Source of the DNA: Acidobacteriota bacterium
Lineage (GTDB): Bacteria; Acidobacteriota; Terriglobia; Bryobacterales; Bryobacteraceae
Direction: 5' to 3'
NCBI GenBank assembly: GCA_003223115.1
Contig: QHXW01000041.1
Coordinates: 972-64,971 of the forward strand
DNA length: 64,000 nucleotides
Shown here piece by piece: positions 1-64,000 of the stretch; position 1 is the first letter of the stretch; each line of letters opens with the position of its first letter. Below the pieces are notes generated by a model, which was not told the origin of the DNA, did no database searches, and worked only from the letters and a program-made list of their open reading frames with translations. The translations under genes were made by a program, and so were the position numbers.

Positions 1-518
1 TGCGAATCGCCAAAGCGCTCGAGCCGTACAACATCATGTATCTCGAGGACGCGATGTTGTGCGGCAACGCCAAGACCTACGCGCGCCTCGCGGCTGAGAC
101 GAGCGTGCCGGTGTGCATCAGCGAGACCCTGGCCAGCCGCTACGAGTATCGCGAGTTCTTCGAGCTGAAGGCGTGTGACGTGATCATGTACGACGTCACT
201 TGGTGCGGCGGTCCGTGTGAGGCAAAACGCATTTCCGACATAGCCGAAACCTACATGATCCCGACTTCTCCGCACACCTGCGGTGGTCCGCTGCTGTTCA
301 CCTGCTCCGCACACTTGGCCACGGCGCTCCCCGACCTCCTCATCATGGAGAGCAACTATTGGAAGTACGCTCACCAGTATCCATACTTCGTGAACAACGT
401 TCCGGTTCCTAAAGATGGACACGTGACAGCGCCCGAGCTGCCCGGTATCGGCGTGGAGATCAGGCCGGAACTCTTCCGCAACGGCGATGCCACAGTGGAA
501 ACGGTGGCGAAGATATAG
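1..518 (+). CDS. Enolase-superfamily enzyme (mandelate racemase/muconate lactonizing family, sugar-acid dehydratase-like), C-terminal part; 5' end lies outside the window
   Basis: The frame is open from base 3 (RIAKALEPYNIMYLEDAM...) and continues into ORF 36..518. The LEPY..YLED region and C-terminal barrel segment are typical of the family. Confidence 0.7.
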   Translation, partial: RIAKALEPYNIMYLEDAMLCGNAKTYARLAAETSVPVCISETLASRYEYREFFELKACDVIMYDVTWCGGPCEAKRISDIAETYMIPTSPHTCGGPLLFTCSAHLATALPDLLIMESNYWKYAHQYPYFVNNVPVPKDGHVTAPELPGIGVEIRPELFRNGDATVETVAKI

Positions 519-682
519 AGCCGAATAGGGGGCTTTCGGTTGCCCAGGCAGAGGCGCGAACAGTTCGTGGGGCTATCGCGAACAGCCCTACCATCTACTT
601 AACCGTTAGTGAATTACATGGGGATTTATCGCTAATCGCTCGTAATCGCCAAAGTCAGATGCGGAAAGCGTAGCCACAAGAT

Positions 683-3350
683 TTATTTCCCTGCCGCAGG
701 AGCCCGGCGCCGCAGCTCGTCGAAGAAGTTCATCAAAAAGGTGACCTGCGCTCCACTCTCCCGGTCTGACGCTCCTGCCTGCACCACCGCGAAGCGCCTG
801 CCGTCCGGCGCCAGACTGTAATCCACTAGGTCCTTCACCTTGGTCCAGAGACGGGGTTTAACCGCTACGAACATATCGCCATTCGCTGTATAGTTCGCTA
901 CCATGATCCCTTCACTGCCCACGTAGAACAACTCCTGCTTCTTGCTCGACCAGATGGGCCCGTGTCCGCCTCCGGCGGATACAAGCCACTTTCCTCCCGG
1001 TCCCGGAAACCGTCGGACGTAGACCTCGTCGCTCCCCGACTCGTCCGACTGGTACGCCAACCACCGCCCGTCGGGGGAGATCATTGGGAACCTCTGCATA
1101 CCTGGCGCCTGAAGGAAAGGCTCGGGCTTGCCCGGCTTCGGATGGTCGCTCTCCACGTCTTCCAAAGGGAGCGTCCAGAGGTTCCAATTGGTTTGGGGAT
1201 CAACTCGTCGAAGGCCAATCGCTTGCCATCCGGCGAGAACGAATACGGGAACTGAACATACTTGCTTTCCGTCAGCCGTACCGCTTCACCCGCGCCATCC
1301 GCCCGCATCCAGTAAAGATTCGCCACTCCGCCATGCCTCACTGAAGTGAAGACGATGTGTTTGCCGTCCGGAGTCCAAACCGAACGGTGATCAAAGCCCG
1401 GAGTCGAGGTCAAGCGGGCCAAGGCATCACGCTCCCACTCGTATACCCAAATGTCCAAGTTTCCGGTCGCGCTAATCGACACTGCCAGGCGTTTGCCGTC
1501 CGGCGAAAGATGAATATCCCGCACGCCCCGGGGGCGACACGAAGCGGTTGCGTGTGCCCGGCACTGTCCAGCCAAACAAGTGTGTCCCTCGGCAGGTTCT
1601 CCCGCACGTACACCAGGATGCCCCCGCGCTATGGATCCGGGCCTGCTGACGCCGTGGAATAACGAGCTACTTCTTCAACAACGGGCACGGCAGGCCCCGT
1701 CAACTCCAGACGCTTCAGATCCATCGGCGCCACATACAGCATCTTTTGGCGCAGGTAGAGTAGGTGCCCGCTTTGTACGAACGTGCCATGATGGGCCCCG
1801 CGCACCAGCGTCTTTCTTTCGCTCGTCCGCAGCGATTGCACCTCGATCGTGCCTTCGTTCATCGCTCCGACGGCGCGGAACGCTGTAAAGAGCACCGCCT
1901 GAGCGCTAGGCAGGGCCCTGGGGAAACCGATGCGTGGCATCCTGCTTCAACTCCGTGAGGGGCTCGACCGCGCCGCCACCCGATGGAATCCGCGAGAGGC
2001 CGCCTGGGATGTTCAACGACGCAATGATGTCGCCGTCCTGGCCCCAGCTTCCGCCGTCACCAATCGGGGCATCGCACAACACTGCCAGTCCGCGCCCCAC
2101 GGCCGAAATCTTCTTCAGCTTGCCCTCGGCGAAAAACCCGACAAACTGCCCGTCCGGAGAAAAAAAGGAGCCTCAGCGCCTTCGGTTCCGGCCAGTGGCG
2201 CAGCCTCGCCCTGGTCGATGTGCGCGGGTGTATAGCCGAACCTTCCCGTCCCGCGCCGCGACCCCCATATACCAAACGCGTCCCGTCCGGTGGGAGGATG
2301 ACGTTGGCTTCGCCGAAGCCAGCCGTGGCAAACTCCGGCCCAGGTTCCACGGTCAGCCACATGAGCGGCTGGGTCGTCGGCCGCGTCGCGCGCCAAAGAA
2401 CCACGCCGAGTAGCAGCGAAATGGTTATCGCTATTCCCGCTACAGTCCACGGCAAAACAGGCATCCGAGCGAGTGGCGCCACAATGCCCGGGCTGCCGGC
2501 CTCGCCACCCAGTTGTTCTTCGACCGCCATCCGCGCGTCTCCAATATCCCGCAATCGCTGCCTGACGTTCTTCTCCAGGCAGCGCCGCACAAGCGGCCGC
2601 ATGCCAGCCGGTACCGCACCCCACTCCGGCTCCGTCTTCAACACTGCAGCAAGGGTGTCTGAAACGGTTTCTCCCGCGAACGGCCCGCTTGCCCGTCAAC
2701 ATCTCGTACAGCACCACGCCGTACGCCCAGATGTCGGCGCGCTTATCCACCACCGCGCCTCGCGCTTGCTCGGGAGCCATGTATGCGGCTGTCCCCAAAA
2801 TGATGCCTGCACGAGTGGAGTCGAGCGTCAATGTTGGCGAGATCGACGGATTGCCGGCCGCGACCGGTTTATCCAAGGCCTTCGCCAGTCCGAAGTCGAG
2901 TAGCTTCACCTGACCAGCACCAGTCAGCTTGATGTTCGCAGGCTTCAGATCTCGGTGAATGATTCCTTTCTCGTGCGCGTACTCGAGACCCTCCGCAATT
3001 TGCTTTGCTATGGCGAGGGCTTCCTCCAGTGGGATAGCACCCTTGACGATGCGTTCCGCCAGGGTCGGCCCTTCGACTAGCTCCATCACCAGCCCGCGAA
3101 TATTGTTCGACTCTTCGAGGCCATGAATTGTCGCTATATTCGGGTGATTCAGCGAAGCCAGAACCTGCGCCTCGCGCTCGAACCGTGCCATGCGCTCGAC
3201 GTCCTTTGCGAATGCGTCCGGTAGCACTTTGATCGCGACATCGCGCCCGAGCTTGGTATCGTGGGCGCAGTAAACCTCGCCCATTCCTCCGGCGCCGATC
3301 GACGAGACAATCTCGTAGGGGCCGAGACGGGTTCTGGGTGAGAGCGGCAT
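683..3350 (-). pseudogene. Ser/Thr protein kinase + TM helix + PD40/TolB-like beta-propeller, broken by at least 6 frameshifts
   Basis: The N-terminus has kinase motifs (GAGGMGEVY, AIK, HRDLKPANI, DFG, APE). The protein continues across six minus-strand ORFs in different frames (2115-3350, 2057-2644, 1906-2100, 1629-1940, 1081-1575, 683-1165) with repeated SPDG propeller motifs. Shifts were resolved by hand at ~2683, 2160-2166 (A7 run) and ~1925. Confidence 0.8.
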
Positions 3351-3825
3351 CAGAAACGCTGAATGCCGCTTAGATTACAGCTTCCAGCTCAAACGTTCAA
3401 GCTATTGGGTGGGACCGGTGGTGACCTGCCCTCGCGATAGCTGTTGCGAACGCCTATACCACTAGCAATCGCGCACTCCTCGAAACGTGATTGCTTGGAC
3501 AGAATCCACATTGGCAGCCCGGCTAAACGTCAAAGGCTCCGCCCCCATACTTGCCAAACCGCGATCACAAGCTTCCACCAGAAATTTTCTCTCCGTCTTG
3601 CACACTCTGCCGATCTCTTCACCCGCCGCGAAACCTCTCATCTGCTATCCCTAAAAACGACGGCTAACTGCCCACCCATGAATGCCATGAGTATGCCGCG
3701 AACAATTCTGCGAAACAAACCCAATTCCCATTTCCGGATGGTAAGTGTCGGACCAAGGGTCCATGACGGCAGCGTCTGCCGCACGATCAGCGCCGCCTGC
3801 TATCGTTAAACCGCCGCGTCCACGA

Positions 3826-5043
3826 TCATTCGTACTTAATCGTCACTTCGCGGCCGCCGTTCAGGATTGACTGCCGGCCCGCCTCGATCACCAGCTCGTT
3901 GTAGTTGCTGTTCGCCGGCGTCGCCATGATGCCCAGGGCGTCGATCTCGCGCAAGAGCTTTTGCCGGGCTGTGAGCGGCTCGGCAGTCGCCACGCGAAGG
4001 CAGTTGCCGACGATGTGATCGATCGAGCGGAAGCCGTAGCCCACTGGTATCAGGCCGGGGCCACCGTGATCCTGGTAGTGGAAATAATCGGGACTGGGCT
4101 CGGCGTAAATCGTCGTACCCGCGCCTTCGGGTTGGCGGACATAGCTGTATTTGACGCCGCGATACTGATCGTGGTGCTCGATGAGCGCGCCCGTATCCGC
4201 GCCGCTGCAGTAAAGCATCATGCCTTGCGTGTTGGTTCCTGGCGCGGCATCAGGAAAACTCAATCCGTCCTGCACGTTGAGGCAGGCGCCGTTCGACCAC
4301 ACTACACGCGCATCGGTCCACAGGAAGCCTTCTTTGCCGTTGGGAAAGCTGTCGCGTATGCCGTAAACGCTCACCGCCGTAGGCAACAACCCGGTGATGA
4401 AGTGCACCAGGTCCACGTAGTGGCAGCCGATATAGGTGAACGCGTCTGAGTTCTCCGCGGTCATCCAGTTCTGAAAATTGGAGTGCCGGTAATACCATTT
4501 CTCGAACAGGCGCGCGGTGCCCAGTCGGAACTCACCGAACCAGCCCTCGCGATATTTGCGGCGGGCCATCAAACTGCGATCGTCGAAACGCTTGTGGTAC
4601 TCGACGCCAACCACGAGGCCTCGCGAAAACGCCTCGCGCTCGATTTCGACGGCGTGCTTGTGCTGCAACACCAGCGGCTTTACGGCGCAGACGTGCTGGT
4701 TGTGGCGGAGCGCGGTCATGATCACGTCGTAATGCAATTGATCCGGCACTGCCGCCACCACGATATTGCCGGCCGGCATGCGTTCGATCACGCTGCGGTA
4801 GAGCTCGGGCTGCGGTTTGTCCGGGTTTCCGGATTCCGGAAATGCGCGGAAAGAGTGGCCTGGAAATGCGTGCGCGATATCTTTGGCCTGGGCCAGCGTT
4901 TCCACCGTGCGCCGCCTCGATGCGGACACCACGATATCACCGATGCGGCCCAGTCGCTGCAGTTGATAGAGCGAGGGCAGGATCTGATCGTGCGTAATCA
5001 TGCCGCCGCCGATAACGGTGACCTGAGGTTTGTTTGCCGTCAT
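3826..5043 (-). CDS. Gfo/Idh/MocA-family NAD(P)-dependent oxidoreductase
   Basis: 405-aa ORF with an N-terminal Rossmann motif (VTVIGGGMITHDQ) and a family-like alpha/beta C-terminal domain. It lies 7 nt downstream of the aminotransferase on the same strand. Confidence 0.7.
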   Translation of the reverse strand: MTANKPQVTVIGGGMITHDQILPSLYQLQRLGRIGDIVVSASRRRTVETLAQAKDIAHAFPGHSFRAFPESGNPDKPQPELYRSVIERMPAGNIVVAAVPDQLHYDVIMTALRHNQHVCAVKPLVLQHKHAVEIEREAFSRGLVVGVEYHKRFDDRSLMARRKYREGWFGEFRLGTARLFEKWYYRHSNFQNWMTAENSDAFTYIGCHYVDLVHFITGLLPTAVSVYGIRDSFPNGKEGFLWTDARVVWSNGACLNVQDGLSFPDAAPGTNTQGMMLYCSGADTGALIEHHDQYRGVKYSYVRQPEGAGTTIYAEPSPDYFHYQDHGGPGLIPVGYGFRSIDHIVGNCLRVATAEPLTARQKLLREIDALGIMATPANSNYNELVIEAGRQSILNGGREVTIKYE

Positions 5044-5050
5044 GATCCGA

Positions 5051-6433
5051 TCAGGCGACGGCGCTATGAGCCACCAGCGCTTCCGCGAAGGCTTCTTCGA
5101 GCGCGTTGAGACTGTCGTGAATGGCCGCTTCAGTGATGACCAGCGGCGGGCTGATCTTGACTGTCGCGCCTCCGAATCCCACCGGGCTGAACATCAGCAC
5201 GCCCTTTTCAACCGAGCGCCGGACAACTTCCCAGGCCAGGTCGCCGTCGGGCTCCTTGGTGCCTGGAATCACGCAGGCTACACCGGCAACCAGACCTTTT
5301 CCATCCACATATCCGATTTGCGGTGTGCGCGCGGCTAGTGTGTGCAGCCGGTGGTGCAACACGTCTCCCACTTTGCGCGCATTTTCGGCCAGATTTTCCC
5401 TGAGGATCAGGTCAATTGAGGCCAGGGCGGCGGCGCAGCAGATGGGATTTCCTGTGTGCGTCGAGGTCATGCTTCCGGAGGGGTGAAGGTCCATAATGTC
5501 GGGTCGGCCGGTCACCGCCGAGAGAGGCAGGGAACTTGAAATCCCCTTGCCGAGACACACTAGGTCCGGCACGATGCCGTAGTGCTCAAAACCCCACATG
5601 GTTCCGGTGCGGCCGAAGCCCGCCTGCACTTCGTCACAGACCAGCAGAGCTTTGTGACCTGTGCACCATTTGCGCACAGCGCGCATATACTCGGGGGGTG
5701 CAAACGACGCGCTGCCGCCTTGATAGGTCTCGAGAATCACGCCTGCCACCATGGAAGGCTCCACGTCGTGCTCGCGCAGCGCCCGCACGAATCCGTCAAA
5801 AGATTTGTCGGGCGTGCGGAAGCCATCCGGAAAAGGAATCTGTACGAAACCAGCGTCGAGATTCCCGATCCATTCCTTCAAAGCCGGGATGCCACCCACC
5901 TGTTGCGCGCCGAGTGTGCGGCCGTGGAAAGCTTTTTCATAGGAAATGATGACGTTTTTTCCCCGCCCGCCGGCCTTCATCCCGTGCGTGCGGCATAACT
6001 TGACGGCGCATTCCACTGTTTCGGAACCGGTGGTGAGCAGAAAAACTTTCTTCAACGGCTCGGGCATCAACGATGCCAGCTTCTCCACCAGCCGCGCCCG
6101 AATCTCACTCGGAAAACAGTAGTTGGTGAGCAGCTTCGACGAAGCTTGCTCCACGATGGCGCGTACGATTTCATCGCGCCCGTGTCCCGCGTTTGTGATC
6201 AGGACGCCAGAGGACCAGTCAATCCATTTGTTGCCGTAGCGATCGTAAACCTGGAAGCCCTCGGCGTGGTCCCACAGGATGGGCGGCTGGCCACGCATGG
6301 CTATCGGCTCGTAGCGATAGAGCGAGTAAAGGATAGGGATGGACTCCGGGACCGGAAGTTCAGTCACGATGCGTCGGAACGGCGTCTCCACGCGAGGGAC
6401 ACGCGCAGGTGTCAGGCTGTATTCTTTGGACAT
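5051..6433 (-). CDS. Class-III (acetylornithine/GABA-type) PLP-dependent aminotransferase
   Basis: 460-aa ORF with the DEVQAGFGRTG motif followed by the LGKG lysine region, both typical of class-III aminotransferases. Confidence 0.85.
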   Translation of the reverse strand: MSKEYSLTPARVPRVETPFRRIVTELPVPESIPILYSLYRYEPIAMRGQPPILWDHAEGFQVYDRYGNKWIDWSSGVLITNAGHGRDEIVRAIVEQASSKLLTNYCFPSEIRARLVEKLASLMPEPLKKVFLLTTGSETVECAVKLCRTHGMKAGGRGKNVIISYEKAFHGRTLGAQQVGGIPALKEWIGNLDAGFVQIPFPDGFRTPDKSFDGFVRALREHDVEPSMVAGVILETYQGGSASFAPPEYMRAVRKWCTGHKALLVCDEVQAGFGRTGTMWGFEHYGIVPDLVCLGKGISSSLPLSAVTGRPDIMDLHPSGSMTSTHTGNPICCAAALASIDLILRENLAENARKVGDVLHHRLHTLAARTPQIGYVDGKGLVAGVACVIPGTKEPDGDLAWEVVRRSVEKGVLMFSPVGFGGATVKISPPLVITEAAIHDSLNALEEAFAEALVAHSAVA

Positions 6434-6539
6434 AGTTGGGCGCGCTATGGTCTATTGTCGGGTATTATTTCCTGTCGTCGCAACCCAGCCCATGAAGCCC
6501 AGCCCATGAAGACGGCAAGAGCGACCCGGTAAGGCATTT

Positions 6540-7502
6540 ATGAAGCTGGAAGCACGGCTCGACGCGGTGAGCAGGCTGCGGCAGGACCCGGCTTCACCTG
6601 AGGCTCGCCTGGCGCTGCGAAAACATTTGGCCGACAAGTCCAATCTGGTAGTTGCCAAAGCTGCCAAAATTGTGGCTGCGGCGGAGCTCGAGGAACTGGT
6701 TCCCGCGCTGGTTGATGCCTTCCACGGTTTCATGGGCGATTCCGTCGCTACCGATAAGGGCTGCTCAGCGAAAATCGAGCTGGTCCGTGCCCTTGCGGAT
6801 CTGGGTGCTCTTGAGGAACGGGTGTTTCTCGCCGGTGTCCTTCACGTCCAGCTCGAACCTTCGTTCGGGCAGCCGATCGATACGGCCGCTCCCTTGCGCG
6901 CCGCGAGCGGAATGGGTTTGGTGCGCATGAATCATCCGGATGCGCTGGTCATGCTGGCTGCGCTTCTGGCCGATCGCGAACTGGACGCACGCGTGGGAGC
7001 TGTGCGCGCCATGGCCTATTCCGGAAAGGCTGAAGCCATGCCGCTGCTGCGATTCAAGGTGCTGCAAGGGGACGCGGAACCGGCGGTGACGGCCGAGTGC
7101 TTCGGGGCGCTTATGCAGCTCGAGCCATCGAAGTCCCTCGAGTTTGTAGCCGGATATCTGGAGAACCGCGATCCGGCGGTACGCGAAAGCGCGGCAATGG
7201 CCTTGGCGGAATCGAAGCAGCCCGCCGCGGTCCAGTTGCTGATCGAACGCTGGCGCCCTGGAATGGACGAGACGTCCCGGCGCGCTTTGCTCACCGCGTT
7301 GAGTCTCGCGCGTCACGAAAGCGCCTTCGAGTTTCTCTTTTCGCTGATTGCGCAGGGGAACGTGAGGAGCCCCGCGGAGGCCATCATGGCGCTGGCCTTG
7401 TACCGCCGCGATGAACGCATCCGCAACCACGTGCGGCAGCTTGTCGAGGCGCGCCAGGAGAAATCGCTCCACCGCCTTCTGCATTCCGAATTTGGCAGTT
7501 AA
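6540..7502 (+). CDS. HEAT/armadillo-like helical repeat protein
   Basis: 320-aa ORF, all-helical, with repeated A/L-rich ~30-aa units (e.g. DPAVRESAAMALAE), as in HEAT_2-type repeats. Confidence 0.55.
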   Translation: MKLEARLDAVSRLRQDPASPEARLALRKHLADKSNLVVAKAAKIVAAAELEELVPALVDAFHGFMGDSVATDKGCSAKIELVRALADLGALEERVFLAGVLHVQLEPSFGQPIDTAAPLRAASGMGLVRMNHPDALVMLAALLADRELDARVGAVRAMAYSGKAEAMPLLRFKVLQGDAEPAVTAECFGALMQLEPSKSLEFVAGYLENRDPAVRESAAMALAESKQPAAVQLLIERWRPGMDETSRRALLTALSLARHESAFEFLFSLIAQGNVRSPAEAIMALALYRRDERIRNHVRQLVEARQEKSLHRLLHSEFGS

Positions 7503-7969
7503 GCCGGACTCCGCTCGATCACCCCTAACCCGGCGTAGCCGGAACCAAAAAAGGGTATACAAGTCCGATTCTTTTGGAATGGCCACCAAACCCGCATGGA
7601 TAAAGGGCCACACGGCACTATCGAAAAATATCTTGCCAGAAAAAACATCGATTCCATGATAAAGGTACTAAAGACCTGATCCGTTCCCTCCGATATTTGC
7701 ATTAGCCATGCGACCGACATGGTCCCTTCGGCTCCCGTGCAAGCTGCCATCTCCTCAGACAGAAATGTCGCCCTTCACTGGCGTCTCGCCGCCTGCTCGT
7801 GCCCTCGTTCTCCGACTGCCTTTTTGTGGCCATGCTGCTGGCTGAGCCGGCGAGTAAACTTACAAACTGCCGACGCCCCCGAAATCCTCAGCCGGAAAAT
7901 TCTTCGCCGTTGGGCGCTCATACCCACCATTTAGCAAGTATTACGGCTTTCGTAGACTATATTGAAACA

Positions 7970-8881
7970 ATGGTGCGATGGCTCGCGCTTTGGATCGCCG
8001 TACTACCGTTGAACGCGCAAACCACTGCATCCAATTACGTTGGAAGCACCGTTTGTAAAACTTGTCACCCGGATGTCTGGCAGAATTTTTTCAAGAACCC
8101 GCATTACAAAAGCGCGGCCTCCGGCAATGAACTTCCGGAACGTACGGGCTGCGAAGGTTGCCACGGACCGGGTGGAAAGCACGTCGAAGCTCGAGGCGGA
8201 AAGAGCACCATCCGCGCGTTTTCCGTCATGGCTCCCCGACAGGTGTTAGACACCTGCCTTACGTGCCACGCCAAAGATTTCTCAAAAGCAAATATTCGCA
8301 GGTCTGAACATACGCTGGCCGATGTAGTGTGCTCAAATTGCCACTCCATTCATAAGTCGCCCGTGACTAAGTTTCTGTTGGCGCGCTACCAAAGCGAACT
8401 TTGTTACCAGTGTCACGCGCCGGTACGGGCGCAGTTTTCCATGCCGTTCAAACACCGTGTCAACGACGGGCTCATGCAATGTACCGACTGCCACAATCCT
8501 CACGGCTCTCTTGCTCCCACTTGGAACGCAGGACTTCGCCCACCGATGGTATCGCAAGCCTTGGGAAACGAAGAGGCGTGCCTGAACTGTCACCGTGACA
8601 AGCGCGGCCCGTTCGTATTCGAGCATGTCTCAGTGCGGGTGGAGGGTTGCGAGAGGTGCCACTCTCCGCACGGCTCCATGAATGCCAAGTTGCTCCGTCG
8701 CCCGGCGGTTTTCACTTTGTGCCTGGAATGTCACAACGGAGCAGGGACGTTCGGACGCGAGAATACAGGCGAGATATTGCCGCTTGCCACGCATAATCTG
8801 CTCGATCCGCGTTTTCGCCAATGCACTACTTGTCACGTGCGCATCCACGGATCGAATAGCGACGTGACCTTCCTGCGATGA
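7970..8881 (+). CDS. Periplasmic decahaem c-type cytochrome (MtrA/DmsE/PioA/MtoA-like)
   Basis: Ten CXXCH motifs counted (CKTCH, CEGCH, CLTCH, CSNCH, CYQCH, CTDCH, CLNCH, CERCH, CLECH, CTTCH) in about 300 aa. An internal ATG at 7970 gives the signal peptide MVRWLALWIAVLPLNAQ. The stop overlaps the next gene's start (ATGA). Confidence 0.85.
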   Translation: MVRWLALWIAVLPLNAQTTASNYVGSTVCKTCHPDVWQNFFKNPHYKSAASGNELPERTGCEGCHGPGGKHVEARGGKSTIRAFSVMAPRQVLDTCLTCHAKDFSKANIRRSEHTLADVVCSNCHSIHKSPVTKFLLARYQSELCYQCHAPVRAQFSMPFKHRVNDGLMQCTDCHNPHGSLAPTWNAGLRPPMVSQALGNEEACLNCHRDKRGPFVFEHVSVRVEGCERCHSPHGSMNAKLLRRPAVFTLCLECHNGAGTFGRENTGEILPLATHNLLDPRFRQCTTCHVRIHGSNSDVTFLR

Positions 8882-10935
8882 AGCCCACGTGTCCAATTGT
8901 GCTCGCCAGATTTCATTGGCAGGGGTGTTCCGCCGGCGCCGCCGCGCTTTTCTTCTTCGCATTCAGCCTCTACGCCCAGCAGGCGGTGGCCCCCACACCT
9001 GAACCCGTCGGGCCCACCCGGGGCGATGAATTGCACGGATATAACGTAGTCAACTCCGTCGAAACGGGGTACCGCTTCTCTTTGATTGACGGGAACGAAG
9101 GCAAATACCGCAGTGATGTGAATTACCGTAACGGGCTCCGTTTGTTGGGAAGCAAGCTGACGGTGAATTCCCGCGATGGGCACGGCCGCTGGTTCGACGA
9201 GGTTATCCTTACCACCCTGGGCCTGGGCAACGACCCTTACGAATCCGCCATGCTTCGCGTTCAAAAGAACCGTCTTTATGAATACGACATGTTGTGGCGC
9301 CTGAATGATTACTTCAACCCCGCCTTAACCATCGCTCAGGGCGAACATCTCTTCAACACCAGCCGGCAGCTCCAGGACCACGATCTGACGCTGCTCCCTC
9401 AATCCCGCGTCAGGTTCCGCTTTGGATATACGCGCGATTCGCAAAGCGGCCCGGCGCTCTCGACAATTGGGATTTTTGACAGCCGCGGCAACGAATTTCC
9501 GCTTTTTTCAAATGTGCGTCGCCTCGATAACGAGTATCGTCTCGGCGGCGATATCGAAATCAAAGGAATCAAGCTGACTTGGATGCATCGCTGGGAGGAT
9601 TTCAAAGAGGACACGCCTTTCTTCTTGAACAGCCCCAGCACGGGTAACAATCCCAGCGACCTCACCACGCTCTCCAGCTTCCGGCGCACCGAGCCGTACC
9701 ATGGGACAACCCCCGGCTGGCTCGCCAACCTGCAGACCGATCACCGAAGCTGGGCTGCCAATGGACGTTTCACCTACGCAGGAGGGCGGCGTAACTTTGT
9801 GATGGACGAGGTTGCCATCGGTACCGACCGTTTCGGAGCGGACAGAAATCGCCAGGTGGCGGTCGGCGGAAATGCGAGACGGCCATTGGCGACAGGCGAT
9901 CTGGCGCTGAGCTTTTTTCCGGCCGACCGGCTCTCCCTTGTGAATAACACTTCGTTCTACAGCCTGCGCATCGACGGCAACTCTGTTTACAACGAATTCA
10001 ATAATGCCACGGCGACAACGGAACGCCTGTTCTTCCCCTTTTTCGGAATTCGCACCGTGACCAATTCTACCGACGCGAATTTCCGCGCCACGAAGTGGCT
10101 GGGTTTTCGAGCCGGGTACCATTACTCCAATCGCCTCATTCGCTCGATTGAGATTATCGATACGCGGCCTTCAGGCCACGGAATCGTGGCCGCTGACCAG
10201 ACCAACATTATCCACGCGGGCGTATTCGGAATCCGGCTGAAACCGGCTCAACCCTTGAGTATCAATCTCGACGCCGAGGTCACGCGCGCCAATCATCCAT
10301 TTTTTCCCATCAGCGACCGCAACTATCATGCTCTTAGCGGGCGCATTCAATACCGTACGAAACGGCTGTTGCTTTCGAGCAGCTACGCGGAACGATACAA
10401 CAACAATTCCATCCGCATCACGGCGTACAGCTCGCGTGCCCGAAATTACTCTGCGGACGCCTCCTGGACTGCGCGTTCCTGGATGGCGTTCGAGGCGTCC
10501 TATTCCAAACTTCACCTGGATACGATCTCTGGGATTGCGTTCTTCGCCGGATCGCCGCAGTCCCAGTTGCAGACCGGCCTGCAGTCCATCTACGTCAATA
10601 ATATCCATGCGGGTAATCTGGGTATGCACTTCGAAATTCCAAAGCACGCCAGCGTGTATGCCGGATATTCGATCACGCGCGACGTGGGCGATGGCCGCGG
10701 CAAGGCAGCGCCTCCGGTGATAGCAGACCCGATCTCAGCGTTCCTGATTCCAGTCCAAACTTTCCCGTTGAGCTTTGCATCTCCGCTGGCCCGTCTTTCA
10801 ATTCGCCTAAACAATCGATTGCGTTGGAACGCCGGGTGGCAGTACTATCGCTACCGGGAGGATTTTGGCCTGTTTTCCATATTTCAGAACTACAGAGCCC
10901 ACACAGGTTTTACGAGCCTCCTATGGTCTTTCTAA
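8878..10935 (+). CDS. Large outer-membrane beta-barrel protein (MtrB/PioB/MtoB-like candidate)
   Basis: 685-aa ORF with an N-terminal signal-like segment ending AQQ. It shows pervasive alternating hydrophobic/aromatic strand patterns and a C-terminal aromatic residue (LLWSF). It is translationally coupled to the decahaem cytochrome gene. Confidence 0.6.
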   Translation: MKPTCPIVLARFHWQGCSAGAAALFFFAFSLYAQQAVAPTPEPVGPTRGDELHGYNVVNSVETGYRFSLIDGNEGKYRSDVNYRNGLRLLGSKLTVNSRDGHGRWFDEVILTTLGLGNDPYESAMLRVQKNRLYEYDMLWRLNDYFNPALTIAQGEHLFNTSRQLQDHDLTLLPQSRVRFRFGYTRDSQSGPALSTIGIFDSRGNEFPLFSNVRRLDNEYRLGGDIEIKGIKLTWMHRWEDFKEDTPFFLNSPSTGNNPSDLTTLSSFRRTEPYHGTTPGWLANLQTDHRSWAANGRFTYAGGRRNFVMDEVAIGTDRFGADRNRQVAVGGNARRPLATGDLALSFFPADRLSLVNNTSFYSLRIDGNSVYNEFNNATATTERLFFPFFGIRTVTNSTDANFRATKWLGFRAGYHYSNRLIRSIEIIDTRPSGHGIVAADQTNIIHAGVFGIRLKPAQPLSINLDAEVTRANHPFFPISDRNYHALSGRIQYRTKRLLLSSSYAERYNNNSIRITAYSSRARNYSADASWTARSWMAFEASYSKLHLDTISGIAFFAGSPQSQLQTGLQSIYVNNIHAGNLGMHFEIPKHASVYAGYSITRDVGDGRGKAAPPVIADPISAFLIPVQTFPLSFASPLARLSIRLNNRLRWNAGWQYYRYREDFGLFSIFQNYRAHTGFTSLLWSF

Positions 10936-10938
10936 TTC

Positions 10939-11239
10939 ATGTATTTTCCGATCACGGTCTTCAACGTCGTCACGTTGTTCCTGTTACTGGCTACAATCGC
11001 GATGGCGTACAAGCGGTTTACTCTCCCCGGGGAGAGTAACTGGCCACTGGTTTATTACGCCATCTTGATTGCGTATTGGCGCAGCTTCACGTACAGTCTC
11101 GATAAATTATTGGGTGTAGATGGGCGTGCTGTGCGGACTACTGCTGCGGTTTGAATTCCTCAGCGGACCTTTCCAGAAGGTGATTCGGGCCATCGAACTG
11201 GTGGTGTTCTGTTACATCGTCTGGCGCTGCTTGTATTGA
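10939..11239 (+). CDS. Small hydrophobic membrane protein, apparently split by a frameshift near 11,110-11,120
   Basis: ORF 10939-11154 has two TM-like segments. A second hydrophobic reading (MGVLCGLLLRFEFLS...VVFCYIVWRCLY) continues in another frame from 11120 to 11239. Confidence 0.3.
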
Positions 11240-11261
11240 TCATGATGTGGTAATTAATACG

Positions 11262-11663
11262 CTAGCGTTCAACGGGCAGACCGGCTTGTGTGTAAGCCCG
11301 CCAGCCTCCGTCGAGTGAAATCACGCTCGTGTAACCCATTTTTTGCAGATTGTCCGCGGCCAGCGCTGATCGAAATCCGCCCCCGCAATACAACACCATC
11401 TTAGTGTTCTTGTCCGGGATCTTGGTTTCGACGTCGCGCTCGATCACGCCCTTGCTCAGGTGTACGGCGCCTTTAGCGTGACCGGCTGCCCACTCACTTT
11501 CTTCGCGCGTGTCGACCAGCACCGGTTTCTCGCCCGCCGCAAGCATCTTCTTGTAGCCATTAATGTCGATTTCTTCGATTCGCGTCTTGGCATCGTTCAC
11601 GATCTGAAGGAAAGCGGGGCTGTGCGCCATTCGAATACTCCTGTGCGATGTGAAGTCGGGCAT
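11262..11663 (-). CDS. Rhodanese-domain sulfurtransferase
   Basis: Single rhodanese domain with the active-site loop CGGGFRS. The start could be M1 (11663) or M12 (11630). Confidence 0.8.
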   Translation of the reverse strand: MPDFTSHRSIRMAHSPAFLQIVNDAKTRIEEIDINGYKKMLAAGEKPVLVDTREESEWAAGHAKGAVHLSKGVIERDVETKIPDKNTKMVLYCGGGFRSALAADNLQKMGYTSVISLDGGWRAYTQAGLPVER

Positions 11664-11705
11664 GAAAGGCCACTCGCTCGCGAACGGTAATATGTGCCGA
11701 TGCAG

Positions 11706-12962
11706 CTACTCCATGCGACGAATCTGAGCACCAACGCCCGCCAGTTTCGCTTCGATTTTCTCATAGCCGCGGTCAATATGGTACACGCGATCGATGACGG
11801 TTTCGCCGCGTGCCACAAGCGCGGCGAGCACCAGTGATGCGCTGGCGCGCAGGTCGGATGCAATCACGCCTGCGCCGGTCAGCTCCTTTTTTCCGGCGAC
11901 GATGGCCTGGTTTCCCTCAAGCCGGATACTGGCGCCCATGCGCGCCAGTTCCTGCGCATGCATGAAGCGGTTTTCGAAAATCGTTTCCGTGATGATGGAT
12001 ATGCCTTCGGCTTGCGTCATCAGGGCCAGATATTGCGCCTGAAGATCTGTTGCGAAGCCCGGATATTCCTGAGTGCTCACATCCACCGATCGCAGCGGTC
12101 CGTCCACGCGCACCCTTACGGTATTCGGTTCTGGTTGCGTCACCTCGGCTCCCGTGGCTTGCAGCTTCGCGATGAGCGCGGCGTTATGCTCGGGAGCGCA
12201 CCTGGTGATTGTCAGGTCTCCCCCTGTGATGGCGCCCGCCGCGAGAAACGTGCCCGCCTCGATGCGGTCCGCGATGATTGTATGATCTGCACCGTTGAGC
12301 CGTTCAACACCCTGAATCCTAATCGTGGACGTGCCGGCGCCTTCGATTTTGGCGCCCATCTTGACCAATAGAGTGGCGAGATCGCTCACTTCGGGCTCAC
12401 GCGCCGCGTTTACGATGACGGTTTCACCGCGAGCCAGAACGCCGGCCATGATCAGATCTTCGGTTCCAGTCACCGTGATGCGCTCCAATCGGATTGTCGC
12501 ACCGCGTAAACCCTGAGGCGCCTCGGCCTCGATGTAGCCGTGAGCCTGCCGGATCTGAGCACCAAGTTGCTCGAGCCCCGTCAGGTGCAGGTTAATGGGC
12601 CGTGCGCCGATAGCACAACCACCGGGCAGCGAGACACGCGCGCGGCCGGCTCTGGCTACAAGGGGTCCTAGGACCAGGCTCGAAGCGCGCATGGTCTTTA
12701 CCAACTCATAGGGTGCTTCAGGTGACCGGATTTCGCCAACCTGAACCCGAACGCGCTCGCCCTGAACGTCCACTTTTGCGCCAATGTCCACGAGCAACCG
12801 TTGCATCGTACGGACATCGCGAACACGCGGAATGCGATCGAGCGTTACGGGTTGGTCGGTCAGCAGCGTAGCGGCCAGCACCGGTAGCGCGGAGTTCTTC
12901 GCGCCGCTCGTCTCAACTTCCCCGCGCAGGGGCACACCGCCAATGACAACGAATTTGTCCAT
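11706..12962 (-). CDS. murA: UDP-N-acetylglucosamine 1-carboxyvinyltransferase
   Basis: 418 aa with full-length MurA features, including the [15 protein letters not shown] catalytic Cys loop. Confidence 0.95.
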
Positions 12963-12966
12963 ACGT

Positions 12967-13875
12967 TTATTTGCGAAGAGCCTCCGTAACCCGCCCGCCT
13001 GCCGCTCGAAGGCGCTTATCCGCCTCGTCCCTGCTGATGTGTGCCCGACCCATTACGATTGCGGTGCGAACACTGTTCCCGGCGGCGTGGAGCAATTCAC
13101 CGGCTTGCTGGTCAGACACTGACGCGGCCTGTGAAATAATCCGCCGCGCGCGATCCGTGAGCTTAGAATTCTTCGGCTGCACGTTTACCATCAGGTTGCC
13201 GTAGACGTAGCCGAGTCGAATAAGGCTGGCCGTCGTGAGCATGTTCAGAACCATCTTGGTTGCCGTGCCGGCCTTCATGCGTGTTGATCCGGCCACAACT
13301 TCGGGTCCCACCAGCAACGCGATCGGGATGGTTACCTCATGCGACAGCTCAGAATCCGGCGTGCAACTGATTCCAATAGTCAACGCCCCGACGCGCTTGG
13401 CTTCGTTCACCGCACCCAGAACATAAGGTGTGCGACCGCTTGCCGCGATTCCTACTAGCACGTCGCTCGCCGTGATCGCGCGTGCTGCGAGATCCTTTTT
13501 GCCGATGGCCGGGTCGTCTTCTGTGGTTTCGGTCGCTCGTGCCAGCGCCGGTTCGCCGCCGGCAATGATCGCTTGCACCAAGTCCGCGGGTACATTGAAA
13601 GTCGGTGGGCATTCAGCCGCATCCAACACACCCAGCCGTCCGCTCGTTCCTGCTCCCACATAAAACAAGCGCCCACCGTGTTCGAAAGCCGCGACAATGG
13701 CATCCACTGCTTGCGCGATCGCAGGGAGTTCACGGCCCACGGCTTCCGCGACTTTACGATCTTCGCTGTTGATAATCCGCAGGATCTCTTCGGTGGATCG
13801 TGCGTCGATGCCTTCTGACGCCGGATTAGGCTGCTCGGTCAGCAGGTGTTCGAGCATGGAAGCAGGCCGGTTCAA
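12967..13875 (-). CDS. murQ: N-acetylmuramic acid 6-phosphate etherase
   Basis: 302-aa SIS-domain protein with GAGTSGRLGVLDAAECPPTF, characteristic of MurQ. Confidence 0.9.
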   Translation of the reverse strand: MNRPASMLEHLLTEQPNPASEGIDARSTEEILRIINSEDRKVAEAVGRELPAIAQAVDAIVAAFEHGGRLFYVGAGTSGRLGVLDAAECPPTFNVPADLVQAIIAGGEPALARATETTEDDPAIGKKDLAARAITASDVLVGIAASGRTPYVLGAVNEAKRVGALTIGISCTPDSELSHEVTIPIALLVGPEVVAGSTRMKAGTATKMVLNMLTTASLIRLGYVYGNLMVNVQPKNSKLTDRARRIISQAASVSDQQAGELLHAAGNSVRTAIVMGRAHISRDEADKRLRAAGGRVTEALRK

Positions 13876-14705
13876 GCCACGCCGGCTTTGCGCATCACCG
13901 CGCGCGTGGATTCGAGCCCCATCGTCGCGCCTGTTTCAGGCGGCATGTCTTTGAGGCCGCGGCCGAAAACCTCGGGGCTCACGCCGTCCTCATAGCCAAT
14001 TTCTTTCAATGCCCGGAAGAAGCCGGTCAGGTCGATGACGCCCTCGCCAGGCAGCAGCCGCTCTGAATCCACAATTTTCTCAGGCGGCAGATTAGGCGAA
14101 TCGTTCACCTGGACCTCGACAATATTGTCCCGCCCCGCTGCGACGATGTCTTTCACGGTCGCTCCCGCGTGGTGCCAGTGCCAGGAATCCAGCAGCAAGC
14201 CGACGTTCGGCCCGCACTCTTTCGCGAACTCCAGCATCTCATCCATGCGCCAGATGAATTCGTAAGGATAAAGCTTGCGCAAATGCAGCGGGCCCAGGAA
14301 TTCCAAACCCAGCCGCACGTGCGAGCGCGCCAGAATATCCGCCGCAGCCTGAAAACGCTCTTTGTAGGTCTTTCTTTGCTCGGCTTTGGGCCGCTCTGAT
14401 GACGGCATGATGTAGGTTGACATGCGCGGGGATCCGAGAGCCACCAGGAATTGTGCGGCCTCATTCAGGTTGGCGAGATCCCGGCGGAAAGTGGCGTCGT
14501 CTTTGCGAAACTCGACCGGAAATCCTGCAATCGGCAGCTTCAGATTCAGTTCGCCCACCAGCGACTTAGTGGCTTCCAAGCCTTCCTTCATCGCCGGCGT
14601 GAGCGCCAGATCAGCTCCTGGAAAACCGACGCGGGCGGCCAGCCGCGCAAATTCGGGCCACGCAACCCGTCCGGCAACTAGCGTGCTGTTTAAGGAAATA
14701 TACAT
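13872..14705 (-). CDS. Sugar-phosphate isomerase/epimerase (xylose-isomerase-like TIM barrel)
   Basis: 277-aa ORF with family-like pattern (LLDSWHWHHAG, metal-ligand His/Asp/Glu spacing). Its stop overlaps the murQ start by 4 nt. Confidence 0.7.
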   Translation of the reverse strand: MYISLNSTLVAGRVAWPEFARLAARVGFPGADLALTPAMKEGLEATKSLVGELNLKLPIAGFPVEFRKDDATFRRDLANLNEAAQFLVALGSPRMSTYIMPSSERPKAEQRKTYKERFQAAADILARSHVRLGLEFLGPLHLRKLYPYEFIWRMDEMLEFAKECGPNVGLLLDSWHWHHAGATVKDIVAAGRDNIVEVQVNDSPNLPPEKIVDSERLLPGEGVIDLTGFFRALKEIGYEDGVSPEVFGRGLKDMPPETGATMGLESTRAVMRKAGVA

Positions 14706-14731
14706 AGGACTCTCGATGTCCGTTTGACCTG

Positions 14732-16039
14732 CTAGTAATTTCGTGCGAGCTCCACGCGCGGTCTTTCCGCACGGCTCATCGATTTGACGCCCGCCAGTTG
14801 GGGATCGCCGGCTGCGAGCTGCCCCAGATTCGAAACAACCTTGAGCACTGCCTGCGCGATTTCCTCGACGTCCTGCTCTTCACCCAGCAAGAGGAACTGC
14901 GGCAGCCATACTGATTCCTGGTATGCCGCACGCTCCGCCACCGGGCAGCGGCATTCGCTATAATCCACTGGCTTTTCCCGATTCAGCTTCAGTTGTGGAA
15001 AATCGTCGGCGTTCACGCGAAACAGGTCGCTACGATAGACAGGTTCATAGAAACGTCCATCGCAGGGGATGCCCTCGCGATCGAGCGCCGCAACGAACAA
15101 ATCGCGGGAAACTTCGCTAGAGCGAAATCGAAATACGTAATTGTAGATCGCCTCCCGCGTGATGTCGGATTGTGCCGGGAGCGGGTTGATTCCCGCGATC
15201 TCAAAAAGCCGGCGGCTCAGGAGCGCGGCATTACGCGAGCGTCTTTCCGCCAGCACCGGTAACTGCTCCAACTGCCCCATGAGAAGCGCGGCTTGAAACT
15301 CGGTGATGCGATAATTTGAGCCGACGACGCGCTTTTTGAAACGGTCCGTTGTGCTGGCTCTTCCGCAATTTACGATCGACTGCACCAGCTCGAAGCAGTC
15401 CAGGCGGGAGGTGATGACAATGCCACCTTCTCCAGCTGTCATGATCTTGCTGGATTGAAAACTGAAGCAGCCCAAATCACCCAGCGATCCCGCGCCGCAT
15501 CCTTTATATTGGCCGCCGTGGACGTGAGCGCAATCTTCGACCACGACGAGGTTGTGCTCTTGCGCCAGTGCGACGATCGCATCCATATCCGCGAAACGCA
15601 TCGCCAGGTGCACGGGGATGACCGCTCGCGTGCGTGGTGTGATGGCACGGCGCACGGACTCGACATCCAGGCAATAGGTGTGCGGGTCGATATCAGCGAA
15701 TACGGGCACGGCGCCCGCAAACAGAACTGCCGCGGCGGTTCCATCCCAGGTGTAAGCCGGAACGATCACTTCGTCGCCAAACCGAATGCCGGCGGCCTCG
15801 AGTGCCACCACCAGCGCGATGGTTCCATTGGCAACGCAGCAGCCATACTTCGCGCCGTGGTAGTCGGCAAATTTCTGTGCAAAATCGTTAGCGAACTGAT
15901 TGGGAAAGGGATAGCCGCCCCAGTTCCGGCTTTCGAGGACCTCCAGCAAACGCCGCGCATCGCTGCCGGTGTATTGAGGCCAGGGCTCGAAAGGACGCGT
16001 TCGCGTCGCCGTCCCGCCTAGAATGGCAAGCTCGCTCAT
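14732..16039 (-). CDS. DegT/DnrJ/EryC1/StrS-family PLP-dependent sugar aminotransferase/dehydratase
   Basis: 435 aa. The SFQSSKIMTAGEGG lysine motif and overall layout are typical of the family. Confidence 0.85.
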   Translation of the reverse strand: MSELAILGGTATRTRPFEPWPQYTGSDARRLLEVLESRNWGGYPFPNQFANDFAQKFADYHGAKYGCCVANGTIALVVALEAAGIRFGDEVIVPAYTWDGTAAAVLFAGAVPVFADIDPHTYCLDVESVRRAITPRTRAVIPVHLAMRFADMDAIVALAQEHNLVVVEDCAHVHGGQYKGCGAGSLGDLGCFSFQSSKIMTAGEGGIVITSRLDCFELVQSIVNCGRASTTDRFKKRVVGSNYRITEFQAALLMGQLEQLPVLAERRSRNAALLSRRLFEIAGINPLPAQSDITREAIYNYVFRFRSSEVSRDLFVAALDREGIPCDGRFYEPVYRSDLFRVNADDFPQLKLNREKPVDYSECRCPVAERAAYQESVWLPQFLLLGEEQDVEEIAQAVLKVVSNLGQLAAGDPQLAGVKSMSRAERPRVELARNY

Positions 16040-16101
16040 GCCGAGCTTCTATGATAGAACGTACGCGCGTGGCCCGGAACTCGGCGACGGGCGGTCCTGC
16101 T

Positions 16102-16719
16102 CTAGCGCATGGTCCTCAGATAGATGCCGGTACTGGCGTCGATGAAGACCGAGAAGTTGCTAGTGCCGACGCTTTCGCCCCAGATGACACGCCAGACAGG
16201 GTCTGGGAATTGCTCCGTACATTCCAGCAGGAAAGTGATCGGCTTGCCGGGGTTTTTCTTCTCGTAATCCGCTGCGTGCTTAAGCGCTGTGGCGTACACT
16301 TCGTCGGAGTCAGTTTTCACGGCTGCGATCAAGAACGGTTTGGAGGTAGGGCGGGCGCCGGACCAGCCTTCTTCAAGTCCCGCGAACACGCCTTTGTGCA
16401 GGTTGCCCTCGGCTTCAATCACTGAATACGTGTAACTGCGCGCACGCCCCAGTTGGGGTGAAACAAATGTTGCCTGCCAGGCGGCAGCCTTACCGCGCTC
16501 CGGCTTAACGTCACGCAGATCGATGCTATTCAGCCGCAGTACCTGGATATCGCCCGACCACCCGCGCCCTGCGTTAAACATCTGGTACAGCGCGTAACGG
16601 CCTTTCACCGGTTGTGGCGGTGCGACTTCCCTCTTTGGTGCAGTAGTCTGCTGCGGAGCTTCGGAACAGCCGGACAACATGAGCATGATGGCAGCAAGAG
16701 CCATGGTGAATGGTTTCAT
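16102..16719 (-). CDS. Lipoprotein of unknown function
   Basis: Signal peptide with lipobox (MLMLSGC). No motif I can assign. Confidence 0.55.
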   Translation of the reverse strand: MKPFTMALAAIMLMLSGCSEAPQQTTAPKREVAPPQPVKGRYALYQMFNAGRGWSGDIQVLRLNSIDLRDVKPERGKAAAWQATFVSPQLGRARSYTYSVIEAEGNLHKGVFAGLEEGWSGARPTSKPFLIAAVKTDSDEVYATALKHAADYEKKNPGKPITFLLECTEQFPDPVWRVIWGESVGTSNFSVFIDASTGIYLRTMR

Positions 16720-16880
16720 AACATGAAGCTCAAAGTGACATCATTCTATCTAACCAAGCACGTTTACGCCACGCTCGGGCACGCTCCCTGTTGGCCGCTG
16801 AGCGAAGATTTGACAGCCGAACGCGCTACGCACCTGCAAAATTCGTGTGCCATAATGAGGCAATCAACGGGAGGCCCTCG

Positions 16881-18173
16881 ATGACTATTCAGACTTATTG
16901 GCACGCAGCGCTGGCCGTTGTTTTCGGCATTATTTTGTCGACTCATCCGGCCCCATGCCAGCGGCCGGGGACAGGCCAGCCCGGGAGCGGAGGGGCCGGC
17001 ACAGGCGGAGCCAGCACAGCCGGTGGTACGGGGACTGGGGCAGGTCGAACCACGACGCCGCCTCCCACTACCACGAATCCGACCAACGATCGAACGCAAA
17101 ATCCATTTGATCTGCAAAACCGGCCTATTTTTCTGTCTGGAAAAGTGGTGATGGATGACGGTACTCCGCCGCCCGAGCCGGTGGTGATCGAACGAGTATG
17201 CAACAGCGTCGTCCGCGGCGAGGCTTATACGGATTCAAAGGGACGGTTCAGCTTTCAGCTGGGTCAAAACACGGCCATGATTCAGGAAGCCAGCAGCGGC
17301 TCGGCTTTGGATTCCGGAACGGGCCTGGGCGATCCGGGCCGTCCGTTGCAAACGGGCCGTAGTTCGAATGATCAGCGGATGCCGACGCGTAACAACGATC
17401 TGATCGGCTGCGAGATCAGAGCCTCGCTGCCGGGTTTTCGTTCTGACCTTGTGAACCTTGTAGGACGGCGCAGTTTCGTCAATCCCGAGGTAGGCACGAT
17501 CGTGCTCCACCGGCTCGGCAACGTGGAAGGAACCAGCATTAGCGCTACCAGCCTGCGAGCTCCCAAAGATGCGCGAAAAGCTTTCGAAAAAGGGACCGAG
17601 GCACTGCGCAAGAGTAAAATCGCCGATGCTCAGAAGAATCTGGAAAAAGCTGTTGAGCTTTATCCGCAGTACGCCAGTGCGTGGTACGAATTGGGCCGCA
17701 TCAATGAGGCGCAGAAGGACACGGGGCAGGCCCGCGCGTGCTATTCACAGGCTCTAGCTGCCGATGCCAAATTCGTCAAGCCGTACCTGCGAATGGCGCT
17801 GCTTTCAGCCGCTGAAAGTAATTGGCAGGAAGTCGTCGACCAGACCAGCCGGGTCATGAAATTGGATTCCGTCGATTTTCCCGAAGCTTATTATTACAAT
17901 TCGGTGGCTAACTTCAATCTGGGTAAGATCGATGCGGCCGAGGCCAGCGCGCGTCATGCGGAGAAAATGGACACCGAACATCGCATCCCAAAAGTGCGAC
18001 ACGTGTTGGGCGCCATCCTGTATGGTAAGAGGGACTACGAAGGAGCCGCGGAGCGCCTGCGCGACTACCTGAAGTATGCGCCTGCCGGAGATGCCGGCAA
18101 GATCAAACGGCAGTTGGAAGAACTCGACAAGCTGACCGCCGGCGCCAAGCCCCTCGCCGAGCCCCCCAAGTAA
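16881..18173 (+). CDS. Secreted protein with G/T/P-rich linker, carboxypeptidase-regulatory-like beta domain and C-terminal TPR repeats
   Basis: An internal ATG at 16881 gives the signal peptide MTIQTYWHAALAVVFGIIL. TPR-like repeats appear in the C-terminal half (AWYELGRINEAQKD..., AYYYNSVANFNLGK...). Confidence 0.6.
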   Translation: MTIQTYWHAALAVVFGIILSTHPAPCQRPGTGQPGSGGAGTGGASTAGGTGTGAGRTTTPPPTTTNPTNDRTQNPFDLQNRPIFLSGKVVMDDGTPPPEPVVIERVCNSVVRGEAYTDSKGRFSFQLGQNTAMIQEASSGSALDSGTGLGDPGRPLQTGRSSNDQRMPTRNNDLIGCEIRASLPGFRSDLVNLVGRRSFVNPEVGTIVLHRLGNVEGTSISATSLRAPKDARKAFEKGTEALRKSKIADAQKNLEKAVELYPQYASAWYELGRINEAQKDTGQARACYSQALAADAKFVKPYLRMALLSAAESNWQEVVDQTSRVMKLDSVDFPEAYYYNSVANFNLGKIDAAEASARHAEKMDTEHRIPKVRHVLGAILYGKRDYEGAAERLRDYLKYAPAGDAGKIKRQLEELDKLTAGAKPLAEPPK

Positions 18174-18319
18174 GCCCGCTCGCGCTTTCAAGAGCTTGCG
18201 ACACACGGCAATCAACGGTGCGCTCTGCGCCGTTCCGGAGCGCCTTCCTCTTGACTTTAGTTCTCCCGGTAGGCTATTGTAGCGATTCCATTTGGCCACG
18301 CGTGAGGCCAGCTCACATT

Positions 18320-18760
18320 ATGGCGAAAAACACTGGCGGCGAAGCCGAAACTGTGGACCAGTTTCTGGATTCGACACTGGAAAGCGTGGACAGCGCTGAA
18401 GCCCTGGTGCTGGAGGTAGCCCAAAAAGCTGGCTTTGAAGAAGAAGACCTACACAAAATTGGAATGGCGGTGCGCGAGTGCATGGTGAACGCCGTCGTTC
18501 ACGGCAATCAATATAGTGCGCACAAGAAAGTTCGTGTCTCCGTGTCCGCGGGCCGCAACCAGTTGACTGTGACTATCGTAGATCAAGGCAAGGGTTTCGA
18601 ATTGAGTTCGCTCCCGGACCCGCTGGCTGAAGAAAACCTGCTTAGCAATTCAGGTCGCGGACTGTTTTTGATCCGTGCTTTCATGGATGAGCTTCAAGTT
18701 CGCCGCCTGACACCGCATGGCACGGAAGTGACGCTCGTGAAGTATCTCGGTCAGAAATAG
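18320..18760 (+). CDS. Anti-sigma regulatory factor, RsbW/SpoIIAB-type serine kinase (HATPase_c)
   Basis: N-box (ECMVNAVVHGN), DQGKGF and GRGLFLI motifs. It lies directly upstream of a STAS antagonist gene. Confidence 0.75.
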   Translation: MAKNTGGEAETVDQFLDSTLESVDSAEALVLEVAQKAGFEEEDLHKIGMAVRECMVNAVVHGNQYSAHKKVRVSVSAGRNQLTVTIVDQGKGFELSSLPDPLAEENLLSNSGRGLFLIRAFMDELQVRRLTPHGTEVTLVKYLGQK

Positions 18761-18794
18761 ATGACTGGCTGCTTAAGCCAGGGAGGTATGCGAA

Positions 18795-19139
18795 GTGAGT
18801 GTGAAATTAAGTACTCGACAGGTGGGTGACGTGAGCGTGATTGATGTGTCGGGCCGGATTACTTTAGGAGAAGGCTCGAGCGCCCTTCGCGACACCCTGC
18901 GAGACATGGTGAGCAAGGGGCAGAAGAAGATCCTGCTGAATCTCGGCGAGGTCTCATACATTGACAGCTCGGGGATCGGTGAACTCGTGTCGGGCTTCAC
19001 CACCGTGGCGAATCAGGGTGGCCAGCTTAAGCTTCTGAGTTTGACCAAGCGCGTTAAAGATCTTCTGCAAATCACCAAACTGTACACGGTCTTCGACGTC
19101 CATGATGACGAAGCCGGCGCAGTTCGCAGCTTCGCATAA
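18795..19139 (+). CDS. STAS-domain anti-sigma-factor antagonist (SpoIIAA/RsbV-like)
   Basis: 114 aa. The YIDSSGIGELV motif contains the phosphorylatable serine context. Confidence 0.85.
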   Translation: MSVKLSTRQVGDVSVIDVSGRITLGEGSSALRDTLRDMVSKGQKKILLNLGEVSYIDSSGIGELVSGFTTVANQGGQLKLLSLTKRVKDLLQITKLYTVFDVHDDEAGAVRSFA

Positions 19140-19156
19140 CAGCGACGGGTCCGTCT

Positions 19157-19417
19157 TTATCCGCCGCCGACAAACTGGACAATCTCCAGTTGCGAGCCGG
19201 CGGACACGTTTGTGCCAGGCCAGTGCGCGCGTTTGACAATTCTCCGGTCCAGTTCCACGGCTACCTGCTCCGGATCCAGATCCATTACGCGGATCAGATC
19301 GGCGATGGTCTGCCCTTCGCGAATGCGCCTTTCCTCACCGTTCACCTGCACCAGAATCGTCAGCGGAGCGGTTTCCCCAAAACCCACGGAAGGTTGACAC
19401 CCTCTTTCAGCAATCAT
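19157..19417 (-). CDS. ThiS/MoaD-family sulfur-carrier protein
   Basis: Ubiquitin-like small protein ending in GG (QLEIVQFVGGG). The start is uncertain; ATG at 19417 was chosen. Confidence 0.6.
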   Translation of the reverse strand: MIAERGCQPSVGFGETAPLTILVQVNGEERRIREGQTIADLIRVMDLDPEQVAVELDRRIVKRAHWPGTNVSAGSQLEIVQFVGGG

Positions 19418-19457
19418 TATATTCAAATTTAAGGTCTTTCGTTCCCGGCAAAACAGG

Positions 19458-19853
19458 ATGCCCACAAACTATAGCGAAGTCTACTTCCCTGTCCTACTGC
19501 AAATCGTCATCGCCATGACGATCGCGGCCGGAATGCTGGGAGCTTCGTACCTGCTGGGAAAGCGCTCAAAGAACACCGTCAAGGACATGCCGTATGAATC
19601 CGGGATCGTCCCCACTGGTGATGCACGGCAGCGTTTCAGCGTCAGGTTTTATCTTGTGGGAATGGTTTTCATTCTGTTCGACATCGAGGCCATCTTTCTT
19701 TATCCTTGGGCGGTTGTCTATCGCGAACTGAAGATGTTCGCGTTTGTCGAGATGCTCATTTTCATCGTGCTGATTGTGGCGGGCTTCGTCTTTATTTGGC
19801 GGAAGGGAGCGCTCGACTGGTCGTATTTCGACCGCTTCAGCGAGAAACCATAG
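19458..19853 (+). CDS. nuoA: NADH-quinone oxidoreductase subunit A
   Basis: 131 aa, three TM helices, FDIEAIFLYPWA motif. Confidence 0.9.
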   Translation: MPTNYSEVYFPVLLQIVIAMTIAAGMLGASYLLGKRSKNTVKDMPYESGIVPTGDARQRFSVRFYLVGMVFILFDIEAIFLYPWAVVYRELKMFAFVEMLIFIVLIVAGFVFIWRKGALDWSYFDRFSEKP

Positions 19854-19857
19854 CAGC

Positions 19858-20331
19858 ATGATTTCCGATGAGTTGAATTCGTTTCCGGTTGTGACTGGTC
19901 TCGAGATCGCGATACCCTCGGCGCTGCGGGGCGGCAAATACGACCGGCAGGAAGTGACGCTCGAAATAGCTCCGGAGGGGATCGTAGACGTTTGCCTTTA
20001 TCTCAAGATCCAGCAGAAGTTTGTTCGCCTCAGCACGGTGACGGCGGTGGATTGGTATCCGGAAGAGCCACGGTTCGAGGTTGTGTATCACCTGCACTGC
20101 ATCGAGCGAAATGAACGGCTTCGTTTGAAATGCCGTTTAAGCAGCCAGAATCCTGAAATCGACTCAGTGACCAGTGTGTGGCGCGGAGCCAACTGGTACG
20201 AGCGCGAAGTGTTCGATTTGTTTGGCATTCGATTCCGCAATCACCCTGACCTGCGCCGCATCATGCTTCCGGACGACTGGCAGGGACACCCGTTGCGCAA
20301 AGATTATCCTGTGACCGGCTCGCGAGTTTGA
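19858..20331 (+). CDS. nuoC: NADH-quinone oxidoreductase subunit C
   Basis: ATG at 19858, 4 nt after the nuoA stop. ANWYEREVFDLFGIRFRNHPDLRRI and HPLRKDYP motifs. Confidence 0.9.
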   Translation: MISDELNSFPVVTGLEIAIPSALRGGKYDRQEVTLEIAPEGIVDVCLYLKIQQKFVRLSTVTAVDWYPEEPRFEVVYHLHCIERNERLRLKCRLSSQNPEIDSVTSVWRGANWYEREVFDLFGIRFRNHPDLRRIMLPDDWQGHPLRKDYPVTGSRV

Positions 20332-20334
20332 ATC

Positions 20335-21579
20335 ATGGGCGATCATGACATTCCGGGTTTGACCGCGATTGAAGCCGAAGCGCCGGAGCCGCCTTCTGAT
20401 TCGACCGCCCCGCGTCCCCGGCGCATGCTGCTCAATATGGGCCCGCAGCATCCTTCCACACACGGCGTGCTCCGGCTGCAGTTGGAACTGGATGGCGAAA
20501 ACATCGTTTCCGCTCAGCCCGATATTGGATACCTGCACACCGGCATCGAAAAGGAGTTCGAGGTCAAGAACTACCAGCAGGACGTCACGCTCACGGACCG
20601 CATCGACTATCTCGCCCCGCTTTCAAACAATCTGTGCTACTGCCTGGCCGTTGAAAAACTTTTGGGGCTGGAGATCCCCCCGATGGCGCAGTGGCAAAGA
20701 GTGTTGCTCACCGAGTTGACGCGCTTGAACAGCCATCTGGTGTGGCTCGGCACTCACGCCATCGATATCGGAGCCATGTCGGTGTTCCTTTATTGCTTCC
20801 GCGAACGCGAGGACATCCTGCGGATTTTCGAAATGTACTCGAGCCAGCGCATGATGACCAGCTACTTTCGCATCGGCGGGCTGGCACTCGAACCTCCCCG
20901 GGGCTGGCAGAAGCGAATCAAAGATTTCATCGACGTGTTCCCCAGCCGGGTTGACGAATATGAAGAACTCCTGACCAATAACCGGATCTGGATCAACCGC
21001 ACCCGGGGCGTGGGAATTTTGCCGCTCGAGGATATGCTGGACCTGGGCGTGACGGGACCTATGCTGCGCGCAGCCGGCCTCAGCTGGGACACGCGGAAGA
21101 CAGAGCCCTACTCGAGTTACGAAAAGTTCGATTTTGAGATTCCCACGCGCTCCGAAACTGATGTCTACGCTCGGTATCTGGTGCGAATCGAGGAGATGCG
21201 TCAATCGACCCGCATCATCACGCAGGCGCTTGAAGGTATGCCTTCCGGCCGCTGGACCGCCGATGCGCCACATGTTGTATTACCCGACCGCGAAAAGATG
21301 AAGACGCAGATGGAGGCCCTCATCTACCACTTCAAGATTGTCACCGAGGGCTTCAACGTTCCAGCCGGCGAAGTCTACCAGGTGATTGAATCTCCGCGCG
21401 GCGAAGTTGGCTATTACGTGGTGAGCGACGGCACAGCAAAACCTTACCGGGTTCATGTGCGCGGTCCCAGTTTCGGCAATTTACAAGCAGTGCCCGAAAT
21501 GGTCCAGGGTACTCTGATCGCCGATGTCATTGCCGGCATTGGAAGCATGGATTTCGTGCTGGGCGACGCGGACAGATGA
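20335..21579 (+). CDS. nuoD: NADH-quinone oxidoreductase subunit D
   Basis: 414 aa. LNMGPQHPSTHGVLRL motif with full-length 49-kDa subunit pattern. Confidence 0.95.
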   Translation: MGDHDIPGLTAIEAEAPEPPSDSTAPRPRRMLLNMGPQHPSTHGVLRLQLELDGENIVSAQPDIGYLHTGIEKEFEVKNYQQDVTLTDRIDYLAPLSNNLCYCLAVEKLLGLEIPPMAQWQRVLLTELTRLNSHLVWLGTHAIDIGAMSVFLYCFREREDILRIFEMYSSQRMMTSYFRIGGLALEPPRGWQKRIKDFIDVFPSRVDEYEELLTNNRIWINRTRGVGILPLEDMLDLGVTGPMLRAAGLSWDTRKTEPYSSYEKFDFEIPTRSETDVYARYLVRIEEMRQSTRIITQALEGMPSGRWTADAPHVVLPDREKMKTQMEALIYHFKIVTEGFNVPAGEVYQVIESPRGEVGYYVVSDGTAKPYRVHVRGPSFGNLQAVPEMVQGTLIADVIAGIGSMDFVLGDADR

Positions 21580-21669
21580 ATACCGACAGAAGGCGGCCGC
21601 AGCGGGAAACGAGAGTGTTTGCCGCTTCAATTTTCGAATCCAGGCCATCCAGTGGTTCGATGGTGTTGC

Positions 21670-22152
21670 ATGACTTTTTCTCCGGAACTCGAAGCCAAGT
21701 TCGACAAACTTCTCAAGAGCTACCCACCGGGGCGGCAGCGCGCGGCCATGGTGCCCATGCTGCTGTTCGCGCAGGATGAAGTGGGCTCGGTCACTCGTGA
21801 GCTAGTTGACGAAGTCGCTAAGCGTGTGGGTGTGCAGGCGCTGCAGGTGGACGAGGTGATCACCTACTATTCGATGCTGCACCGCAAACCGCTCGGCAAG
21901 CATCACGTTCAGATCTGCACTAACATCAGTTGCCTGCTCACCGGAGGCGAGGAACTGTGGAAACATGCCTGTGCGAAACTTGGCATCGGCCACAAGGAAG
22001 TAACGCCGGACGGCCGGATTTCGCTTGAAGAGGTGGAGTGCATCGGTGCCTGCTCCTGGGCGCCGGCTTTGCAGGTGAACTACGATTTCCATCATCAGGT
22101 GACGCCGGAGAAGCTGGATCAGCTTCTGGATCGTTTGCGAAAGCTCACATAA
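21670..22152 (+). CDS. nuoE: NADH-quinone oxidoreductase subunit E
   Basis: 2Fe-2S ligand pattern (CTNISC ... CIGACSWAP). Start chosen at the internal ATG (MTFSPELEAKF). Confidence 0.9.
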   Translation: MTFSPELEAKFDKLLKSYPPGRQRAAMVPMLLFAQDEVGSVTRELVDEVAKRVGVQALQVDEVITYYSMLHRKPLGKHHVQICTNISCLLTGGEELWKHACAKLGIGHKEVTPDGRISLEEVECIGACSWAPALQVNYDFHHQVTPEKLDQLLDRLRKLT

Positions 22153-22155
22153 CAG

Positions 22156-23469
22156 GTGCTCTACAACGAACCCAGTCCGCTCGAGGTCAGAGTGCTCAGC
22201 CGCCGGTTCGGCTTGCCGAATTCGGCGTCGATCGACACCTACCTTGCCACCGACGGTTATAAAGCGCTACGCAAAGCGCTCGAAATGAAGCCGGAGGAGA
22301 TCATCGAAGAGGTGAAGACCTCAAATCTTCGCGGCCGCGGCGGCGCCGGTTTTTCCACCGGCATGAAGTGGAGTTTTGTTCCGCGTACATCTCCCAAGCC
22401 GAAATACATCGTGGTGAACGCGGATGAAAGCGAGCCGGTCACGTGTAAAGACCGAGTGCTGATCGAGAACGATCCGCACCAGTTGATCGAGGGCATGCTG
22501 ATCGCCGCGCTGGCCGCCGACGCCCACGCCGGTTACATTTACATTCGCGGCGAGTACCGCTATCTCATCGATATTCTGGACACAGCCATTGCCGAAGCGT
22601 ATCAGCACGGCTACCTGGGCAAGAACATTCTTGGAACAAGTTTTTCCTTTGACGCCTACACACATACGGGCGCCGGCGCGTACGAATGCGGCGAAGAATC
22701 GGCGCTGCTGGAGTCGCTCGAAGGCAAGCGTGGCATCCCGCGCATCCGCCCGCCCTTTCCGGCTGTGGTCGGCGCGTTTCAATGCCCCACGGTATTGAAC
22801 AATGTCGAGACGTACTGCGCGGCTCCTGCCATCATTCGCGATGGCGGTGCGGCATTTGCCGCCCTGGGCGTGCCGAAAGCCGGTGGCACGAAGTTGACCT
22901 GCCTCACGGGCCATGTCAACAAGCCGGGCGTTTATGAATTGCCGCTGGGTTTCTCCGTTGACAAAATGATCAACGAAGTTGGCGGCGGCATTCGCGGTGG
23001 AAAAAAACTTAAAGCATTTATTCCTGGTGGATCGTCATGTCCCGTCCTGACGGCCGCGGAGTGCGAAGGCCTCACCATGGATTACGATGCCATGGCCAAG
23101 CGCAAGACCATGCTCGGCTCCGGCGGCGTCGTCATCATGGATGAAGATACGTGCATGGTCAAGGTGGCGCTGCGCATCATGCGATTCTATGCGCATGAGA
23201 GCTGCGGCTGGTGCATTCCATGCCGCGAGGGAACCAGTTGGCTCAGAAAGACGCTGGTTCGTTTTCATGACGGAATGGGACAGCGGGACGACATCGGCCT
23301 CATTGGAGACCTGGCGAAGAACATGCTCGGTCGAACGTTCTGCCCGCTGGGCGATGCGGCCGCGCTACCCACAATCTCGATCGTCGAGAAATGGGCTGCC
23401 GAATTCGAAGCGCATCTTAACGGCAGGCCCTGTCCCTACGAGAACGTTTCTCAGTTGGTAATGGCATGA
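22156..23469 (+). CDS. nuoF: NADH-quinone oxidoreductase subunit F
   Basis: GRGGAGFSTG, GAGAYECGEESALLESLEG and ESCGWCIPCREG (N3 cluster) motifs. GTG start. Confidence 0.95.
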   Translation: MLYNEPSPLEVRVLSRRFGLPNSASIDTYLATDGYKALRKALEMKPEEIIEEVKTSNLRGRGGAGFSTGMKWSFVPRTSPKPKYIVVNADESEPVTCKDRVLIENDPHQLIEGMLIAALAADAHAGYIYIRGEYRYLIDILDTAIAEAYQHGYLGKNILGTSFSFDAYTHTGAGAYECGEESALLESLEGKRGIPRIRPPFPAVVGAFQCPTVLNNVETYCAAPAIIRDGGAAFAALGVPKAGGTKLTCLTGHVNKPGVYELPLGFSVDKMINEVGGGIRGGKKLKAFIPGGSSCPVLTAAECEGLTMDYDAMAKRKTMLGSGGVVIMDEDTCMVKVALRIMRFYAHESCGWCIPCREGTSWLRKTLVRFHDGMGQRDDIGLIGDLAKNMLGRTFCPLGDAAALPTISIVEKWAAEFEAHLNGRPCPYENVSQLVMA

Positions 23470-23520
23470 TCCAGCCGGCGTTCCGGAAATTTTCGGCGGA
23501 TCATCGTTCAAATAATTTAG

Positions 23521-25602
23521 ATGGCTGATTTAGTCAAACTCACGATTAACGATAGACACTTGGAAGTGCCCGCGGGCACCCTGGTCATCGAGGCCGCAAA
23601 ACGCAACGGCATCGAGATTCCGTCATTCTGCTACTACGAAGGTCTGGCGCTGCAGGCGGCTTGTCGCATGTGCCTGGTGGAAGTGGAAAAGGCACCAAAG
23701 CTGATGGTGGCTTGCACGCTACCAGTGGCGGAAGGCATGGTGGTGCGCACGGAGACTCCCACGGTACAGCAAGCGCGCAAATCCATGCTCGAATTCCTGC
23801 TTTCCAATCACCCGCTCGATTGCCCGGTGTGCGACAAGGGCGGCGAATGTGAGTTGCAGGACATGGTATTCCGTTACGGCGCCGGCGAGAGCCGCTTCAC
23901 GGAGCAGAAGGTTCACGAGGATGAAAAACAGTGGTCGCCGGTGGTGTTCTTCGACATGCCCCGCTGCATCCTGTGCTTTCGCTGCGTGCGCATTTGCGGC
24001 GAAGGGATGGGCGTCAATGCTTTGGGCGTGGTGAATCGCGGGGTCCTTTCTGAGATCGCTCCCAACAAGGGCGATCACCTGGAGTGCGACGAATGCGGCA
24101 TGTGCATCGATATTTGCCCGGTGGGCGCGCTCACCAGCGGAACATACCGGTACAAGACTCGTCCCTGGGAGATGGAGCACGTCGGCACCATTTGTACGCA
24201 CTGCTCGAACGGCTGCAAGACGACCCTGGGCGTTCGCAACGACAAGATCATCCGCGGGAACAATCGCGACCGCTCCGGCATCAATGGTGAGTTCCTTTGC
24301 ATCAAAGGCCGCTACGCCTTCGACTTTTCCGATCATCCGGATCGACTGCAAACGCCGCTGGTACGCACCGGCGGAAAACTTCAGCCGGCCTCATGGTCGC
24401 AAGCCCTGGAAGTTGTTGCCAAGAATTTTCAAGACGTGAAACAACGCGGTGGCAGGTTCGGCGTCATCGGTTCGAACCATACCACCAACGAGGAAAACTA
24501 CTACCTGCAAAAGTTCGCGCGCCAGGTGTTGATGACGAATAATATCGATCATCATCGCACCGGCGACGTGCTCACTCTGCTGGACGCATTGAGTGGGCGA
24601 AACGAGGCGCTCGCAACCACACAGGACTTGTATCAGAGCAAAGCAATTCTGGTGGTCGCAGCAGAACTGGCGCTCGAACATCCATTTCTGTCTTTTCAGA
24701 TCCGCGCCAATTATCGCCATCATCAGGCTCACGTATACGCGGTGACCTCGCAGCCTGTGCGCGAGGATAAGACCGCGACTGTCATCGTGCGTGCCGCACC
24801 CGGCGCAGAGTTGTCCGCGGTCGAGTCACTGCGAGAGAAATTAAAGGCCGAGCCGGAACTCATCATTCTTTACGGCGACGCGATAAAAGGCGACGGCGTT
24901 CGCAAGCTGGTCGCGTTTGGCACGAGCCTGGGCATCCCGGTGAAGTACGTGCCGCTGGTGGATTATTCGAACTCCCGCGGAGCCGTAGACATGGGGCTGA
25001 TGCCAGAGCTGCTGCCTGGTTATCAGCCTTCACAAGCGTTTGGCTTAACCTGGGCCGACATGCTCGCCAGTGAAGATCTCGGCGCGCTTTGGGTTATCGG
25101 TGCCAACCCGCTCAAGAATGCCGAACTGCGGGCCAGGAATGCGTTCATGGTGGTGCAGGAGATGTTCCTCACCGACACCGCGCAGATTGCCGACGTCGTG
25201 CTGCCGGCGGCGTCAGCTTACGAAAAATCGGGAACGGTAACTAATGTTTGCGGCGAGGTCCAGCGGTTGAAACGAGCGATCCAGACCATGGGCGCCAAGC
25301 CCGACCTGGAAATTATAGGGCTGATTGCCAAAGAAATGGACGCTGCTGCTGTAGTCGGGCCCTGGACTTCCGATTCCGTATTCGAGGAGATTCGAAAGAA
25401 CGTACGAGGATACGATGTGCCCGTGGCTATGATCGCCACCGGTGGCGCTGCGCAAACGATGCCGGTCAATGGACGCATCGCCGTTGAGAGCCGCACGGAT
25501 CTCATTCGCTCGACACATGACAATTTATTCACCTCCGGGACACTGGGGCGCTATTCTAAGATGTTGAATTCCGTTCTCGAGCGCCGGCTCAATTACCATT
25601 GA
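23521..25602 (+). CDS. nuoG: NADH-quinone oxidoreductase subunit G
   Basis: 693 aa with an N-terminal 2Fe-2S and 4Fe-4S cysteine clusters (CRMCLVE, CPVCDKGGEC, CILCFRCVRIC, CGMCIDICP), followed by a molybdopterin-oxidoreductase-like domain. Confidence 0.9.
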   Translation: MADLVKLTINDRHLEVPAGTLVIEAAKRNGIEIPSFCYYEGLALQAACRMCLVEVEKAPKLMVACTLPVAEGMVVRTETPTVQQARKSMLEFLLSNHPLDCPVCDKGGECELQDMVFRYGAGESRFTEQKVHEDEKQWSPVVFFDMPRCILCFRCVRICGEGMGVNALGVVNRGVLSEIAPNKGDHLECDECGMCIDICPVGALTSGTYRYKTRPWEMEHVGTICTHCSNGCKTTLGVRNDKIIRGNNRDRSGINGEFLCIKGRYAFDFSDHPDRLQTPLVRTGGKLQPASWSQALEVVAKNFQDVKQRGGRFGVIGSNHTTNEENYYLQKFARQVLMTNNIDHHRTGDVLTLLDALSGRNEALATTQDLYQSKAILVVAAELALEHPFLSFQIRANYRHHQAHVYAVTSQPVREDKTATVIVRAAPGAELSAVESLREKLKAEPELIILYGDAIKGDGVRKLVAFGTSLGIPVKYVPLVDYSNSRGAVDMGLMPELLPGYQPSQAFGLTWADMLASEDLGALWVIGANPLKNAELRARNAFMVVQEMFLTDTAQIADVVLPAASAYEKSGTVTNVCGEVQRLKRAIQTMGAKPDLEIIGLIAKEMDAAAVVGPWTSDSVFEEIRKNVRGYDVPVAMIATGGAAQTMPVNGRIAVESRTDLIRSTHDNLFTSGTLGRYSKMLNSVLERRLNYH

Positions 25603-26780
25603 TGAACTTTTTTCTGTTGAGCGTCATCAAAGCCGCGGTGGTGGCGTTTGTCCTCCTCACAACGCTGGCTTACCTGCAGTGGGTGGAACGCAAGGTCATT
25701 GCGCACATCCAGGTGCGTCTTGGACCATCGCGCGTTGGCCCGCACGGGTTGCTACAGCCGCTTGCCGACGTGATCAAGCTCATCACCAAGGAAGACCTGA
25801 TTCCGCCTTACGCCAACAAATTCGTCTATCTGCTGGCGCCGTTCCTGGCTGTCACGATGTCGCTGATCTCCATTTCGGTGATTCCTTTCGGCGCCGAGAT
25901 TCAGGTTTTCGGGCAGCCCACTTGGATGCAGCTCACCGATCTGAATGTCGGCCTGTTGCTGATCCTCGCGGTCAGCTCCATGGGTGTTTACGGCGTAGCG
26001 CTGGCTGGCTGGGCGTCGAACAACAAGTATTCTTTGTTAGGAGGATTGCGCAGCTCCGCGCAAATGATCAGCTATGAGCTGCCGCTGAGCTTGGCCGTGG
26101 CGTCGCCGCTGTTGTTATCAAACACGCTCAGCCTGAGGCAGCTCGTCCAAACGCAGGCGGGCTCAATTCTTCACTGGAACATCTTGCGCCTACCTGCGCC
26201 GCAGATTGTGAGCTTCATTGTCTTCATGATCGCGGGATTCGCCGAGACCAACCGCGTGCCATTCGACTTGCCGGAGGCCGAAAACGAACTCGTGGCCGGC
26301 TTTCATACCGAGTACAGCAGCATGAAATTCGCGGCTTTCTTTATGGCCGAGTACTCCAACATGGTGACCGTGGCCTGTGTCACGGTTATTCTGTTTCTGG
26401 GCGGATGGTATCCGCTGTTTGCCGTTGCCTGGGGTTCGAATTATGTGCCCGCGCTTTTGTTTGGCTTGGCTGGCGCCGTGTGCCTTTTTTTTGGACTGAA
26501 CCCGGTGCGCAAGCGCGATCGCATCACGATGCCGGTTTTTGGCGTGATTTTTCTCGGCATCGCCGCCGCATTTCTATTGGCGCCGGTACAAGCGATTTTC
26601 ATCCCACTGTTCTGGTTCTTGGCGAAGGTCGGTCTGATCCTCTTTACATTTATCTGGGTCCGTGGGACGCTTCCGCGCTTTCGTTACGACCAGTTGATGC
26701 ATTTCGCCTGGAAAGTTCTCTTCCCGGTAGCGTTGGTGAACCTGCTGGTTACCGGTCTGCTGGTAGCCTGGTTTTCATAG
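25602..26780 (+). CDS. nuoH: NADH-quinone oxidoreductase subunit H
   Basis: [28 protein letters not shown] motif. The ATG overlaps the nuoG stop (TGATG); a TTG at 25599 is an alternative start. Confidence 0.9.
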
Positions 26781-26781
26781 C

Positions 26782-27285
26782 ATGGACGTCATTCTGTTTC
26801 TGGTGTTCGCGATCATCGCAGTGGTCTGCGGCATCAATGTGGTAGTGCAGAGGCATCCCATTACGAGCGCGTTGTCGCTCATCGGCGTAATGGGTTCGCT
26901 GGCGGTGCTGTATCTGCTGCTCGGCGCGGAATTCATCGCCATGGCCCAGGTGATTGTCTATGCCGGCGCCATTATGGTGCTGTTTGTGTTCGTGATCATG
27001 CTGCTCAATGCCGGCGCCGAAGAAACTCGTGGAAAGTCGCTGGTGGCGCAATTGCTCGGGCTTCCGCTGCTGATCTTGTTTCTGGCTTTTGCCAGCTACT
27101 TCGTCCAGCGGTTCGTGCCGAGTTCCACGATCGTTCACTTCGGGGCCTTTAAGAGCGGGACCGCGCAAAATATAGGCATCGCGCTTTTCACCCGGTATCT
27201 GCTGCCGTTTGAGGTGACCTCGGTTCTGATTCTCATTGCCATCTTGGGCGCCATCGTGCTCGCGCGAAAGGAGCTGGACCGATGA
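26782..27285 (+). CDS. nuoJ: NADH-quinone oxidoreductase subunit J
   Basis: 167-aa polytopic protein starting 1 nt after the nuoH stop, with ND6/NuoJ-like sequence. Confidence 0.85.
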   Translation: MDVILFLVFAIIAVVCGINVVVQRHPITSALSLIGVMGSLAVLYLLLGAEFIAMAQVIVYAGAIMVLFVFVIMLLNAGAEETRGKSLVAQLLGLPLLILFLAFASYFVQRFVPSSTIVHFGAFKSGTAQNIGIALFTRYLLPFEVTSVLILIAILGAIVLARKELDR

Positions 27286-27593
27286 TGACCGGCGTGCCGC
27301 TCTCCTGGTATCTCATTTTGAGCGCCGTCTTGTTCGCATTGGGCGTGGCGGGCTTTCTGTTTCGAAAGAACATCATTACGGTATTCATGTCCATCGAGTT
27401 GATGCTGAATGCCGTGAATCTGAGTTTTATCGCCTTCTCCTATCAGCTCCAGCAGGTGAACGGACATATTTTCACGTTTTTTGTCATGGTGGTGGCTGCG
27501 GCCGAAGCTGCCGTGGGCCTCGCAATCATTCTGAGCGTTTTCAAGAACCGCGCAACTTTGAACGTGGACGACGTGAACTCGATGAAATATTAA
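27282..27593 (+). CDS. nuoK: NADH-quinone oxidoreductase subunit K
   Basis: 103 aa. SIELMLNAVNL motif and ATGA overlap with nuoJ. Confidence 0.9.
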   Translation: MMTGVPLSWYLILSAVLFALGVAGFLFRKNIITVFMSIELMLNAVNLSFIAFSYQLQQVNGHIFTFFVMVVAAAEAAVGLAIILSVFKNRATLNVDDVNSMKY

Positions 27594-27666
27594 CAGCCGA
27601 AATCGAGAGGCTGCGCGGCCATCTTGAAATCCGCGGTCTCACGTTTCCGCGTTGAACAGAATTTCA

Positions 27667-29499
27667 ATGCAACTTTGGCTGATACCTGTCCTGCCATTGG
27701 CGGGGTTTCTGATCAACGGCGTTCTCGGACGGCGTCTGTCGAGAGCGGTCATCAACATCGTCGCTATCGGCGCTGTGGTGCTCTCGTTTGCGTGGGCGCT
27801 CAAAGTGGTCGTTGCACTTCCAGAGGCGCCGTACTCGGAACATTATTTCAACTGGATCGTCGCCGGGAGCTTTAGGGTCGGCTGCGATTTCGCCGTGGAC
27901 CGCCTGACGGCCGTCATGCTGATGGTGGTCACCGGTGTCGGCTCCCTCATCCATGTTTATTCCGCCGGCTACATGGCGCACGAGGGTGGTTACTACCGCT
28001 TCTTCGCCTACCTCAACCTCTTCATGTTCTTCATGCTCACGCTGGTGCTGGCGGGAAATTACCTGCTGCTGTTTGTGGGTTGGGAGGGCGTGGGGCTTTG
28101 CAGCTATCTTTTGATCGGTTTCTGGTTCCTGAAAAAAAGCGCCACCAACGCCGGCAACAAAGCCTTCATCGTGAACCGCATTGGCGATTACGGATTCTCG
28201 CTGGCCATGCTGTTGATCGTGGTGACATTCGGCTCGCTGGACTTCGGCACGGTCTTTCCCGCGGCGGCATCGAAACCCGAAGGCATCGTCACGCTGATCG
28301 CGCTGCTGCTCCTTGTGGGAGCCTGCGGCAAATCGGCGCAATTTCCACTCTCCGTGTGGTTACCGGATGCCATGGAGGGCCCCACGCCGGTCTCCGCCCT
28401 GATCCACGCCGCCACCATGGTGACGGCCGGCGTTTACGTGGCCGCACGCTCGTTCCCGCTTTACATCCATGCGCCGGCGGCGCTCGAACTGGCGGCTCGC
28501 ATCGGTCTGTTTACCGCGACTTTCGCCGCCACCATCGCCTTGGCGCAGAACGACATCAAGAAAGTTTTTGCCTATTCGACCGTTTCGCAGCTCGGGTACA
28601 TGTTCCTGGGCGTGGGCTGCGGCGCGTTTTCGAGCGGCATTTACCATCTGGTCACTCACGCGTTTTTCAAGGCGCTGCTGTTCCTGGGCGCGGGCAGTGT
28701 GATCCACGCGCTGGGTGGTGAACAGGACATGCGCAACATGGGCGGTCTTCGGAAACACATTCCCATCACCTTCTGGACGCTCATGTGTGCTGCCGTCGCG
28801 ATCTCAGGTGTACCCTTCACTTCCGGTTTCTTCAGCAAGGATTCAATTCTGCTTGCGGCTCATCATCACCAGCCCTGGATGTATTGGGTGGGCACCATCA
28901 CCGCCGGGCTGACAGCATTCTACGTGTTCCGTGCGATGTTCATGACATTTTTCGGCGAGTATCGCGGCGGCGATCACCACCCGTATGAAGCGCCTAAGGC
29001 CATGACGATACCGCTCATGATTCTGGCGCTGCTGTCGCTCGGGGGCGGCTACATCAACGTTCCCACGTGGCTTGGCAAATTTTTCCCGACGATCGAGCAC
29101 TCGGAGGATTTCGCGCTGGTGGCGATTTCTGTCGCGGCCGGTTTCGCCGGCATCGGCATCGCCTATGTGATGTACGTGATGAAGCCCGGATTGTCCGATT
29201 CGGCCGCCCGCAGTCTCGGTTGGATTTACCGGCTGGTTTACAACAAATACTACGTCGACCAGATTTACGAGGCCATCATCGTCAAGCCGCTGGTCAATGG
29301 TTCACGCGCGCTGCTCTGGCGAGTGGTGGATGCCGGATTGATCGATGGCACAGTGAACGGCATCGGCACCAGGTCGGTCGGGCTCGGCGGCTGGCTGAAG
29401 CTTTTTCAATCCGGAAACATCCGCAGTTACGCCACCTGGGTAGTATTCGGCTCGGTAATCCTGGTAATCGCTCTGGGACTAGTAGGGGCAATCCGATGA
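27667..29499 (+). CDS. nuoL: NADH-quinone oxidoreductase subunit L
   Basis: Antiporter-like subunit (WEGVGLCSYLLIGFW). ATG at 27667 (MQLWLIPVLPL); the ORF track starts at an upstream TTG. Confidence 0.9.
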   Translation: MQLWLIPVLPLAGFLINGVLGRRLSRAVINIVAIGAVVLSFAWALKVVVALPEAPYSEHYFNWIVAGSFRVGCDFAVDRLTAVMLMVVTGVGSLIHVYSAGYMAHEGGYYRFFAYLNLFMFFMLTLVLAGNYLLLFVGWEGVGLCSYLLIGFWFLKKSATNAGNKAFIVNRIGDYGFSLAMLLIVVTFGSLDFGTVFPAAASKPEGIVTLIALLLLVGACGKSAQFPLSVWLPDAMEGPTPVSALIHAATMVTAGVYVAARSFPLYIHAPAALELAARIGLFTATFAATIALAQNDIKKVFAYSTVSQLGYMFLGVGCGAFSSGIYHLVTHAFFKALLFLGAGSVIHALGGEQDMRNMGGLRKHIPITFWTLMCAAVAISGVPFTSGFFSKDSILLAAHHHQPWMYWVGTITAGLTAFYVFRAMFMTFFGEYRGGDHHPYEAPKAMTIPLMILALLSLGGGYINVPTWLGKFFPTIEHSEDFALVAISVAAGFAGIGIAYVMYVMKPGLSDSAARSLGWIYRLVYNKYYVDQIYEAIIVKPLVNGSRALLWRVVDAGLIDGTVNGIGTRSVGLGGWLKLFQSGNIRSYATWVVFGSVILVIALGLVGAIR

Positions 29500-31043
29500 A
29501 CCTGCTGAACATCGTCGTGGCGCTGCCGGCCATCGGATTCCTAGTGACGCTGATGGTCCCTCGGGACAAGCCGCAGGCTGTCCGGGTGATTGCGCTGATG
29601 TTCTCCTTCCTCACTTTTTTCGCCTCCCTCGGCCTGGCGATCGGTTTCCGTTCGGATGCGCCTGGCGCCCAATTTGCAACCGACGTCATCTGGATACCAT
29701 CACCCGAGATCCACTATCACGTCGGGATCGACGGGTTGAGCCTTTGGCTGGTGCTGCTCTCGACGCTTCTGACGCCGATTTGCGTGCTGATCTCGTGGCG
29801 CTTTATCGAAAAGCGCGTCAAAGAGTTTTACGCCTTTCTACTACTCCTGTCATTCGGCTTGGTGGGTGTCTTCGTTTCGCTCGACCTGTTCCTGTTTTAC
29901 GCGTTCTGGGAGCTTTCACTTGTGCCGATGTATTTCCTCATCGGCATATGGGGTCACGAGCGGCGCGTTTACGCGGCGGTCAAATTCTTTCTCTACACCA
30001 TGGCCGGTTCAGTGCTGATGCTGGCCGCGATCATCTACCTGTACAATCGCGCCTCGACATTCAACTACACAGCGATTCTCGAGATGCTCGCGAGCGGTAA
30101 ACTGAGCCTGACTAACGGCGAGGAAATGCTACTGTTTCTGGCTTTCTTCATCGCTTTCGCCATTAAGGTACCTCTGTTCCCGCTGCACACCTGGCTTCCG
30201 GATGCGCACGTCGAAGCTCCTTCAGCCGGTTCCGTGATGCTGGCCTCGGTGATGCTGAAAATGGGGACCTACGGAATGGTGCGCTACTGTCTGCCCATGT
30301 TCGGCGGCGCCGCCGAGCGATGCGCCCCCTGGATCATCGTGCTGGCGATTATCGGCATCATTTACGGCGCACTCGTGGCACTGGTGCAGCCCAACATGAA
30401 AAGGCTGGTGGCCTATTCTTCGGTGACCCACCTGGGCTTCGTGGTTCTCGGCATCTTCACGTTCACGCAGCTCGGCCTCGATGGCGCGGTGTACCAGATG
30501 TTGAACCACGGTATCTCTACCGGTGCCCTTTTTGTGCTGGTAGGTTATCTCTACGAACGCAGGCATTCACTCGAGATTGCCGACTACGGCGGCATCGCTT
30601 CCGCTGCGCCCTGGCTTTCCACTGTGTTCTTGATTACGACGCTGGCCAGCATGGGGCTGCCGATGCTCAATAATTTCGTGGGCGAGTATCTGGTGTTGCA
30701 AGGCTCGGCGCAGGCCAACTTCTCCTGGTCGGTAGTGGCTTCAATCGGGGTGATCCTTTCGGCCTGTTACATGTTGTGGCTCTACCAGCGTGTGTTTTAC
30801 GGCGCGACCCCGGAGCTGGTAGCCGGGCACGTCTTCGACCTGAAGCCGCGCGAGTGGGCGGCGATAATGCCCTTAATCGCCCTGATGGTATGGATGGGCG
30901 TTTACACATCCACCTTCCTGCCGGCCATCAGCCGAACGAACGCCTCGATTCTCGATTTCAGGAAGATGAACATCCGCATCCAGGTCAAGAATCCTCCCAT
31001 ATCGCCGTACCTGAGTGTCAGTGAGGTACGGCATGCCCGCTGA
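29496..31043 (+). CDS. nuoM: NADH-quinone oxidoreductase subunit M
   Basis: The ATG at 29496 overlaps the nuoL stop (ATGA). Sequence from MNLLNIVVALPAIG is NuoM/ND4-like. The upstream part of ORF 29067 is an overprint of nuoL. Confidence 0.9.
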   Translation: MNLLNIVVALPAIGFLVTLMVPRDKPQAVRVIALMFSFLTFFASLGLAIGFRSDAPGAQFATDVIWIPSPEIHYHVGIDGLSLWLVLLSTLLTPICVLISWRFIEKRVKEFYAFLLLLSFGLVGVFVSLDLFLFYAFWELSLVPMYFLIGIWGHERRVYAAVKFFLYTMAGSVLMLAAIIYLYNRASTFNYTAILEMLASGKLSLTNGEEMLLFLAFFIAFAIKVPLFPLHTWLPDAHVEAPSAGSVMLASVMLKMGTYGMVRYCLPMFGGAAERCAPWIIVLAIIGIIYGALVALVQPNMKRLVAYSSVTHLGFVVLGIFTFTQLGLDGAVYQMLNHGISTGALFVLVGYLYERRHSLEIADYGGIASAAPWLSTVFLITTLASMGLPMLNNFVGEYLVLQGSAQANFSWSVVASIGVILSACYMLWLYQRVFYGATPELVAGHVFDLKPREWAAIMPLIALMVWMGVYTSTFLPAISRTNASILDFRKMNIRIQVKNPPISPYLSVSEVRHAR

Positions 31044-32499
31044 CTTCGTTCCAAAAACCATTGACCTGATTCGCTTCCTGCCCGAGATCATCCTGACCGT
31101 CACGGGGACGCTGCTGATGGTGCTCGACGCTTTCGCCGGTCGCCGGTGGTCGGGCGTTTACGGAAATTTTTCGCTCCTCGCCCTGGCTGGTTCACTTGCC
31201 GCGGCCGTCTACGCTTTTGGTGTTCCCGGTCCCGCATTTTCGGGGATGCTTATGAACGATGGTTTTGCCACGTTTTTTCGGGTGCTGGTGATTGCTGTCG
31301 GAATTCTGGTTGTGCTGGCTTCATTCCGGTACCTGCATCGCGAGGGCGTGGAAACAGGCGAATATCATGCCCTGATTCTGTTTTCGGTGGTGGGCCAATG
31401 CGTCATGGTGACGGCCAACGAGTTGATCATGATTTTCATCGGCCTCGAGATTTCTTCTATCGCCACCTATATCCTGGCCGGTTATCTGCGCGAAGATCGC
31501 CGCGGCAATGAGGCATCCCTCAAGTATTTCCTGCTGGGATCATTCGCCACTGCGTTCTTGCTTTATGGAATCGCGTGGATTTACGGTCTCACCGGTTCTA
31601 CGAATCTGGCCGCGATTCGCGGTGTGCTCTCTTCACGGGACCTTGCGCCTTCGGGAATGCTGGTGGGATTTTCCGCGGCGCTGATGTTCGTAGGCCTTGG
31701 ATTCAAGGTTTCGGGCGCTCCGTTTCAAATCTGGGCGCCGGACGTATATCAGGGCGCGCCGGCGCCTGTGACCGCGTTTATGTCGGCCGGTCCGAAAGCG
31801 GCGGCCTTTGCGGTTTTCCTGCGCATCTTCATGACAGCGTTTGAGCCCGTCGGAGCCGGTTGGGAACCATTGGTGTGGCTCTCCGCGCTGCTTTCGATGA
31901 CTATCGGAAACTTCGCAGCCCTGACCCAATCCAATATCAAGCGCCTGCTGGCATACAGCTCCATCGCTCACGCGGGCTATGTAATGGTTGCGCTGGCGGC
32001 GCGTTCAGAAACCGGCACCGCGGCCGCGATGTTTTATCTGGCAGCCTACGCGCTGATGAACGTCGGCGCATTCGCGGCGGTGGCGCACCTGGCGGGCAAG
32101 GGCGAACGGTTCGTCAGCATTGACGATTTTGCCGGGCTCGCCGTTGTCCAGCCCGCGACGGCGGCGCTGCTCGCGATCTTCCTGCTCTCATTGATTGGCG
32201 TGCCCTTGACGGGTGGGTTCTTCGGCAAGTTCTATATCTTCAAGGCCGCGCTTCAGTCCAACCTCTTGTGGCTGACGATGCTCGGGCTGCTGAATAGTGC
32301 GGTTGCCGCCTATTACTATCTTCGGATTCTGGTGATGATGTACATGCGCGAGCCTGGCGAGGCCGCGTCCGTGGCCGAACCCCTGAGCATCGGCATGAAG
32401 ACTGCGCTAGTGCTGCCCGCGCTGGGCACATTGTTCCTTGGAATCTTTCCCAGCGCCGTGCTCAATTTCGCCTCGAAATCCGCAGCGCTAATCCGCTAG
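31033..32499 (+). CDS. nuoN: NADH-quinone oxidoreductase subunit N
   Basis: ND2/NuoN-like polytopic protein. The ATG at 31033 overlaps the nuoM end. Confidence 0.9.
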   Translation: MPADFVPKTIDLIRFLPEIILTVTGTLLMVLDAFAGRRWSGVYGNFSLLALAGSLAAAVYAFGVPGPAFSGMLMNDGFATFFRVLVIAVGILVVLASFRYLHREGVETGEYHALILFSVVGQCVMVTANELIMIFIGLEISSIATYILAGYLREDRRGNEASLKYFLLGSFATAFLLYGIAWIYGLTGSTNLAAIRGVLSSRDLAPSGMLVGFSAALMFVGLGFKVSGAPFQIWAPDVYQGAPAPVTAFMSAGPKAAAFAVFLRIFMTAFEPVGAGWEPLVWLSALLSMTIGNFAALTQSNIKRLLAYSSIAHAGYVMVALAARSETGTAAAMFYLAAYALMNVGAFAAVAHLAGKGERFVSIDDFAGLAVVQPATAALLAIFLLSLIGVPLTGGFFGKFYIFKAALQSNLLWLTMLGLLNSAVAAYYYLRILVMMYMREPGEAASVAEPLSIGMKTALVLPALGTLFLGIFPSAVLNFASKSAALIR

Positions 32500-32924
32500 G
32501 TTCAGCCATTCAGCACGAGAATTTGGCGCTGTTCAATCAGCTGGGACTCGCCCGCTATAACTATAAAGCACCCTGATCAAGCGGGTGCTATTAGCGTACG
32601 TTACAATTAGAGCCCAGAGTCAAGCCACTCAAAACTACTAGAGGCGTAAAGCCTTAGTGTTCAACGGGTAGCCGACGGGGGGTGCCGGGGCCGCCTGGAA
32701 ACAGCAGAGCGGCAATGGCGAGAAACAGAATGAATCCAACCAGCGCGATATCAGGATCGAACACCGATTTTTCCCGGGGCCCAAGCACACATAACTGAAG
32801 CTGCTCTTCACTCGAGGGCAAAGTACTCAAAGCCAAAAACTGAAGTCTCGTGATGTTACCACGCGGATTATGTACGATCAAGGACAGTTACGCAAAATAA
32901 CGCAAAATGCCCTTCCTAGGTCAC

Positions 32925-34646
32925 CTAACTCGCTAACTCCAGCTCGATTCTTTTTTGCGCCGCATCCAATTTCACGATGCGGAAACTGCGGACTTGCCCG
33001 GGCCGGACCGGCTCGCGTTTTGGAGACGGCCCGGCGTGTTGTCCCATCTTCCATTTAGCCGACAACATCGAACTCAGTGAGGAGATGTCGGTCCTCGCGC
33101 CGGCGGAGGCCTCAGCCAAAGCCGTTGCCTCGCCGACGTCCACGTTGCCTGAAGCCTTAATGCCCGCGCCCAACTCGACCGTCGCCCGACCGCGCGACAC
33201 CTCAGACACCCGGCCGCTCACCAGGTCGCCTTCCTTGTGCTCGGCTATGTACTCGTCGATGCTGGTGGGCTGAAGCTGTTTCAGGCCCAGCCGGATACGT
33301 CGCTTCTGCCGGTCTATTTCGAGCACCACCGCGCGCACCGCCTGACCCGGCTTTAAGACCTCCTGCGGATAATTGATGCGTTTGTCGGCCGTGATGTCGG
33401 CGATGTGAATCATGCCTTCGAGCGCCTCATCGAGCTGTACAAAGGCGCCGAACTTAGTCAGGCCCGTGATGGGACCCTCAACGATGGTGCCGCCTGGAAA
33501 CCGCTTCTCCGCTTGCTCCCACGGATCACCCAGCGCCTGCTTCAGCCCGAGTGAAATACGCCGGTCGGCAGAGTTCACACCTAGGATCACTACTTCCACG
33601 GTGTCACCAGGCTTAACGACATCGCCGGGTTTGCGCACTTTCTTCGACCAGGAAAGCTCGGAGAGATGAATCAGGCCTTCGATACCTGGCTCGAGCTCCA
33701 CAAATGCGCCGAACTCCGCAACCCGTGTCACGGTGCCACGCACGCGATCCCCCTGTTTGTACTTCTCGCCTGCCGCCGACCAGGGGTCGGGCTGGAGCTG
33801 CTTCAGGCCCAGAGAGATGCGCCGAGACCGCTTTCCCGCGCCCTGTTCCTCAATTTTCAAAATCTGTACTTCGACCTGATCGCCCAACTTCAGGAGGTCT
33901 GATGGTTTGGCCACGCGGCCCCAGGACATGTCGGTCACGTGCAGCAACCCGTCGACGCCGCCAATGTCGACGAATGCGCCGAAATCGGTCAAGCTGCGGA
34001 CCGTGCCCTGAACCACCGTGCCTTCGGTGAGGTTCGAAAGCCTCTGGTCGCGTTCCCGCGCCGCCTCTTCTTCCAGCACCGCGCGGCGATCCACCACGAC
34101 ATCCTCATCCGCAACATCCACCTTGATAATCTTGCAACTGATCTCCTGGCTAACCAGCTTCTCGATCTCGGCGGCATCTTTAGCACCACTGCGCGACGCC
34201 GGCATGAACGCTCGGACGCCTACATCGACGCTGAGGCCGCCCTTCACGACGCCGGTCACCGTTCCCGCGATGGTCCGCTTCTCGGCGAATGCCTTCTCGA
34301 GTGAGGCCCAATCCTTAGGCCGCTGGACCTTGAGCCTGGAGAGCAGGTAGTAGCCCTCCTGGTCGCGGCCCGTGATTCCCACGTGAACCTTGTCGCCGCG
34401 GCTGAGAGTGATGCTGCCGGCTTTGTCGCGCAACTCCGCCGCGGGCAGGATTCCCTCCGTCTTCAGGCCGATATCCACGAAGATCGAGTCGCCTGAAATC
34501 GCGATGATGGTGCCCTCACGAGCCGAGTTTCCTCCGCCTGGGGCGGCTCGATGTGATTGTTCGTATTGCGATAGAAGTTCTCCAAAAGACGACTGTGATT
34601 CCACGCCGGTGGCGTCCGGGTCGCGGCGCGCGGTTGAATTGTTCAT
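32925..34646 (-). CDS. rpsA: 30S ribosomal protein S1
   Basis: 573 aa with six S1-domain repeats (recurring G.V..G.V..i..fGaFV.l...eGL.H.S motif). Confidence 0.95.
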   Translation of the reverse strand: MNNSTARRDPDATGVESQSSFGELLSQYEQSHRAAPGGGNSAREGTIIAISGDSIFVDIGLKTEGILPAAELRDKAGSITLSRGDKVHVGITGRDQEGYYLLSRLKVQRPKDWASLEKAFAEKRTIAGTVTGVVKGGLSVDVGVRAFMPASRSGAKDAAEIEKLVSQEISCKIIKVDVADEDVVVDRRAVLEEEAARERDQRLSNLTEGTVVQGTVRSLTDFGAFVDIGGVDGLLHVTDMSWGRVAKPSDLLKLGDQVEVQILKIEEQGAGKRSRRISLGLKQLQPDPWSAAGEKYKQGDRVRGTVTRVAEFGAFVELEPGIEGLIHLSELSWSKKVRKPGDVVKPGDTVEVVILGVNSADRRISLGLKQALGDPWEQAEKRFPGGTIVEGPITGLTKFGAFVQLDEALEGMIHIADITADKRINYPQEVLKPGQAVRAVVLEIDRQKRRIRLGLKQLQPTSIDEYIAEHKEGDLVSGRVSEVSRGRATVELGAGIKASGNVDVGEATALAEASAGARTDISSLSSMLSAKWKMGQHAGPSPKREPVRPGQVRSFRIVKLDAAQKRIELELAS

Positions 34647-34694
34647 GTTAGGTGCTTCTTTCTATTTTGGCACAAAGCCAATTAAGATAGCACC

Positions 34695-35948
34695 GTGGCC
34701 TCGCGCGACTGGTTGCAGCGCTGGATGCGATTGATCCGACCGCAGGATGCCGTCCTGGTGTTGCTGTTTGCGTTGATGGCCGCGGTAAGCCCAACCCGTG
34801 ATGCCTCGGAAGTGGCGCTTCTATTTGCGCTGGCGCTGGTGCAGATTGCTGTACCCAAGCTCCCGCTGCTCAGCTCAACGCGCGGCAAGATCGCATGGAT
34901 CGTGCTGCAATTGGCGCTCGCGTATCTCCTGATCGGGTACACACACGGCCTGGTCAGCAATTATTTCTTGATTTTGCTGTTGCCCGTGGTCTCCGCAGCC
35001 ACATACCTCGATGTGCTGGGAACGCTGCTATTCTCGCTGCTGGCCTGCGGCGCTTATCTGTCCTTCGTTCTATTCGTGGATTTCAGCCGTTACAGCATCG
35101 GTCCGGACGAGATCCGGGTGCTGGTCTTCCGATTGGTGTTTCTGGCGATAGCCGCTAATCTGGTGAATACCCTGGCCGAGGCGCTGCGCGTGCAATCCGC
35201 GAAGTACCGCAGCGTGGCGGAGCAGCTTGCCGAGGCCAACCGCAGTTTAAGCGAGGCGGAAGCCGCTGTGCGCCGGTCGGACCGTCTGGCAGCTTTGGGA
35301 CAACTTTCGGCCGGCCTGGCGCACGAGCTCCGTAACCCATTGGGGACTATCAAGGCCTCGGCTGAGATGCTGACCAAGTACGTCTCCGCTGAGAACGAGG
35401 TTGCTCGCGAGGTGGCAGGTTTCATCTCGAGCGAGGTGGACCGCACCAACACTCTGGTGACGCGCTTCCTTCAATTCGCGCGACCGCTGAAGCTGAGACT
35501 TGCCGCAACCGATCTGGCTGAGGTCCTCGATCGCGCCGTGGCGCAGCTCGAGCGCGGCGGCCCAGGCTATGACGTCACGGTTTATAAAAACTATTCCCCT
35601 GAGCTTCGCCCCTTTCCATTCGACGCCGAGCTGATGGAGCGCGTGTTTTACAATCTGTTGCTGAATGCCGCGCAGGCCACCTCACCACAGGGTGCGATCA
35701 CGGTCAAGACGCGCGCTGCCGATGACGCCGCCGAAATCGCGGTGATCGACCGCGGGCCGGGTATCGACTCGAAGATCATGGATCAGATTTTCAATCCCTT
35801 CTTCACCACCAAGCCCGAGGGTGTGGGACTGGGTTTGGCCATCGTTTCCAAGATCGTGGACGAGCACGGCGGTAAAATGGGTGTAGAAAGCGAGCCCGGC
35901 AAAGGCAGCGTGTTCCGCGTCTATCTTCCCATCCGCCGAAAAACATGA
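34695..35948 (+). CDS. Membrane sensor histidine kinase (NtrB/AtoS-like)
   Basis: N-terminal multi-TM region, H-box AHELRNPL, N/G boxes (NLLLNAAQA, DRGPGI, GVGLGLAI). Overlaps the downstream regulator by 4 nt. Confidence 0.85.
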   Translation: MASRDWLQRWMRLIRPQDAVLVLLFALMAAVSPTRDASEVALLFALALVQIAVPKLPLLSSTRGKIAWIVLQLALAYLLIGYTHGLVSNYFLILLLPVVSAATYLDVLGTLLFSLLACGAYLSFVLFVDFSRYSIGPDEIRVLVFRLVFLAIAANLVNTLAEALRVQSAKYRSVAEQLAEANRSLSEAEAAVRRSDRLAALGQLSAGLAHELRNPLGTIKASAEMLTKYVSAENEVAREVAGFISSEVDRTNTLVTRFLQFARPLKLRLAATDLAEVLDRAVAQLERGGPGYDVTVYKNYSPELRPFPFDAELMERVFYNLLLNAAQATSPQGAITVKTRAADDAAEIAVIDRGPGIDSKIMDQIFNPFFTTKPEGVGLGLAIVSKIVDEHGGKMGVESEPGKGSVFRVYLPIRRKT

Positions 35949-37315
35949 AACATTGCATTCTGGTCGTCGATGACGAAGAAAAGTTGCGCCGCGTCATCGA
36001 ATTGCAGCTCACGTCAGCAGGCTTCGACGTGGAAAAAACAGGGTCGGCCGAAGAGGCGTTGAAGCTGGTGGACCGCGCCCACTTGGTCCTGACCGATCTG
36101 AAGTTACCGGGTATGGACGGCCTGGAATTGCTTTCAGCCATCCGCCGCCAGAACATGCACTCGCCCGTCATCGTCATGACGGCGTTCGGCACTGTAGAGA
36201 ACGCCGTCGAGGCCATGAAGGCGGGAGCCACGGACTTTCTACTGAAGCCTTTCTCGCTCGATCACCTGATGACGGTGATTCACAAGGCCCTTGAAGTTCG
36301 TGTTCTGCGTGATGAGAATCGCCAGCTTCGCGAGGAGCTGGGCCGACGTTATGAATTTGACAACATCATCGGGCGCAGCACGGCCATGCAGGAAATTTTC
36401 GCGGTCATCGAACGCGTAGCGCCCACGCGCGCCACGGTGCTTCTAGCGGGTGAAAGCGGCGTTGGCAAGGACCTGATCGCGCGTGCCATTCATTTTCATT
36501 CGCCGCGCCGGGAGCGGCCGTTCGTCAAGATCAACTGCCCGGCCATTCCGGAAAACCTGATGGAAAGTGAACTGTTCGGCTATGAAAAAGGCGCCTTCAC
36601 TGGTGCGGTTACAACCAAGCCGGGCAAGTTCGAGCAGGCGGACACCGGAACGGTTTTTCTCGACGAGATCGGCGATGTGCCGCCCTCCATTCAAGTGAAG
36701 TTGTTGCGCGTACTTCAGGAGCGTGATTTTGAGCGCCTGGGAAGTAATAAGACGCGCCACACTGATGTTCGCGTGGTCGCAGCCACAAACCAGGATTTGC
36801 GCGCAGCGCTCGAGCAGGGTACGTTCCGCGAAGATTTGTATTATCGCCTCAACGTAGTGCCGATTAACATTGTGCCCTTACGCGAGCGAAAACATGATAT
36901 TCCCTATCTGGCTGACCATTTTGTTAGCAAGTACGCGGCTGACACCGGCGGCAAGGTAGACGCCATTACGCCCGCCGCCATCGCTAAGTTAGCCGAATAT
37001 CACTGGCCGGGAAATGTGCGCGAATTGGAGAATGTAATCGAACGCAGCTTGGTCATGTGCAACGGCTGTGAATTAGACGCTGCCGACATCAAGCTGGATC
37101 ATGCGCCTGCTCATCGCGGATCGCAGGGAGATTTCGGTTTGCCGTCCGGGATGACGCTCGATCAATATGAGCAGGAGATTATTCGAGACGCTTTGAAACG
37201 CGCCGACGGCAACAAGAGCCAGGCGGCACGCGAGTTGGGCCTGACGCGCAATGCGCTGCGTTACCGCCTGGCGCAAATGGGGCTGGAAACTGAGGCTGAC
37301 CAGCCCCGGAAGTAG
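35945..37315 (+). CDS. Sigma-54-dependent response regulator (NtrC family)
   Basis: Receiver domain (DLKLPGMDG), AAA+ Walker A GESGVGKD, the GAFTGA sigma54-contact motif, and a C-terminal Fis-type HTH (AARELGLTRNALRYRL). Confidence 0.9.
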   Translation: MKHCILVVDDEEKLRRVIELQLTSAGFDVEKTGSAEEALKLVDRAHLVLTDLKLPGMDGLELLSAIRRQNMHSPVIVMTAFGTVENAVEAMKAGATDFLLKPFSLDHLMTVIHKALEVRVLRDENRQLREELGRRYEFDNIIGRSTAMQEIFAVIERVAPTRATVLLAGESGVGKDLIARAIHFHSPRRERPFVKINCPAIPENLMESELFGYEKGAFTGAVTTKPGKFEQADTGTVFLDEIGDVPPSIQVKLLRVLQERDFERLGSNKTRHTDVRVVAATNQDLRAALEQGTFREDLYYRLNVVPINIVPLRERKHDIPYLADHFVSKYAADTGGKVDAITPAAIAKLAEYHWPGNVRELENVIERSLVMCNGCELDAADIKLDHAPAHRGSQGDFGLPSGMTLDQYEQEIIRDALKRADGNKSQAARELGLTRNALRYRLAQMGLETEADQPRK

Positions 37316-37318
37316 GAT

Positions 37319-37717
37319 CTACTTGGTGCGATCCCTGCGTAAGTCTTTGCGGTCATGCCCTAGATCGCGCCGGTCCGCGCGAGCATCTTTCTTGTCCCGT
37401 TTGACGTCCCGCCGGTCGTGCTTCAAGTCTTTCTGATCTTTCTGCAGATTTCGCAGGTCGTGCCGCGCGTCTTTGTACTGACCGTTCTTGATGTCCTGGC
37501 GAACATCTTTGCGGTCGTTTCGGATGTCCCGCCGGTCCGATTTGATGTCTTTCGTATCTCGCCGGTCGCGCTTCAGATCGCGCTTGTCGTGCCGTATGTC
37601 TTTGCGGTCAGCTCGTTGATCGGCCTTACCGTCCTGAGCCAGCAGCGCGGGCGGACCCACCATTAGGGCTGCGCCGCATAAGAACACACCCAGTCTTTGT
37701 AAGTTTCGCTTCATCAT
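37319..37717 (-). CDS. Secreted, extremely charged protein built of D-[RK]-[RK]-D-h-[RK]-x heptad repeats
   Basis: Signal peptide MMKRNLQRLGVFLCGAALMVGPPALLAQ, followed by about a dozen consecutive 7-aa units (DRKDIRH DKRDLKR ... DRRDVKR DKKDARA DRRDLGH DRKDLRR). Confidence 0.5.
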   Translation of the reverse strand: MMKRNLQRLGVFLCGAALMVGPPALLAQDGKADQRADRKDIRHDKRDLKRDRRDTKDIKSDRRDIRNDRKDVRQDIKNGQYKDARHDLRNLQKDQKDLKHDRRDVKRDKKDARADRRDLGHDRKDLRRDRTK

Positions 37718-37910
37718 ATTTATTGCTCGCTCCATTCTGCTTCCCGTTACTCTTGGAAGCGCTGTCTCAGACGGGATAAACACGAGAGAGGCGACAAGGT
37801 CTCTGATTTGAGGATGGGTTAGTGAAAGTTAATTTTCCTGAGTAAGTCACTTACAGCGGTGACTGTGCAGTCGCACGCATTTTGGAAAAAAGATTAGCGA
37901 TAAGACGGTA

Positions 37911-39548
37911 TTATTTCGCAGGTGACGACCATAGCGATGCTCCGCGGCCGTTATGGGATGGCATACCGGCGTCTTTGAGGATCGCCTTCGCGGCGTTGTA
38001 GCCAGGCGCTCCCATCACACCGCCGCCGGGATGCGCACCCGAGCCGCACAGATACAGACCACGAATGGGCGTGCGATAACGAGCCCAACCCGCCACGGGA
38101 CGCATGACGAACATTTGATCGAGGCTCATTTCTCCATGGAAAATGTTGCCGCTAGTCAGTCCGAACCGGCGTTCCAGATCGAGAGGTGTGAGCACCTGGC
38201 GCGCCTGCACGATGGAGCGGATATTCGGCGCGTACTCCTCAATCAAGCTCATCACGTGATCGGCGTAAGGCTCGCGCAAGGTGTCCCAATCGTTTTCCAG
38301 CAGTGTGTACGGCGCGTATTGCAGGAAAATTCCCATGATGTGTCTTCCGGGTGGAGCGAGCGATGGGTCGTACATGGTGGGAATGGTCAACTCGAGGAGC
38401 GGGTGCGCCGATGGCCGGCCATACTTGGCATCATCCCAGGCGCGTTCCACATACGCGATGGATGGGCAGATGTGCATGGTGGCGCGGTGCTGCGGCCCCG
38501 CCCCGGACAGCGCTCGAAAATCCGGAAGTCCTGTGAGCGCCAGATTCATTTTTAGAGAAGTGCCCTCGATACGGAAGCGTTTGATGGACTCGAGAAATTC
38601 GGTATCGAGATCCTTGGGATCAACCAGCCGCAGAAAGGTAACATGGGGATCCAGGTTTGAGGCGACCACCGGTGCGTGCACCTCTTCGCCTCCTTCGATC
38701 ACGACGCCTTTGACAACGCTGCCGCGCACGAGCAGGCGCTCCACCGGCACGTTGACGCGAATTTCCACCCCGTGGCTGCGCGCAGAAGCTGCAATGGCTT
38801 GCGAGATGGCGCCCATGCCTCCGCGTACGAACCCCCAGAGGCCGCGCTTGCCGTCAACGCCTCCCATGCAGTGGTGCAGCAGGATGTAAGCTGTGCCAGG
38901 CGAGCGTGGGCCGCCATTGGCTCCGATCACGCCGTCGGTGGCGAGTGTCACCTTGATCTCCGGAGACTCGAACCATTCGTCCAAAAAATCGGCGGCGCTC
39001 TGGGTGAACACCTTGATTAGGCTCACCATCTGTTTGCGGTTGAGTTTTCGCATGCGGCCGGCAAGCTTCAAGTAATCGAGAAAATCAATCACATTGCGCG
39101 GAGGAAACTCGGGCGGCGTGGTAAGCAGCAGCCCCTCGACCACCTGGGCCAGTTGTTCTAAGTGCTCTTCATAAGCCGGATAGACTTCGGCATCATGCGT
39201 CGAGAATTTCGCAATCTCTTCGAGCGTTTTATGCGGATCCTGCCACATGAAGAAGTGGCGTCCGTCCGGAAAGGCCGAGAAAAATGCGGGGTCTTTCGCA
39301 TCTACTGAGTAGCCAAAACGCTCCAGTTCCAACTCCCGCACAATGCGCTCCTGCAGAAGGCTCGACAGGTAGGCAGCGGTTGAGACGCGAAAGCCCGGCC
39401 AGATCTCCTCGGTAACCGAGCAACCGCCCACCAGCTCACGCCGCTCGAGCACCAAAACCTTTTTGCCAGCGCGGGCCAGGTAGGCAGCGGTTACGAGGCC
39501 ATTGTGGCCTCCCCCGACGATGATCACATCGAATTTCTTCTCAGGCAT
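37911..39548 (-). CDS. Phytoene-desaturase-family FAD-dependent oxidoreductase (CrtI-like)
   Basis: N-terminal dinucleotide fold DVIIVGGGHNGLVTAAYLARAG...LERRELVGG. 545 aa with family-typical length and C-terminal motif (GSGAHPGGGV). Confidence 0.8.
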   Translation of the reverse strand: MPEKKFDVIIVGGGHNGLVTAAYLARAGKKVLVLERRELVGGCSVTEEIWPGFRVSTAAYLSSLLQERIVRELELERFGYSVDAKDPAFFSAFPDGRHFFMWQDPHKTLEEIAKFSTHDAEVYPAYEEHLEQLAQVVEGLLLTTPPEFPPRNVIDFLDYLKLAGRMRKLNRKQMVSLIKVFTQSAADFLDEWFESPEIKVTLATDGVIGANGGPRSPGTAYILLHHCMGGVDGKRGLWGFVRGGMGAISQAIAASARSHGVEIRVNVPVERLLVRGSVVKGVVIEGGEEVHAPVVASNLDPHVTFLRLVDPKDLDTEFLESIKRFRIEGTSLKMNLALTGLPDFRALSGAGPQHRATMHICPSIAYVERAWDDAKYGRPSAHPLLELTIPTMYDPSLAPPGRHIMGIFLQYAPYTLLENDWDTLREPYADHVMSLIEEYAPNIRSIVQARQVLTPLDLERRFGLTSGNIFHGEMSLDQMFVMRPVAGWARYRTPIRGLYLCGSGAHPGGGVMGAPGYNAAKAILKDAGMPSHNGRGASLWSSPAK

Positions 39549-39563
39549 GGAATCTCGGGAGAG

Positions 39564-41741
39564 TCACGTGCGGCGTCGGAAGGCTACTACGGCAAGCGGC
39601 GGCAAAGTAATGGAAATGCTGTGCGTCCGGCCATGCCGTTCCACGCTTTGCGCGGGAATGCCATGAGGATTCCGTACGTTGCTTCCGCCGAAGGACTCCG
39701 TGTCCGTATTGAAAATTTCATCGTAGATTCCATCAGCCGGAACGCCGAAAGCATAGCCCTGGCGCACTACCGGCGTGAAATTACAGCAAAACAAGATAAA
39801 GTCATTGGGATTTTGAGCCTTGCGGAGAAACCCGATGATTGAGTTCTCGACGTCGTGGAAATCCACCCACTCAAATCCCGTGTAGTGAACATCTACCTCA
39901 TAGAGCGCGGGCTGCTGCCGGTAAAAATGGTTGATCTCTCTTACCATATCCTGGAGCTTTCGATGATAGTCATGTTGCAGCAGTTCCCAGGATACGCTCG
40001 AGTTGTAATTCCACTCTTCATATTGACCCACTTCAGAACCCATAAACAGCAGTTTCTTCCCAGGGTGAGCATACATGTACGCCAGAAAGGCGCGGGCGTT
40101 TGCGAAACGCTGCCATTCATCGCCGGGCATCTTGGCTAACAGCGCTCGCTTGCCGTGCACCACCTCATCATGTGAGATGGGCAGCACAAAATTCTCCGTA
40201 AATGCATAGAGCATGCTGAACGTAATGCTGTGATGGTGATACTTGCGATGGATGGACTCTTTGCTGAAATACTCCAGCATGTCATGCATCCATCCCATGT
40301 TCCATTTCATGGTGAAGCCCAACCCGTTCAAATAGACCGGCCGCGAAACGCCGGAGAACGCCGTGGATTCTTCGGCAATTGTAATGGCGCCCGGGACTTG
40401 GTGGGCAAGCTCGTTGAATTTTCTCAGAAAATCGATGGCCTCCAGATTCTCGTTTCCGCCGTATTGGTTGGGAATCCACTCTCCGGGCTCGCGCGAATAA
40501 TCCAGGTAAAGCATCGACGCCACGGCATCCACGCGCAGGCCATCAATGTGATACTTCTTCAGCAAGAATAGGGCGTTTGAAATCAGGAATTCCCTTACTT
40601 CGTTACGCCCATAATTGAAGATCAACGTGCCCCAATCGCGGTGCTCGCCCTTGCGCGGATCGGCATGCTCGTAGAGCGCGGAGCCGTCAAAATAGACCAG
40701 GCCGTGCGCATCCTTCGGGAAGTGCGCCGGCACCCAGTCCACAATGACCGCGATCCCTTCCTGATGACAGCGGTCGATGAAGTACATGAAATCGTCAGGC
40801 GTGCCGAATCGCGAAGTGGGCGCATAATAACCGATGATCTGATAGCCCCAGGAGCCGGAAAACGGGTGCTCCATGATGGGCATCAGCTCGAGGTGGGTGT
40901 ATCCCATGCGTTTCAAATAACCGACCAGCTTCTCCGCCAGCTCTCGATAAGTCAGGGTCTCGCCGTGCGGACCTCGCAACCAGCTCTCCAGGTGCACTTC
41001 GTAAAATGAAACCGGCTCACGCAGCCATTCTTTCGTGGCGCGCGCCTGCATCCATGCGCCGTCTTGCCACTGGTACTTGTCGATGTTCCACACAACGGAA
41101 GCCGATTTAGGAGGAACCTCGCAAAAAAACGCATACGGATCGGCTTTGAGCTGCCGGTATGCATGCAGGCGAGAGCGCACATTGTACTTGTAAGCGCAGG
41201 CTTCAGCGGCGCCTGGAATAAAGATCTCCCACACACCGCCGTCGCGCAGCCGCATGGGATGCCGGCGCGTGTCCCATTGGTTGAAGTCGGCGGCAAGGGC
41301 GACTACCTCGGCATTCGGCGCCCAGACCGCGAAACGCGTCCCGCGCACGCCTTCCACCTCAACCAGATGCGCACCCAGCATGTTATACGCCTCGAAGTGA
41401 GTGCCTTCAGAGTGCAGATGCAGCTCGAAGCTCGACAGCAACGGCGGAAAGTGGTAGGGGTCATCAAACTCCACGGCGCCACCATCGAATAATTTGGCGC
41501 GCAAGCGATATGATTGCTGCTCGCCTTCAATCTGCGCCACGTAAAAACCCTCTTTGTGGCGCCGGACCATGGGCCAGGCGCGGCCATCGATGAGCACTTC
41601 GGCGCACTGAGCATGCGGAAGAAAGGCACGTACCTCCCAATGAGGCCGACCATGGCGCTTTTGGATGGTGTGAGGTCCTAAGATCCGAAACGCGTCACCG
41701 TGATAGCCGCCGACAATGGCCTCGATATCCGAAGCGGTCAT
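39564..41741 (-). CDS. glgB: 1,4-alpha-glucan branching enzyme
   Basis: 725 aa with GH13 catalytic regions ([32 protein letters not shown]). Confidence 0.95.
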
Positions 41742-41762
41742 GCGACCCTATATTATTGCAGG

Positions 41763-42680
41763 ATGGCCGGCTATCACGAACTCCGGTTAGCGGAATTGCA
41801 CCTGCACTTGGAGGGTTCGGTAACCCCCGATACAATCCGTGAAATTGTTCCGGGGTTGGCGCCGGAAGAGGTTCGCAAGCGATACCAGTTCTCTGATTTC
41901 CTTGGATTTATCGAGTGTTTTAGATGGGTCACAGGACACCTGCAGACGCCAGAAAACTACGCACTCATCACGCGCCGGTTGCTCAAAAATCTGGAGTGCC
42001 AAAACGTCCAATATGCGGAAATTACGCTGTCGGCTGGGGTGGTGATTTGGAAAGGCCAGGATTTTAACTCGATTTATGACGCCGTTTACCGCGAGGCCAG
42101 CCGTTCTGGGGTGGCGGTGCGCTGGAACCTGGATGCCATTCGCCATTTCGGCCCGAAGCACGCGATGAAAGTAGCCGAGCTCGCAGTGGAGCGCGTCAAC
42201 AATGGGGTGATTTCGTTTGGAATCGGCGGCGACGAGCAGCGCGGCCCCGCGGAATGGTTCGGTGAAGTTTTTCAGTTTGCACGCTCCAATGGGTTGCGTC
42301 TGACCGCCCATGCCGGCGAGACCGCGGGGCCCGAGTCAATATGGGGCGCCTTACGGCTTGGGGCGGAACGCATCGGCCACGGCATACGAGCGATCGAGGA
42401 TCCAGTTTTGATGCGTCATCTGCGCGACCAGAATATTCCACTCGAAGTCTGCATTTCGAGCAATGTCTCCACCGGCGCCGTGAACTCTCTGGCTGAGCAT
42501 CCAGTGAAGCGGTTGTACGAGGCCAGCGTGCCCATCGTCCTGAACACTGATGATCCCGGTATCTTCGATACCACACTTCGGCGAGAGTACGACCTGGCTG
42601 CCGAGGCGTTCGGATTTTCTGATCAGGAGCTGCGGGGGATCGCTGAAAACGGGTTTAAGTACGCATTCGCTGCTGGATGA
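41763..42680 (+). CDS. add: Adenosine deaminase
   Basis: HLHLEGS zinc-ligand motif, HAGE and NTDDPGIF motifs. Start at the internal ATG 41763, which avoids overlap with glgB. Confidence 0.85.
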   Translation: MAGYHELRLAELHLHLEGSVTPDTIREIVPGLAPEEVRKRYQFSDFLGFIECFRWVTGHLQTPENYALITRRLLKNLECQNVQYAEITLSAGVVIWKGQDFNSIYDAVYREASRSGVAVRWNLDAIRHFGPKHAMKVAELAVERVNNGVISFGIGGDEQRGPAEWFGEVFQFARSNGLRLTAHAGETAGPESIWGALRLGAERIGHGIRAIEDPVLMRHLRDQNIPLEVCISSNVSTGAVNSLAEHPVKRLYEASVPIVLNTDDPGIFDTTLRREYDLAAEAFGFSDQELRGIAENGFKYAFAAG

Positions 42681-42704
42681 CGGTTCCTGCTACATTGAAA
42701 AAGC

Positions 42705-43223
42705 ATGGAGCCAAGCGCGCGCAAACGGTTTCAGAAAATCGAAGCGATCCTGCAATCGGTCGCCCGGCAACAGGCAGCGGCGGAAGCCCGCGCTCGCAAA
42801 GAACAGATCCAGACCCGACGGTTGGACTCCCGGTCAAGAGCCCGTGACAGGCAAATTGCGGTCGAGGTTCGGACGCGCCTGGACGCCGAGTTCAAGGCCC
42901 GTGATGAACGTGTCGAAGCCGAGTGGAAGAAGCAAGACGAGCGCCTCGACGCTGAGTTCAGAAAGCGTGATGAACGTCTCGAAGCCGAGTTCAAAGAACG
43001 GGACGAAAAATGGGAAGCGCGAGTCCAGCGCACCGAAGCCCGGCTGGACAAGCGAATGGACGCAATCGCGAAGCTCATCCAGACGGGCATGAGGCTCATT
43101 GTCCGCATAGAGGCCCGGCAGGCAGATACTGAATTGAGGCTGGCCGAAGTGACACAGAAGCTGGATGCGCTGATTATGGTCGTCGATGGTATTGTGAAGC
43201 GGCCTGGCTCCGGCCCGCACTGA
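42705..43223 (+). CDS. Coiled-coil/amphipathic-helix protein with 11-residue repeats
   Basis: 172 aa. Consecutive hendecads: LDAEFKARDER / VEAEWKKQDER / LDAEFRKRDER / LEAEFKERDEK / WEARVQRTEAR. Confidence 0.5.
   Translation: MEPSARKRFQKIEAILQSVARQQAAAEARARKEQIQTRRLDSRSRARDRQIAVEVRTRLDAEFKARDERVEAEWKKQDERLDAEFRKRDERLEAEFKERDEKWEARVQRTEARLDKRMDAIAKLIQTGMRLIVRIEARQADTELRLAEVTQKLDALIMVVDGIVKRPGSGPH
42882..43046 (+). repeat. Five tandem 33-bp in-frame coding repeats
   Basis: The DNA periodicity of 33 bp corresponds to the 11-aa peptide repeat, and the units are diverged. Confidence 0.7.
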
Positions 43224-43247
43224 TCGCAGTCAAATCTCCTTCCAGCA

Positions 43248-45095
43248 TCAGCCGGATTTTTCAATTGCTCTTGCCGCTATCTGCACGATATCCATCAACT
43301 GCGGCGGATTTGTAGAAACTGCAGCCAGCGCGTCGCGGAACATGGATTGACAGAAGGGGCACGCCACCCCCACGGTGCCCGCTCCGGTGCCCACCAGTTC
43401 TTCAACGCGCGCCATGTTGATTCGCTTGCCTTTTTCTTCACCAAGAAACATTTGGCCGCCGCCTGCACCGCAACAGAAAGAACGTTCCCGCGCGCGTGGC
43501 GGATCGACGCTGGTCGCGAATCTCCCCAGAACCTGACGGGGTTCGTCATAAACATTGCGATACCGGCCCAGGTAGCAGGGGTCATGGTACACAACCCGTT
43601 CATTCGAGCCATTAGGCGAAGGGAGGCGCTCCTGGTGGCGCGCCAGAAATTCGGTATGGTGCTCGATGGTGAAGGCTGCGCCGAATTCCTTCCAGTCCTC
43701 GCCGATGGTGCGCACGCAATGCGGACAAATTGAAATCAGTTTGCCCACTTTGCTCTCTTTCATGTGTTCGATATTAGGTTCGGCCAATTGCGATAGCAGG
43801 TAATCGTTGCCCAGCCGGCGTATGGGATCGCCATTGCATTTCTCTTTCCGCAACACGCCGAAACTGACGCCCAGGTGCCGCAGGACGCCTGTGAGCGCGA
43901 GGATAATTTCGCGCCCGTGGGGATCGTAAGCGCCCATGCAGCCCAGCCAGAGGCAGTATTCCTGGCTTCCGTCGAAGATGGGAAGCCCGTTTTTTTCGAT
44001 GAACTTCTGCCGCTCACTGGAGGGAAAGCCCAGTGAATTGCCGTTACGCTCGAGAGCCAGGAAGAGCTTAGTTCCATACTTGTCCTCCCACTTGCCGGTA
44101 TTGACCGCGCCGCGCCGTAACCCGATGATGATGGGCAGATGCTGGATACCGACCGGACAGGCGTACTCGCATCCACCGCACGTGGTGCATTGGAACGCCG
44201 CCTCTGCCGAAATGTGCTTGCCCAGGAGTGGCTCGTCGGTTCCCGCTCCGAATTCATTCAGGTAGCCGCGAAGGCCAAGAATAATTTCCTTCGGATTCAA
44301 CACTTTGCCTGTGTTGAAAGCCGGACAAAATTCGGTGCAACGGCCACACTCCACGCACGTGTACGCCTGTAGCGCCACCAGATTGGTCACATTTTTTCCG
44401 GTGTCCAGACCGAAATCCTCATCGTCGGCCAGCGGAGGAATCTTGCTGAAACCGTCGCGCCGCGTAAAGATTGTCACCGGACTCAAGAGCAGGTGCAGGT
44501 GCTTGGTGTGTGGAATCAGCGGCAGGAAAAACAGCAGCGTCAGCGTGTGCAGCCACCAGTTCACTTTCCCAGCGATGGTCGTCTCGTCAAGCCGGAGACC
44601 GGCAAGATAGGTCACCATAAGGAAAAAAATGAGGAATGCGATGAGTCCGGATTCCGGCGACACTTCCCCCAGCCACACCGGCCGCGCAATGTATCGCCGG
44701 GCCGCGAGTGCCGCAATTGAAACTGCCACCAAAATGGCGAACACCGCGACGAAGCTGAAGAAGATGGTTCCGAAAGAGCCGGCGGGCGGGATCAACGTCG
44801 CTCCATAGCCAGTTGCCAGATGGTTGACGGTCACCAACGCGAACGCGCAGAAGCCCCAGAACACAAAAGCGTGTGCGAGTCCGGCTAGTGGACGGTCGAC
44901 GATCACTTTGCCCTGCAGTAGCACTTCCCAAATGCAACGGCTGATGCGCGGGCCGATTGGTTTCAGGCCCCATGTCTTGTCGGGCTTGGCGCTACGCAGA
45001 GCGCGGACCACCACGCGAAAACGCAGCCAGAAGATGTAAAGCGAACCACACATCAACAACGTAAGGATCAACACTTCCGGAGCCGAAACCCGCAT
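43248..45095 (-). CDS. Membrane-anchored Fe-S oxidoreductase (HdrD/DsrK/GlpC-like, 2x[4Fe-4S] + CCG domains)
   Basis: N-terminal ~5-6 TM helices. Ferredoxin motifs [12 protein letters not shown] and [12 protein letters not shown]. Cys-rich CCG-type segments ([24 protein letters not shown]). Confidence 0.75.
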
Positions 45096-45101
45096 GGTTA
45101 T

Positions 45102-46118
45102 TTGATTAGACTAGCATCAGTGAGCGGCATGCAATTGGTCGGTTACAATGGAGATCACCATGGGAGCTTTCGAGTTTTGCGCATCGTGATCTCCGGAGCT
45201 GCGGGCTTCATCGGCTCGCATATGTGCGACCGCCTGCTGGCTGAAGGCCACACGGTTGTGGGGATCGACAATTTTCTGACCGGATCGGCGCAGAACATCG
45301 CTCACCTCGCAAGCAATCAGCGGTTTCAATTCATCCGTCACGACGTCACGCAGACGACCGAAGTGGACGGTGCGGTCGATGCCGTCATCCACATGGCTTC
45401 GCCGGCAAGCCCCAGGGATTACCTCGAACACCCGATTGAGACGCTGGCTGTGGGCTCGGCAGGCACGCGCAACATGCTGGAAGTGGCACGGGCGCGCAAC
45501 GCCACATTTCTGATGACGTCAACGTCCGAAACCTATGGCGATCCCCTGGTACATCCACAAGTCGAGACTTATTGGGGGAATGTAAATCCGGTGGGACCGC
45601 GCTCGTGTTACGACGAGAGCAAGCGCTTCGCCGAAGCACTGACGATGGCCTACCATCGTACCCACCACACGCGCACGAATATCGCGCGGATCTTCAACAC
45701 CTATGGTCCGCGCATGAAGTTGAACGACGGGCGCGTGGTGCCTGCATTTTTGGATCAGGCGCTGCGCGGCGAACCTCTTACAGTCTTCGGCGACGGCTCG
45801 CAAACCCGCAGTTTCTGCTACGTGAGCGATTTGGTCGACGGGCTATATCGCCTGATGCAGTCGGATGAACGTTATCCGGTCAATCTCGGAAATCCGGGCG
45901 AGATGACAATTCTCGAGTTCGCCGAGCACATCCGCCGCCTGACCGGTTCGCAATCGGCAATCATTCATGAAGCGCTGCCACAAGACGACCCCAAGCAGCG
46001 CAAGCCCGATATTTCGAAGGCACGCCGTCTTCTTGGCTGGGAGCCGCACGTGCCGCTCGATGAGGGTCTGGCACAAACCATCGACTATTTTCGGAAAACC
46101 CAGGCCACATTGGCATAA
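45102..46118 (+). CDS. UDP-glucuronate decarboxylase (UDP-xylose synthase), SDR family
   Basis: GAAGFIGSH Rossmann motif, YDESKR catalytic motif, strong UXS-like sequence throughout. The true start is probably internal (ATG 45129 or TTG 45177). Confidence 0.85.
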
Positions 46119-46193
46119 AGCCGAGAAATTGGCGGACGGCCTCTCGACCAGCACCGAAGCTGCTGGTTTTGACAGGCAGCGATGGTCGCTAGG

Positions 46194-47012
46194 CTATCGA
46201 CCTGCCAGTTGTGCTACCAGGCTTCTTTCGCGGAGAAACTCACCCGTGTTGGCGCCGTAGGATTTGCGCGGTAGATAACGGATCTCCTCTTCAACGGCGC
46301 GCACGCGGTTGCCCGGATTGGGGTGATCCGAAAGAAATTGCAGAGCGCGGCCGGAGCCCTGGGCCTCCAGCTTCTCGAAGAAACGGGCCATTTCGATGGG
46401 ATTGTAGCCGGCTTCCGACATCATCTGCGTGCCCAGATAATCGGCCTGGCTCTCGGCAGTTCGAGAAAATTTGAGCAGCACCGAATTGGCGCCCAATCCG
46501 ATTCCGGCTTGCGCCAACTGGCCGAACAGACCGTTGCCTGCAATGGCGCCTGCCAGCAATGCGGGTAAACGCACCAGTTGTGATTTAGACGCCTGATTTG
46601 TGGCGTGCCGGAGCGCCACGTGCGAAATCTCGTGGGCCATCACTCCCGCCAGTTGCGCTTCATTGTCCGCGGCGAGGATCAGTCCGGTATTGATGTACAC
46701 CGGCCCGCCCGGCAGCGAGAACGCGTTGATGTTCCTATCGGCGACTACACGAAACGTGTAAGGATATCCGCCGGCTCGTGGTGAGCGCGTAAGGTTGCGC
46801 CCGATTTGCGTCACGTAATTGGTGAGCTCGCGGTCCCTAAGCACCAGCATCTTGCGCTCCACCTGTGCGGCGGCTTCGCGTCCCACCTGAATGTCCTGGT
46901 CCCGGGAGAACAGGTTGAACCCGGGGCGTACGTCCCTGAGCTGCGCGAATGCAGCCAACGCAAGGCTCATGCCGGCGATGTATAAGGCCAGTTTCTTGAA
47001 CACTCGAAACAT
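46194..47012 (-). CDS. M48-family zinc metalloprotease, secreted/periplasmic
   Basis: Signal peptide and the HEISHVALRH (HExxH) motif. Confidence 0.8.
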   Translation of the reverse strand: MFRVFKKLALYIAGMSLALAAFAQLRDVRPGFNLFSRDQDIQVGREAAAQVERKMLVLRDRELTNYVTQIGRNLTRSPRAGGYPYTFRVVADRNINAFSLPGGPVYINTGLILAADNEAQLAGVMAHEISHVALRHATNQASKSQLVRLPALLAGAIAGNGLFGQLAQAGIGLGANSVLLKFSRTAESQADYLGTQMMSEAGYNPIEMARFFEKLEAQGSGRALQFLSDHPNPGNRVRAVEEEIRYLPRKSYGANTGEFLRERSLVAQLAGR

Positions 47013-47162
47013 TCCTCCCCTGAGTAATGAGATGTCCGAAGTGCCTGGCGTGTTACAGCTACTTCAATTCTCACCATACCTCATCGACGTGAACAGGTCC
47101 GCTCACGGCTTGCGCGGCCTATCAACGTGGTGTACGTTTTAGACTAATCCGGAGCTGCTCCG

Positions 47163-48103
47163 ATGCTTAGAATTCTTGCTGTTGTGACGGTGTCAATCAT
47201 GTTGCTTGTCACTACGCCTGTTCAGGCGTGGTTCGACGGCGGCCACATGGTCGTGGCTTACATCGCCTATCAAAAACTGGCTCCCGTGACGCGTGCGCGT
47301 GTCGATGGATTGTTGAAGCTGAACCCCATGTACTCGGCATGGACCAAGGGTGTGACTCAGAAGCGTAAAGGTCTGGTTGCTTTTCTGCGCGCCGCAACGT
47401 GGCCCGACTGTATCAAGCAAGCCACGTGCGCCCCCGGCTACACCAGCGACGGCGGCGATATTCCTCCCGGCAACCCCACCGACAATCAGAACATCGGTTA
47501 TGTGGACAAGTTGATGCACAAGTACTGGCATTTCGTCGACCTTCCCGACTCGGCCGGCTCGCCGGGTGAACCGCCGAAGGTTCCGAACGCCCAGACAGAA
47601 ATTCTCCTCCTGGCACACGATATCGGAAAAAACGAGTCAGACGACATCAAGTCATATGACGTGGTTTGGCTGGAACACCTGGTAGGCGATGTTCATCAGC
47701 CGCTGCATTCCACCTCTCGCTTCACCAAGAATCATCCGCACGGAGAAACTCTGTGCCTTTTTGTGCGAAGCCCTGCAGAGATGAGCTTCATGCATATTGG
47801 GATGGCCTGCTCGGGGACAAGCTGACGGTCGCGCAGGTAAGCAAGAAGGGCCAGAGCCTGCTTGCTGGCGGAAAACCTGCCGGTGCGGACAACGCTACGC
47901 CGGTTTCGTGGATCACGGATAGTTTCGATCTCGCGAAAGCCGTGGTCTACGTTCCGCCGATCAGTGACGACAACAATCCCTCGGTAAAGATCTCGCCCCG
48001 GCCCGACGCCGCCTATCGGACGAAAGCGTCCGCAGTGGCGCAATCTCAGGTGACCCTCGCCGGCTACCGCCTGGCAGCTCTGTTAAATCTCAATTTGAAG
48101 TGA
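47163..48103 (+). pseudogene. S1/P1-family nuclease interrupted by one frameshift (~47,745-47,765)
   Basis: Signal peptide, then the mature N-terminus WFDGGHMVVAYIAY and HQPLH motif in frame 1. The ELHAYWDG motif and C-terminus continue in ORF 47666-48103, in a second frame. Confidence 0.7.
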
Positions 48104-48169
48104 GCCGTCGGCCGGAGTGGATAATCCCTCACGAGCACCAACCCGTCTATACCGCATTGCGGTATACTG

Positions 48170-48573
48170 TTGGTGGACCATGCGCCCGAGATCACGGTCC
48201 TGCAATTGCCGAAGTTCAAGGCCGAGGCCACGGAGTTGATAGGAGCGGACGGTATCGAAGCGTTGGCCGTTTATCTGACCGATCGTCCAGACGCGGAAGA
48301 CGTGATACCGCAGGTTTACGGCTCGAAGAAATATGCCTTTACATGGATCTCAGGCTGGAAGGCAAACCGGGCGCCGGCGGAGTCCGGAAGCTGCGATGGG
48401 CGGCGAAGGACAAGGGGAAGCGCGGTGGCGCACGGATCAATTACCTTTACGTTGTGATCGCCGTACGCAACGACCTCCTACGCTGTTATGCGAAAAATGT
48501 TCGAATGGATCTCTCCTCTCACGAAAAGAACGAACTGCGGCAAATCGCGGCTTGTCTGAAAGGAGTCAATAGA
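48170..48573 (+). pseudogene. RelE/HigB-like toxin (GGxRKLRW...GKRGGxR type), frameshifted and lacking its own stop
   Basis: The N-terminal part (MVDHAPEITVLQLPKFKAEA...DVIPQ) is in the frame of ORF 48170. The conserved GGVRKLRWAAKDKGKRGGARINYLY...DLSSHEKNELRQI core is in the frame of ORF 48100. Confidence 0.5.
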
Positions 48574-48885
48574 ATGCCAAAGAGAGCGCCGGCGAAGAAG
48601 ACGACTTTTGGAGCGGACCTGATCGACGGAATGAAGCTGGTCCTGGTGCACCAGCGGGGCAAAATCGAACTGGAACAGGTTTGGCCGAAGCCGGTCGATG
48701 TAAAGGCTATTCGCAAATGGGTAAAAATGTCGCAGGCAGAATTCTCAAGAACCTATGGCATCAGCAAGCGCGCACTGCAGGAATGGGAGCAGGGCGGACG
48801 TCAGCCGGACTCGGCCGCGCGCGCGTACCTAACGGTCATCGCGAAGGAACCCGCGGTGGTGCGCCGGGCACTCGCCAGCGCATGA
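48574..48885 (+). CDS. XRE-family HTH antitoxin partner
   Basis: ATG at 48574 preceded by AAAGGAG. HTH region IRKWVKMSQAEFSRTYGISKRALQEWEQGGRQP. Confidence 0.65.
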   Translation: MPKRAPAKKTTFGADLIDGMKLVLVHQRGKIELEQVWPKPVDVKAIRKWVKMSQAEFSRTYGISKRALQEWEQGGRQPDSAARAYLTVIAKEPAVVRRALASA

Positions 48886-49001
48886 AATGTGCACGACGAG
48901 CACCTTCAGGCGTGCCAATTGCGGGCATGGTCTGTTCGTTGGTCAAGGGCAAGTCCTTACTACTAGTACACTAGACACTAGAAAGGCTTCCCGATCGCCT
49001 T

Positions 49002-49238
49002 CTAGGCCACGTCGTAGGCGAGCTGCATGCGGAGAAGGTGGTTCATGTCCGGGCCGAACGCCTTTTCGATGCGCAGGGCCATTTCCGGCGTCAGCGCGGC
49101 CTTGCCGTGTAGAAGGTCCGAGAGAGTTGCGCGGCGCACTTTCAAAATCTCCGCCGCCTTCGACACGTTGAGGCCGAGGGCTTCGATGACTTCGGTCTTA
49201 ATCAGGTCGCCCGGATGGGGCGGATTCTTCATGGGCAT
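49002..49238 (-). CDS. higA: HigA-family antitoxin (HTH)
   Basis: 78 aa. PHPGDLIKTEVIEALGLNVSKAAEILKVRRATLSDLLHGKAALTPEMALRIEKAFG is the canonical HigA/VapI pattern. Confidence 0.85.
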   Translation of the reverse strand: MPMKNPPHPGDLIKTEVIEALGLNVSKAAEILKVRRATLSDLLHGKAALTPEMALRIEKAFGPDMNHLLRMQLAYDVA

Positions 49239-49247
49239 TGCGGCCTC

Positions 49248-49463
49248 CTAATGGTAGTCGATCAACTCAATATCGCTGGCGGTGTTCGTCCGTTCGTCAT
49301 ACCGGAAAATCAACCGCCAGTTTCCGGTGACAGTCAGGCTCCAGAAACCTTTCAGGTCGCTTTTGAGCGGATGCAGCCGCCAGCCCAGCCGGCCGGCAGT
49401 CCAAGAATTCGATCGGGTCGGACTCCCAGCCCATAGGGATGCATAGCAGAGTTCAGAGTTCAT
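49248..49463 (-). pseudogene. higB: HigB-type toxin (RelE fold), conserved only in its C-terminal ~50 aa
   Basis: RLHPLKSDLKGFWSLTVTGNWRLIFRYDE...IELIDYH matches the HigB core. The N-terminal ~40 aa expected for the family are missing or out of frame. Confidence 0.65.
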
Positions 49464-49715
49464 CGTGTATCACCGGATCATCGCAGAGATCGATTATCAC
49501 GGAATGGAAGCGGTACTCAAACCAGCGGATGAAGGTGTCGAAGCCCCGATCGACCGGCCAGGCTGAAGGAACACAGTACCAGCCATCAAGTTGTTCTTCA
49601 ATTCAAAGATCTCGCTGCAGAACTCTTTCAGATCCGCGCGCCTCTTCTTCGGTAACTCCGGAAGCAAGTAAATTGTTCGCTCGCGTCTCAGATCCTCCAG
49701 GCTCAAACTCGGCAC
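49453..49715 (-). pseudogene. Hypothetical gene remnant, frameshifted
   Basis: ORF 49497-49715 (…TIYLLPE…EFCSEIFE) continues after a shift as LDGWYCVPSAWPVDRGFDTFIRWFEYRFHSVIIDLCDDPVIHDEL, ending at 49453. I cannot name the family. Confidence 0.3.
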
Positions 49716-49816
49716 TGGTTGGGTCCGCCTGACGCAACTAGTCCAGAAATGGCTGGGCGGCCATCACTATGACCGCTGATCAGTTGATCGCATCCATCGC
49801 CGTGCATCCGATGTGC

Positions 49817-50110
49817 TCAGGCTGCCTGACGGTAATCATAATTCAGCATCCCGCCCAGCCGCTGTCGGCGCCGGATGGCCCCGCTCGTTTCAACCTGGGG
49901 CTCGCGCGGAACGATCAACCGGTTCCCCCATCCCTGGTGGTTCCGTTCCAGGTGATAATGCGCAACGAATTCATGAATGGCCTTACGCAGAGAGCCTTCC
50001 CCGAATAAGATCAGTCGATCCAAATAGGATTCCTGGATGGTCCGGACAAACCGTTCTGCGTAGGCGTTCAGATTCGGCGAACGCGGCGGCAGTGTCACAC
50101 TCTTTACCTC
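49817..50110 (-). mobile_element. C-terminal fragment of a DDE integrase/transposase (rve core domain)
   Basis: PPRSPNLNAYAERFVRTIQESYLDRLILFGEGSLRKAIHEFVAHYHLERNHQG is the end of an rve-type catalytic core. No N-terminal half is present. Confidence 0.7.
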
Positions 50111-50261
50111 TGTAGCCGCAGGAGGCGCGGGCGACGTACATGTCCACATGATAAGGCATAAACACTCATTTAACAATGAAATATAGCAATAATACATGTC
50201 TACATAATTGCGTACAAAACAGCAGTCAAATGAATGAAGCTTAAGAGGTTAGCTCAAAACA

Positions 50262-50934
50262 TCAGAGGTGAACATCCGATATAGTCCCACTGCAGCCAGC
50301 GCCAACGCGAGCAGAGCGAAGGCCATGAGCACTCGCGCTTGAAAGCCCTGGGGAGAGCGCGGTATCGAGGACCTTGTCCATACTGTCGAAGCTCACGGCG
50401 GTTTCCCGGCCCACCGTTCTAATGCGGCTGCGCAAGGATGGCGCGAGGCTCATTGGTTCTAGCGATGTGCGCACCACCAACTGGCTGCTTGAGAGATATC
50501 CCGGCCGCACTTGGGTGTAGCAGACATAGGCTGCCGGAGCAACTGGCGCAGTGAGGCCGCGCTGCCGCACATCCTTGACTATTCCGACGATCGTGAGCCA
50601 ATGCTCCTTCGGCTCGAAACTGTCGAACCAGATGCGCTCGCCAACGGGGTCCCGGCCCGGGAAATACCTTCGTGCCATCTCTTCGCTGATAATGGCGGCT
50701 CCGGGAGTCTCCGGCCGTGTCCGATTCTGTAAAGTCGCGCCCACGGAGGAGAGGAACACTAAGTGCGCGAAAATAGCCAGGGCTTATGATGCGGTAGTCT
50801 GCATCCGCAATGCCGGGCAGACTTCGCCGATTCTCGATAGAGAAGTGTCCATCGCGCTGAATGGGGTCGAGTGGGAGATCGCGAATCAGGCCGGCCGGCA
50901 AAGGCCTCGACCCAGCCTGGGTAGTCATGGGCAC
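50262..50934 (-). pseudogene. Fragment of MacB-like/ADOP-type ABC permease (periplasmic core domain), frameshifted and truncated
   Basis: Two overlapping minus-strand ORFs carry YRIISPGYFRALSVPLLRGRDF, AIISEEMARRYFPGRDPVGERI, WLTIVGIVKDVRQRGL and VVRTSLEPMSLAPSLRSRIR. No FtsX TM bundle follows. Confidence 0.6.
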
Positions 50935-51106
50935 GGCGGCTGAGCACGTCCTGATCCACCACCGGGATGCCGAGGACGTGGCTGAAGAAGTAGACCACCT
51001 GCTCGGGTCTTGACAGACCGCTCAGGTAGCCATGTATGACGATGCGGTCAAAGCATTGGTATACCAAAACGAGCAGGCTGTCGAACAGCTTTGCGAATAA
51101 CTCCAT
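50891..51106 (-). mobile_element. N-terminal ~70-aa fragment of a putative IS-encoded protein (family not assigned)
   Basis: MELFAKLFDSLLVLVYQCFDRIVIHGYLSGLSRPEQVVYFF... resembles, from memory, the start of a multicopy transposase-like protein. The reading degenerates after about 70 aa. Confidence 0.4.
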
Positions 51107-51350
51107 CGGTCGCCTCCTGGATGCTTCGCAACAAAATCATCGGTCGGGCGACTGGTGGAGTCAAATCGGTTAGCAGCTGGGAGTGCCGGAAGGGAAGAAA
51201 GAGCTTCCAAAGGGAAAGAAACCGAAGGTTTCGTCCCCTTTGGGCTACTTCACGAACCATGCGAAAGGCCCAATGGCATCTGAAAGCCAAGCTTTTGGAA
51301 ATTTCAAATATGTTTGGCTAGAATTTCGGTCTTCAGCTGCTGATTCTAAA

Positions 51351-51408
51351 TGGTGGGCGCGGCAGGACTCGAACCTGCGGCCTCCTGCGTGTGAAGCAGG
51401 CGCGCAAT
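51351..51408 (-). pseudogene. tRNA-Val(CAC) 3' fragment (anticodon arm, variable loop, T arm, acceptor 3' strand, CCA)
   Basis: The reverse complement reads GCGC-G-CCTGC-TTCACAC-GCAGG-AGGCC-GCAGG-TTCGAGT-CCTGC-CGCGCCC-A-CCA. No matching 5' acceptor strand or normal D arm lies upstream. Confidence 0.7.
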
Positions 51409-51656
51409 CTACGCGTGGTTGATTCTGCAGGTACTTATAAGAGCGTATTTGACGCATAAGGCGCCCTGAGCGCCAGATTTCCGCCCAAAACTCCGCCCAA
51501 AAAAGTTTGGGCGGAAAATGCTGCACGGTGAAATAGTTCGTCGATTGCGACCTTGCCGGATGCAGTAGGGCGCGTGCGTCGCGGCCCGCAGCGCGGCCAA
51601 TCCGGAGGCCCGTGTTCGCGTAGAGGGGAGTCCGGATTCTCCCGGCCTCGCCATTT

Positions 51657-51685
51657 TTGCAATTTCGCAACTTTGCGAATAGACT
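51657..51685 (+). promoter_or_regulatory. Putative sigma70-type promoter with operator palindrome for TA copy 1
   Basis: TTGCAA, a 17-nt spacer, then TAGACT. The spacer holds a perfect inverted repeat TTCGCAA-CT-TTGCGAA (51664-51679). A GTG start lies 9 nt after the -10 element. The motif is conserved in copy 2. Confidence 0.45.
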
Positions 51686-51694
51686 GGATTTCGA

Positions 51695-52061
51695 GTGCCC
51701 AGAACGAGAGTGGTCCTCTACCGGGAGGAAGACGGATCGCCCGTTCCTTGAGTGGTTCACCAAATTACCGGCGAAAGTGCAGGACAAGTGCTATCTCCGA
51801 TTGGACCGACTACGGGAAATGGGACACGAACTGCGGCGGCCCGAAGCCGACCTCTTGCGTGACGGGATTTACGAACTGCGGGTCAGCCTGCAGGGGGTGC
51901 ATCACCGGGTTCTGTACTTCTTCCATGGGACGGTTGCCGCAGTGGTCTCGCACGGCCTTGTGAAAGAGCGGGTAGTCCCGCCGAAGGAAATCGATCGTGC
52001 TGTCGAGCGCAAGAAGCGATTCGAAGCGAATCCGCAGAAGCACACTTACGAGGAGGCTTGA
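51695..52061 (+). pseudogene. RelE/ParE-superfamily toxin (phage Gp49/HigB-2-like), copy 1, frameshifted
   Basis: The GTG start gives VPRTRVVLYREEDGS and then a premature stop. The remainder (PFLEWFTKLPAKVQDKCYLRLDRLREMGHELRRPEADLLRDGIYELRV...) is in another frame because of the 2-nt deletion relative to copy 2. Confidence 0.65.
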
Positions 52062-52062
52062 T

Positions 52063-52572
52063 ATGGCAAAAAGGTCGAAACCAACCGGTGATGCAGTGGA
52101 GATCCTGCACCGCCGCTTCTACGCAGGCAGGCCGAGTCGGCTGAAGAAGCTGGAAGAGGCGCGGGCGAACGAAGAGATCGCCCGCAAAATTCACGCATTG
52201 CGCACAGCGGCAGGCCACACTCAATCTCAACTTGCCAAGCTCATCGGTACCACGGCATCGGTCGTCTGCCGCCTTGAAGACGCGGATTACGAAGGCCATT
52301 CCCTGGCAATGTTGCGAAGGATCGGCGCGTTCGGCATAGCCAGAACTGGTCCCGGACTGATCAGACCTCGGCAGGCCGTAGAACACGAAAGCGGCCGCAA
52401 CATCCGCGCGGTTCGTCGCGAAACAGAAGCATTGGCCTCCAAGCCAACAGAAGCCCGTCACAAACAGCTTGCGTTCGCCGCCGGTAGCTTCGTCCGCCCT
52501 GGGGAAAATAGGGCGTGCGGCGCCCGGTTGGTGCCCGTGCCGGAATGCAGATCGGGAACCACCGCGACATAG
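52063..52572 (+). pseudogene. XRE-family HTH antitoxin, copy 1, C-terminus replaced after a ~44-nt deletion
   Basis: Near-identical to copy 2 through ...HSLAMLRRIG (one substitution in the compared stretch), then reads through into unrelated sequence until 52572. Confidence 0.6.
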
Positions 52573-52607
52573 CCGGCTTCGGCAAGCTGATCGGCCAGCT
52601 CCTGAAC
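52357..52607 (-). pseudogene. Dienelactone-hydrolase-family fragment, copy 1
   Basis: Minus-strand readings ELADQLAEAGYVAVVPDL and VTGFCWLGG...AAAFVFYG are in different frames and match the two conserved DLH segments. Confidence 0.45.
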
Positions 52608-52940
52608 TCAGTCCGTAAGACGCAGTCAGGCCGCCCGCGCGCTAGGCTGGGGGGTTCAAACGATTCTAGGAAGAAATAAGCTGCGGGGGCGCGGCGGCTA
52701 GGCTACGCGAAGATACCAACTGCGAACTCAAGGTTTTCCTGTGTGCGAAGTGTGTTCGAACTACAAGTAGATCGGAAGTCGAGACGGCGATGGGTCGTCG
52801 ATTCGATCCAGAGTCGACCGACCCACAATCCCACATTCTATTACCCAATCTCTGGCTCTCTGGCCTGCGGATGATGACATTTCCGAGCCGATCTAGGCAT
52901 AATTAGGTAACATCCCCCGAGAAGAAAGAGCCTGGAACTG

Positions 52941-55574
52941 GTGTGGCATAGATTTAAGAAGAACCGGCCATCTCCTGGCGCCGTTGCACCCGCTTTGAAT
53001 GGGCCCGCTCTCAGTACTGGAGTGGAGGCCAGCGTCCGGCAACTGATCGCCAACGGCAAACATAAGGTCGCGGTCGAAACCGCTAAGGAGCTTCACAAGG
53101 CGCAGGCCACAGCCGCCTCCGAAGCGCTGCTGGTGGATGCGTACGCCGCGCGGATTCAATCGCTCATCGATCAGAATCTGGCGGCGGAGGCAAAGGCTCT
53201 GCTGGAGTTGGTGCGTGAGCGCTACCCGTCTGCGCGGGAGCGGCTGAATGGGCGCAACGGCTCCGCCGGAATGCACGCCGGCCGGCTCGAGGATCTGGTG
53301 CGGCCGCTGAACGATCCGGAGCTAAGCGCAGAACGCCGCGCCGCCATCGAAGCAGCCGTCGCGCGCGAGGCTGGTGACCTCGCGTCGCTGGTGGAGTGTG
53401 CCGCATTGCCCCCGGAACATCCTCTGCGCAAGGCCGCATCCGCATTGCAGCGCGCGTTCCTCGCCGTGACTGGAGGGCCCGTTGGCGAGGAGGCGGTCGA
53501 ACTGCCGGAGGTCTCGCACCGCAGCCCCCTGGCGCCCTGGAAACTGCTAGTGCGCGCCATCGCCTGCTTCTATCGGAGGGAGGACGAAGCATGCCGGCGA
53601 TACCTGGAAGCCATCAAGCCGGAAGCCGCGGCGGCGCGGCTGGTTCCGGCGATGCAGGCGATGCTCGGCGGCAAACCGACGGGGCTGACGCCCGCGGCTG
53701 CCGCGCTGGTATCGTCAACAACCTCCAGTCCCGCGGTGCTGCGGAAGGCACTGGAGGCATTGGAGGTGGCTTTCGACTCGCACAAAGACGGGTCCATTCT
53801 CAAAGGCATCCGCGAAGCCGTGCGGGCGTGCCGCGAGGCTGCGCCCGATCAGATCGAGAGACTGAAACAGCACATTTCGGTGCGCAGCGCGCTGGCCAGC
53901 ATGAGCATGGAAAAGGTCAAGGCGGCCATGGGCGAGGCTTCCCGGCACGACGCCTATTTCTTGAGGCTATTCGCGCGTGGGATGGAGGAACTCGGGGACC
54001 CCGAGAACGTCGCGATGGCCTGCGCGACCTGGGATGAGTACCGGCAACACGCGGTGCGCGAAGGATGGTTCACGGCGAACGGCCCGGAAGCCGCCACGCT
54101 CTATCTCCACATGGTGGGTGTGCTGCGAAAGCTGCCTCGCGAATTGCTAGTGGATCTGCAAAAAACCGCCTGCCGGCAAAACAAGAAGTCCGCCGAGGAG
54201 CTGTATTTTCTGTACCCCGAGAAGCTGTATGAACGCGCCTGCGCGCTCGATCCGCATTTCGAATCGTTCTCGCAATGGACGGATTGGGCGAAACGCGGCC
54301 GGGCAGGGACGGCCGAGAGAGTGGCCGAAGCGTGGCACAAGATCCGCCCGATGGATATCGAGCCGATTCTCCTCCTGATGGAAGAGAAGGAGAAGCGAAA
54401 CGCGTTCCATACGGCGCTGCAATATTTGGCTAAGGCTGAGCGCATCGACAGCGTTCATCCCGTCGTGCGCAGAGCGCGGCTGCGTCTGCTGGCGGCGAGC
54501 GCCCTGCGGCACCTCCAGCAGAAAAAACCTAACCTGGCGGAGGAGAAGCTGGCCGAGATGGGGATGCTGCCTCAGTCCCAGCAGGGTGACCGGCCGGCTT
54601 TCCTGGCGGCCTTGCGCTACATGGTCTGCACGGTTCGCGGTGCGAGCGATCGGTCCGCCGCACATCGCGCGGAAGTGGAGCGAGTGCTCGGAAGCAAAGC
54701 GGCTGCGGCCCTGCTGATCTTCGGCGTGGCCAATGCTTCGAAGCAGGGCGCACTCGAGAATCTACCTCCCATCGAGATGCTTGGCAAAACAGAACGCGCC
54801 GCGCTGCCCGAGGCCGTGATTCGCGTAGTCGAGCTGGCCAAGGACATGCAAATGAGCCGGCCGATTCCCAGGGATTGGCTGGCGGAAGCGGCGAAGCAAT
54901 TCCCGCGAAGCAGCCAATCGCTCAATGTGGGCGAGCTTCAGACCCTGGCGGAGGCAGGCTTGTATGCGGAGCAGTTCGAAATGGCTTATGCGGTTTCGGC
55001 GGCCGGGATGGAGCGCGGCGGTCCCACCGTAGCGAGCTTTCTGCTACTGCGTGCACTGTCCTTACCGGGGTACCAGGAAGAGCGAAGGGCCGTTTGCGCC
55101 GTGGCGGCAGCACAGCTTGCGCGCCAGCAGCGCCATATGGACGTGGTCGATAGGGCCGTGGAACTGTTTGCCGATTCCCCTTTCGGCGATATCTCCCTCA
55201 CTCCCGAACAGGCATCCACGGTGGTTCGAAAGGAAACGGCGGAACGGGCGTTCCCCACGGCGCACCGCCCCGGCCCCGACTATAGCGATTTCTTAGGGGC
55301 GGCCTTGTGCAATTGTCCCAAGTGCCGCCGCGCAAGCGGAGAGGCCGTCGGTCCATTCGAAGATTTCGAGGAGGATGATGACGATGTCGACCTTGACGCA
55401 TTTCTCGACGGAATGGAACTCCCGCCGGACATGCCGCCGGAGATCGCGAGAATCCTGCTCGAGGAGACCCAGAAGTCCGCCCAGCGCGGCGAGTCTCTCG
55501 ATTCCCTGCTGAACCGGTTGTTCGGATCGGGGACAGGATTCGGCGGGAGACGCAAGAAAGGCAGGCGGAGATAA
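52941..55574 (+). CDS. 877-aa all-alpha (TPR/HEAT-like) protein of unknown function; first gene of the Hsp70 operon
   Basis: GTG start. Long A/L/E/R-rich helical sequence with no P-loop or other catalytic motif seen. The C-terminus has CNCPKC, an acidic run FEDFEEDDDDVDLDAFLD and a basic tail GGRRKKGRRR. Its stop overlaps the next start (TAATG). Confidence 0.7.
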   Translation: MWHRFKKNRPSPGAVAPALNGPALSTGVEASVRQLIANGKHKVAVETAKELHKAQATAASEALLVDAYAARIQSLIDQNLAAEAKALLELVRERYPSARERLNGRNGSAGMHAGRLEDLVRPLNDPELSAERRAAIEAAVAREAGDLASLVECAALPPEHPLRKAASALQRAFLAVTGGPVGEEAVELPEVSHRSPLAPWKLLVRAIACFYRREDEACRRYLEAIKPEAAAARLVPAMQAMLGGKPTGLTPAAAALVSSTTSSPAVLRKALEALEVAFDSHKDGSILKGIREAVRACREAAPDQIERLKQHISVRSALASMSMEKVKAAMGEASRHDAYFLRLFARGMEELGDPENVAMACATWDEYRQHAVREGWFTANGPEAATLYLHMVGVLRKLPRELLVDLQKTACRQNKKSAEELYFLYPEKLYERACALDPHFESFSQWTDWAKRGRAGTAERVAEAWHKIRPMDIEPILLLMEEKEKRNAFHTALQYLAKAERIDSVHPVVRRARLRLLAASALRHLQQKKPNLAEEKLAEMGMLPQSQQGDRPAFLAALRYMVCTVRGASDRSAAHRAEVERVLGSKAAAALLIFGVANASKQGALENLPPIEMLGKTERAALPEAVIRVVELAKDMQMSRPIPRDWLAEAAKQFPRSSQSLNVGELQTLAEAGLYAEQFEMAYAVSAAGMERGGPTVASFLLLRALSLPGYQEERRAVCAVAAAQLARQQRHMDVVDRAVELFADSPFGDISLTPEQASTVVRKETAERAFPTAHRPGPDYSDFLGAALCNCPKCRRASGEAVGPFEDFEEDDDDVDLDAFLDGMELPPDMPPEIARILLEETQKSAQRGESLDSLLNRLFGSGTGFGGRRKKGRRR

Positions 55575-55858
55575 TGGAACCCAGAGAAGTACTGGGCATC
55601 AACCAGGATGCCGGCGAAGAAGAGATCCGCACCGCTTATGTGCGCAAGGTGAAGGAACATCCGCCGGACCGGTCGCCGGAGGAGTTCGAGCGTATTCGCG
55701 ATGCTTATGATAGCCTGCGTGATCCCCGCCGGCGCATGCGGGACAGGCTGCTTTCCGTCGATCCGTTTGCACCGTTTGTATCCGTTATCGAGCTCAAGGT
55801 GCGGGAGCGCCGGTTCGCCGGGCCGCAGCCGTGGCTGGAGGTTCTGAAAGGAAAGTGA
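55574..55858 (+). CDS. Minimal J-domain protein (94 aa) with HPPD in place of HPD
   Basis: EVLGINQDAGEEEIRTAYVRKVKEHPPDRSPEEFERIRDAYDSLRD matches J-domain helices I-III. There is no G/F, zinc-finger or client-binding domain. Confidence 0.8.
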   Translation: MEPREVLGINQDAGEEEIRTAYVRKVKEHPPDRSPEEFERIRDAYDSLRDPRRRMRDRLLSVDPFAPFVSVIELKVRERRFAGPQPWLEVLKGK

Positions 55859-55865
55859 TCGGGGG

Positions 55866-56585
55866 ATGAACCGGGAGGAGATCCTGCGGCGCTTTGAGGA
55901 ATGGTTGGACGGCGCGCTCGCCGCCGAGGAGCCGCCGCGCGGGGTCGACGCGGAAATTCTGGCGGCAATGGCAGGAGACAGCGAGGACGGGGCGCGCCCG
56001 GTGCCAAACGCCGCTTACTCATTGTGGGCGGCCATGACGGCGCTTACGCAGGAAGTCAAGCTGCAGGGAAGGTCCTTCAAGGAATTGAACGACACGCTTG
56101 GCTCGCAGGCGAACCGGATGGCTGAACGCGAGCGCGACCTGCTGCGTGAGACCGAGCGCCGCTGCCGCAAGGAAATCCTTGGCGTCCTGATCGATCTGCG
56201 CGACCGGCTGGGGCGCGGCCTGGAATCGGTGCGGGCAAGCGAGGCGGGGATCTCGAAGGCCGCCTGGCGAGGCTGGCACGTGCGCATCTTCTCGCGGCCA
56301 GGCGAGGATGCCGTAGGCGCCACGCTCGCAGCCTTGAGGAAAGGGTACGAGCTGGGGCTCGATCGACTGGATCAAACCCTGGAGGAATTCAACACGCGCG
56401 AAATTCCCTGTGAGGGGCACGCGTTCGATCCGCGGCGGATGAACGCCATCGATCGCCAGGAATCGGGCGCCGTTCCCGAAGGCACGGTGATCGAGGTTTA
56501 CCGCAGCGGTTACGAATGGAATGGAGAAGTGTTTCGACCGGCGCAGGTGAAGGTTTCGTGTGCGCCGGCGGGAGAAAGAAAATGA
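55866..56585 (+). CDS. GrpE-like nucleotide-exchange factor
   Basis: Long helical N-terminal half followed by a GrpE beta-domain signature (GHAFDPRRMNAI...GTVIEVYRSGYEWNGEVFRPAQVKVS). A GGGGG run precedes the ATG. The stop overlaps the Hsp70 start (ATGA). Confidence 0.8.
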   Translation: MNREEILRRFEEWLDGALAAEEPPRGVDAEILAAMAGDSEDGARPVPNAAYSLWAAMTALTQEVKLQGRSFKELNDTLGSQANRMAERERDLLRETERRCRKEILGVLIDLRDRLGRGLESVRASEAGISKAAWRGWHVRIFSRPGEDAVGATLAALRKGYELGLDRLDQTLEEFNTREIPCEGHAFDPRRMNAIDRQESGAVPEGTVIEVYRSGYEWNGEVFRPAQVKVSCAPAGERK

Positions 56586-58399
56586 GTGATCTAATTGCCG
56601 GTATCGACTTAGGGACCACGAATTCGGAGATCGCCGCGTTCGCCGGCGGCCAGGTGCGAGTGCTCGGGCCAGGAGATACGCGCATGCTGCCCTCCTGCGT
56701 AGGATTTTCGCCAGCGGGAGAACTGCTGGTGGGCGAGGCGGCGCGCAACCAGCAGGCGCTTTATCCCGAGCGCACTGTGCGCAGCATCAAGCGCAAGATG
56801 GGCAGCGAGGAAAAAGTGCGCGTGGGCAGCAAGGATTTTCTGCCACAGGAGATCTCCGCGCTCATCCTGCGCGAACTCGCGGAGTGGGCTCACCGCGCGC
56901 TGGGCGAGCGCCCACAGAGGGCCGTGATCACCGTGCCAGCCTACTTTTCGGATCCGCAGCGGAATGCCACGCGCGAGGCCGGCGCGCTGGCCGGGCTGGA
57001 AGTGGTGCGCATTCTCAACGAGCCTACGGCGGCCAGTCTGGCCTACGGCTACGGGGACGGATCGCCGCACACGGTGCTCATTTACGACCTCGGCGGCGGC
57101 ACCTTCGATGTCTCGGTGGTGACGGTGGAGGGCGACATCACCGAGGTGCTGGCGAGCCACGGCAACAACCACCTCGGCGGCGACGACTTCGATGATCTGC
57201 TTACAGAGCGGCTGGCGGCGGAGTTTGAAAAGCAGCACGGCGTCGATGTCCGCCAGGGACATCCGGCGGCGAAGGCACGGCTCTGGTGGGCGGCGGAAGA
57301 AGCCAAGAAGAAACTGAGCTTCGAACCGTACGTCAAGGTCCGCGAGGAGGCGCTGCTCACCCGGCTCTTCCGGCCCCTGCATCTCGAAGTGGAAATTTCG
57401 CGCGACGAATATGAAGGCATGATTCGTCCGCTGGTGGAATCCACGCTCGACAGCGTGTCCAAAGCGCTGCAGGATTCCGGGAAGAAGCCGGGCGACATGG
57501 ATGCGATTCTGCTGGTCGGCGGCTCCACGCGCACGCCGCTGGTCTCCAGCCTGCTCATCGAAAACATCGGTTTGGAGCCCCGGCAGGACGTGCATCCGGA
57601 TCTCGCCGTGGCGCTGGGCGCCGGGGTCATGGCGTCGCGCCTCGCCGGGCGCGCCGTGGAACGCGTGCTGGTGGACGTTTCGCCATACTCCTTCGGCGTC
57701 TCATATCTCGGCGACCGCGGCGGATATCCCTATCCGCACTGTTACAAGCCGATTATCCGGCGAAATACGCCGCTGCCTTTGACGCGCACCGAGCAGTACA
57801 TGACCAGCCACCCCTATCAAACCGAGGTGGATGTCCACGTATATCAGGGCGACGATGAGGACGCGCTGAAGAACATCCTGGTTGGGGATTTTCGCGTCGA
57901 AGGCCTGACCGCGATGGAGGATGCAAACGAGATTCTCTGTCGTATGCGCCTCGATCTGGACGGCATTCTGGAGGTCGCGGCGGTGGAGAAGCGGACCGGT
58001 AAGTCGAAGCAAATCCGGATCGCCAATGCGCTGCGTGCGAAGAGCGCCGAGGAGATCGCGGCGGGGCGGGAGCAGATTCAGGAGTTGTACGAGACGCGCG
58101 GCGAGATGGTGGGCGATGCGTGGGAGACGGCAGAAGATCTCGAAGAAGAAGTGGTGGATGGGGGCGCTCAGGTGGTCGAAATGCCTGCTCCAGTGCGCGC
58201 GGACGGCGACGCGGAAATAGAGAGCCTGCTGGAGCGTTCACACTGGCTGCTCGCGAAGATGCATGCGGAAGACCGCGAAGAGGCGATCGACCTGCACGAG
58301 AAAATCGATACGGCCGCGGCATCCGGGGACGTGGCGGCGTTGAAGGAGGCTAGCGGCGCGCTGAAGGAGTTGCTCTTCTTCGTCGAGGGCCAGAATTGA
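56582..58399 (+). CDS. Hsp70-family ATPase chaperone (DnaK/HscC-like paralogue), full NBD + SBD + lid
   Basis: IDLGTTNS, ITVPAYF, NEPTAA, DLGGGTFDVS and VGGSTRTP nucleotide-binding motifs. SBD-beta region VDVSPYSFGV. Acidic helical C-terminus without EEVD. Confidence 0.9.
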   Translation: MSDLIAGIDLGTTNSEIAAFAGGQVRVLGPGDTRMLPSCVGFSPAGELLVGEAARNQQALYPERTVRSIKRKMGSEEKVRVGSKDFLPQEISALILRELAEWAHRALGERPQRAVITVPAYFSDPQRNATREAGALAGLEVVRILNEPTAASLAYGYGDGSPHTVLIYDLGGGTFDVSVVTVEGDITEVLASHGNNHLGGDDFDDLLTERLAAEFEKQHGVDVRQGHPAAKARLWWAAEEAKKKLSFEPYVKVREEALLTRLFRPLHLEVEISRDEYEGMIRPLVESTLDSVSKALQDSGKKPGDMDAILLVGGSTRTPLVSSLLIENIGLEPRQDVHPDLAVALGAGVMASRLAGRAVERVLVDVSPYSFGVSYLGDRGGYPYPHCYKPIIRRNTPLPLTRTEQYMTSHPYQTEVDVHVYQGDDEDALKNILVGDFRVEGLTAMEDANEILCRMRLDLDGILEVAAVEKRTGKSKQIRIANALRAKSAEEIAAGREQIQELYETRGEMVGDAWETAEDLEEEVVDGGAQVVEMPAPVRADGDAEIESLLERSHWLLAKMHAEDREEAIDLHEKIDTAAASGDVAALKEASGALKELLFFVEGQN

Positions 58400-58830
58400 C
58401 CCGATCCGTTCGAGTGGCGCACGCGCTCGTGCGCGCCGCGTCGACATTCTTGTCGACACTGGTGCGACGCCCTCCGAAGACCCCCTCTAGCAGGGTACCG
58501 GACATACCACGAACGACTCTTTCCTCGGGATTGCGCAGCGCCGGCGTCGAGAACCGGTGCCCCGTCTGCCAGGCGCGTTTTCGCGGCGCGCGCATCTGCT
58601 CACGTTGCGGCGCCGACCTGGAGCCCCTGATGTTGCTGGCTGTGAAGGCTTGGCAATTGCGTCAAGCAGCCAGGCAGGCGCTGGAGGCCGGGAACGTGGA
58701 GCGGGCTCTCGGGTTCGCCATCGAGGCGCAAGGCATCCAAGGCACCGACGGCGGAGAGGCGTTACGTTTGCTGGGCGCGTGGTTGAAGACCGTATGCGGG
58801 TCGTCATCCTGTTGCTCCTCGCCGCGGTAG
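58396..58830 (+). CDS. Zinc-ribbon protein with C-terminal helical hairpin; last gene of the Hsp70 operon
   Basis: CPVCQARFRGARICSRCG (CxxC-N10-CxxC), then a TPR-like helix pair. The TTG at 58396 overlaps the Hsp70 stop. A TTG at 58531 is an alternative start, because the N-terminal ~45 aa look non-proteinaceous. Confidence 0.5.
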   Translation: MTRSVRVAHALVRAASTFLSTLVRRPPKTPSSRVPDIPRTTLSSGLRSAGVENRCPVCQARFRGARICSRCGADLEPLMLLAVKAWQLRQAARQALEAGNVERALGFAIEAQGIQGTDGGEALRLLGAWLKTVCGSSSCCSSPR

Positions 58831-58962
58831 CCTGCCTCGGGGCGGATATCCGCCGGAGCACTCACCAAGAATGTCGGCCCCCACTTACACCAAAACGCGT
58901 ACCGCAACGAAAACTGCACCTGAATTGATCTGCCCCGCGTTGATGCGGGCCGATGCTTCCAG

Positions 58963-59176
58963 GTGTCTTCCGATGAACTCAAGGCCGCCGTCTTCCTTTT
59001 CTACAGCCTACTTGACGAGCAGCAGCGTCGCCTGTTTGCCGGTCTGCAGTCCACGAAGCTGGGACACGGCGGCGATAGGCATTCTGGCTGAACTGCTGGG
59101 CCTGGATCCGCACACCGTCGTCCGCGGACATCGGCAACTGCTCAATCAGAATGTAACGACTGGGCGCTGTGGGTAG
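58963..59176 (+). mobile_element. N-terminal fragment of a transposase (ISAzo13-like HTH region), frameshifted
   Basis: LLDEQQRRLFAGLQSTKLGHGGDR in one frame, then IAELLGLDPHTVVRGHRQLL in another. No catalytic domain follows. Confidence 0.45.
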
Positions 59177-59353
59177 TTCGCCAATATTCAGTCCGAGGCC
59201 ATAGCATTGCTGTTCAGAGCGCTAGCGCTAGCAGCTCTGGAAATTCTCGGGTTCAGGCAAAGCAGGATCACGTGCAAGGTTTTTGGGCGGAATTTCATCT
59301 ACTTGGCTTGATGTTTTCCTTAATGCTGCGCGCGGAAATGATTGAAAAAGATA

Positions 59354-59411
59354 TGGTGGGCGCGCACGGACTCGAACCGTGGCCCTCCTGCGTGTGAAGC
59401 AGGCGCGCAAT
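59354..59411 (-). pseudogene. tRNA-Val(CAC) 3' fragment, second copy with a different T stem
   Basis: The reverse complement reads GCGC-G-CCTGC-TTCACAC-GCAGG-AGGGC-CACGG-TTCGAGT-CCGTG-CGCGCCC-A-CCA. No 5' half is present. Confidence 0.7.
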
Positions 59412-59643
59412 TAATGCATTATAGATTCTACAGCCCTTACATGCGCGTAGTTGACGTATTAGGCGTTCGGGCCGCCAAATTTCCGCCCAAAACTCCGCCC
59501 AAAAAAGTTTGGGCGGAAAATGCTGCACGGCGAAATACTCACGGCACGCTGAGTTCTGATTGCGACCTTGCCGGATCTTTAGGGCGCTTGCGTGGCGGGC
59601 ACCGCAGTGCGCCAATCCGGAGGCCCGTTCCCGCCTCGCCATT

Positions 59644-59672
59644 TTGCAATTTCGCAACTTTGCGAATAGACT
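59644..59672 (+). promoter_or_regulatory. Putative promoter/operator for TA copy 2
   Basis: Identical TTGCAA-N17-TAGACT, with the TTCGCAA-CT-TTGCGAA palindrome at 59651-59666. Confidence 0.45.
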
Positions 59673-59681
59673 GGATTTCGA

Positions 59682-60049
59682 GTGCCCAGAACGAGAGTGG
59701 TCCTCTACCGGGAGGAAGACGGATCGAGCCCGTTCCTTGAGTGGTCAGCAAATTATCGGCGAAAGTGCAGGACAAGTGCTATCTCCGATTGGACCGACTA
59801 CGGGAAATGGGCCACGAACTGCGGCGGCCCGAAGCCGACCTCTTGCGCGACGGGATTTACGAACTGCGGGTCAGCCTGCAGGGGGTGCATCACCGGGTTC
59901 TGTATTTCTTCCATGGGACGGTTGCCGCAGTGGTCTCGCGCGGCCTTGTGAAAGAGCGGGTAGTCCCGCCGAAGGAAATCGATCGTGCTGTCGAGCGCAA
60001 GAAGCGGTTCGAAGCGAATCCGCAGAAGCACACTTACGAGGAGGCTTGA
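59682..60049 (+). pseudogene. RelE/ParE-superfamily toxin (Gp49/HigB-2-like), copy 2, frameshifted at a different site
   Basis: The N-terminus VPRTRVVLYREEDGSSPFLEW is in frame. A 1-nt deletion near 59745 (GAGTGGTCA versus GAGTGGTTCA in copy 1) shifts the rest (ORF 59741-60049). Confidence 0.65.
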
Positions 60050-60050
60050 T

Positions 60051-60371
60051 ATGGCAAAAAGGTCGAAACCAACCGGTGATGCAGTGGAGATCCTGCACCG
60101 CCGCTTCTACGCAGGCAGGCCGAGTCGGCTAAAGAAGCTTGAAGAAGCGCGGGCGAACGAAGAGATCGCCCGCAAAATCCGCGCATTGCGCACAGCGGCA
60201 GGCCACACTCAATCTCAACTTGCCAAGCTCATCGGTACCACGGCATCGGTCATCTGCCGCCTTGAAGACGCGGATTACGAAGGCCATTCCCTGGCAATGC
60301 TGCGAAGGATCGGCGGCGCACTGAATCAGAGAGTCGAGATACGGTTCGTCCCGATGCGGCGCTCGGCATAG
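60051..60371 (+). CDS. XRE-family HTH antitoxin, copy 2 (apparently intact, 106 aa)
   Basis: The ATG lies 1 nt after the toxin stop and is preceded by GAGGAGG. HTH region RALRTAAGHTQSQLAKLIGTTASVICRLE. Confidence 0.7.
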   Translation: MAKRSKPTGDAVEILHRRFYAGRPSRLKKLEEARANEEIARKIRALRTAAGHTQSQLAKLIGTTASVICRLEDADYEGHSLAMLRRIGGALNQRVEIRFVPMRRSA

Positions 60372-60391
60372 CAGAACTGGTCCCGGACAGA

Positions 60392-60638
60392 TCAGACCTC
60401 GGCAGGCCGTAGAACACGAAAGCGGCCGCCGGATCCGCGCGGTCCGTCGCGAAACAGAAGCCCTGGCTTCCAAGCCAACAGAAGCCCGTCACAAACAGCA
60501 TGCCATTCGCCTCCGTTAGCTTCGTCCGCCCTGCGGAAAATAGGGCGTGCGGCCCGCGGTTGGTGCCCATGCGGAAAGCAGATCGGGAGCCACCGCGACA
60601 TAGCCGGCTTCGGCGAGCTGATCGGCCAGATCCTGAAC
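60392..60638 (-). pseudogene. Dienelactone-hydrolase-family fragment, copy 2
   Basis: ADQLAEAGYVAVAPDL and VTGFCWLGSQGF...AAAFVFYG are in different frames on the minus strand. Confidence 0.45.
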
Positions 60639-60772
60639 AGGCTCACTTCGAGGCGGTTCAGTGCGATCCGGTCTTCAAGACTGCGCACGTCGTAGACGGG
60701 TAGGTTTTCGTCGAGACTCTGAACCTCCCGGCGAAATGCTTTCACGAGGTGGCCGGTGGGACGCGAGTGCAT
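60638..60772 (-). pseudogene. Short fragment of a MacB-like/ADOP permease periplasmic domain
   Basis: HLVKAFRREVQSLDENLPVYDVRSLEDRIA is the conserved segment that precedes the FtsX helices. Confidence 0.4.
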
Positions 60773-61115
60773 GAGACGATGAATGTCGCGCGCTGCGGTT
60801 GTAGAGAATAGGGCAAGTAGATCAGCGACGATCGCGTTCCAACGGGTGAGCCCAACCCTGCCAGCGCGCGCTCCTGCTGAGCAACAATCGCCCCGTCAAC
60901 GCGCCACGGATCAGGAGATCCAAAAATGGAACTCGCGGCAACACGGCTTTGTGCCCCAAACTGCGTGGATTGCGCACTGCAAAGAGCTGTTCGGCTCGCC
61001 GCGCCCGGCACGTCACCCAACCAAAATAAAATACGTGCCCGCCAGAAAGGGTTGCGCCGATCAAGCAAGCATTCCGACGTTCGGCCTTGACCGTTCAGTT
61101 TCGAGTGCAGGCGAA

Positions 61116-62576
61116 CTACAGGGTCTTCAGAAAGGCGATGAGGGCCTTTTTCTTCTTGGCCGAGAGATCCAGCCCAAAACGGTGCCCCTTGACCGAGCGC
61201 GTCCGACCGTCGTAGCCCTTGAAGCCCGTGGGTACGTAGTCATCGCGAAGGCGGGCCGAATCGAACCAGTCCTCGAGTGTAGCGACTGAACCATTGTGTT
61301 CGAAAGGTCCCCGGTACCAGAGGCCTTTCAGGGAAGGGACTCTGTAGTAACCGGTGCCTTTGTGGGTTTCCAGCGCATAGCGCGAGTCGGTGCCGACTCG
61401 CGTTGCCATGATGTCAAAGCGTTGCTTGTGGTCGGCTGGAGGCTCAAAGCCATCCACCGGGATGAGTTTGTTGTTTGTGTAGAATGGTGGCGTGTGGCAC
61501 TGTCCGCACCCCTCGCGCTCGAAAATTTTCTTGCCGCGCGCCGCGACTGCGTCGAACAGGTTGGGATTCGGTGGCGGCTGAAGCGAATAGAGGTAAAGTA
61601 CGAGGGCGTATAGCTGCTCATCGCTGTAGCGCGCGGCATGCCCAGCGTCAGGTTTCGGCGGCTGCAAATCACCGTATCGATCGAGCCCGGCCATGTCCTG
61701 TACCAGCGAAGAATAGCGCATAAGATCACCGATACCCCGGTGGCGCACCAGACCAGTGTGGTCGAGATAACGGCGCTCCTCGACTCCAATCAGGTCGGGA
61801 ATCTGCGGCGGCACCAACATGCTGGTGTTACTCCTTGCAGTCACACCAGGCGGAATCTCTTCACCGGCAGCGACCAGTTCATCCAGTGACATCACTTGAG
61901 CGCGCCGGTTTGGATCATCTGACAGCCACGGCATTTCAAACTGACGGGTGAAGGCGCGGATCCGCTCCAGCACTTTGAAGGGATCGCCGGCTTTGGCGGC
62001 CCCGCGAAGCATCGAGGCGCCCTCGCGATCACCCGGGTTGTTGCCCTGCGCCCCGGGAACGACTGCTCCGTCCGTCATCACGCGCGTGTGGCATGTATTG
62101 CAGCCCATCGAACCCAATTCCACCTCACCTTTTCGCCGGATTACCCAACGCGCGAACGGAACGGTTCCGTCCTTCGCGACGGGCATCCCGGTCTTCTCGA
62201 AGAACGAGGGATCACGTAGATTCACCGCGCTGAAGAAGACAGGGCCATACGATGTTGGGGCGTTGAAGACGACTTCGCCGACCTTGACCCAGTCTTCGCG
62301 CGTGTGCAGCCTCGAGGGGTCGAAAGCAATCTCGGGTTCCTGCTGCTTGAGCCACTCTATATAGCCCGCTGGCTCGCGGCTCGGATGGTAAACCGGATAG
62401 CTCTTGTAAATGATGCGCACGGGAATTCGATAGTAGGTCCCCTCGGAAATATGGATGGGAGAATACTTTGGGTTCGCCAGTGGCACTTCGAGCGCCTCGA
62501 CATCCGAGTTCTTCCATGTTTGGGGAATCTTAGGCTGAAATGCGCTTACCGCGAGCAGGACTGCCAGCGCCTTCAT
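61116..62576 (-). CDS. Secreted dihaem c-type cytochrome family protein (peroxidase/MauG-like architecture, function unknown)
   Basis: Signal peptide MKALAVLLAVSAF. Two CXXCH motifs (CNTCH and CGQCH) are about 200 aa apart. Confidence 0.65.
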   Translation of the reverse strand: MKALAVLLAVSAFQPKIPQTWKNSDVEALEVPLANPKYSPIHISEGTYYRIPVRIIYKSYPVYHPSREPAGYIEWLKQQEPEIAFDPSRLHTREDWVKVGEVVFNAPTSYGPVFFSAVNLRDPSFFEKTGMPVAKDGTVPFARWVIRRKGEVELGSMGCNTCHTRVMTDGAVVPGAQGNNPGDREGASMLRGAAKAGDPFKVLERIRAFTRQFEMPWLSDDPNRRAQVMSLDELVAAGEEIPPGVTARSNTSMLVPPQIPDLIGVEERRYLDHTGLVRHRGIGDLMRYSSLVQDMAGLDRYGDLQPPKPDAGHAARYSDEQLYALVLYLYSLQPPPNPNLFDAVAARGKKIFEREGCGQCHTPPFYTNNKLIPVDGFEPPADHKQRFDIMATRVGTDSRYALETHKGTGYYRVPSLKGLWYRGPFEHNGSVATLEDWFDSARLRDDYVPTGFKGYDGRTRSVKGHRFGLDLSAKKKKALIAFLKTL

Positions 62577-62793
62577 GCGAGATCTCCAAAGGATGGCGAA
62601 CTCTCAATAATACCCGAGGTCTGAATCCGATTACTCATCCTCTCCATATGTCGAACAGAACAACACTGGTTCGACACACCTTTACAAGGACCGACGAAAA
62701 GCGAATGGCAGCACCATCCCGCAGGCGAGCGTCTGAAGGCTTTTTTGACAAACTTCCCACATTCCCGTTATCAGGACAATTGAGCCTCGGGCC

Positions 62794-63084
62794 GAGCCAC
62801 TCCGGGTACCGCAACACGGTTTCGGAGAGAAACCTGCTATACGAAAAAACGGTGATCAGATAGCTCAGCGCAGTGGGCGAGTTGGAAAGGCGATCGAAGC
62901 CGCTGGGGTTTTCAATGCGCAGATGCTCGAGAAAATGTAGCGATTGGTCGGGATCCGGCACCGATGCCAGCAGCACCTGGATGCGAGCGACAATGGCTTC
63001 CGGCAGCCCGCCGGAAAGCCGGTTTAGTTGGTCGCGAGCGCGGCTGGGATTGCGGAATTCGATCTCTTCAATAATACGCGGCAT
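62794..63084 (-). pseudogene. glnE: N-terminal ~97-aa remnant of glutamine-synthetase adenylyltransferase (GlnE)
   Basis: LLASVPDPDQSLHFLEHL...ALSYLITVFSYSRFLSETVLRYPEWL matches the GlnE N-terminal pattern. The ORF then degenerates and stops at 62635. There is no room for the remaining ~800 aa before the next gene. Confidence 0.55.
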
Positions 63085-63130
63085 GGGGCATCACAACCCG
63101 GTGACGGGTCAGATCGACACAAAGCCAAGG

Positions 63131-64000
63131 GTGATTATAGCGTCAGCATCACGGCGGGGCAGTCGTTGCGCGCAAGTCTCTTTATGTTTCCTTGTAACGG
63201 TATGTACGGCGGCTCCGTTGAAGTACCAGGATGTTTTTGGCTCGGACACCACAGTTTCGGCCGGCGCAGTTGACGCGGCTGGAAATGTGTATCTCACCGG
63301 TTCGACGACGTCCCCTTTGCTGCCGGTGACACCGCGAGCATTTCAGAAGACCTTTATTCAGAGCCAATGCGGGACTTATTATTTCCCAGGACCAAATGGA
63401 AGCCCCGGAGAGTCAATTCCCATTCCGTGCGCGCACGCGTTCATAGCCAAGATCGCGGCGGATGGCGCCAGCCTTGTGTACTTAACGTACTTAGGTGGTG
63501 AACTCACCGACTACGTCAACGCGATTGCGGTTGACGCCGCAGGTAACGCCTACTTGACGGGCACCACGTCTTCAACAACCTTTCCGGTCACTTTACTTGC
63601 CTACCGGTCGAAGCCCGGCAGTGGATTTGTCACCAAGCTGAGTGCGGATGGCAGTGCGCTATTATTTTCAACTTATTTCGACGGCGTCCAAGGCGAGGCC
63701 ATAACGTTCGATGCGTCGGGCAACGTCTATGTGGCCGGCGGCGCTGATGGAGCCAAATTTGACACCACGCCAGGAGCGTTTCAATCCAAGGGCTACCTAG
63801 GCCATGGGGATGCGTTCGTTTTCAAACTGAACCCGTATGGCACGCGTCTGCTGTATTCGACGCTAGTAGGCGGTACTTTTGATGACTGGGCGACATCGCT
63901 TGCCGTGGACCAGCAGGGAAACGCTTATATCGCAGGCATTACGGCATCAGTCCCGGCCTACGCCCACCTTGCCGGTCCGGAGGGCTTTACACCGTTTCCA
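63131..64000 (+). CDS. SBBP/beta-propeller-repeat secreted protein, 3' end outside the window
   Basis: This open frame is absent from the ORF track because it has no stop in the window. It shows repeated units (VDAAGNVYLTGSTTS..., VDAAGNAYLTGTTSSTTFP, FDASGNVYVAGGADG, VDQQGNAYIAGITAS). The start is uncertain (GTG 63131 or ATG 63083). Confidence 0.7.
   Translation, partial: MIIASASRRGSRCAQVSLCFLVTVCTAAPLKYQDVFGSDTTVSAGAVDAAGNVYLTGSTTSPLLPVTPRAFQKTFIQSQCGTYYFPGPNGSPGESIPIPCAHAFIAKIAADGASLVYLTYLGGELTDYVNAIAVDAAGNAYLTGTTSSTTFPVTLLAYRSKPGSGFVTKLSADGSALLFSTYFDGVQGEAITFDASGNVYVAGGADGAKFDTTPGAFQSKGYLGHGDAFVFKLNPYGTRLLYSTLVGGTFDDWATSLAVDQQGNAYIAGITASVPAYAHLAGPEGFTPFP

Follow-up and report, generated by a model that had tools for sequence, protein, structure and literature searches.

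Decayed tRNA-Val(CAC) islands as the probable setting of an Hsp70 operon flanked by direct repeats in a Bryobacteraceae genome

Introduction

How does an operon of chaperone-like genes come to lie between two long direct repeats, each of which begins with the 3′ part of a tRNA gene? The question is raised by a contig from the draft genome of a soil bacterium in the Bryobacteraceae (Acidobacteriota; assembly GCA_003223115.1, contig QHXW01000041.1), of which a stretch of 64,000 nucleotides was analysed (the window; coordinates refer to it unless another contig is named). Islands with a tyrosine integrase bring a copy of the tRNA 3′ end that restores the gene, and the displaced original half comes to lie at the far end of the island. 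The sublocation classes of tRNA-gene integration were reportedly set out by Williams in Nucleic Acids Research in 2002. That islands accumulate in tandem at tRNA genes and then decay is well established for Firmicutes, Proteobacteria and Dehalococcoides; for Acidobacteriota, to our knowledge, there are hardly any descriptions, and the large genomes of these soil bacteria are thought to expand through paralogy and mobile DNA.

Anatomy of the two repeats

A repeat search and MAFFT alignment delimit two copies in direct orientation, copy A at 51350-52607 (1258 bp) and copy B at 59353-60638 (1286 bp), the left ends lying 8003 bp apart and the right ends 8031 bp. Outside the repeat ends the sequences are unrelated (47% and 55% identity). 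The order of parts is common to both: a 3′ piece of tRNA-Val(CAC) comes first, a Gp49-family toxin gene and the gene for an HTH antitoxin follow, and a piece of a dienelactone hydrolase (DLH) pseudogene closes the copy; the parts were identified with Rfam, Pfam and conceptual DLH translations. The initial annotation, which described two direct repeats of 1.26-1.29 kb built from these four parts, is therefore upheld; it also placed a 6.7 kb Hsp70 cassette between them, and here the interval stands (6.75 kb) while the operon block proves smaller, at 5.9 kb of that interval.

Taken by segment, identity between A and B is 87.5% in the tRNA piece, 69.6% in the 70 nt that follow, 96.7% in a short motif block, 78.9% in a variable stretch (with 43 additional gap columns), 100% across the promoter and toxin 5′ end, 97.8% in the toxin gene, 97.3% in the antitoxin gene and 92.5% in the DLH piece. 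This agrees with the earlier description of near-identical toxin-antitoxin (TA) genes and a diverged stretch beside the tRNA piece. The longest exact run is 123 bp, inside ~680 bp at >=97.6% identity. To the right of copy A, what may be a 244-bp continuation of an island-end module (52608..52851) is absent after copy B and present on another contig, C181 (52492-52851 against C181:11295-10917, 84.7%, blastn); this third copy shares the DLH piece and the 244 bp, and then carries other cargo, a TIR_2 gene. The outer truncation point of the DLH piece is identical in A, B and C181.

tRNA-Val halves and the complete gene

The tRNA piece of copy A (51351..51414, minus strand) matches Rfam RF00005 over 51362-51414 (34.2 bits, above the gathering score, model positions 10-63) and comprises the CCA end, the 3′ strand of the acceptor, a T arm GCAGG/CCTGC, the anticodon arm and a rudiment of the D arm. 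That of copy B (59354..59421, minus strand; RF00005 over 59365-59421, 24 bits) has the T arm CACGG/CCGTG. By ARAGORN the window contains no complete tRNA; in the genome as a whole, tRNA-Val(CAC) is represented by a single complete gene and four 3′ fragments. When halves A and B, and that of the fragment on contig C440, are each joined to the resident 5′ half, all three give an ARAGORN-valid tRNA-Val(cac), and the differences between A and B amount to three T-stem pairs, all compensated. The displaced 3′ halves are present or past functional gene ends, not chance similarity, and the compensated pairs together with the ARAGORN validity indicate that A and B descend from distinct functional 3′ halves of tRNA-Val.

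The complete gene lies on the minus strand at C232:6344-6419. The join of the window contig (C231) to C232 was inferred from a paralogue on contig C98, not from reads; the bridge is unique, with a gap of ~290 bp, and a single gene is divided between the end of C231 and the start of C232. Through this inferred join the order, all on the minus strand, is piece A, 8.0 kb, piece B, ~11.6 kb and the complete tRNA-Val(CAC), which adjoins a 5′-truncated TonB-receptor pseudogene and not an island arm. In one closed relative, the tRNA-Val fragments are distant from the complete gene.

Arms beside the tRNA halves

The tRNA-side arm of the repeats is 25% diverged, with 40/159 mismatches against 20/266 in the rest of the repeat at neutral level (p=1e-6). 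Within it lies a conserved motif block (A, 51476..51535; B, 59478..59537) which differs at 2/60 positions between the copies (p=7e-6 against the rate of the arm itself), the flanking stretches being 70-79% identical. Block A carries TTCCGCCCAAA at 51479, the direct copy CCGCCCAAAA and an inverted TTTGGGCGGAA at 51506, and block B has motif copies at 59481 and 59508. The block may act as a set of arm-type binding sites for an integrase or excisionase. In a genome contig collection, the block (TTCCGCCCAAA / TTTGGGCGGAA) was found in 6 Acidobacteriota genomes among 17 matches. In five Acidobacteriota genomes besides this one it adjoins tRNA-Val(CAC), in two of them together with a tyrosine integrase: at loci L071 and L075 a complete tRNA-Val(CAC) is followed by the block and then by the part of a tyrosine integrase gene that encodes the C-terminus. 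In three genomes a tRNA-Val fragment and the block are collinear with A and B, at 69-75% identity. A second type of arm, which would be the integrase-proximal one in the model given below, abuts tRNA piece B (59269..59352, with a TTTGGGCGGAA copy at 59282) and is 89.7% identical to the flank of the C440 tRNA-Val fragment.

No integrase or remnant of one was detected anywhere on C231 or C232 by PF00589 profile search and tblastx, nor by tblastx to the left of piece B and beside the sites on C440, C386 and C232; PF00589 has 74 matches in total, none of them on C231, C440, C386 or C232. In none of the genomes searched were the two ends of an intact island of this tRNA-Val family present together. 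None of the ~440 relatives searched shares more than the TA core. Relatives in the genus are 75-80% identical, with flanks that are not syntenic and lie on different contigs, and are too distant to reveal an empty or single-copy site.

Toxin-antitoxin genes and hydrolase fragments

The TA module appears to begin on the left at a promoter/operator region (copy A, 51655..51694, plus strand; TTGCAA-17-TAGACT with the inverted repeat TTCGCAA/TTGCGAA). This stretch is the edge of homology in genome G021 and in ~75 other related genomes, and 51655-51739 is 100% identical between A and B. The initial annotation's promoter thus stands as a conserved stretch and not as a promoter call, since a strict sigma-70 scan returned none (8/12 by eye). 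The module is discrete and patchy, being present in 74/316 genomes of the family; patchy distribution is typical of mobile TA modules.

Toxin and antitoxin genes are adjacent, in that order, with a 1-nt spacer and a conserved palindrome upstream. They are present in both repeats, as first described, and damaged in both, frameshifts being judged by alignment to the intact G021 module and to the opposite copy. Toxin gene A (51695..52061, plus strand; PF05973, E=1.5e-17) has a 2-bp deletion between 51739 and 51740, and its frame from a GTG start reaches a stop at 51749-51751. Toxin gene B (59682..60049, plus strand; PF05973, E=9.8e-15 on the downstream part) has a 1-bp deletion at ~59745 (after ...FLEW), and the ORF opened by GTG 59682 leaves the frame and terminates at 59951. 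Antitoxin gene A (52063..52340, plus strand; Xre-type, HTH_31/HTH_3) lost its C-terminus and stop codon to a 44-bp deletion after 52317, compared with copy B and G021. Only antitoxin gene B is intact among the four (60051..60371, plus strand; 106 aa, full-length against G021; HTH_31/HTH_37/HTH_3), and in neither copy do both partners keep an intact frame. Both TA loci are, to judge from these lesions, relics and not working modules.

The DLH pieces (A, 52341..52607, with an internal frameshift; B, 60372..60638; both minus strand) match PF01738 in conceptual translation at E=2e-4 and 5e-3, and the full-length DLH of a relative (PF01738, E=4e-44) contains the matching peptide stretches. They cover about residues 75-175 of a ~262-aa enzyme and keep the GFCxGG motif in broken frames; neither amounts to a full alpha/beta-hydrolase domain.

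These pseudogenes supply the yardstick for the near-identity of the TA genes, for which gene conversion had initially been offered as a cause. Between A and B, the toxin and antitoxin genes have pS of 5.5% and 7.8% and pN of 0.009 and 0.010, and DLH divergence (7.5%) is on a par with the synonymous divergence. Since pS equals the pseudogene rate while pN is only ~1%, the near-identity points to purifying selection; only non-synonymous sites are conserved, and gene conversion is unneeded and was rejected as its source. The dN/dS of ~0.15 shows that the modules once functioned. The right-hand ~950 bp must nevertheless have a younger common ancestor than the left ~300 bp, and modular exchange between island variants could be the reason.

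The Hsp70 operon as imported cargo

The interval holds a five-gene operon on the plus strand (52860..58785; promoter-like site 52874-52903; Pfam DnaJ, GrpE and HSP70). Its genes, all on the plus strand, encode an 877-aa protein (52941-55574), a 94-aa J-domain protein (55574-55858; Pfam DnaJ), a GrpE-like protein (55866-56585; Pfam GrpE), an Hsp70 of 605 aa (56582-58399; Pfam HSP70) and a small zinc-ribbon-like protein with weak, below-threshold matches only (58396-58830). The Hsp70 start (MSDLIAG) was chosen as in 605-aa homologues, the longest ORF running from 56516. The Hsp70 scores 458 bits against an NCBIfam equivalog cut-off of 648, the J protein is a J-domain only, with HPPD instead of HPD, and the GrpE is far under the NCBIfam cut-offs. 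On these scores and motifs, the operon is an atypical paralogous system and not the canonical DnaK-DnaJ-GrpE housekeeping chaperone. None of the five proteins has a match in PADLOC-DB, and identity as a defence system was rejected on that ground.

The operon is 87-91% identical in DNA, with sharp ends, to five contigs of another Bryobacteraceae clade. Horizontal acquisition follows from the fact that the other genes of those contigs match this genome at only 67-72%, and the operon represents a recent import from that other lineage. Against a second, paralogous cassette (contigs C379 and C532 stop inside it) the comparison gives 69-71% (C379). GC content is 62-67% in the operon against 55-60% around it, 5-7 points above the surroundings. 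Att-like repeats were sought at the ends of the transferred operon and none were present, the homology spanning exactly promoter to last stop codon. By this comparison the operon behaves as transferable cargo. A bolder reading, which we would not expect to hold, sees in it a self-contained accessory chaperone module, exchanged horizontally among Bryobacteraceae at the variable, TA-rich borders of tRNA-linked islands and, in this genome, still mobilisable or amplifiable as a unit. Were it true, mobilisation could proceed by way of the 1.3-kb repeats or, if a tRNA-Val integrase were supplied in trans, of the two att cores, and the host would gain a stress or defence function tunable by copy number.

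Tandem islands and the rival explanations

We consider it probable that the array arose by tandem accretion of decayed tRNA-Val(CAC) islands, with the Hsp70 operon trapped between the repeats. Each repeat would represent the integrase-distal end of an island with the 3′ end of tRNA-Val(CAC) as its integration site, and would consist of the displaced tRNA 3′ half, an arm with the CCGCCCAAA motif block, the Gp49/HTH TA pair and the dead DLH fragment. Two related and distinct islands would then stand in tandem downstream of the single complete tRNA-Val(CAC). Island 1, the 8.0 kb between pieces A and B, would comprise TA-A, the DLH piece, the Hsp70 operon and the second arm, and island 2, ~11.6 kb and heavily scrambled, would run from piece B to the complete tRNA-Val on the next contig. 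Both would have lost their integrase, leaving island 1 as a decayed element between two att-type cores, similar to a cis-mobilizable element (CIME). Both TA modules spent most of the period since the copies split (~7% neutral divergence) under purifying selection and afterwards decayed independently. The right end of island 2 would have been removed by a later deletion, since the complete tRNA adjoins the TonB-receptor pseudogene and not an arm. Counting against islands, island 2 consists mostly of paralogous gene fragments and not of typical island genes. We infer both integrase-mediated integration at this locus and the order of events. The earlier suggestion of two related integrated elements, as opposed to a recent simple duplication, gains from the different origins of the tRNA halves, the divergence of the left arm, the second arm shared with C440 and the complete tRNA-Val downstream in the same orientation. 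Fragments of an ADOP permease on either side were considered as one gene split by the insert, which was rejected, the two not being complementary halves in order (the right piece is residues 790-857 of a 983-codon paralogue; the left is an end-of-periplasmic-domain piece, MacB_PCD positions 118-204).

An unlikely variant is a Campbell-type insertion, in which circular DNA (an excised related island or a plasmid) bearing one unit and the Hsp70 operon recombined through the TA genes into a resident unit, so that the cargo came to lie between two hybrid repeats and no site-specific step took place here. The substrate is available in the ~680 bp at >=97.6%, with exact runs up to 123 bp, an integrase is absent at the locus, and the final layout would be identical, the second arm left of copy B included. 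It would still need two related elements and an incoming att-type structure, however, and is to that extent a variant of tandem accretion, not an alternative to it; no crossover point is marked inside the TA genes, and co-orientation with the complete tRNA-Val, which site-specific accretion predicts, would be coincidental. The divergence of the left arm bears on plain segmental duplication of a dead junction unit, through unequal crossing-over or IS-mediated events, followed by neutral divergence, with the operon inserted later or carried along. The common DLH truncation point does imply a single origin for part of the unit, and the region is rich in IS and gene fragments in a genome with many paralogous segments. 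Yet 25% in the left arm against ~7% at right-hand neutral sites (p=1e-6) does not fit a single event, three compensated stem pairs in two tRNA-competent halves are unexpected for drift in a dead fragment, and copy B has its own left arm in common with C440; this explanation is already disfavoured and we hold it improbable.

Private differences between the copies make an assembly artefact very improbable, whether as a wrong repeat traversal or as a two-strain chimera that conceals one hybrid unit and a separate (e.g. circular) molecule. The assembly is a draft of 594 contigs with an estimated contamination of 4.8%, exact shared runs reach 123 bp, and C379 contains an internal duplication, possibly an assembly fault too. 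Duplications created by assembly are as a rule identical, however, whereas these copies have private indels (2 bp, 1 bp and 44 bp, and 13-27 bp in the arm), differ by ~7% at neutral sites and are each flanked left and right by unique sequence, and the surrounding IS copies match other contigs of this genome at 95-98%.

The interval could still be deleted, excised or amplified, through the 1.3-kb repeats or through the att cores with an integrase in trans. Homologous recombination is mechanistically reasonable given the 123-bp exact run within ~680 bp at >=97.6%, and excision or amplification of the interval is plausible.

Significance and comparison with known systems

The locus exemplifies a well-known route of genome growth and no new mechanism. 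Its value is as a worked example, with three distinct 3′ halves of tRNA-Val following one another and a candidate att arm motif shared across the phylum, and it also displays TA modules in mid-decay and a complete chaperone operon that came from another genus and adds to a native paralogue. Here, too, is a concrete case in which continued cis mobilisation of integrase-less islands in Acidobacteriota could be studied.

The TA pairs resemble type II modules of a Gp49 (PF05973, HigB/RelE-like) toxin and an Xre HTH antitoxin in gene order and in the palindromic operator-like sequence upstream, and differ in the frameshifts of both toxin genes and the truncation of one antitoxin. As in tyrosine-integrase tRNA islands, the identity block extends from the anticodon/D-arm region to the 3′ end of the tRNA, the difference being that no integrase is left at this locus. 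A missing integrase is the defining trait of a CIME, yet it leaves the tie to the integrases of the other genomes circumstantial. Tandem accretion and CIMEs, with a target gene's 3′ end as the site, have been described for elements related to ICESt1/ICESt3 in Streptococcus thermophilus (review, PMC5704250), and the present array likewise lies downstream of one target gene with direct repeats of its 3′ end as separators. Like a CIME (PMC5704250), the internal element has no integration genes, att-type sites on both sides and related neighbours. It differs in its host phylum and target (Acidobacteriota, tRNA-Val(CAC)), in repeats which extend far beyond an att core (1.26-1.29 kb, including the TA module), and in that no functional integrase-bearing partner island accompanies it and both elements are decayed. 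The ssrA islands of Dehalococcoides are also in tandem, marked by repeated ssrA 3′ ends, and some members have no integration module and have been proposed to be cis-mobilizable (PMC3146451). They share with this locus a conserved sequence beside each target repeat and variable cargo. They use a serine recombinase and a 20-bp tmRNA repeat, whereas a tRNA half of ~55-60 nt is repeated here and the recombinases in related genomes are tyrosine recombinases; their cargo is reductive dehalogenases, in place of which this locus carries a chaperone operon.

Architecture of the two repeats

Two direct repeats bracket a five-gene Hsp70 operon, copy A at 51350-52607 and copy B at 59353-60638, and the sequences outside both ends of the two copies are unrelated. 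Repeat coordinates, Rfam, domain matches and alignment confirm the description in the initial annotation: both copies contain the four parts it listed, arranged identically. First, on the minus strand, comes a tRNA-Val(CAC) 3' piece (Rfam tRNA; 51362-51414 in A, 59365-59421 in B). After ~250 bp of non-coding sequence, the plus strand encodes a Gp49-family toxin and then an HTH antitoxin (the TA module), and the last part, again on the minus strand, is an internal fragment of a dienelactone-hydrolase gene (DLH'). No complete tRNA was found within the 64-kb window.

Identity between the copies varies strongly by segment. It is 87.5% in the tRNA piece, 69.6% over the next 70 nt, 96.7% in a 60-nt block and 78.9% in the following, indel-rich 120 nt; it then reaches 100% in the promoter and toxin 5' end, 97.8% in the toxin, 97.3% in the antitoxin and 92.5% in DLH'. 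These values bear out the earlier contrast between a nearly identical TA part and a diverged stretch next to the tRNA piece. Because ~680 bp are shared at 97.6% identity or more, with exact runs of up to 123 bp, RecA-type deletion, excision of a ~8-kb circle or amplification via the repeats is plausible; the relatives are too distant to reveal an empty site.

The closed genome G021, which belongs to the same family, has the TA module intact (83% identical) and served as the reference for the state of the genes. In toxin A, 2 bp are deleted (51739/51740) and the frame from the GTG at 51695 ends after 18 codons; toxin B has a different, 1-bp deletion (~59745). The 3' end of antitoxin A is hit by a 44-bp deletion; antitoxin B is intact, at 106 aa. 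Of a ~262-aa enzyme, the DLH' pieces retain no more than residues ~75-175, and they differ in their internal frameshifts and share an identical outer truncation point.

Selection and divergence between the copies

The toxins differ by four synonymous and two non-synonymous changes (pS 0.055, pN 0.009) and the antitoxins by five and two (pS 0.078, pN 0.010), a synonymous level equal to that at which the neighbouring DLH pseudogene has diverged (7.5%; p=0.84). The TA near-identity is therefore the outcome of purifying selection on copies ~7% apart at neutral sites, and the frameshifts are recent. Gene conversion, which had been offered earlier as an explanation, is not needed for the TA genes, as TA synonymous divergence matches that of the neighbouring pseudogene. 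In the unconstrained parts of the tRNA-side arm, 40 of 159 positions differ, significantly more than in the DLH pseudogene (p=1e-6). Inside this arm, conservation is seen in the 60-nt block and in the promoter/operator. The excess indicates that the repeat combines two histories, one for its left ~300 bp and another for its right ~950 bp.

The tRNA-Val pieces and their probable array

The source genome comprises 594 contigs and 9.1 Mb, and the names attached to its nearest protein homologues place it in Bryobacteraceae. Its single complete tRNA-Val(CAC) is at C232:6344-6419; in addition there are four tRNA-Val(CAC) 3' fragments: pieces A and B, one on contig C440 and one on C386. On each side of the T stem, three consecutive positions distinguish A from B, with pairing kept (GCAGG/CCTGC vs CACGG/CCGTG), and the stem of the resident gene reads ACAGG/CCTGT. 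With the resident 5' half added in silico, the halves from A, B and C440 were each called tRNA-Val(cac) by ARAGORN. Drift in a dead duplicate would not yield compensated stems and valid calls, and the pieces are displaced gene ends of different functional tRNAs.

The window's contig, C231, ends within a beta-propeller-repeat gene, and C232 starts with the C-terminal part of such a gene on the same strand. The sole paralogue in the genome, on C98, aligns to the C231 end over 2768-4291 (86.8%) and to the C232 start over 4582-5244 (88.7%), leaving ~290 bp between the two stretches, and no other contig matches either end. As this paralogue bridges both ends, C232 very probably follows C231, which would put the complete tRNA-Val(CAC) ~11.6 kb to the right of piece B, with its strand shared by A and B. 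Islands integrating one after another into the 3' end of a tRNA gene would be expected to leave this layout. A GlnE N-terminal stub together with the propeller-repeat gene (window 62795-64000, on through C231 to C232:1-652) forms a partial paralogous copy of the C98 locus (85-89%), homology beginning exactly where the GlnE similarity ends (62795).

Beside pieces A and B lies a block containing TTCCGCCCAAA, another CCGCCCAAAA in direct orientation and TTTGGGCGGAA in inverted orientation, a putative integrase or excisionase binding site. One further inverted copy of the motif falls within the 84 bp left of piece B, a stretch that matches the sequence flanking the C440 fragment at 90% identity. 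In a scan of one genome per prokaryotic species, the inverted pair was found at 17 loci (6/17 in Acidobacteriota), the matches outside this phylum presumably being chance matches to a short palindrome. Three Acidobacteriota loci (L067, L069, L076) have a tRNA-Val 3' fragment and a block that align collinearly, at 69-75% identity, to units A and B, and two others (L071, L075) have the block between a complete tRNA-Val(CAC) and a tyrosine-integrase gene, of which the C-terminal end comes first. Together, these layouts indicate that a family of tRNA-Val(CAC) islands with such arms exists in the phylum. The fragments at C440:13539-13673 and C386:10873-10922 have another island-side sequence in common, TTTTCCATGGCCTTACATCAATTCAGGGAATCT, which suggests a second island family on the same tRNA.

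None of the 74 tyrosine-recombinase matches in the genome lies on C231, C232, C440, C386 or C181, and tblastx found no integrase remnant left of piece B. Next to the complete tRNA-Val are a 5'-truncated TonB-receptor pseudogene and then IS fragments, and the region is littered with permease pieces, IS copies and the partial copy of the C98 glnE/propeller locus. A reading of the permease pieces as two halves of one gene was rejected. An IS with an rve_3 transposase fragment and a 210-bp element (window 49399-50284 and 60874-61087) are both multi-copy, the former matching more than ten contigs at up to 96-98% identity and the latter having seven further copies at 80-86%. At the left margin of the decayed region (window 48100-48885), a single 261-aa ORF gives weak matches of both RelE-like (E=5e-4) and HTH/MqsA-like (E=1e-6) type; it is probably a further TA pair that has been damaged or fused. 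Elsewhere in the genome, tRNA-Thr(CGT) matches of 46-62 nt (C499, C381, C84, C18) share their contigs with tyrosine integrases, hence tRNA-Thr is probably another integration hotspot.

The TA module and the Hsp70 cargo

Across ~440 related genomes only the TA core is in common. Its edges, the promoter (59638-59644) and the antitoxin stop codon (60371), are always the same, and 74 of the family's 316 genomes contain it, with identities of 70-88%. A third, partial copy in the source genome (C181:9872-11782) comprises a 5'-truncated antitoxin, DLH', 244 bp and then a TIR_2-domain gene (E=1e-7), and its opposite side abuts TonB-receptor fragments. The 244 bp also follow copy A (52608-52851) and are missing after copy B. 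Comparison of the three loci shows that the module precedes different DNA at each: the Hsp70 operon (A), the TIR_2 gene (C181) and a permease fragment (B). In 6 of 20 related genomes (L045, L048, L050, L052, L054, L010) the TA module lies 44-1300 bp from a tRNA-Ala(GGC) 3' end, with the tRNA gene pointing towards the antitoxin; it seems to reside habitually at tRNA-linked variable borders, with a different tRNA than in the window.

The Hsp70 cassette (52860-58785) has a promoter-like site of its own (52874-52903) and five genes. Their products are an 877-aa protein without known domain, a J-domain protein of 94 aa, a GrpE-like protein, an Hsp70 that is atypical and scores below DnaK cut-offs, and a small protein whose zinc-ribbon matches are all weak and below threshold. 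Five other Bryobacteraceae contigs, representing at least four different neighbourhoods, have cassettes that match this interval at 87-91% identity and with sharp ends. The other genes on those contigs with a match in the source genome are all only 67-71.5% identical (pyruvate carboxylase 71.5%), and the second cassette of the source genome, on C379, is 69-71% identical to theirs. Flanks common to two of the contigs are 92% identical, so that the cassette is vertically inherited within their clade. The difference in identity between the cassette and the other genes, together with a GC content 5-7 points above the surroundings, shows that the operon was imported from this other Bryobacteraceae clade, on top of the native paralogue.

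The J-domain protein has HPPD (window 55658-55669) rather than the canonical HPD; HPPD is kept in all homologues examined (L062:3278-3565, L064:12628-12912 and the diverged paralogue C379:1165-1485) and is thus a family trait, not a local mutation. In two other genomes, different putative TA pairs (L082:7199-7818 and L084:6730-7205; a small gene plus a PIN gene, and DUF433 plus DUF5615) directly precede the cassette, and a tRNA 3' end faces it in L062 and L064 (tRNA-Arg 8 bp after, tRNA-Thr 100 bp before). C379:1485-4680 contains an internal ~1.1-kb duplication with identical ORF starts (1485-3113/3528-4277 and 2998-3516/4162-4680), possibly an assembly problem.

Origin of the locus

The best reading of the locus is tandem accretion of two related tRNA-Val islands, whose integrases would have been lost since. 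The initial annotation had suggested two related elements, a view now supported and sharpened by the different functional tRNA ends, the left-arm divergence and the tRNA-Val array. A Campbell-type insertion through the TA segment, a less likely alternative, would produce a map identical to that from accretion. Plain duplication of a single unit is disfavoured, since drift in a dead duplicate would not keep the T stems paired; an assembly artefact is disfavoured as well.

Under tandem accretion, the interval between the repeats would be a decayed element resembling a cis-mobilizable element (CIME) as described in PMC5704250. An analogy is found in Dehalococcoides, with its tandem ssrA islands (PMC3146451). 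Structurally the locus is of an ordinary kind; it is well preserved, it comes from an under-studied phylum, and its imported cargo is of interest.

Follow-up and report, generated by a model that had tools for sequence, protein, structure and literature searches.

Several Hsp70 systems with dedicated partners have been described. In E. coli HscC, the deletion of residues 76-101 of the NBD, the L1,2 insertion and the helix B deletion are named as hallmarks, and the NBD deletion is also found in many non-proteobacterial DnaKs (PMC8215388). In Shewanella, the tail of AtcJ, not its J domain, binds an operon partner and thereby recruits Hsp70 to a specific complex (PMC6715715). In Myxococcus xanthus, the non-heat-shock Hsp70 paralog SglK (MxDnaK2) shares a transcript with a GrpE of its own, GrpS, whose gene lies upstream (PMC11019930, PMC8265645). 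HscA and the J adaptor HscB serve a single client, IscU. Here we examine a chaperone operon, apparently undescribed so far, that resembles each of these systems in part. The favored explanation, to which we assign a probability of roughly 60%, is that this is a single operon, self-contained and inherited with the chromosome, whose five genes specify a specialised Hsp70 machine insulated from the general DnaK system.

Results

Five ORFs lie on the plus strand of the window, the whole 64-kb stretch of DNA that was analysed. They encode an 877-aa TPR-like alpha-solenoid (BIG; 52941-55574, GTG start), a 94-aa J-like protein (55574-55858), a 239-aa GrpE-family nucleotide exchange factor (55866-56585), a 605-aa Hsp70 (56582-58399) and a zinc-ribbon protein (58396-58830). 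The junctions are, in gene order, TAATG, a 7-nt gap (TCGGGGG), ATGA and TTGA. Thus the tight same-strand packing and all four junctions are exactly as described in the initial annotation. RBS-like purine-rich stretches precede the starts. The 5' control region (52858-52940, plus strand) was delimited by promoter scan and by conservation in close relatives. It contains a sigma-70-like promoter at 52874-52903 (-35 ATGACA, 18-nt spacer, -10 CATAAT; 10/12 match) and a conserved 5' UTR with the purine-rich RBS CCCCCGAGAAGAAAGAG. This promoter-bearing region of ~80 bp is the only flank sequence common to close relatives (84-89% identity), and in an alignment of 9 loci upstream similarity stops just 5' of the -35. 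No CIRCE element was found in the control region and no internal plus-strand promoter or terminator within the cassette. On sequence grounds, this layout shows that the solenoid, J-like, GrpE, Hsp70 and zinc-ribbon genes are co-transcribed and translationally coupled.

A scan of 185,579 species genomes located the cassette in ~122, spread patchily over phyla. Conservation was assessed in 80 species genomes from five phyla (Acidobacteriota, Desulfobacterota, Planctomycetota, Myxococcota and Hydrogenedentota), with J-like counts from 80 sequences and Hsp70 residue counts from 71. In every sufficiently long locus all five families occur together and in the same order. Their divergences are correlated (Spearman 0.45-0.90) and broadly follow taxonomy. 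Two of the families, that of the 877-aa protein and that of the zinc-ribbon protein, are specific to the cassette, and both are strongly conserved. These results show that the five genes have been inherited together across five phyla, and the fixed order and correlated divergence bear out the earlier proposal of a dedicated machine.

The Hsp70, whose ATG at 56582 overlaps the grpE stop, matches Pfam HSP70 at 1.1e-130. It scores 457.7 with the DnaK equivalog model (cut-off 648), and HscA was rejected as its identity (366.9, cut-off 708.55). It is 38% identical to E. coli DnaK and 36.5% identical to HscC. Alignments with E. coli DnaK, HscA and HscC revealed HscC-type indels, namely the NBD 76-101 deletion, an 8-residue L1,2 insertion and a ~10-residue deletion in lid helix B. 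The HscC-type label comes from these indels, compared with a single E. coli reference, and not from a phylogeny. Subdomain IIB is DnaK-type and of DnaK length. The alignments and residue table confirm the intact ATPase motifs and substrate-binding domain reported earlier, as both the catalytic residues and the substrate pocket are intact. The catalytic residues, along with R167, N170, T173, L391 and P419, are 96-100% conserved in 71 sequences. GrpE-signature residues P293 and H295 are still present, as is the lower cleft salt bridge, K55(R)-E267. The C-terminus carries an invariant ELLFF(V/M)EG and lacks a disordered tail. Mean pairwise identity in the family is 67%.

The exchange factor matches Pfam GrpE at 8.1e-23 over residues 59-231, has an N-terminal extension of ~60 aa and scores under all NCBIfam GrpE equivalog cut-offs. 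The position of its gene is fixed in related loci. Its earlier assignment as GrpE-like stands; the accompanying motif FDP..H does not, the actual sequence being FDPRRM.

The J-like protein, whose start overlaps the solenoid stop, matches Pfam DnaJ (41.9 bits, cut-off 27.8, 1e-10) and has a short helix II-III loop of the DjlB/C type. In the HPD motif of DnaJ, His33 is indispensable. The J-like protein has P-P-D at this site. Pro replaces H33 in 80/80 family members, P34 is present in 80/80, and D35 is Asp in 65 and Glu in 15. In PDB J-domain alignments the first Pro of the query falls on the His of HPD, and the His of its 'HPPD' aligns with DnaJ Y32. Consequently, the complete Hsp70 cycle claimed earlier has all three components, but it is not canonical. 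Nor is the protein a J domain alone, as had been supposed. The 80-member alignment revealed a conserved C-terminal tail of ~35 aa (DP.APL.SL....RRF.GP.PWL.VL). The DnaJ K48 position is Glu in 78/80 J-like proteins. Hsp70 position D477 is Arg in 36 sequences, Ser in 27 and His, Asn or Lys in 7, and is never acidic; position Q378 is Leu or Met in 71/71. Because the DnaJ K48/DnaK D477 salt-bridge pair is rewired on both sides, these residues suggest a private J-Hsp70 interface.

Without this His, the PPD protein may be incapable of stimulating ATP hydrolysis and might serve as a regulator. J-like proteins without HPD, such as mitochondrial Pam16/Tim16, are known as regulators. A protein of this kind would tune or fill the J-binding site, and hydrolysis would be triggered by another J protein (e.g. 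the housekeeping DnaJ) or by the client alone. The catalytic His, which in DnaJ normally hydrogen-bonds the DnaK linker at L391 (PMC8215388), is after all missing throughout the family. However, P-P-[D/E] is invariant, indicating that the J loop is still under selection. Furthermore, the D35-R167 and P34-P419 partner pairs are conserved, the K48/D477 pair has changed by rewiring and not by decay, and the cassette has no linked second J gene. We therefore consider a non-stimulating regulator possible but rather unlikely.

The 877-aa protein has no sequence matches in Pfam, NCBIfam, PADLOC or PDB. An AF2 model (pLDDT 83) is all-alpha with 47 helices, in agreement with the initial annotation, and Foldseek returned only generic TPR scaffolds (TM 0.12-0.25). 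As modelled, the protein is a TPR-like solenoid belonging to no known family. The family comprises >561 homologs and, at 50% identity, 988 clusters, none of them annotated; mean column identity in its alignment A1 is 61%. The C-terminal module contains an invariant C-x-C-P-x-C-R knuckle (C790, C792, C795), an invariant C719, an acidic run, a conserved helix (PPDMPPEIA..LFEET.K....GESLDSLL.RLFG) and a basic tail (KKGRRR). Comparison of tails across the family revealed a Leu-rich hydrophobic core adjoining the basic cluster in the flexible C-terminal tail.

The last gene has two candidate starts, TTG 58396 (144 aa, overlapping the Hsp70 stop) and TTG 58531 (99 aa, the NCBI call). The conserved core of ~85 aa consists of CPVC.ARFRG...CSRCGADL followed by three helices that form a TPR-like unit. 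This Cys4 core upholds the CxxC...CxxC zinc ribbon noted earlier, while the 144-aa length given with it is supported in the closest clade only. The protein has weak Pfam zinc-ribbon matches and nothing else, including no PDB sequence match; its 1137 homologs are all small stand-alone proteins. The AF2 model (pLDDT 69.5) depicts a zinc knuckle and a TPR-like helical unit (helices 30-52, 56-70 and 76-94), for which a fold search gave nothing significant (best E ~1).

Invariant cysteines in both accessory proteins, C719 and the knuckle in the solenoid and the Cys4 ribbon in the last gene product, raise the question of whether the cassette serves proteostasis under one kind of stress (metal, thiol or oxidative), in which case the two zinc proteins would be redox or metal switches or protected clients. 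The HscC-type features of the Hsp70 point the same way. E. coli HscC acts in Cd2+ and UV resistance, and HscC/DjlB/DjlC mutants are Cd2+-sensitive (PMC8215388). However, this is pure analogy with a distant relative. No stress-type promoter was recognised, the promoter being sigma-70-like, and linked metal transporters or redox genes do not recur. A stress-specific role is unlikely.

The cassette is flanked by ~1.26-kb direct repeats at 51350-52607 and 59353-60638, 87% identical and outside the conserved unit. The left copy carries a tRNA 3' fragment (51362-51414, minus strand), a Gp49/HigB-like toxin gene (51657-52061) and an HTH antitoxin gene; the right copy carries the same tRNA fragment and a HigB/HigA-like pair. 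A frameshifted N-terminal fragment of an ISAzo13 transposase (about 58990-59150) lies between the cassette and the right repeat, and the flanks also contain an IS481-family fragment. The direct repeats, toxin-antitoxin modules and IS debris noted earlier are all found around the cassette, but these surroundings are peculiar to the source MAG. The GC excess of the cassette is likewise real (0.641 against 0.579 in the rest of the window). It fails as an island mark, being mostly a general property of the cassette, which exceeds its flanks in 51/52 other loci (mean excess 2.9 points).

This 13-kb patch is one reason to think of an anti-phage, abortive-infection or element-maintenance system in which the scaffold or zinc-ribbon protein would sense infection and the Hsp70 machine would free or activate a toxic activity. 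Hsp70, GrpE, DnaJ and TPR parts are known in predicted conflict systems (PMC7159879), CoCoNuTs combine Hsp70 with helical repeats (PMC11090510), host DnaJ can mediate phage sensing (PMC12169576), and the cassette is patchily distributed over phyla. Conversely, PADLOC matches 0/5 cassette proteins, none has an effector-like domain (nuclease, protease, NADase or pore), and a GTPase or McrBC partner is absent. No neighbour family recurs above genome background. No Pfam family is represented more than 3 times in the set of 132 immediate neighbours, where the PADLOC matches (at most 2) are generic kinases or helicases, leaving no enrichment for defence genes or mobile elements. Some relatives are flanked by housekeeping genes such as miaE, dus, rsfS, accD and folC, and metabolic flanks also occur. 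No cassette homologs were found on plasmids, phages or IMG/VR contigs. The high conservation of the Hsp70 and divergence that broadly tracks taxonomy also argue against this role. The island-borne, conflict-related framing of the initial annotation was not borne out; a phage-defence role is not supported, and we regard it as improbable.

That the cassette is the housekeeping DnaK-DnaJ-GrpE set of a divergent lineage, which the initial annotation had judged unlikely, is scarcely credible: although Hsp70, GrpE and a J-fold protein share one operon and no second Hsp70 lies within the window, the Hsp70 is far under the DnaK equivalog cut-off, only 38% identical to E. coli DnaK and marked by HscC-type indels, HPD and a full-length DnaJ are lacking, two cassette-specific proteins are always linked, and a cassette this rare contrasts with dnaK, present in 98.9% of bacteria (PMC11019930).

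Discussion

Within the specialised Hsp70 machine that we favor, who binds whom is inferred. The J-like protein would be the adaptor, its conserved tail docking on the solenoid or the zinc-ribbon protein as the AtcJ tail does on AtcC; docking of a short J protein on an operon partner through its tail thus has a precedent (PMC6715715). The J fold would contact the NBD-linker-SBD interface of Hsp70 through a rewired set, with PPD for HPD, Glu at the K48 position facing Arg or Ser at the D477 position, and Leu or Met at Q378. Such rewiring would allow the cognate Hsp70 alone to be engaged. The SBD, with its L1,2 insertion and shortened lid helix B, would then grip a specific client segment, for which the flexible C-terminal tail of the solenoid is the best candidate; the client may instead be an unlinked protein. 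GrpE would reset the cycle, and the GrpE-signature region and lower cleft salt bridge kept in Hsp70 suggest that it is still needed. The net outcome could be that ATP drives the solenoid scaffold, or its bound cargo, to assemble, disassemble or become active.

Predicted conflict systems built on the GAP1-N2 GTPase (PMC7159879) or the CoCoNuT protein CnuD (PMC11090510) resemble the cassette in having operons with Hsp70 (with or without GrpE), DnaJ- or TPR/HEAT-type repeats and zinc ribbons. However, they center on GTPases (GAP1-N2 or McrB) and effectors (nucleases, HEPN), whereas the cassette has no GTPase, McrC or effector domain. CnuD ATPase motifs are degenerate (PMC11090510), while those of the cassette Hsp70 are fully intact.

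E. coli HscC shares with the cassette Hsp70 an NBD lobe I deletion with identical boundaries, a P-Y-S linker variant, the L1,2 insertion in SBD-beta, the ~10-residue lid helix B deletion and the lack of a disordered C-tail (PMC8215388). DjlB/DjlC have the same short helix II-III loop as the cassette J domain, and the third motif residue is non-canonical in some members. The locus ybeQ-ybeR-djlB-ybeT-ybeU-djlC-hscC likewise brings a specialised Hsp70 and J proteins together with proteins that have TPR-like repeats, the Sel1 proteins YbeQ and YbeT. Unlike HscC, which is thought to work without GrpE, the cassette Hsp70 has its own GrpE, the GrpE-signature region, the lower salt bridge and a DnaK-length subdomain IIB, and its identity to HscC is not above that to DnaK. 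The J protein is short and soluble with PPD, whereas DjlB/C are ~480 aa and tail-anchored with HPE. No homology to YbeQ, YbeT, YbeR, YbeU or DjlB/C was detectable for either the solenoid or the zinc-ribbon protein.

Shewanella AtcJ-AtcA-AtcB-AtcC is similar in pairing a short J protein bearing a conserved C-terminal extension with uncharacterised operon partners (PMC6715715). The J-like protein scores 22.7 with the NCBIfam AtcJ model (cut-off 150). AtcJ has a canonical HPD and uses the housekeeping DnaK, and its operon lacks Hsp70 and GrpE (PMC6715715); the Atc partners are unrelated to those of the cassette. HscA-HscB-IscU is similar in logic, with a specialised Hsp70, a private J adaptor and one dedicated client with a defined binding motif. 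Conversely, HscA lacks the GrpE signature that the cassette Hsp70 keeps and needs no exchange factor, and the cassette lacks an HscB C-domain, isc genes and an LPPVK-type client. The bicistronic GrpS-SglK operon has neither a J protein gene beside it nor one for a solenoid or zinc-ribbon protein, and SglK, a DnaK of the PRK00290 class, complements E. coli dnaK. Like the cassette, GrpS-SglK pairs a non-heat-shock Hsp70 with its own GrpE, and it is devoted to one particular cellular programme, not to general proteostasis (PMC11019930, PMC8265645), as we propose for the cassette.

Organization of the operon

Five plus-strand genes make up the cassette at 52941-58830, and analysis of the ORFs bore out the initial annotation, which had described tightly packed genes on one strand. 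Gene 1 (52941-55574) encodes an 877-aa protein, referred to here as the solenoid. It is followed by gene 2 (55574-55858) for a 94-aa J-like protein (Pfam J domain, 1e-10) and gene 3 (55866-56585) for a 239-aa GrpE (Pfam GrpE, 8e-23). Gene 4 (56582-58399), started at the ATG overlapping the gene 3 stop, encodes a 605-aa Hsp70 (Pfam HSP70, 1e-130). The product of gene 5 (58396-58830) is a 144-aa zinc-ribbon protein with only weak matches to Pfam zinc-ribbon models. The junctions, TAATG, a 7-nt gap (TCGGGGG), ATGA and TTGA, are as that annotation gave them, and purine-rich, RBS-like stretches lie ahead of the gene starts in the window sequence. A promoter scan placed a sigma-70-like promoter (ATGACA-18 nt-CATAAT) 38 bp upstream of the gene 1 GTG. 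Scanning inside the cassette revealed neither a promoter nor a terminator on the plus strand, and a search for heat-shock control found no CIRCE element within 3 mismatches.

The corresponding GenBank proteins of this Acidobacteria MAG are PYT31702-PYT31706; the third and fourth are annotated as GrpE and Hsp70, the other three as hypothetical. PYT31702.1 (NCBI) begins 27 codons downstream and is 850 aa long; the GTG start at 52941 is backed by homologs. PYT31706.1 (NCBI) is a 99-aa form of the zinc-ribbon protein beginning at TTG 58531, as opposed to the 144-aa form from TTG 58396. The 45-residue N-terminal extension of the longer form is kept only in the closest clade.

Distribution and co-inheritance

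The 877-aa protein has >561 homologs in a 90%-clustered collection, and exhaustive searching gave 988 clusters at 50% identity. Nearly all homologs are 800-1000 aa and carry no annotation. Scanning one genome per GTDB species found relatives in 122 species, from which 80 loci were kept. These belong to Acidobacteriota (Bryobacterales, Terriglobia, Thermoanaerobaculia), Desulfobacterota, Planctomycetota, Myxococcota and Hydrogenedentota. The genomes of these five phyla confirmed that the five families occur together. When the loci were searched by tblastn with the five window proteins, the order large protein-J-GrpE-Hsp70-zinc ribbon was identical wherever the contig reaches far enough, including loci where the short final ORF had escaped gene calling. 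Pairwise divergences are correlated among the five families (Spearman 0.45-0.90, 54 genomes). Clearly, the five genes are one co-inherited, translationally coupled operon, and what was first noticed is genuine, well beyond chance.

Outside the genes, what the window shares with its close relatives comes down to the 70-85 bp ahead of gene 1, where the -35, the -10 and the 5' UTR are conserved and similarity ends at the -35. No conserved sixth gene and no conserved synteny were found around the cassette. The commonest family in the flanks, MacB/FtsX permease by its Pfam labels, occurs at 9 loci in varied positions and looks like genomic background.

A few loci depart from the standard form. At L081 (8001-10393 of that locus) ~363 aa from the N-terminal end of the large protein run directly into the C-terminal half of Hsp70 and then the zinc-ribbon gene, with the J and GrpE genes deleted. 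A frameshift splits the large gene at L085 (8001-9897), a second zinc-ribbon copy lies ~1.5 kb downstream at L023 (11108-13140), and the zinc-ribbon protein of L001 (15537-16504) has an internal C-terminal duplication.

The J-like protein

The product of gene 2 exceeds the Pfam gathering score (PF00226, 41.9 bits vs 27.8) and aligns to solved J domains (E = 2e-6). Residues 5-55 form the J fold and a short tail completes the 94 aa; DnaJ models gave 37 vs 377. The initial annotation has to be revised on one point. It had described a J domain only, and 80 members of the family share a conserved C-terminal tail of ~35 residues (DP.APL.SL....RRF.GP.PWL.VL). Nor does HPPD contain the HPD motif: the alignment sets e-h-p-p-d of the query against r-y-h-p-d of solved J domains. 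In DnaJ numbering, His33 is replaced by proline in 80/80 sequences, P34 is invariant, and position 35 is aspartate in 65 and glutamate in 15. The residue preceding P-P-[D/E] varies (F, Y, H, N, C). Compared with DnaJ, the helix II-III loop has six residues fewer; in length it equals that of E. coli DjlB/DjlC, HscC's HPE-type partners. Judged by its sequence, a protein without His-Pro-Asp between helices II and III is J-like rather than a JDP by the usual definition. The family would be missing from the largest J-protein census, which dropped sequences lacking the full HPD and analysed HPE variants separately (PMC10410713).

The contacts between DnaJ and DnaK allow the partner residues to be compared. 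DnaJ H33 hydrogen-bonds the backbone of DnaK L391, P34 touches P419, D35 touches R167 and Q378, and K48 forms a salt bridge with D477 (PMC8215388). In the cassette Hsp70, R167, L391 and P419 are 100% conserved, and the Q378 position is Leu or Met in 71/71 sequences. The K48 position of the J-like protein is Glu in 78/80. Opposite it, the D477 position of Hsp70 is Arg (36), Ser (27) or His/Asn/Lys (7) and acidic in none. We infer that the J-Hsp70 interface has probably been rewired through co-evolution. His33 is essential in DnaJ, which favors a different explanation in which the PPD protein plays a Pam16-like, non-stimulating role. With the rewired positions also in view, we regard such a role as unlikely.

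The Hsp70

The cassette Hsp70 is 38% identical to E. coli DnaK, 36.5% to HscC and 36.4% to HscA, and no second Hsp70 was found within the 64-kb window. When aligned with all three, it shares with HscC a 24-residue gap in NBD lobe I with identical boundaries, the P-Y-S form of the interdomain linker, extra residues in the L1,2 loop of SBD-beta (here 8, RGGYPYPH), the loss of one residue in SBD-beta, a 10-residue gap in lid helix B and the absence of a disordered C-terminal tail. The Mayer review lists as HscC hallmarks the NBD deletion (DnaK 76-101), an L1,2 insertion of 4-8 residues and a helix B deletion of ~9 residues (PMC8215388). The lobe I deletion is only weakly diagnostic of HscC because it is also found in many non-proteobacterial DnaKs (PMC8215388).

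The segment carrying the GrpE signature is kept (P293 in 68/71, H295 in 70/71), and subdomain IIB has the length seen in DnaK. At the nucleotide cleft, the lower salt bridge is kept (K55 as Arg in 57/71 and Lys in 4/71; E267 in 70/71) and the upper one is gone (R56 to N, E264 to W). HscC-type indels combined with a retained GrpE signature and lower bridge mark this Hsp70 as HscC-like and apparently still GrpE-dependent. Such dependence is consistent with the grpE gene immediately upstream of hsp70. The ATPase motifs and substrate-binding domain are intact, as first described: catalytic D8, K70, E171, D194, T199 and D201 are conserved in 68-70/71 sequences, and the alignment retains the substrate pocket. 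Likeness to HscC also raises the possibility, by analogy with the HscC Cd2+ phenotype, that the cassette might serve in metal, thiol or redox stress. We consider this doubtful.

Every cassette Hsp70 ends in ELLFF(V/M)EG, aligned with the end of lid helix E. ELLFFVEG was considered as an EEVD-like tail for the TPR protein and rejected, since it aligns as the end of that helix and not as a free tail.

The solenoid and the zinc-ribbon protein

Mean column identity of the solenoid is 61% across 32 diverse members, which is high for a repeat protein. Its AlphaFold model (pLDDT 83, pTM 0.53) contains 47 helices and no catalytic domain was recognised, in agreement with the initial view of an all-alpha protein without a recognisable catalytic motif. 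Foldseek returned only generic TPR-type scaffolds (Ctr9, IFT-A, Ski3, Naa15, APC subunits and OGT; TM 0.12-0.25), and a viral fold library returned giant-virus TPR/Sel1 proteins. The last ~100 residues form a distinct module with an invariant C-x-C-P-x-C-R knuckle; C719 is invariant as well. After the knuckle come a stretch of acidic residues, a conserved amphipathic helix that closes with SLL.RLFG and a basic KKGRRR cluster. In a Terriglobia-type clade (loci L038-L053 and related ones) the protein ends instead in [L/P]F, for example GQGELF, DDAPF or DLDIPF. The two kinds of terminus suggest that alternative motifs serve for docking at the C-terminus.

All 1137 members of the zinc-ribbon family are small proteins that stand alone. 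Their core of ~85 residues consists of CPVC.ARFRG...CSRCGADL followed by three helices, and the shapes nearest to the model are small TPR-like units. Both cassette-specific TPR-like proteins probably carry Cys4 zinc sites. Searches with the two proteins in PADLOC, Pfam, NCBIfam and PDB sequences gave nothing usable. A precomputed PF27295 match on one homolog was not reproduced with Pfam. Remote-homology and structure comparison, which the initial annotation had proposed for both proteins, gave a TPR-like solenoid for the larger but neither a sequence match nor a significant fold match in the PDB for the zinc-ribbon protein. A Hep1/Zim17-like escort function for the latter is likewise unsupported, there being no significant fold match.

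Surroundings of the cassette and the question of defence

The direct repeats, TA modules and IS debris reported around the cassette were described correctly. A left repeat of ~1.26 kb (51350-52607) and a right repeat (59353-60638) bracket the cassette; they are 87% identical and are the only two copies within the window. Each begins with a partial tRNA 3' end on the minus strand, matched by Rfam at 51362-51414 in the left copy, and continues with a Gp49/HigB-type toxin and an HTH antitoxin. ARAGORN found no intact tRNA anywhere in the window. The antitoxin ORF of the left repeat is extended or frameshifted (169-191 aa vs 106-128 aa). The pair looks as if left behind by two integrations targeted to a tRNA, or by a duplication.

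The repeats lie in a degraded patch of ~13 kb (48.1-61 kb) set within ordinary metabolic genes. Its left edge is marked by a RelE/MqsA-like ORF (48100-48885), possibly two genes fused or mis-called, a C-terminal fragment of an IS481-family transposase (49817-50197) and a fragment of a MacB periplasmic domain (50262-50759), one of the MacB fragments in the patch. Directly downstream of the cassette is a frameshifted N-terminal fragment of an ISAzo13-family transposase (~58990-59150; NCBIfam NF033519, E = 4e-6, profile positions 3-51 of 387). Upstream of 48 kb are genes of ordinary metabolism (GlgB, adenosine deaminase, epimerase, M48 peptidase, S1/P1 nuclease). Past the right repeat, the first apparently intact ordinary gene encodes a 486-aa protein (61116-62576, minus strand) with weak matches to cytochrome c, RoxA-like and di-haem peroxidase families.

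The cassette is indeed richer in GC than the rest of the window (0.641 vs 0.579), but this is no clean sign of recent import. GC exceeds that of the flanks at 51/52 other loci, by a mean of 2.9 points, and the +6.2 of the window is the extreme of a general trend.

A role in phage defence or abortive infection would draw only on the local TA and IS context and on loose precedents, the GTPase-centred Hsp70-GrpE systems (PMC7159879) and CoCoNuT CnuD (PMC11090510). The GTPases and effectors that define those systems are absent from the cassette. No named defence system had been recognised at the outset, and PADLOC-DB v2 agreed, none of the five proteins matching a family at E <= 0.1. In the flanks no neighbour recurs beyond background. 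Among 132 immediate neighbours at 66 loci, a sample rather than a genome-wide statistic, no Pfam family appears more than 3 times, and PADLOC matches, to generic kinases or helicases, amount to <=2/132. One relative has the cassette beside miaE, dus, rsfS, accD and folC. Homologs of the large protein were found on none of the PLSDB plasmids, GenBank phages or IMG/VR contigs. The notion of an island-borne conflict system is thus not supported by PADLOC, neighbour or mobility searches, and we consider a defence function improbable. The TA, IS and repeat setting of one MAG can falsely point to such a role.

Proposed mechanism

The Hsp70 scores far under the cut-offs of the DnaK equivalogs (NF001413, 457.7 vs 648; TIGR02350, 444.2 vs 822.55) and no full-length DnaJ is present; in line with the initial view, the cassette is very unlikely to be the housekeeping DnaK-DnaJ-GrpE system. 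It is classed here as a specialised Hsp70 system. The initial proposal of a dedicated chaperone is supported and can be sharpened: at a probability of roughly 0.6, the cassette encodes a dedicated, insulated Hsp70 machine that acts on its own operon partners. Our confidence in any particular pairing of those partners is much less.

Such a dedicated machine might work as follows. The J-like protein would serve as an adaptor, docking by its tail on either the solenoid or the zinc-ribbon protein in the way that the 21-residue tail of AtcJ docks on AtcC (PMC6715715), and its J fold would engage the cognate Hsp70 only. The altered SBD of Hsp70 may grip a defined segment, for which the best candidate is the flexible C-terminal tail of the solenoid, with a Leu-rich core beside basic residues like classic DnaK-binding motifs. 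The basic tail would also fit the preference for positive charge reported for HscC (PMC8215388). GrpE would then reset the Hsp70 cycle, and the result could be a remodelled solenoid or remodelled cargo.

A narrower and less probable version is offered tentatively. The J protein might do without the His of HPD, taken to be indispensable, and still drive the Hsp70 of its operon across an orthogonal interface that has co-evolved. The machine would be dedicated to ATP-driven assembly or disassembly of a large TPR-solenoid scaffold, functionally comparable to clathrin uncoating by auxilin/Hsc70 or to the Pam16/Pam18-Mge1-Hep1-Tim44 import motor. If true, the cassette would represent an Hsp70 circuit insulated by nature, with a specialised Hsp70 that has kept an exchange factor of its own where HscA and HscC have not.

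Current reviews recognise three bacterial Hsp70 types, DnaK, HscA and HscC, and make the case that an Hsp70 specialised on few clients has lost the need for an exchange factor. The cassette would add a fourth type, a widely distributed one with ~1000 sequence clusters in five phyla, in which a dedicated GrpE accompanies an HscC-like Hsp70. A chaperone specialist would find surprising both an HPD-less J family with rewired K48/D477 positions and an HscC-like Hsp70 that keeps GrpE. The HPD-variant J with its rewired Hsp70 positions constitutes a natural experiment on the evolution of J-Hsp70 specificity and insulation, and might supply synthetic biology with orthogonal chaperone pairs. Two uncharacterised families, the solenoid and the zinc-ribbon protein, gain a testable context; no long-standing question is made directly testable by the cassette.

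Comparison with known systems

No description of the five-gene module was found in the searchable literature, and public annotations of its genes read only "Hsp70 family protein", "J domain-containing protein", "GrpE" or "hypothetical protein". HscC lacks the GrpE signature and the cleft salt bridges and is considered to work without an exchange factor, whereas the cassette Hsp70 keeps the signature and the lower bridge and has a grpE gene in its operon. DjlB and DjlC carry HPE and are tail-anchored proteins of ~480 aa; the cassette J protein carries PPD, is 94 aa long and has no hydrophobic tail anchor. Proteins of the E. coli hscC locus showed no homology to the solenoid and zinc-ribbon profiles. 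Unlike HscA/HscB, the cassette has no HscB_C domain; its Hsp70 scores 366.9 against the HscA equivalog TIGR01991 (cut-off 708.55), and no isc genes were found in the flanks. The J protein scores 22.7 bits with the AtcJ model NF050028 (cut-off 150) and resembles AtcJ only in its architecture of a short J domain plus tail. M. xanthus grpS-sglK and stkABC were rejected as counterparts because their architectures differ. In contrast to the GTPase-centred Hsp70 conflict systems and CoCoNuT, the cassette consists of five genes only, with no recurring GAP1-N2/McrB GTPase or McrC in its flanks. Although the cassette lacks defining features of each of them, in its working it is most like the specialised Hsp70 systems HscC-DjlB/C, HscA-HscB-IscU, GrpS-SglK and the AtcJ network.
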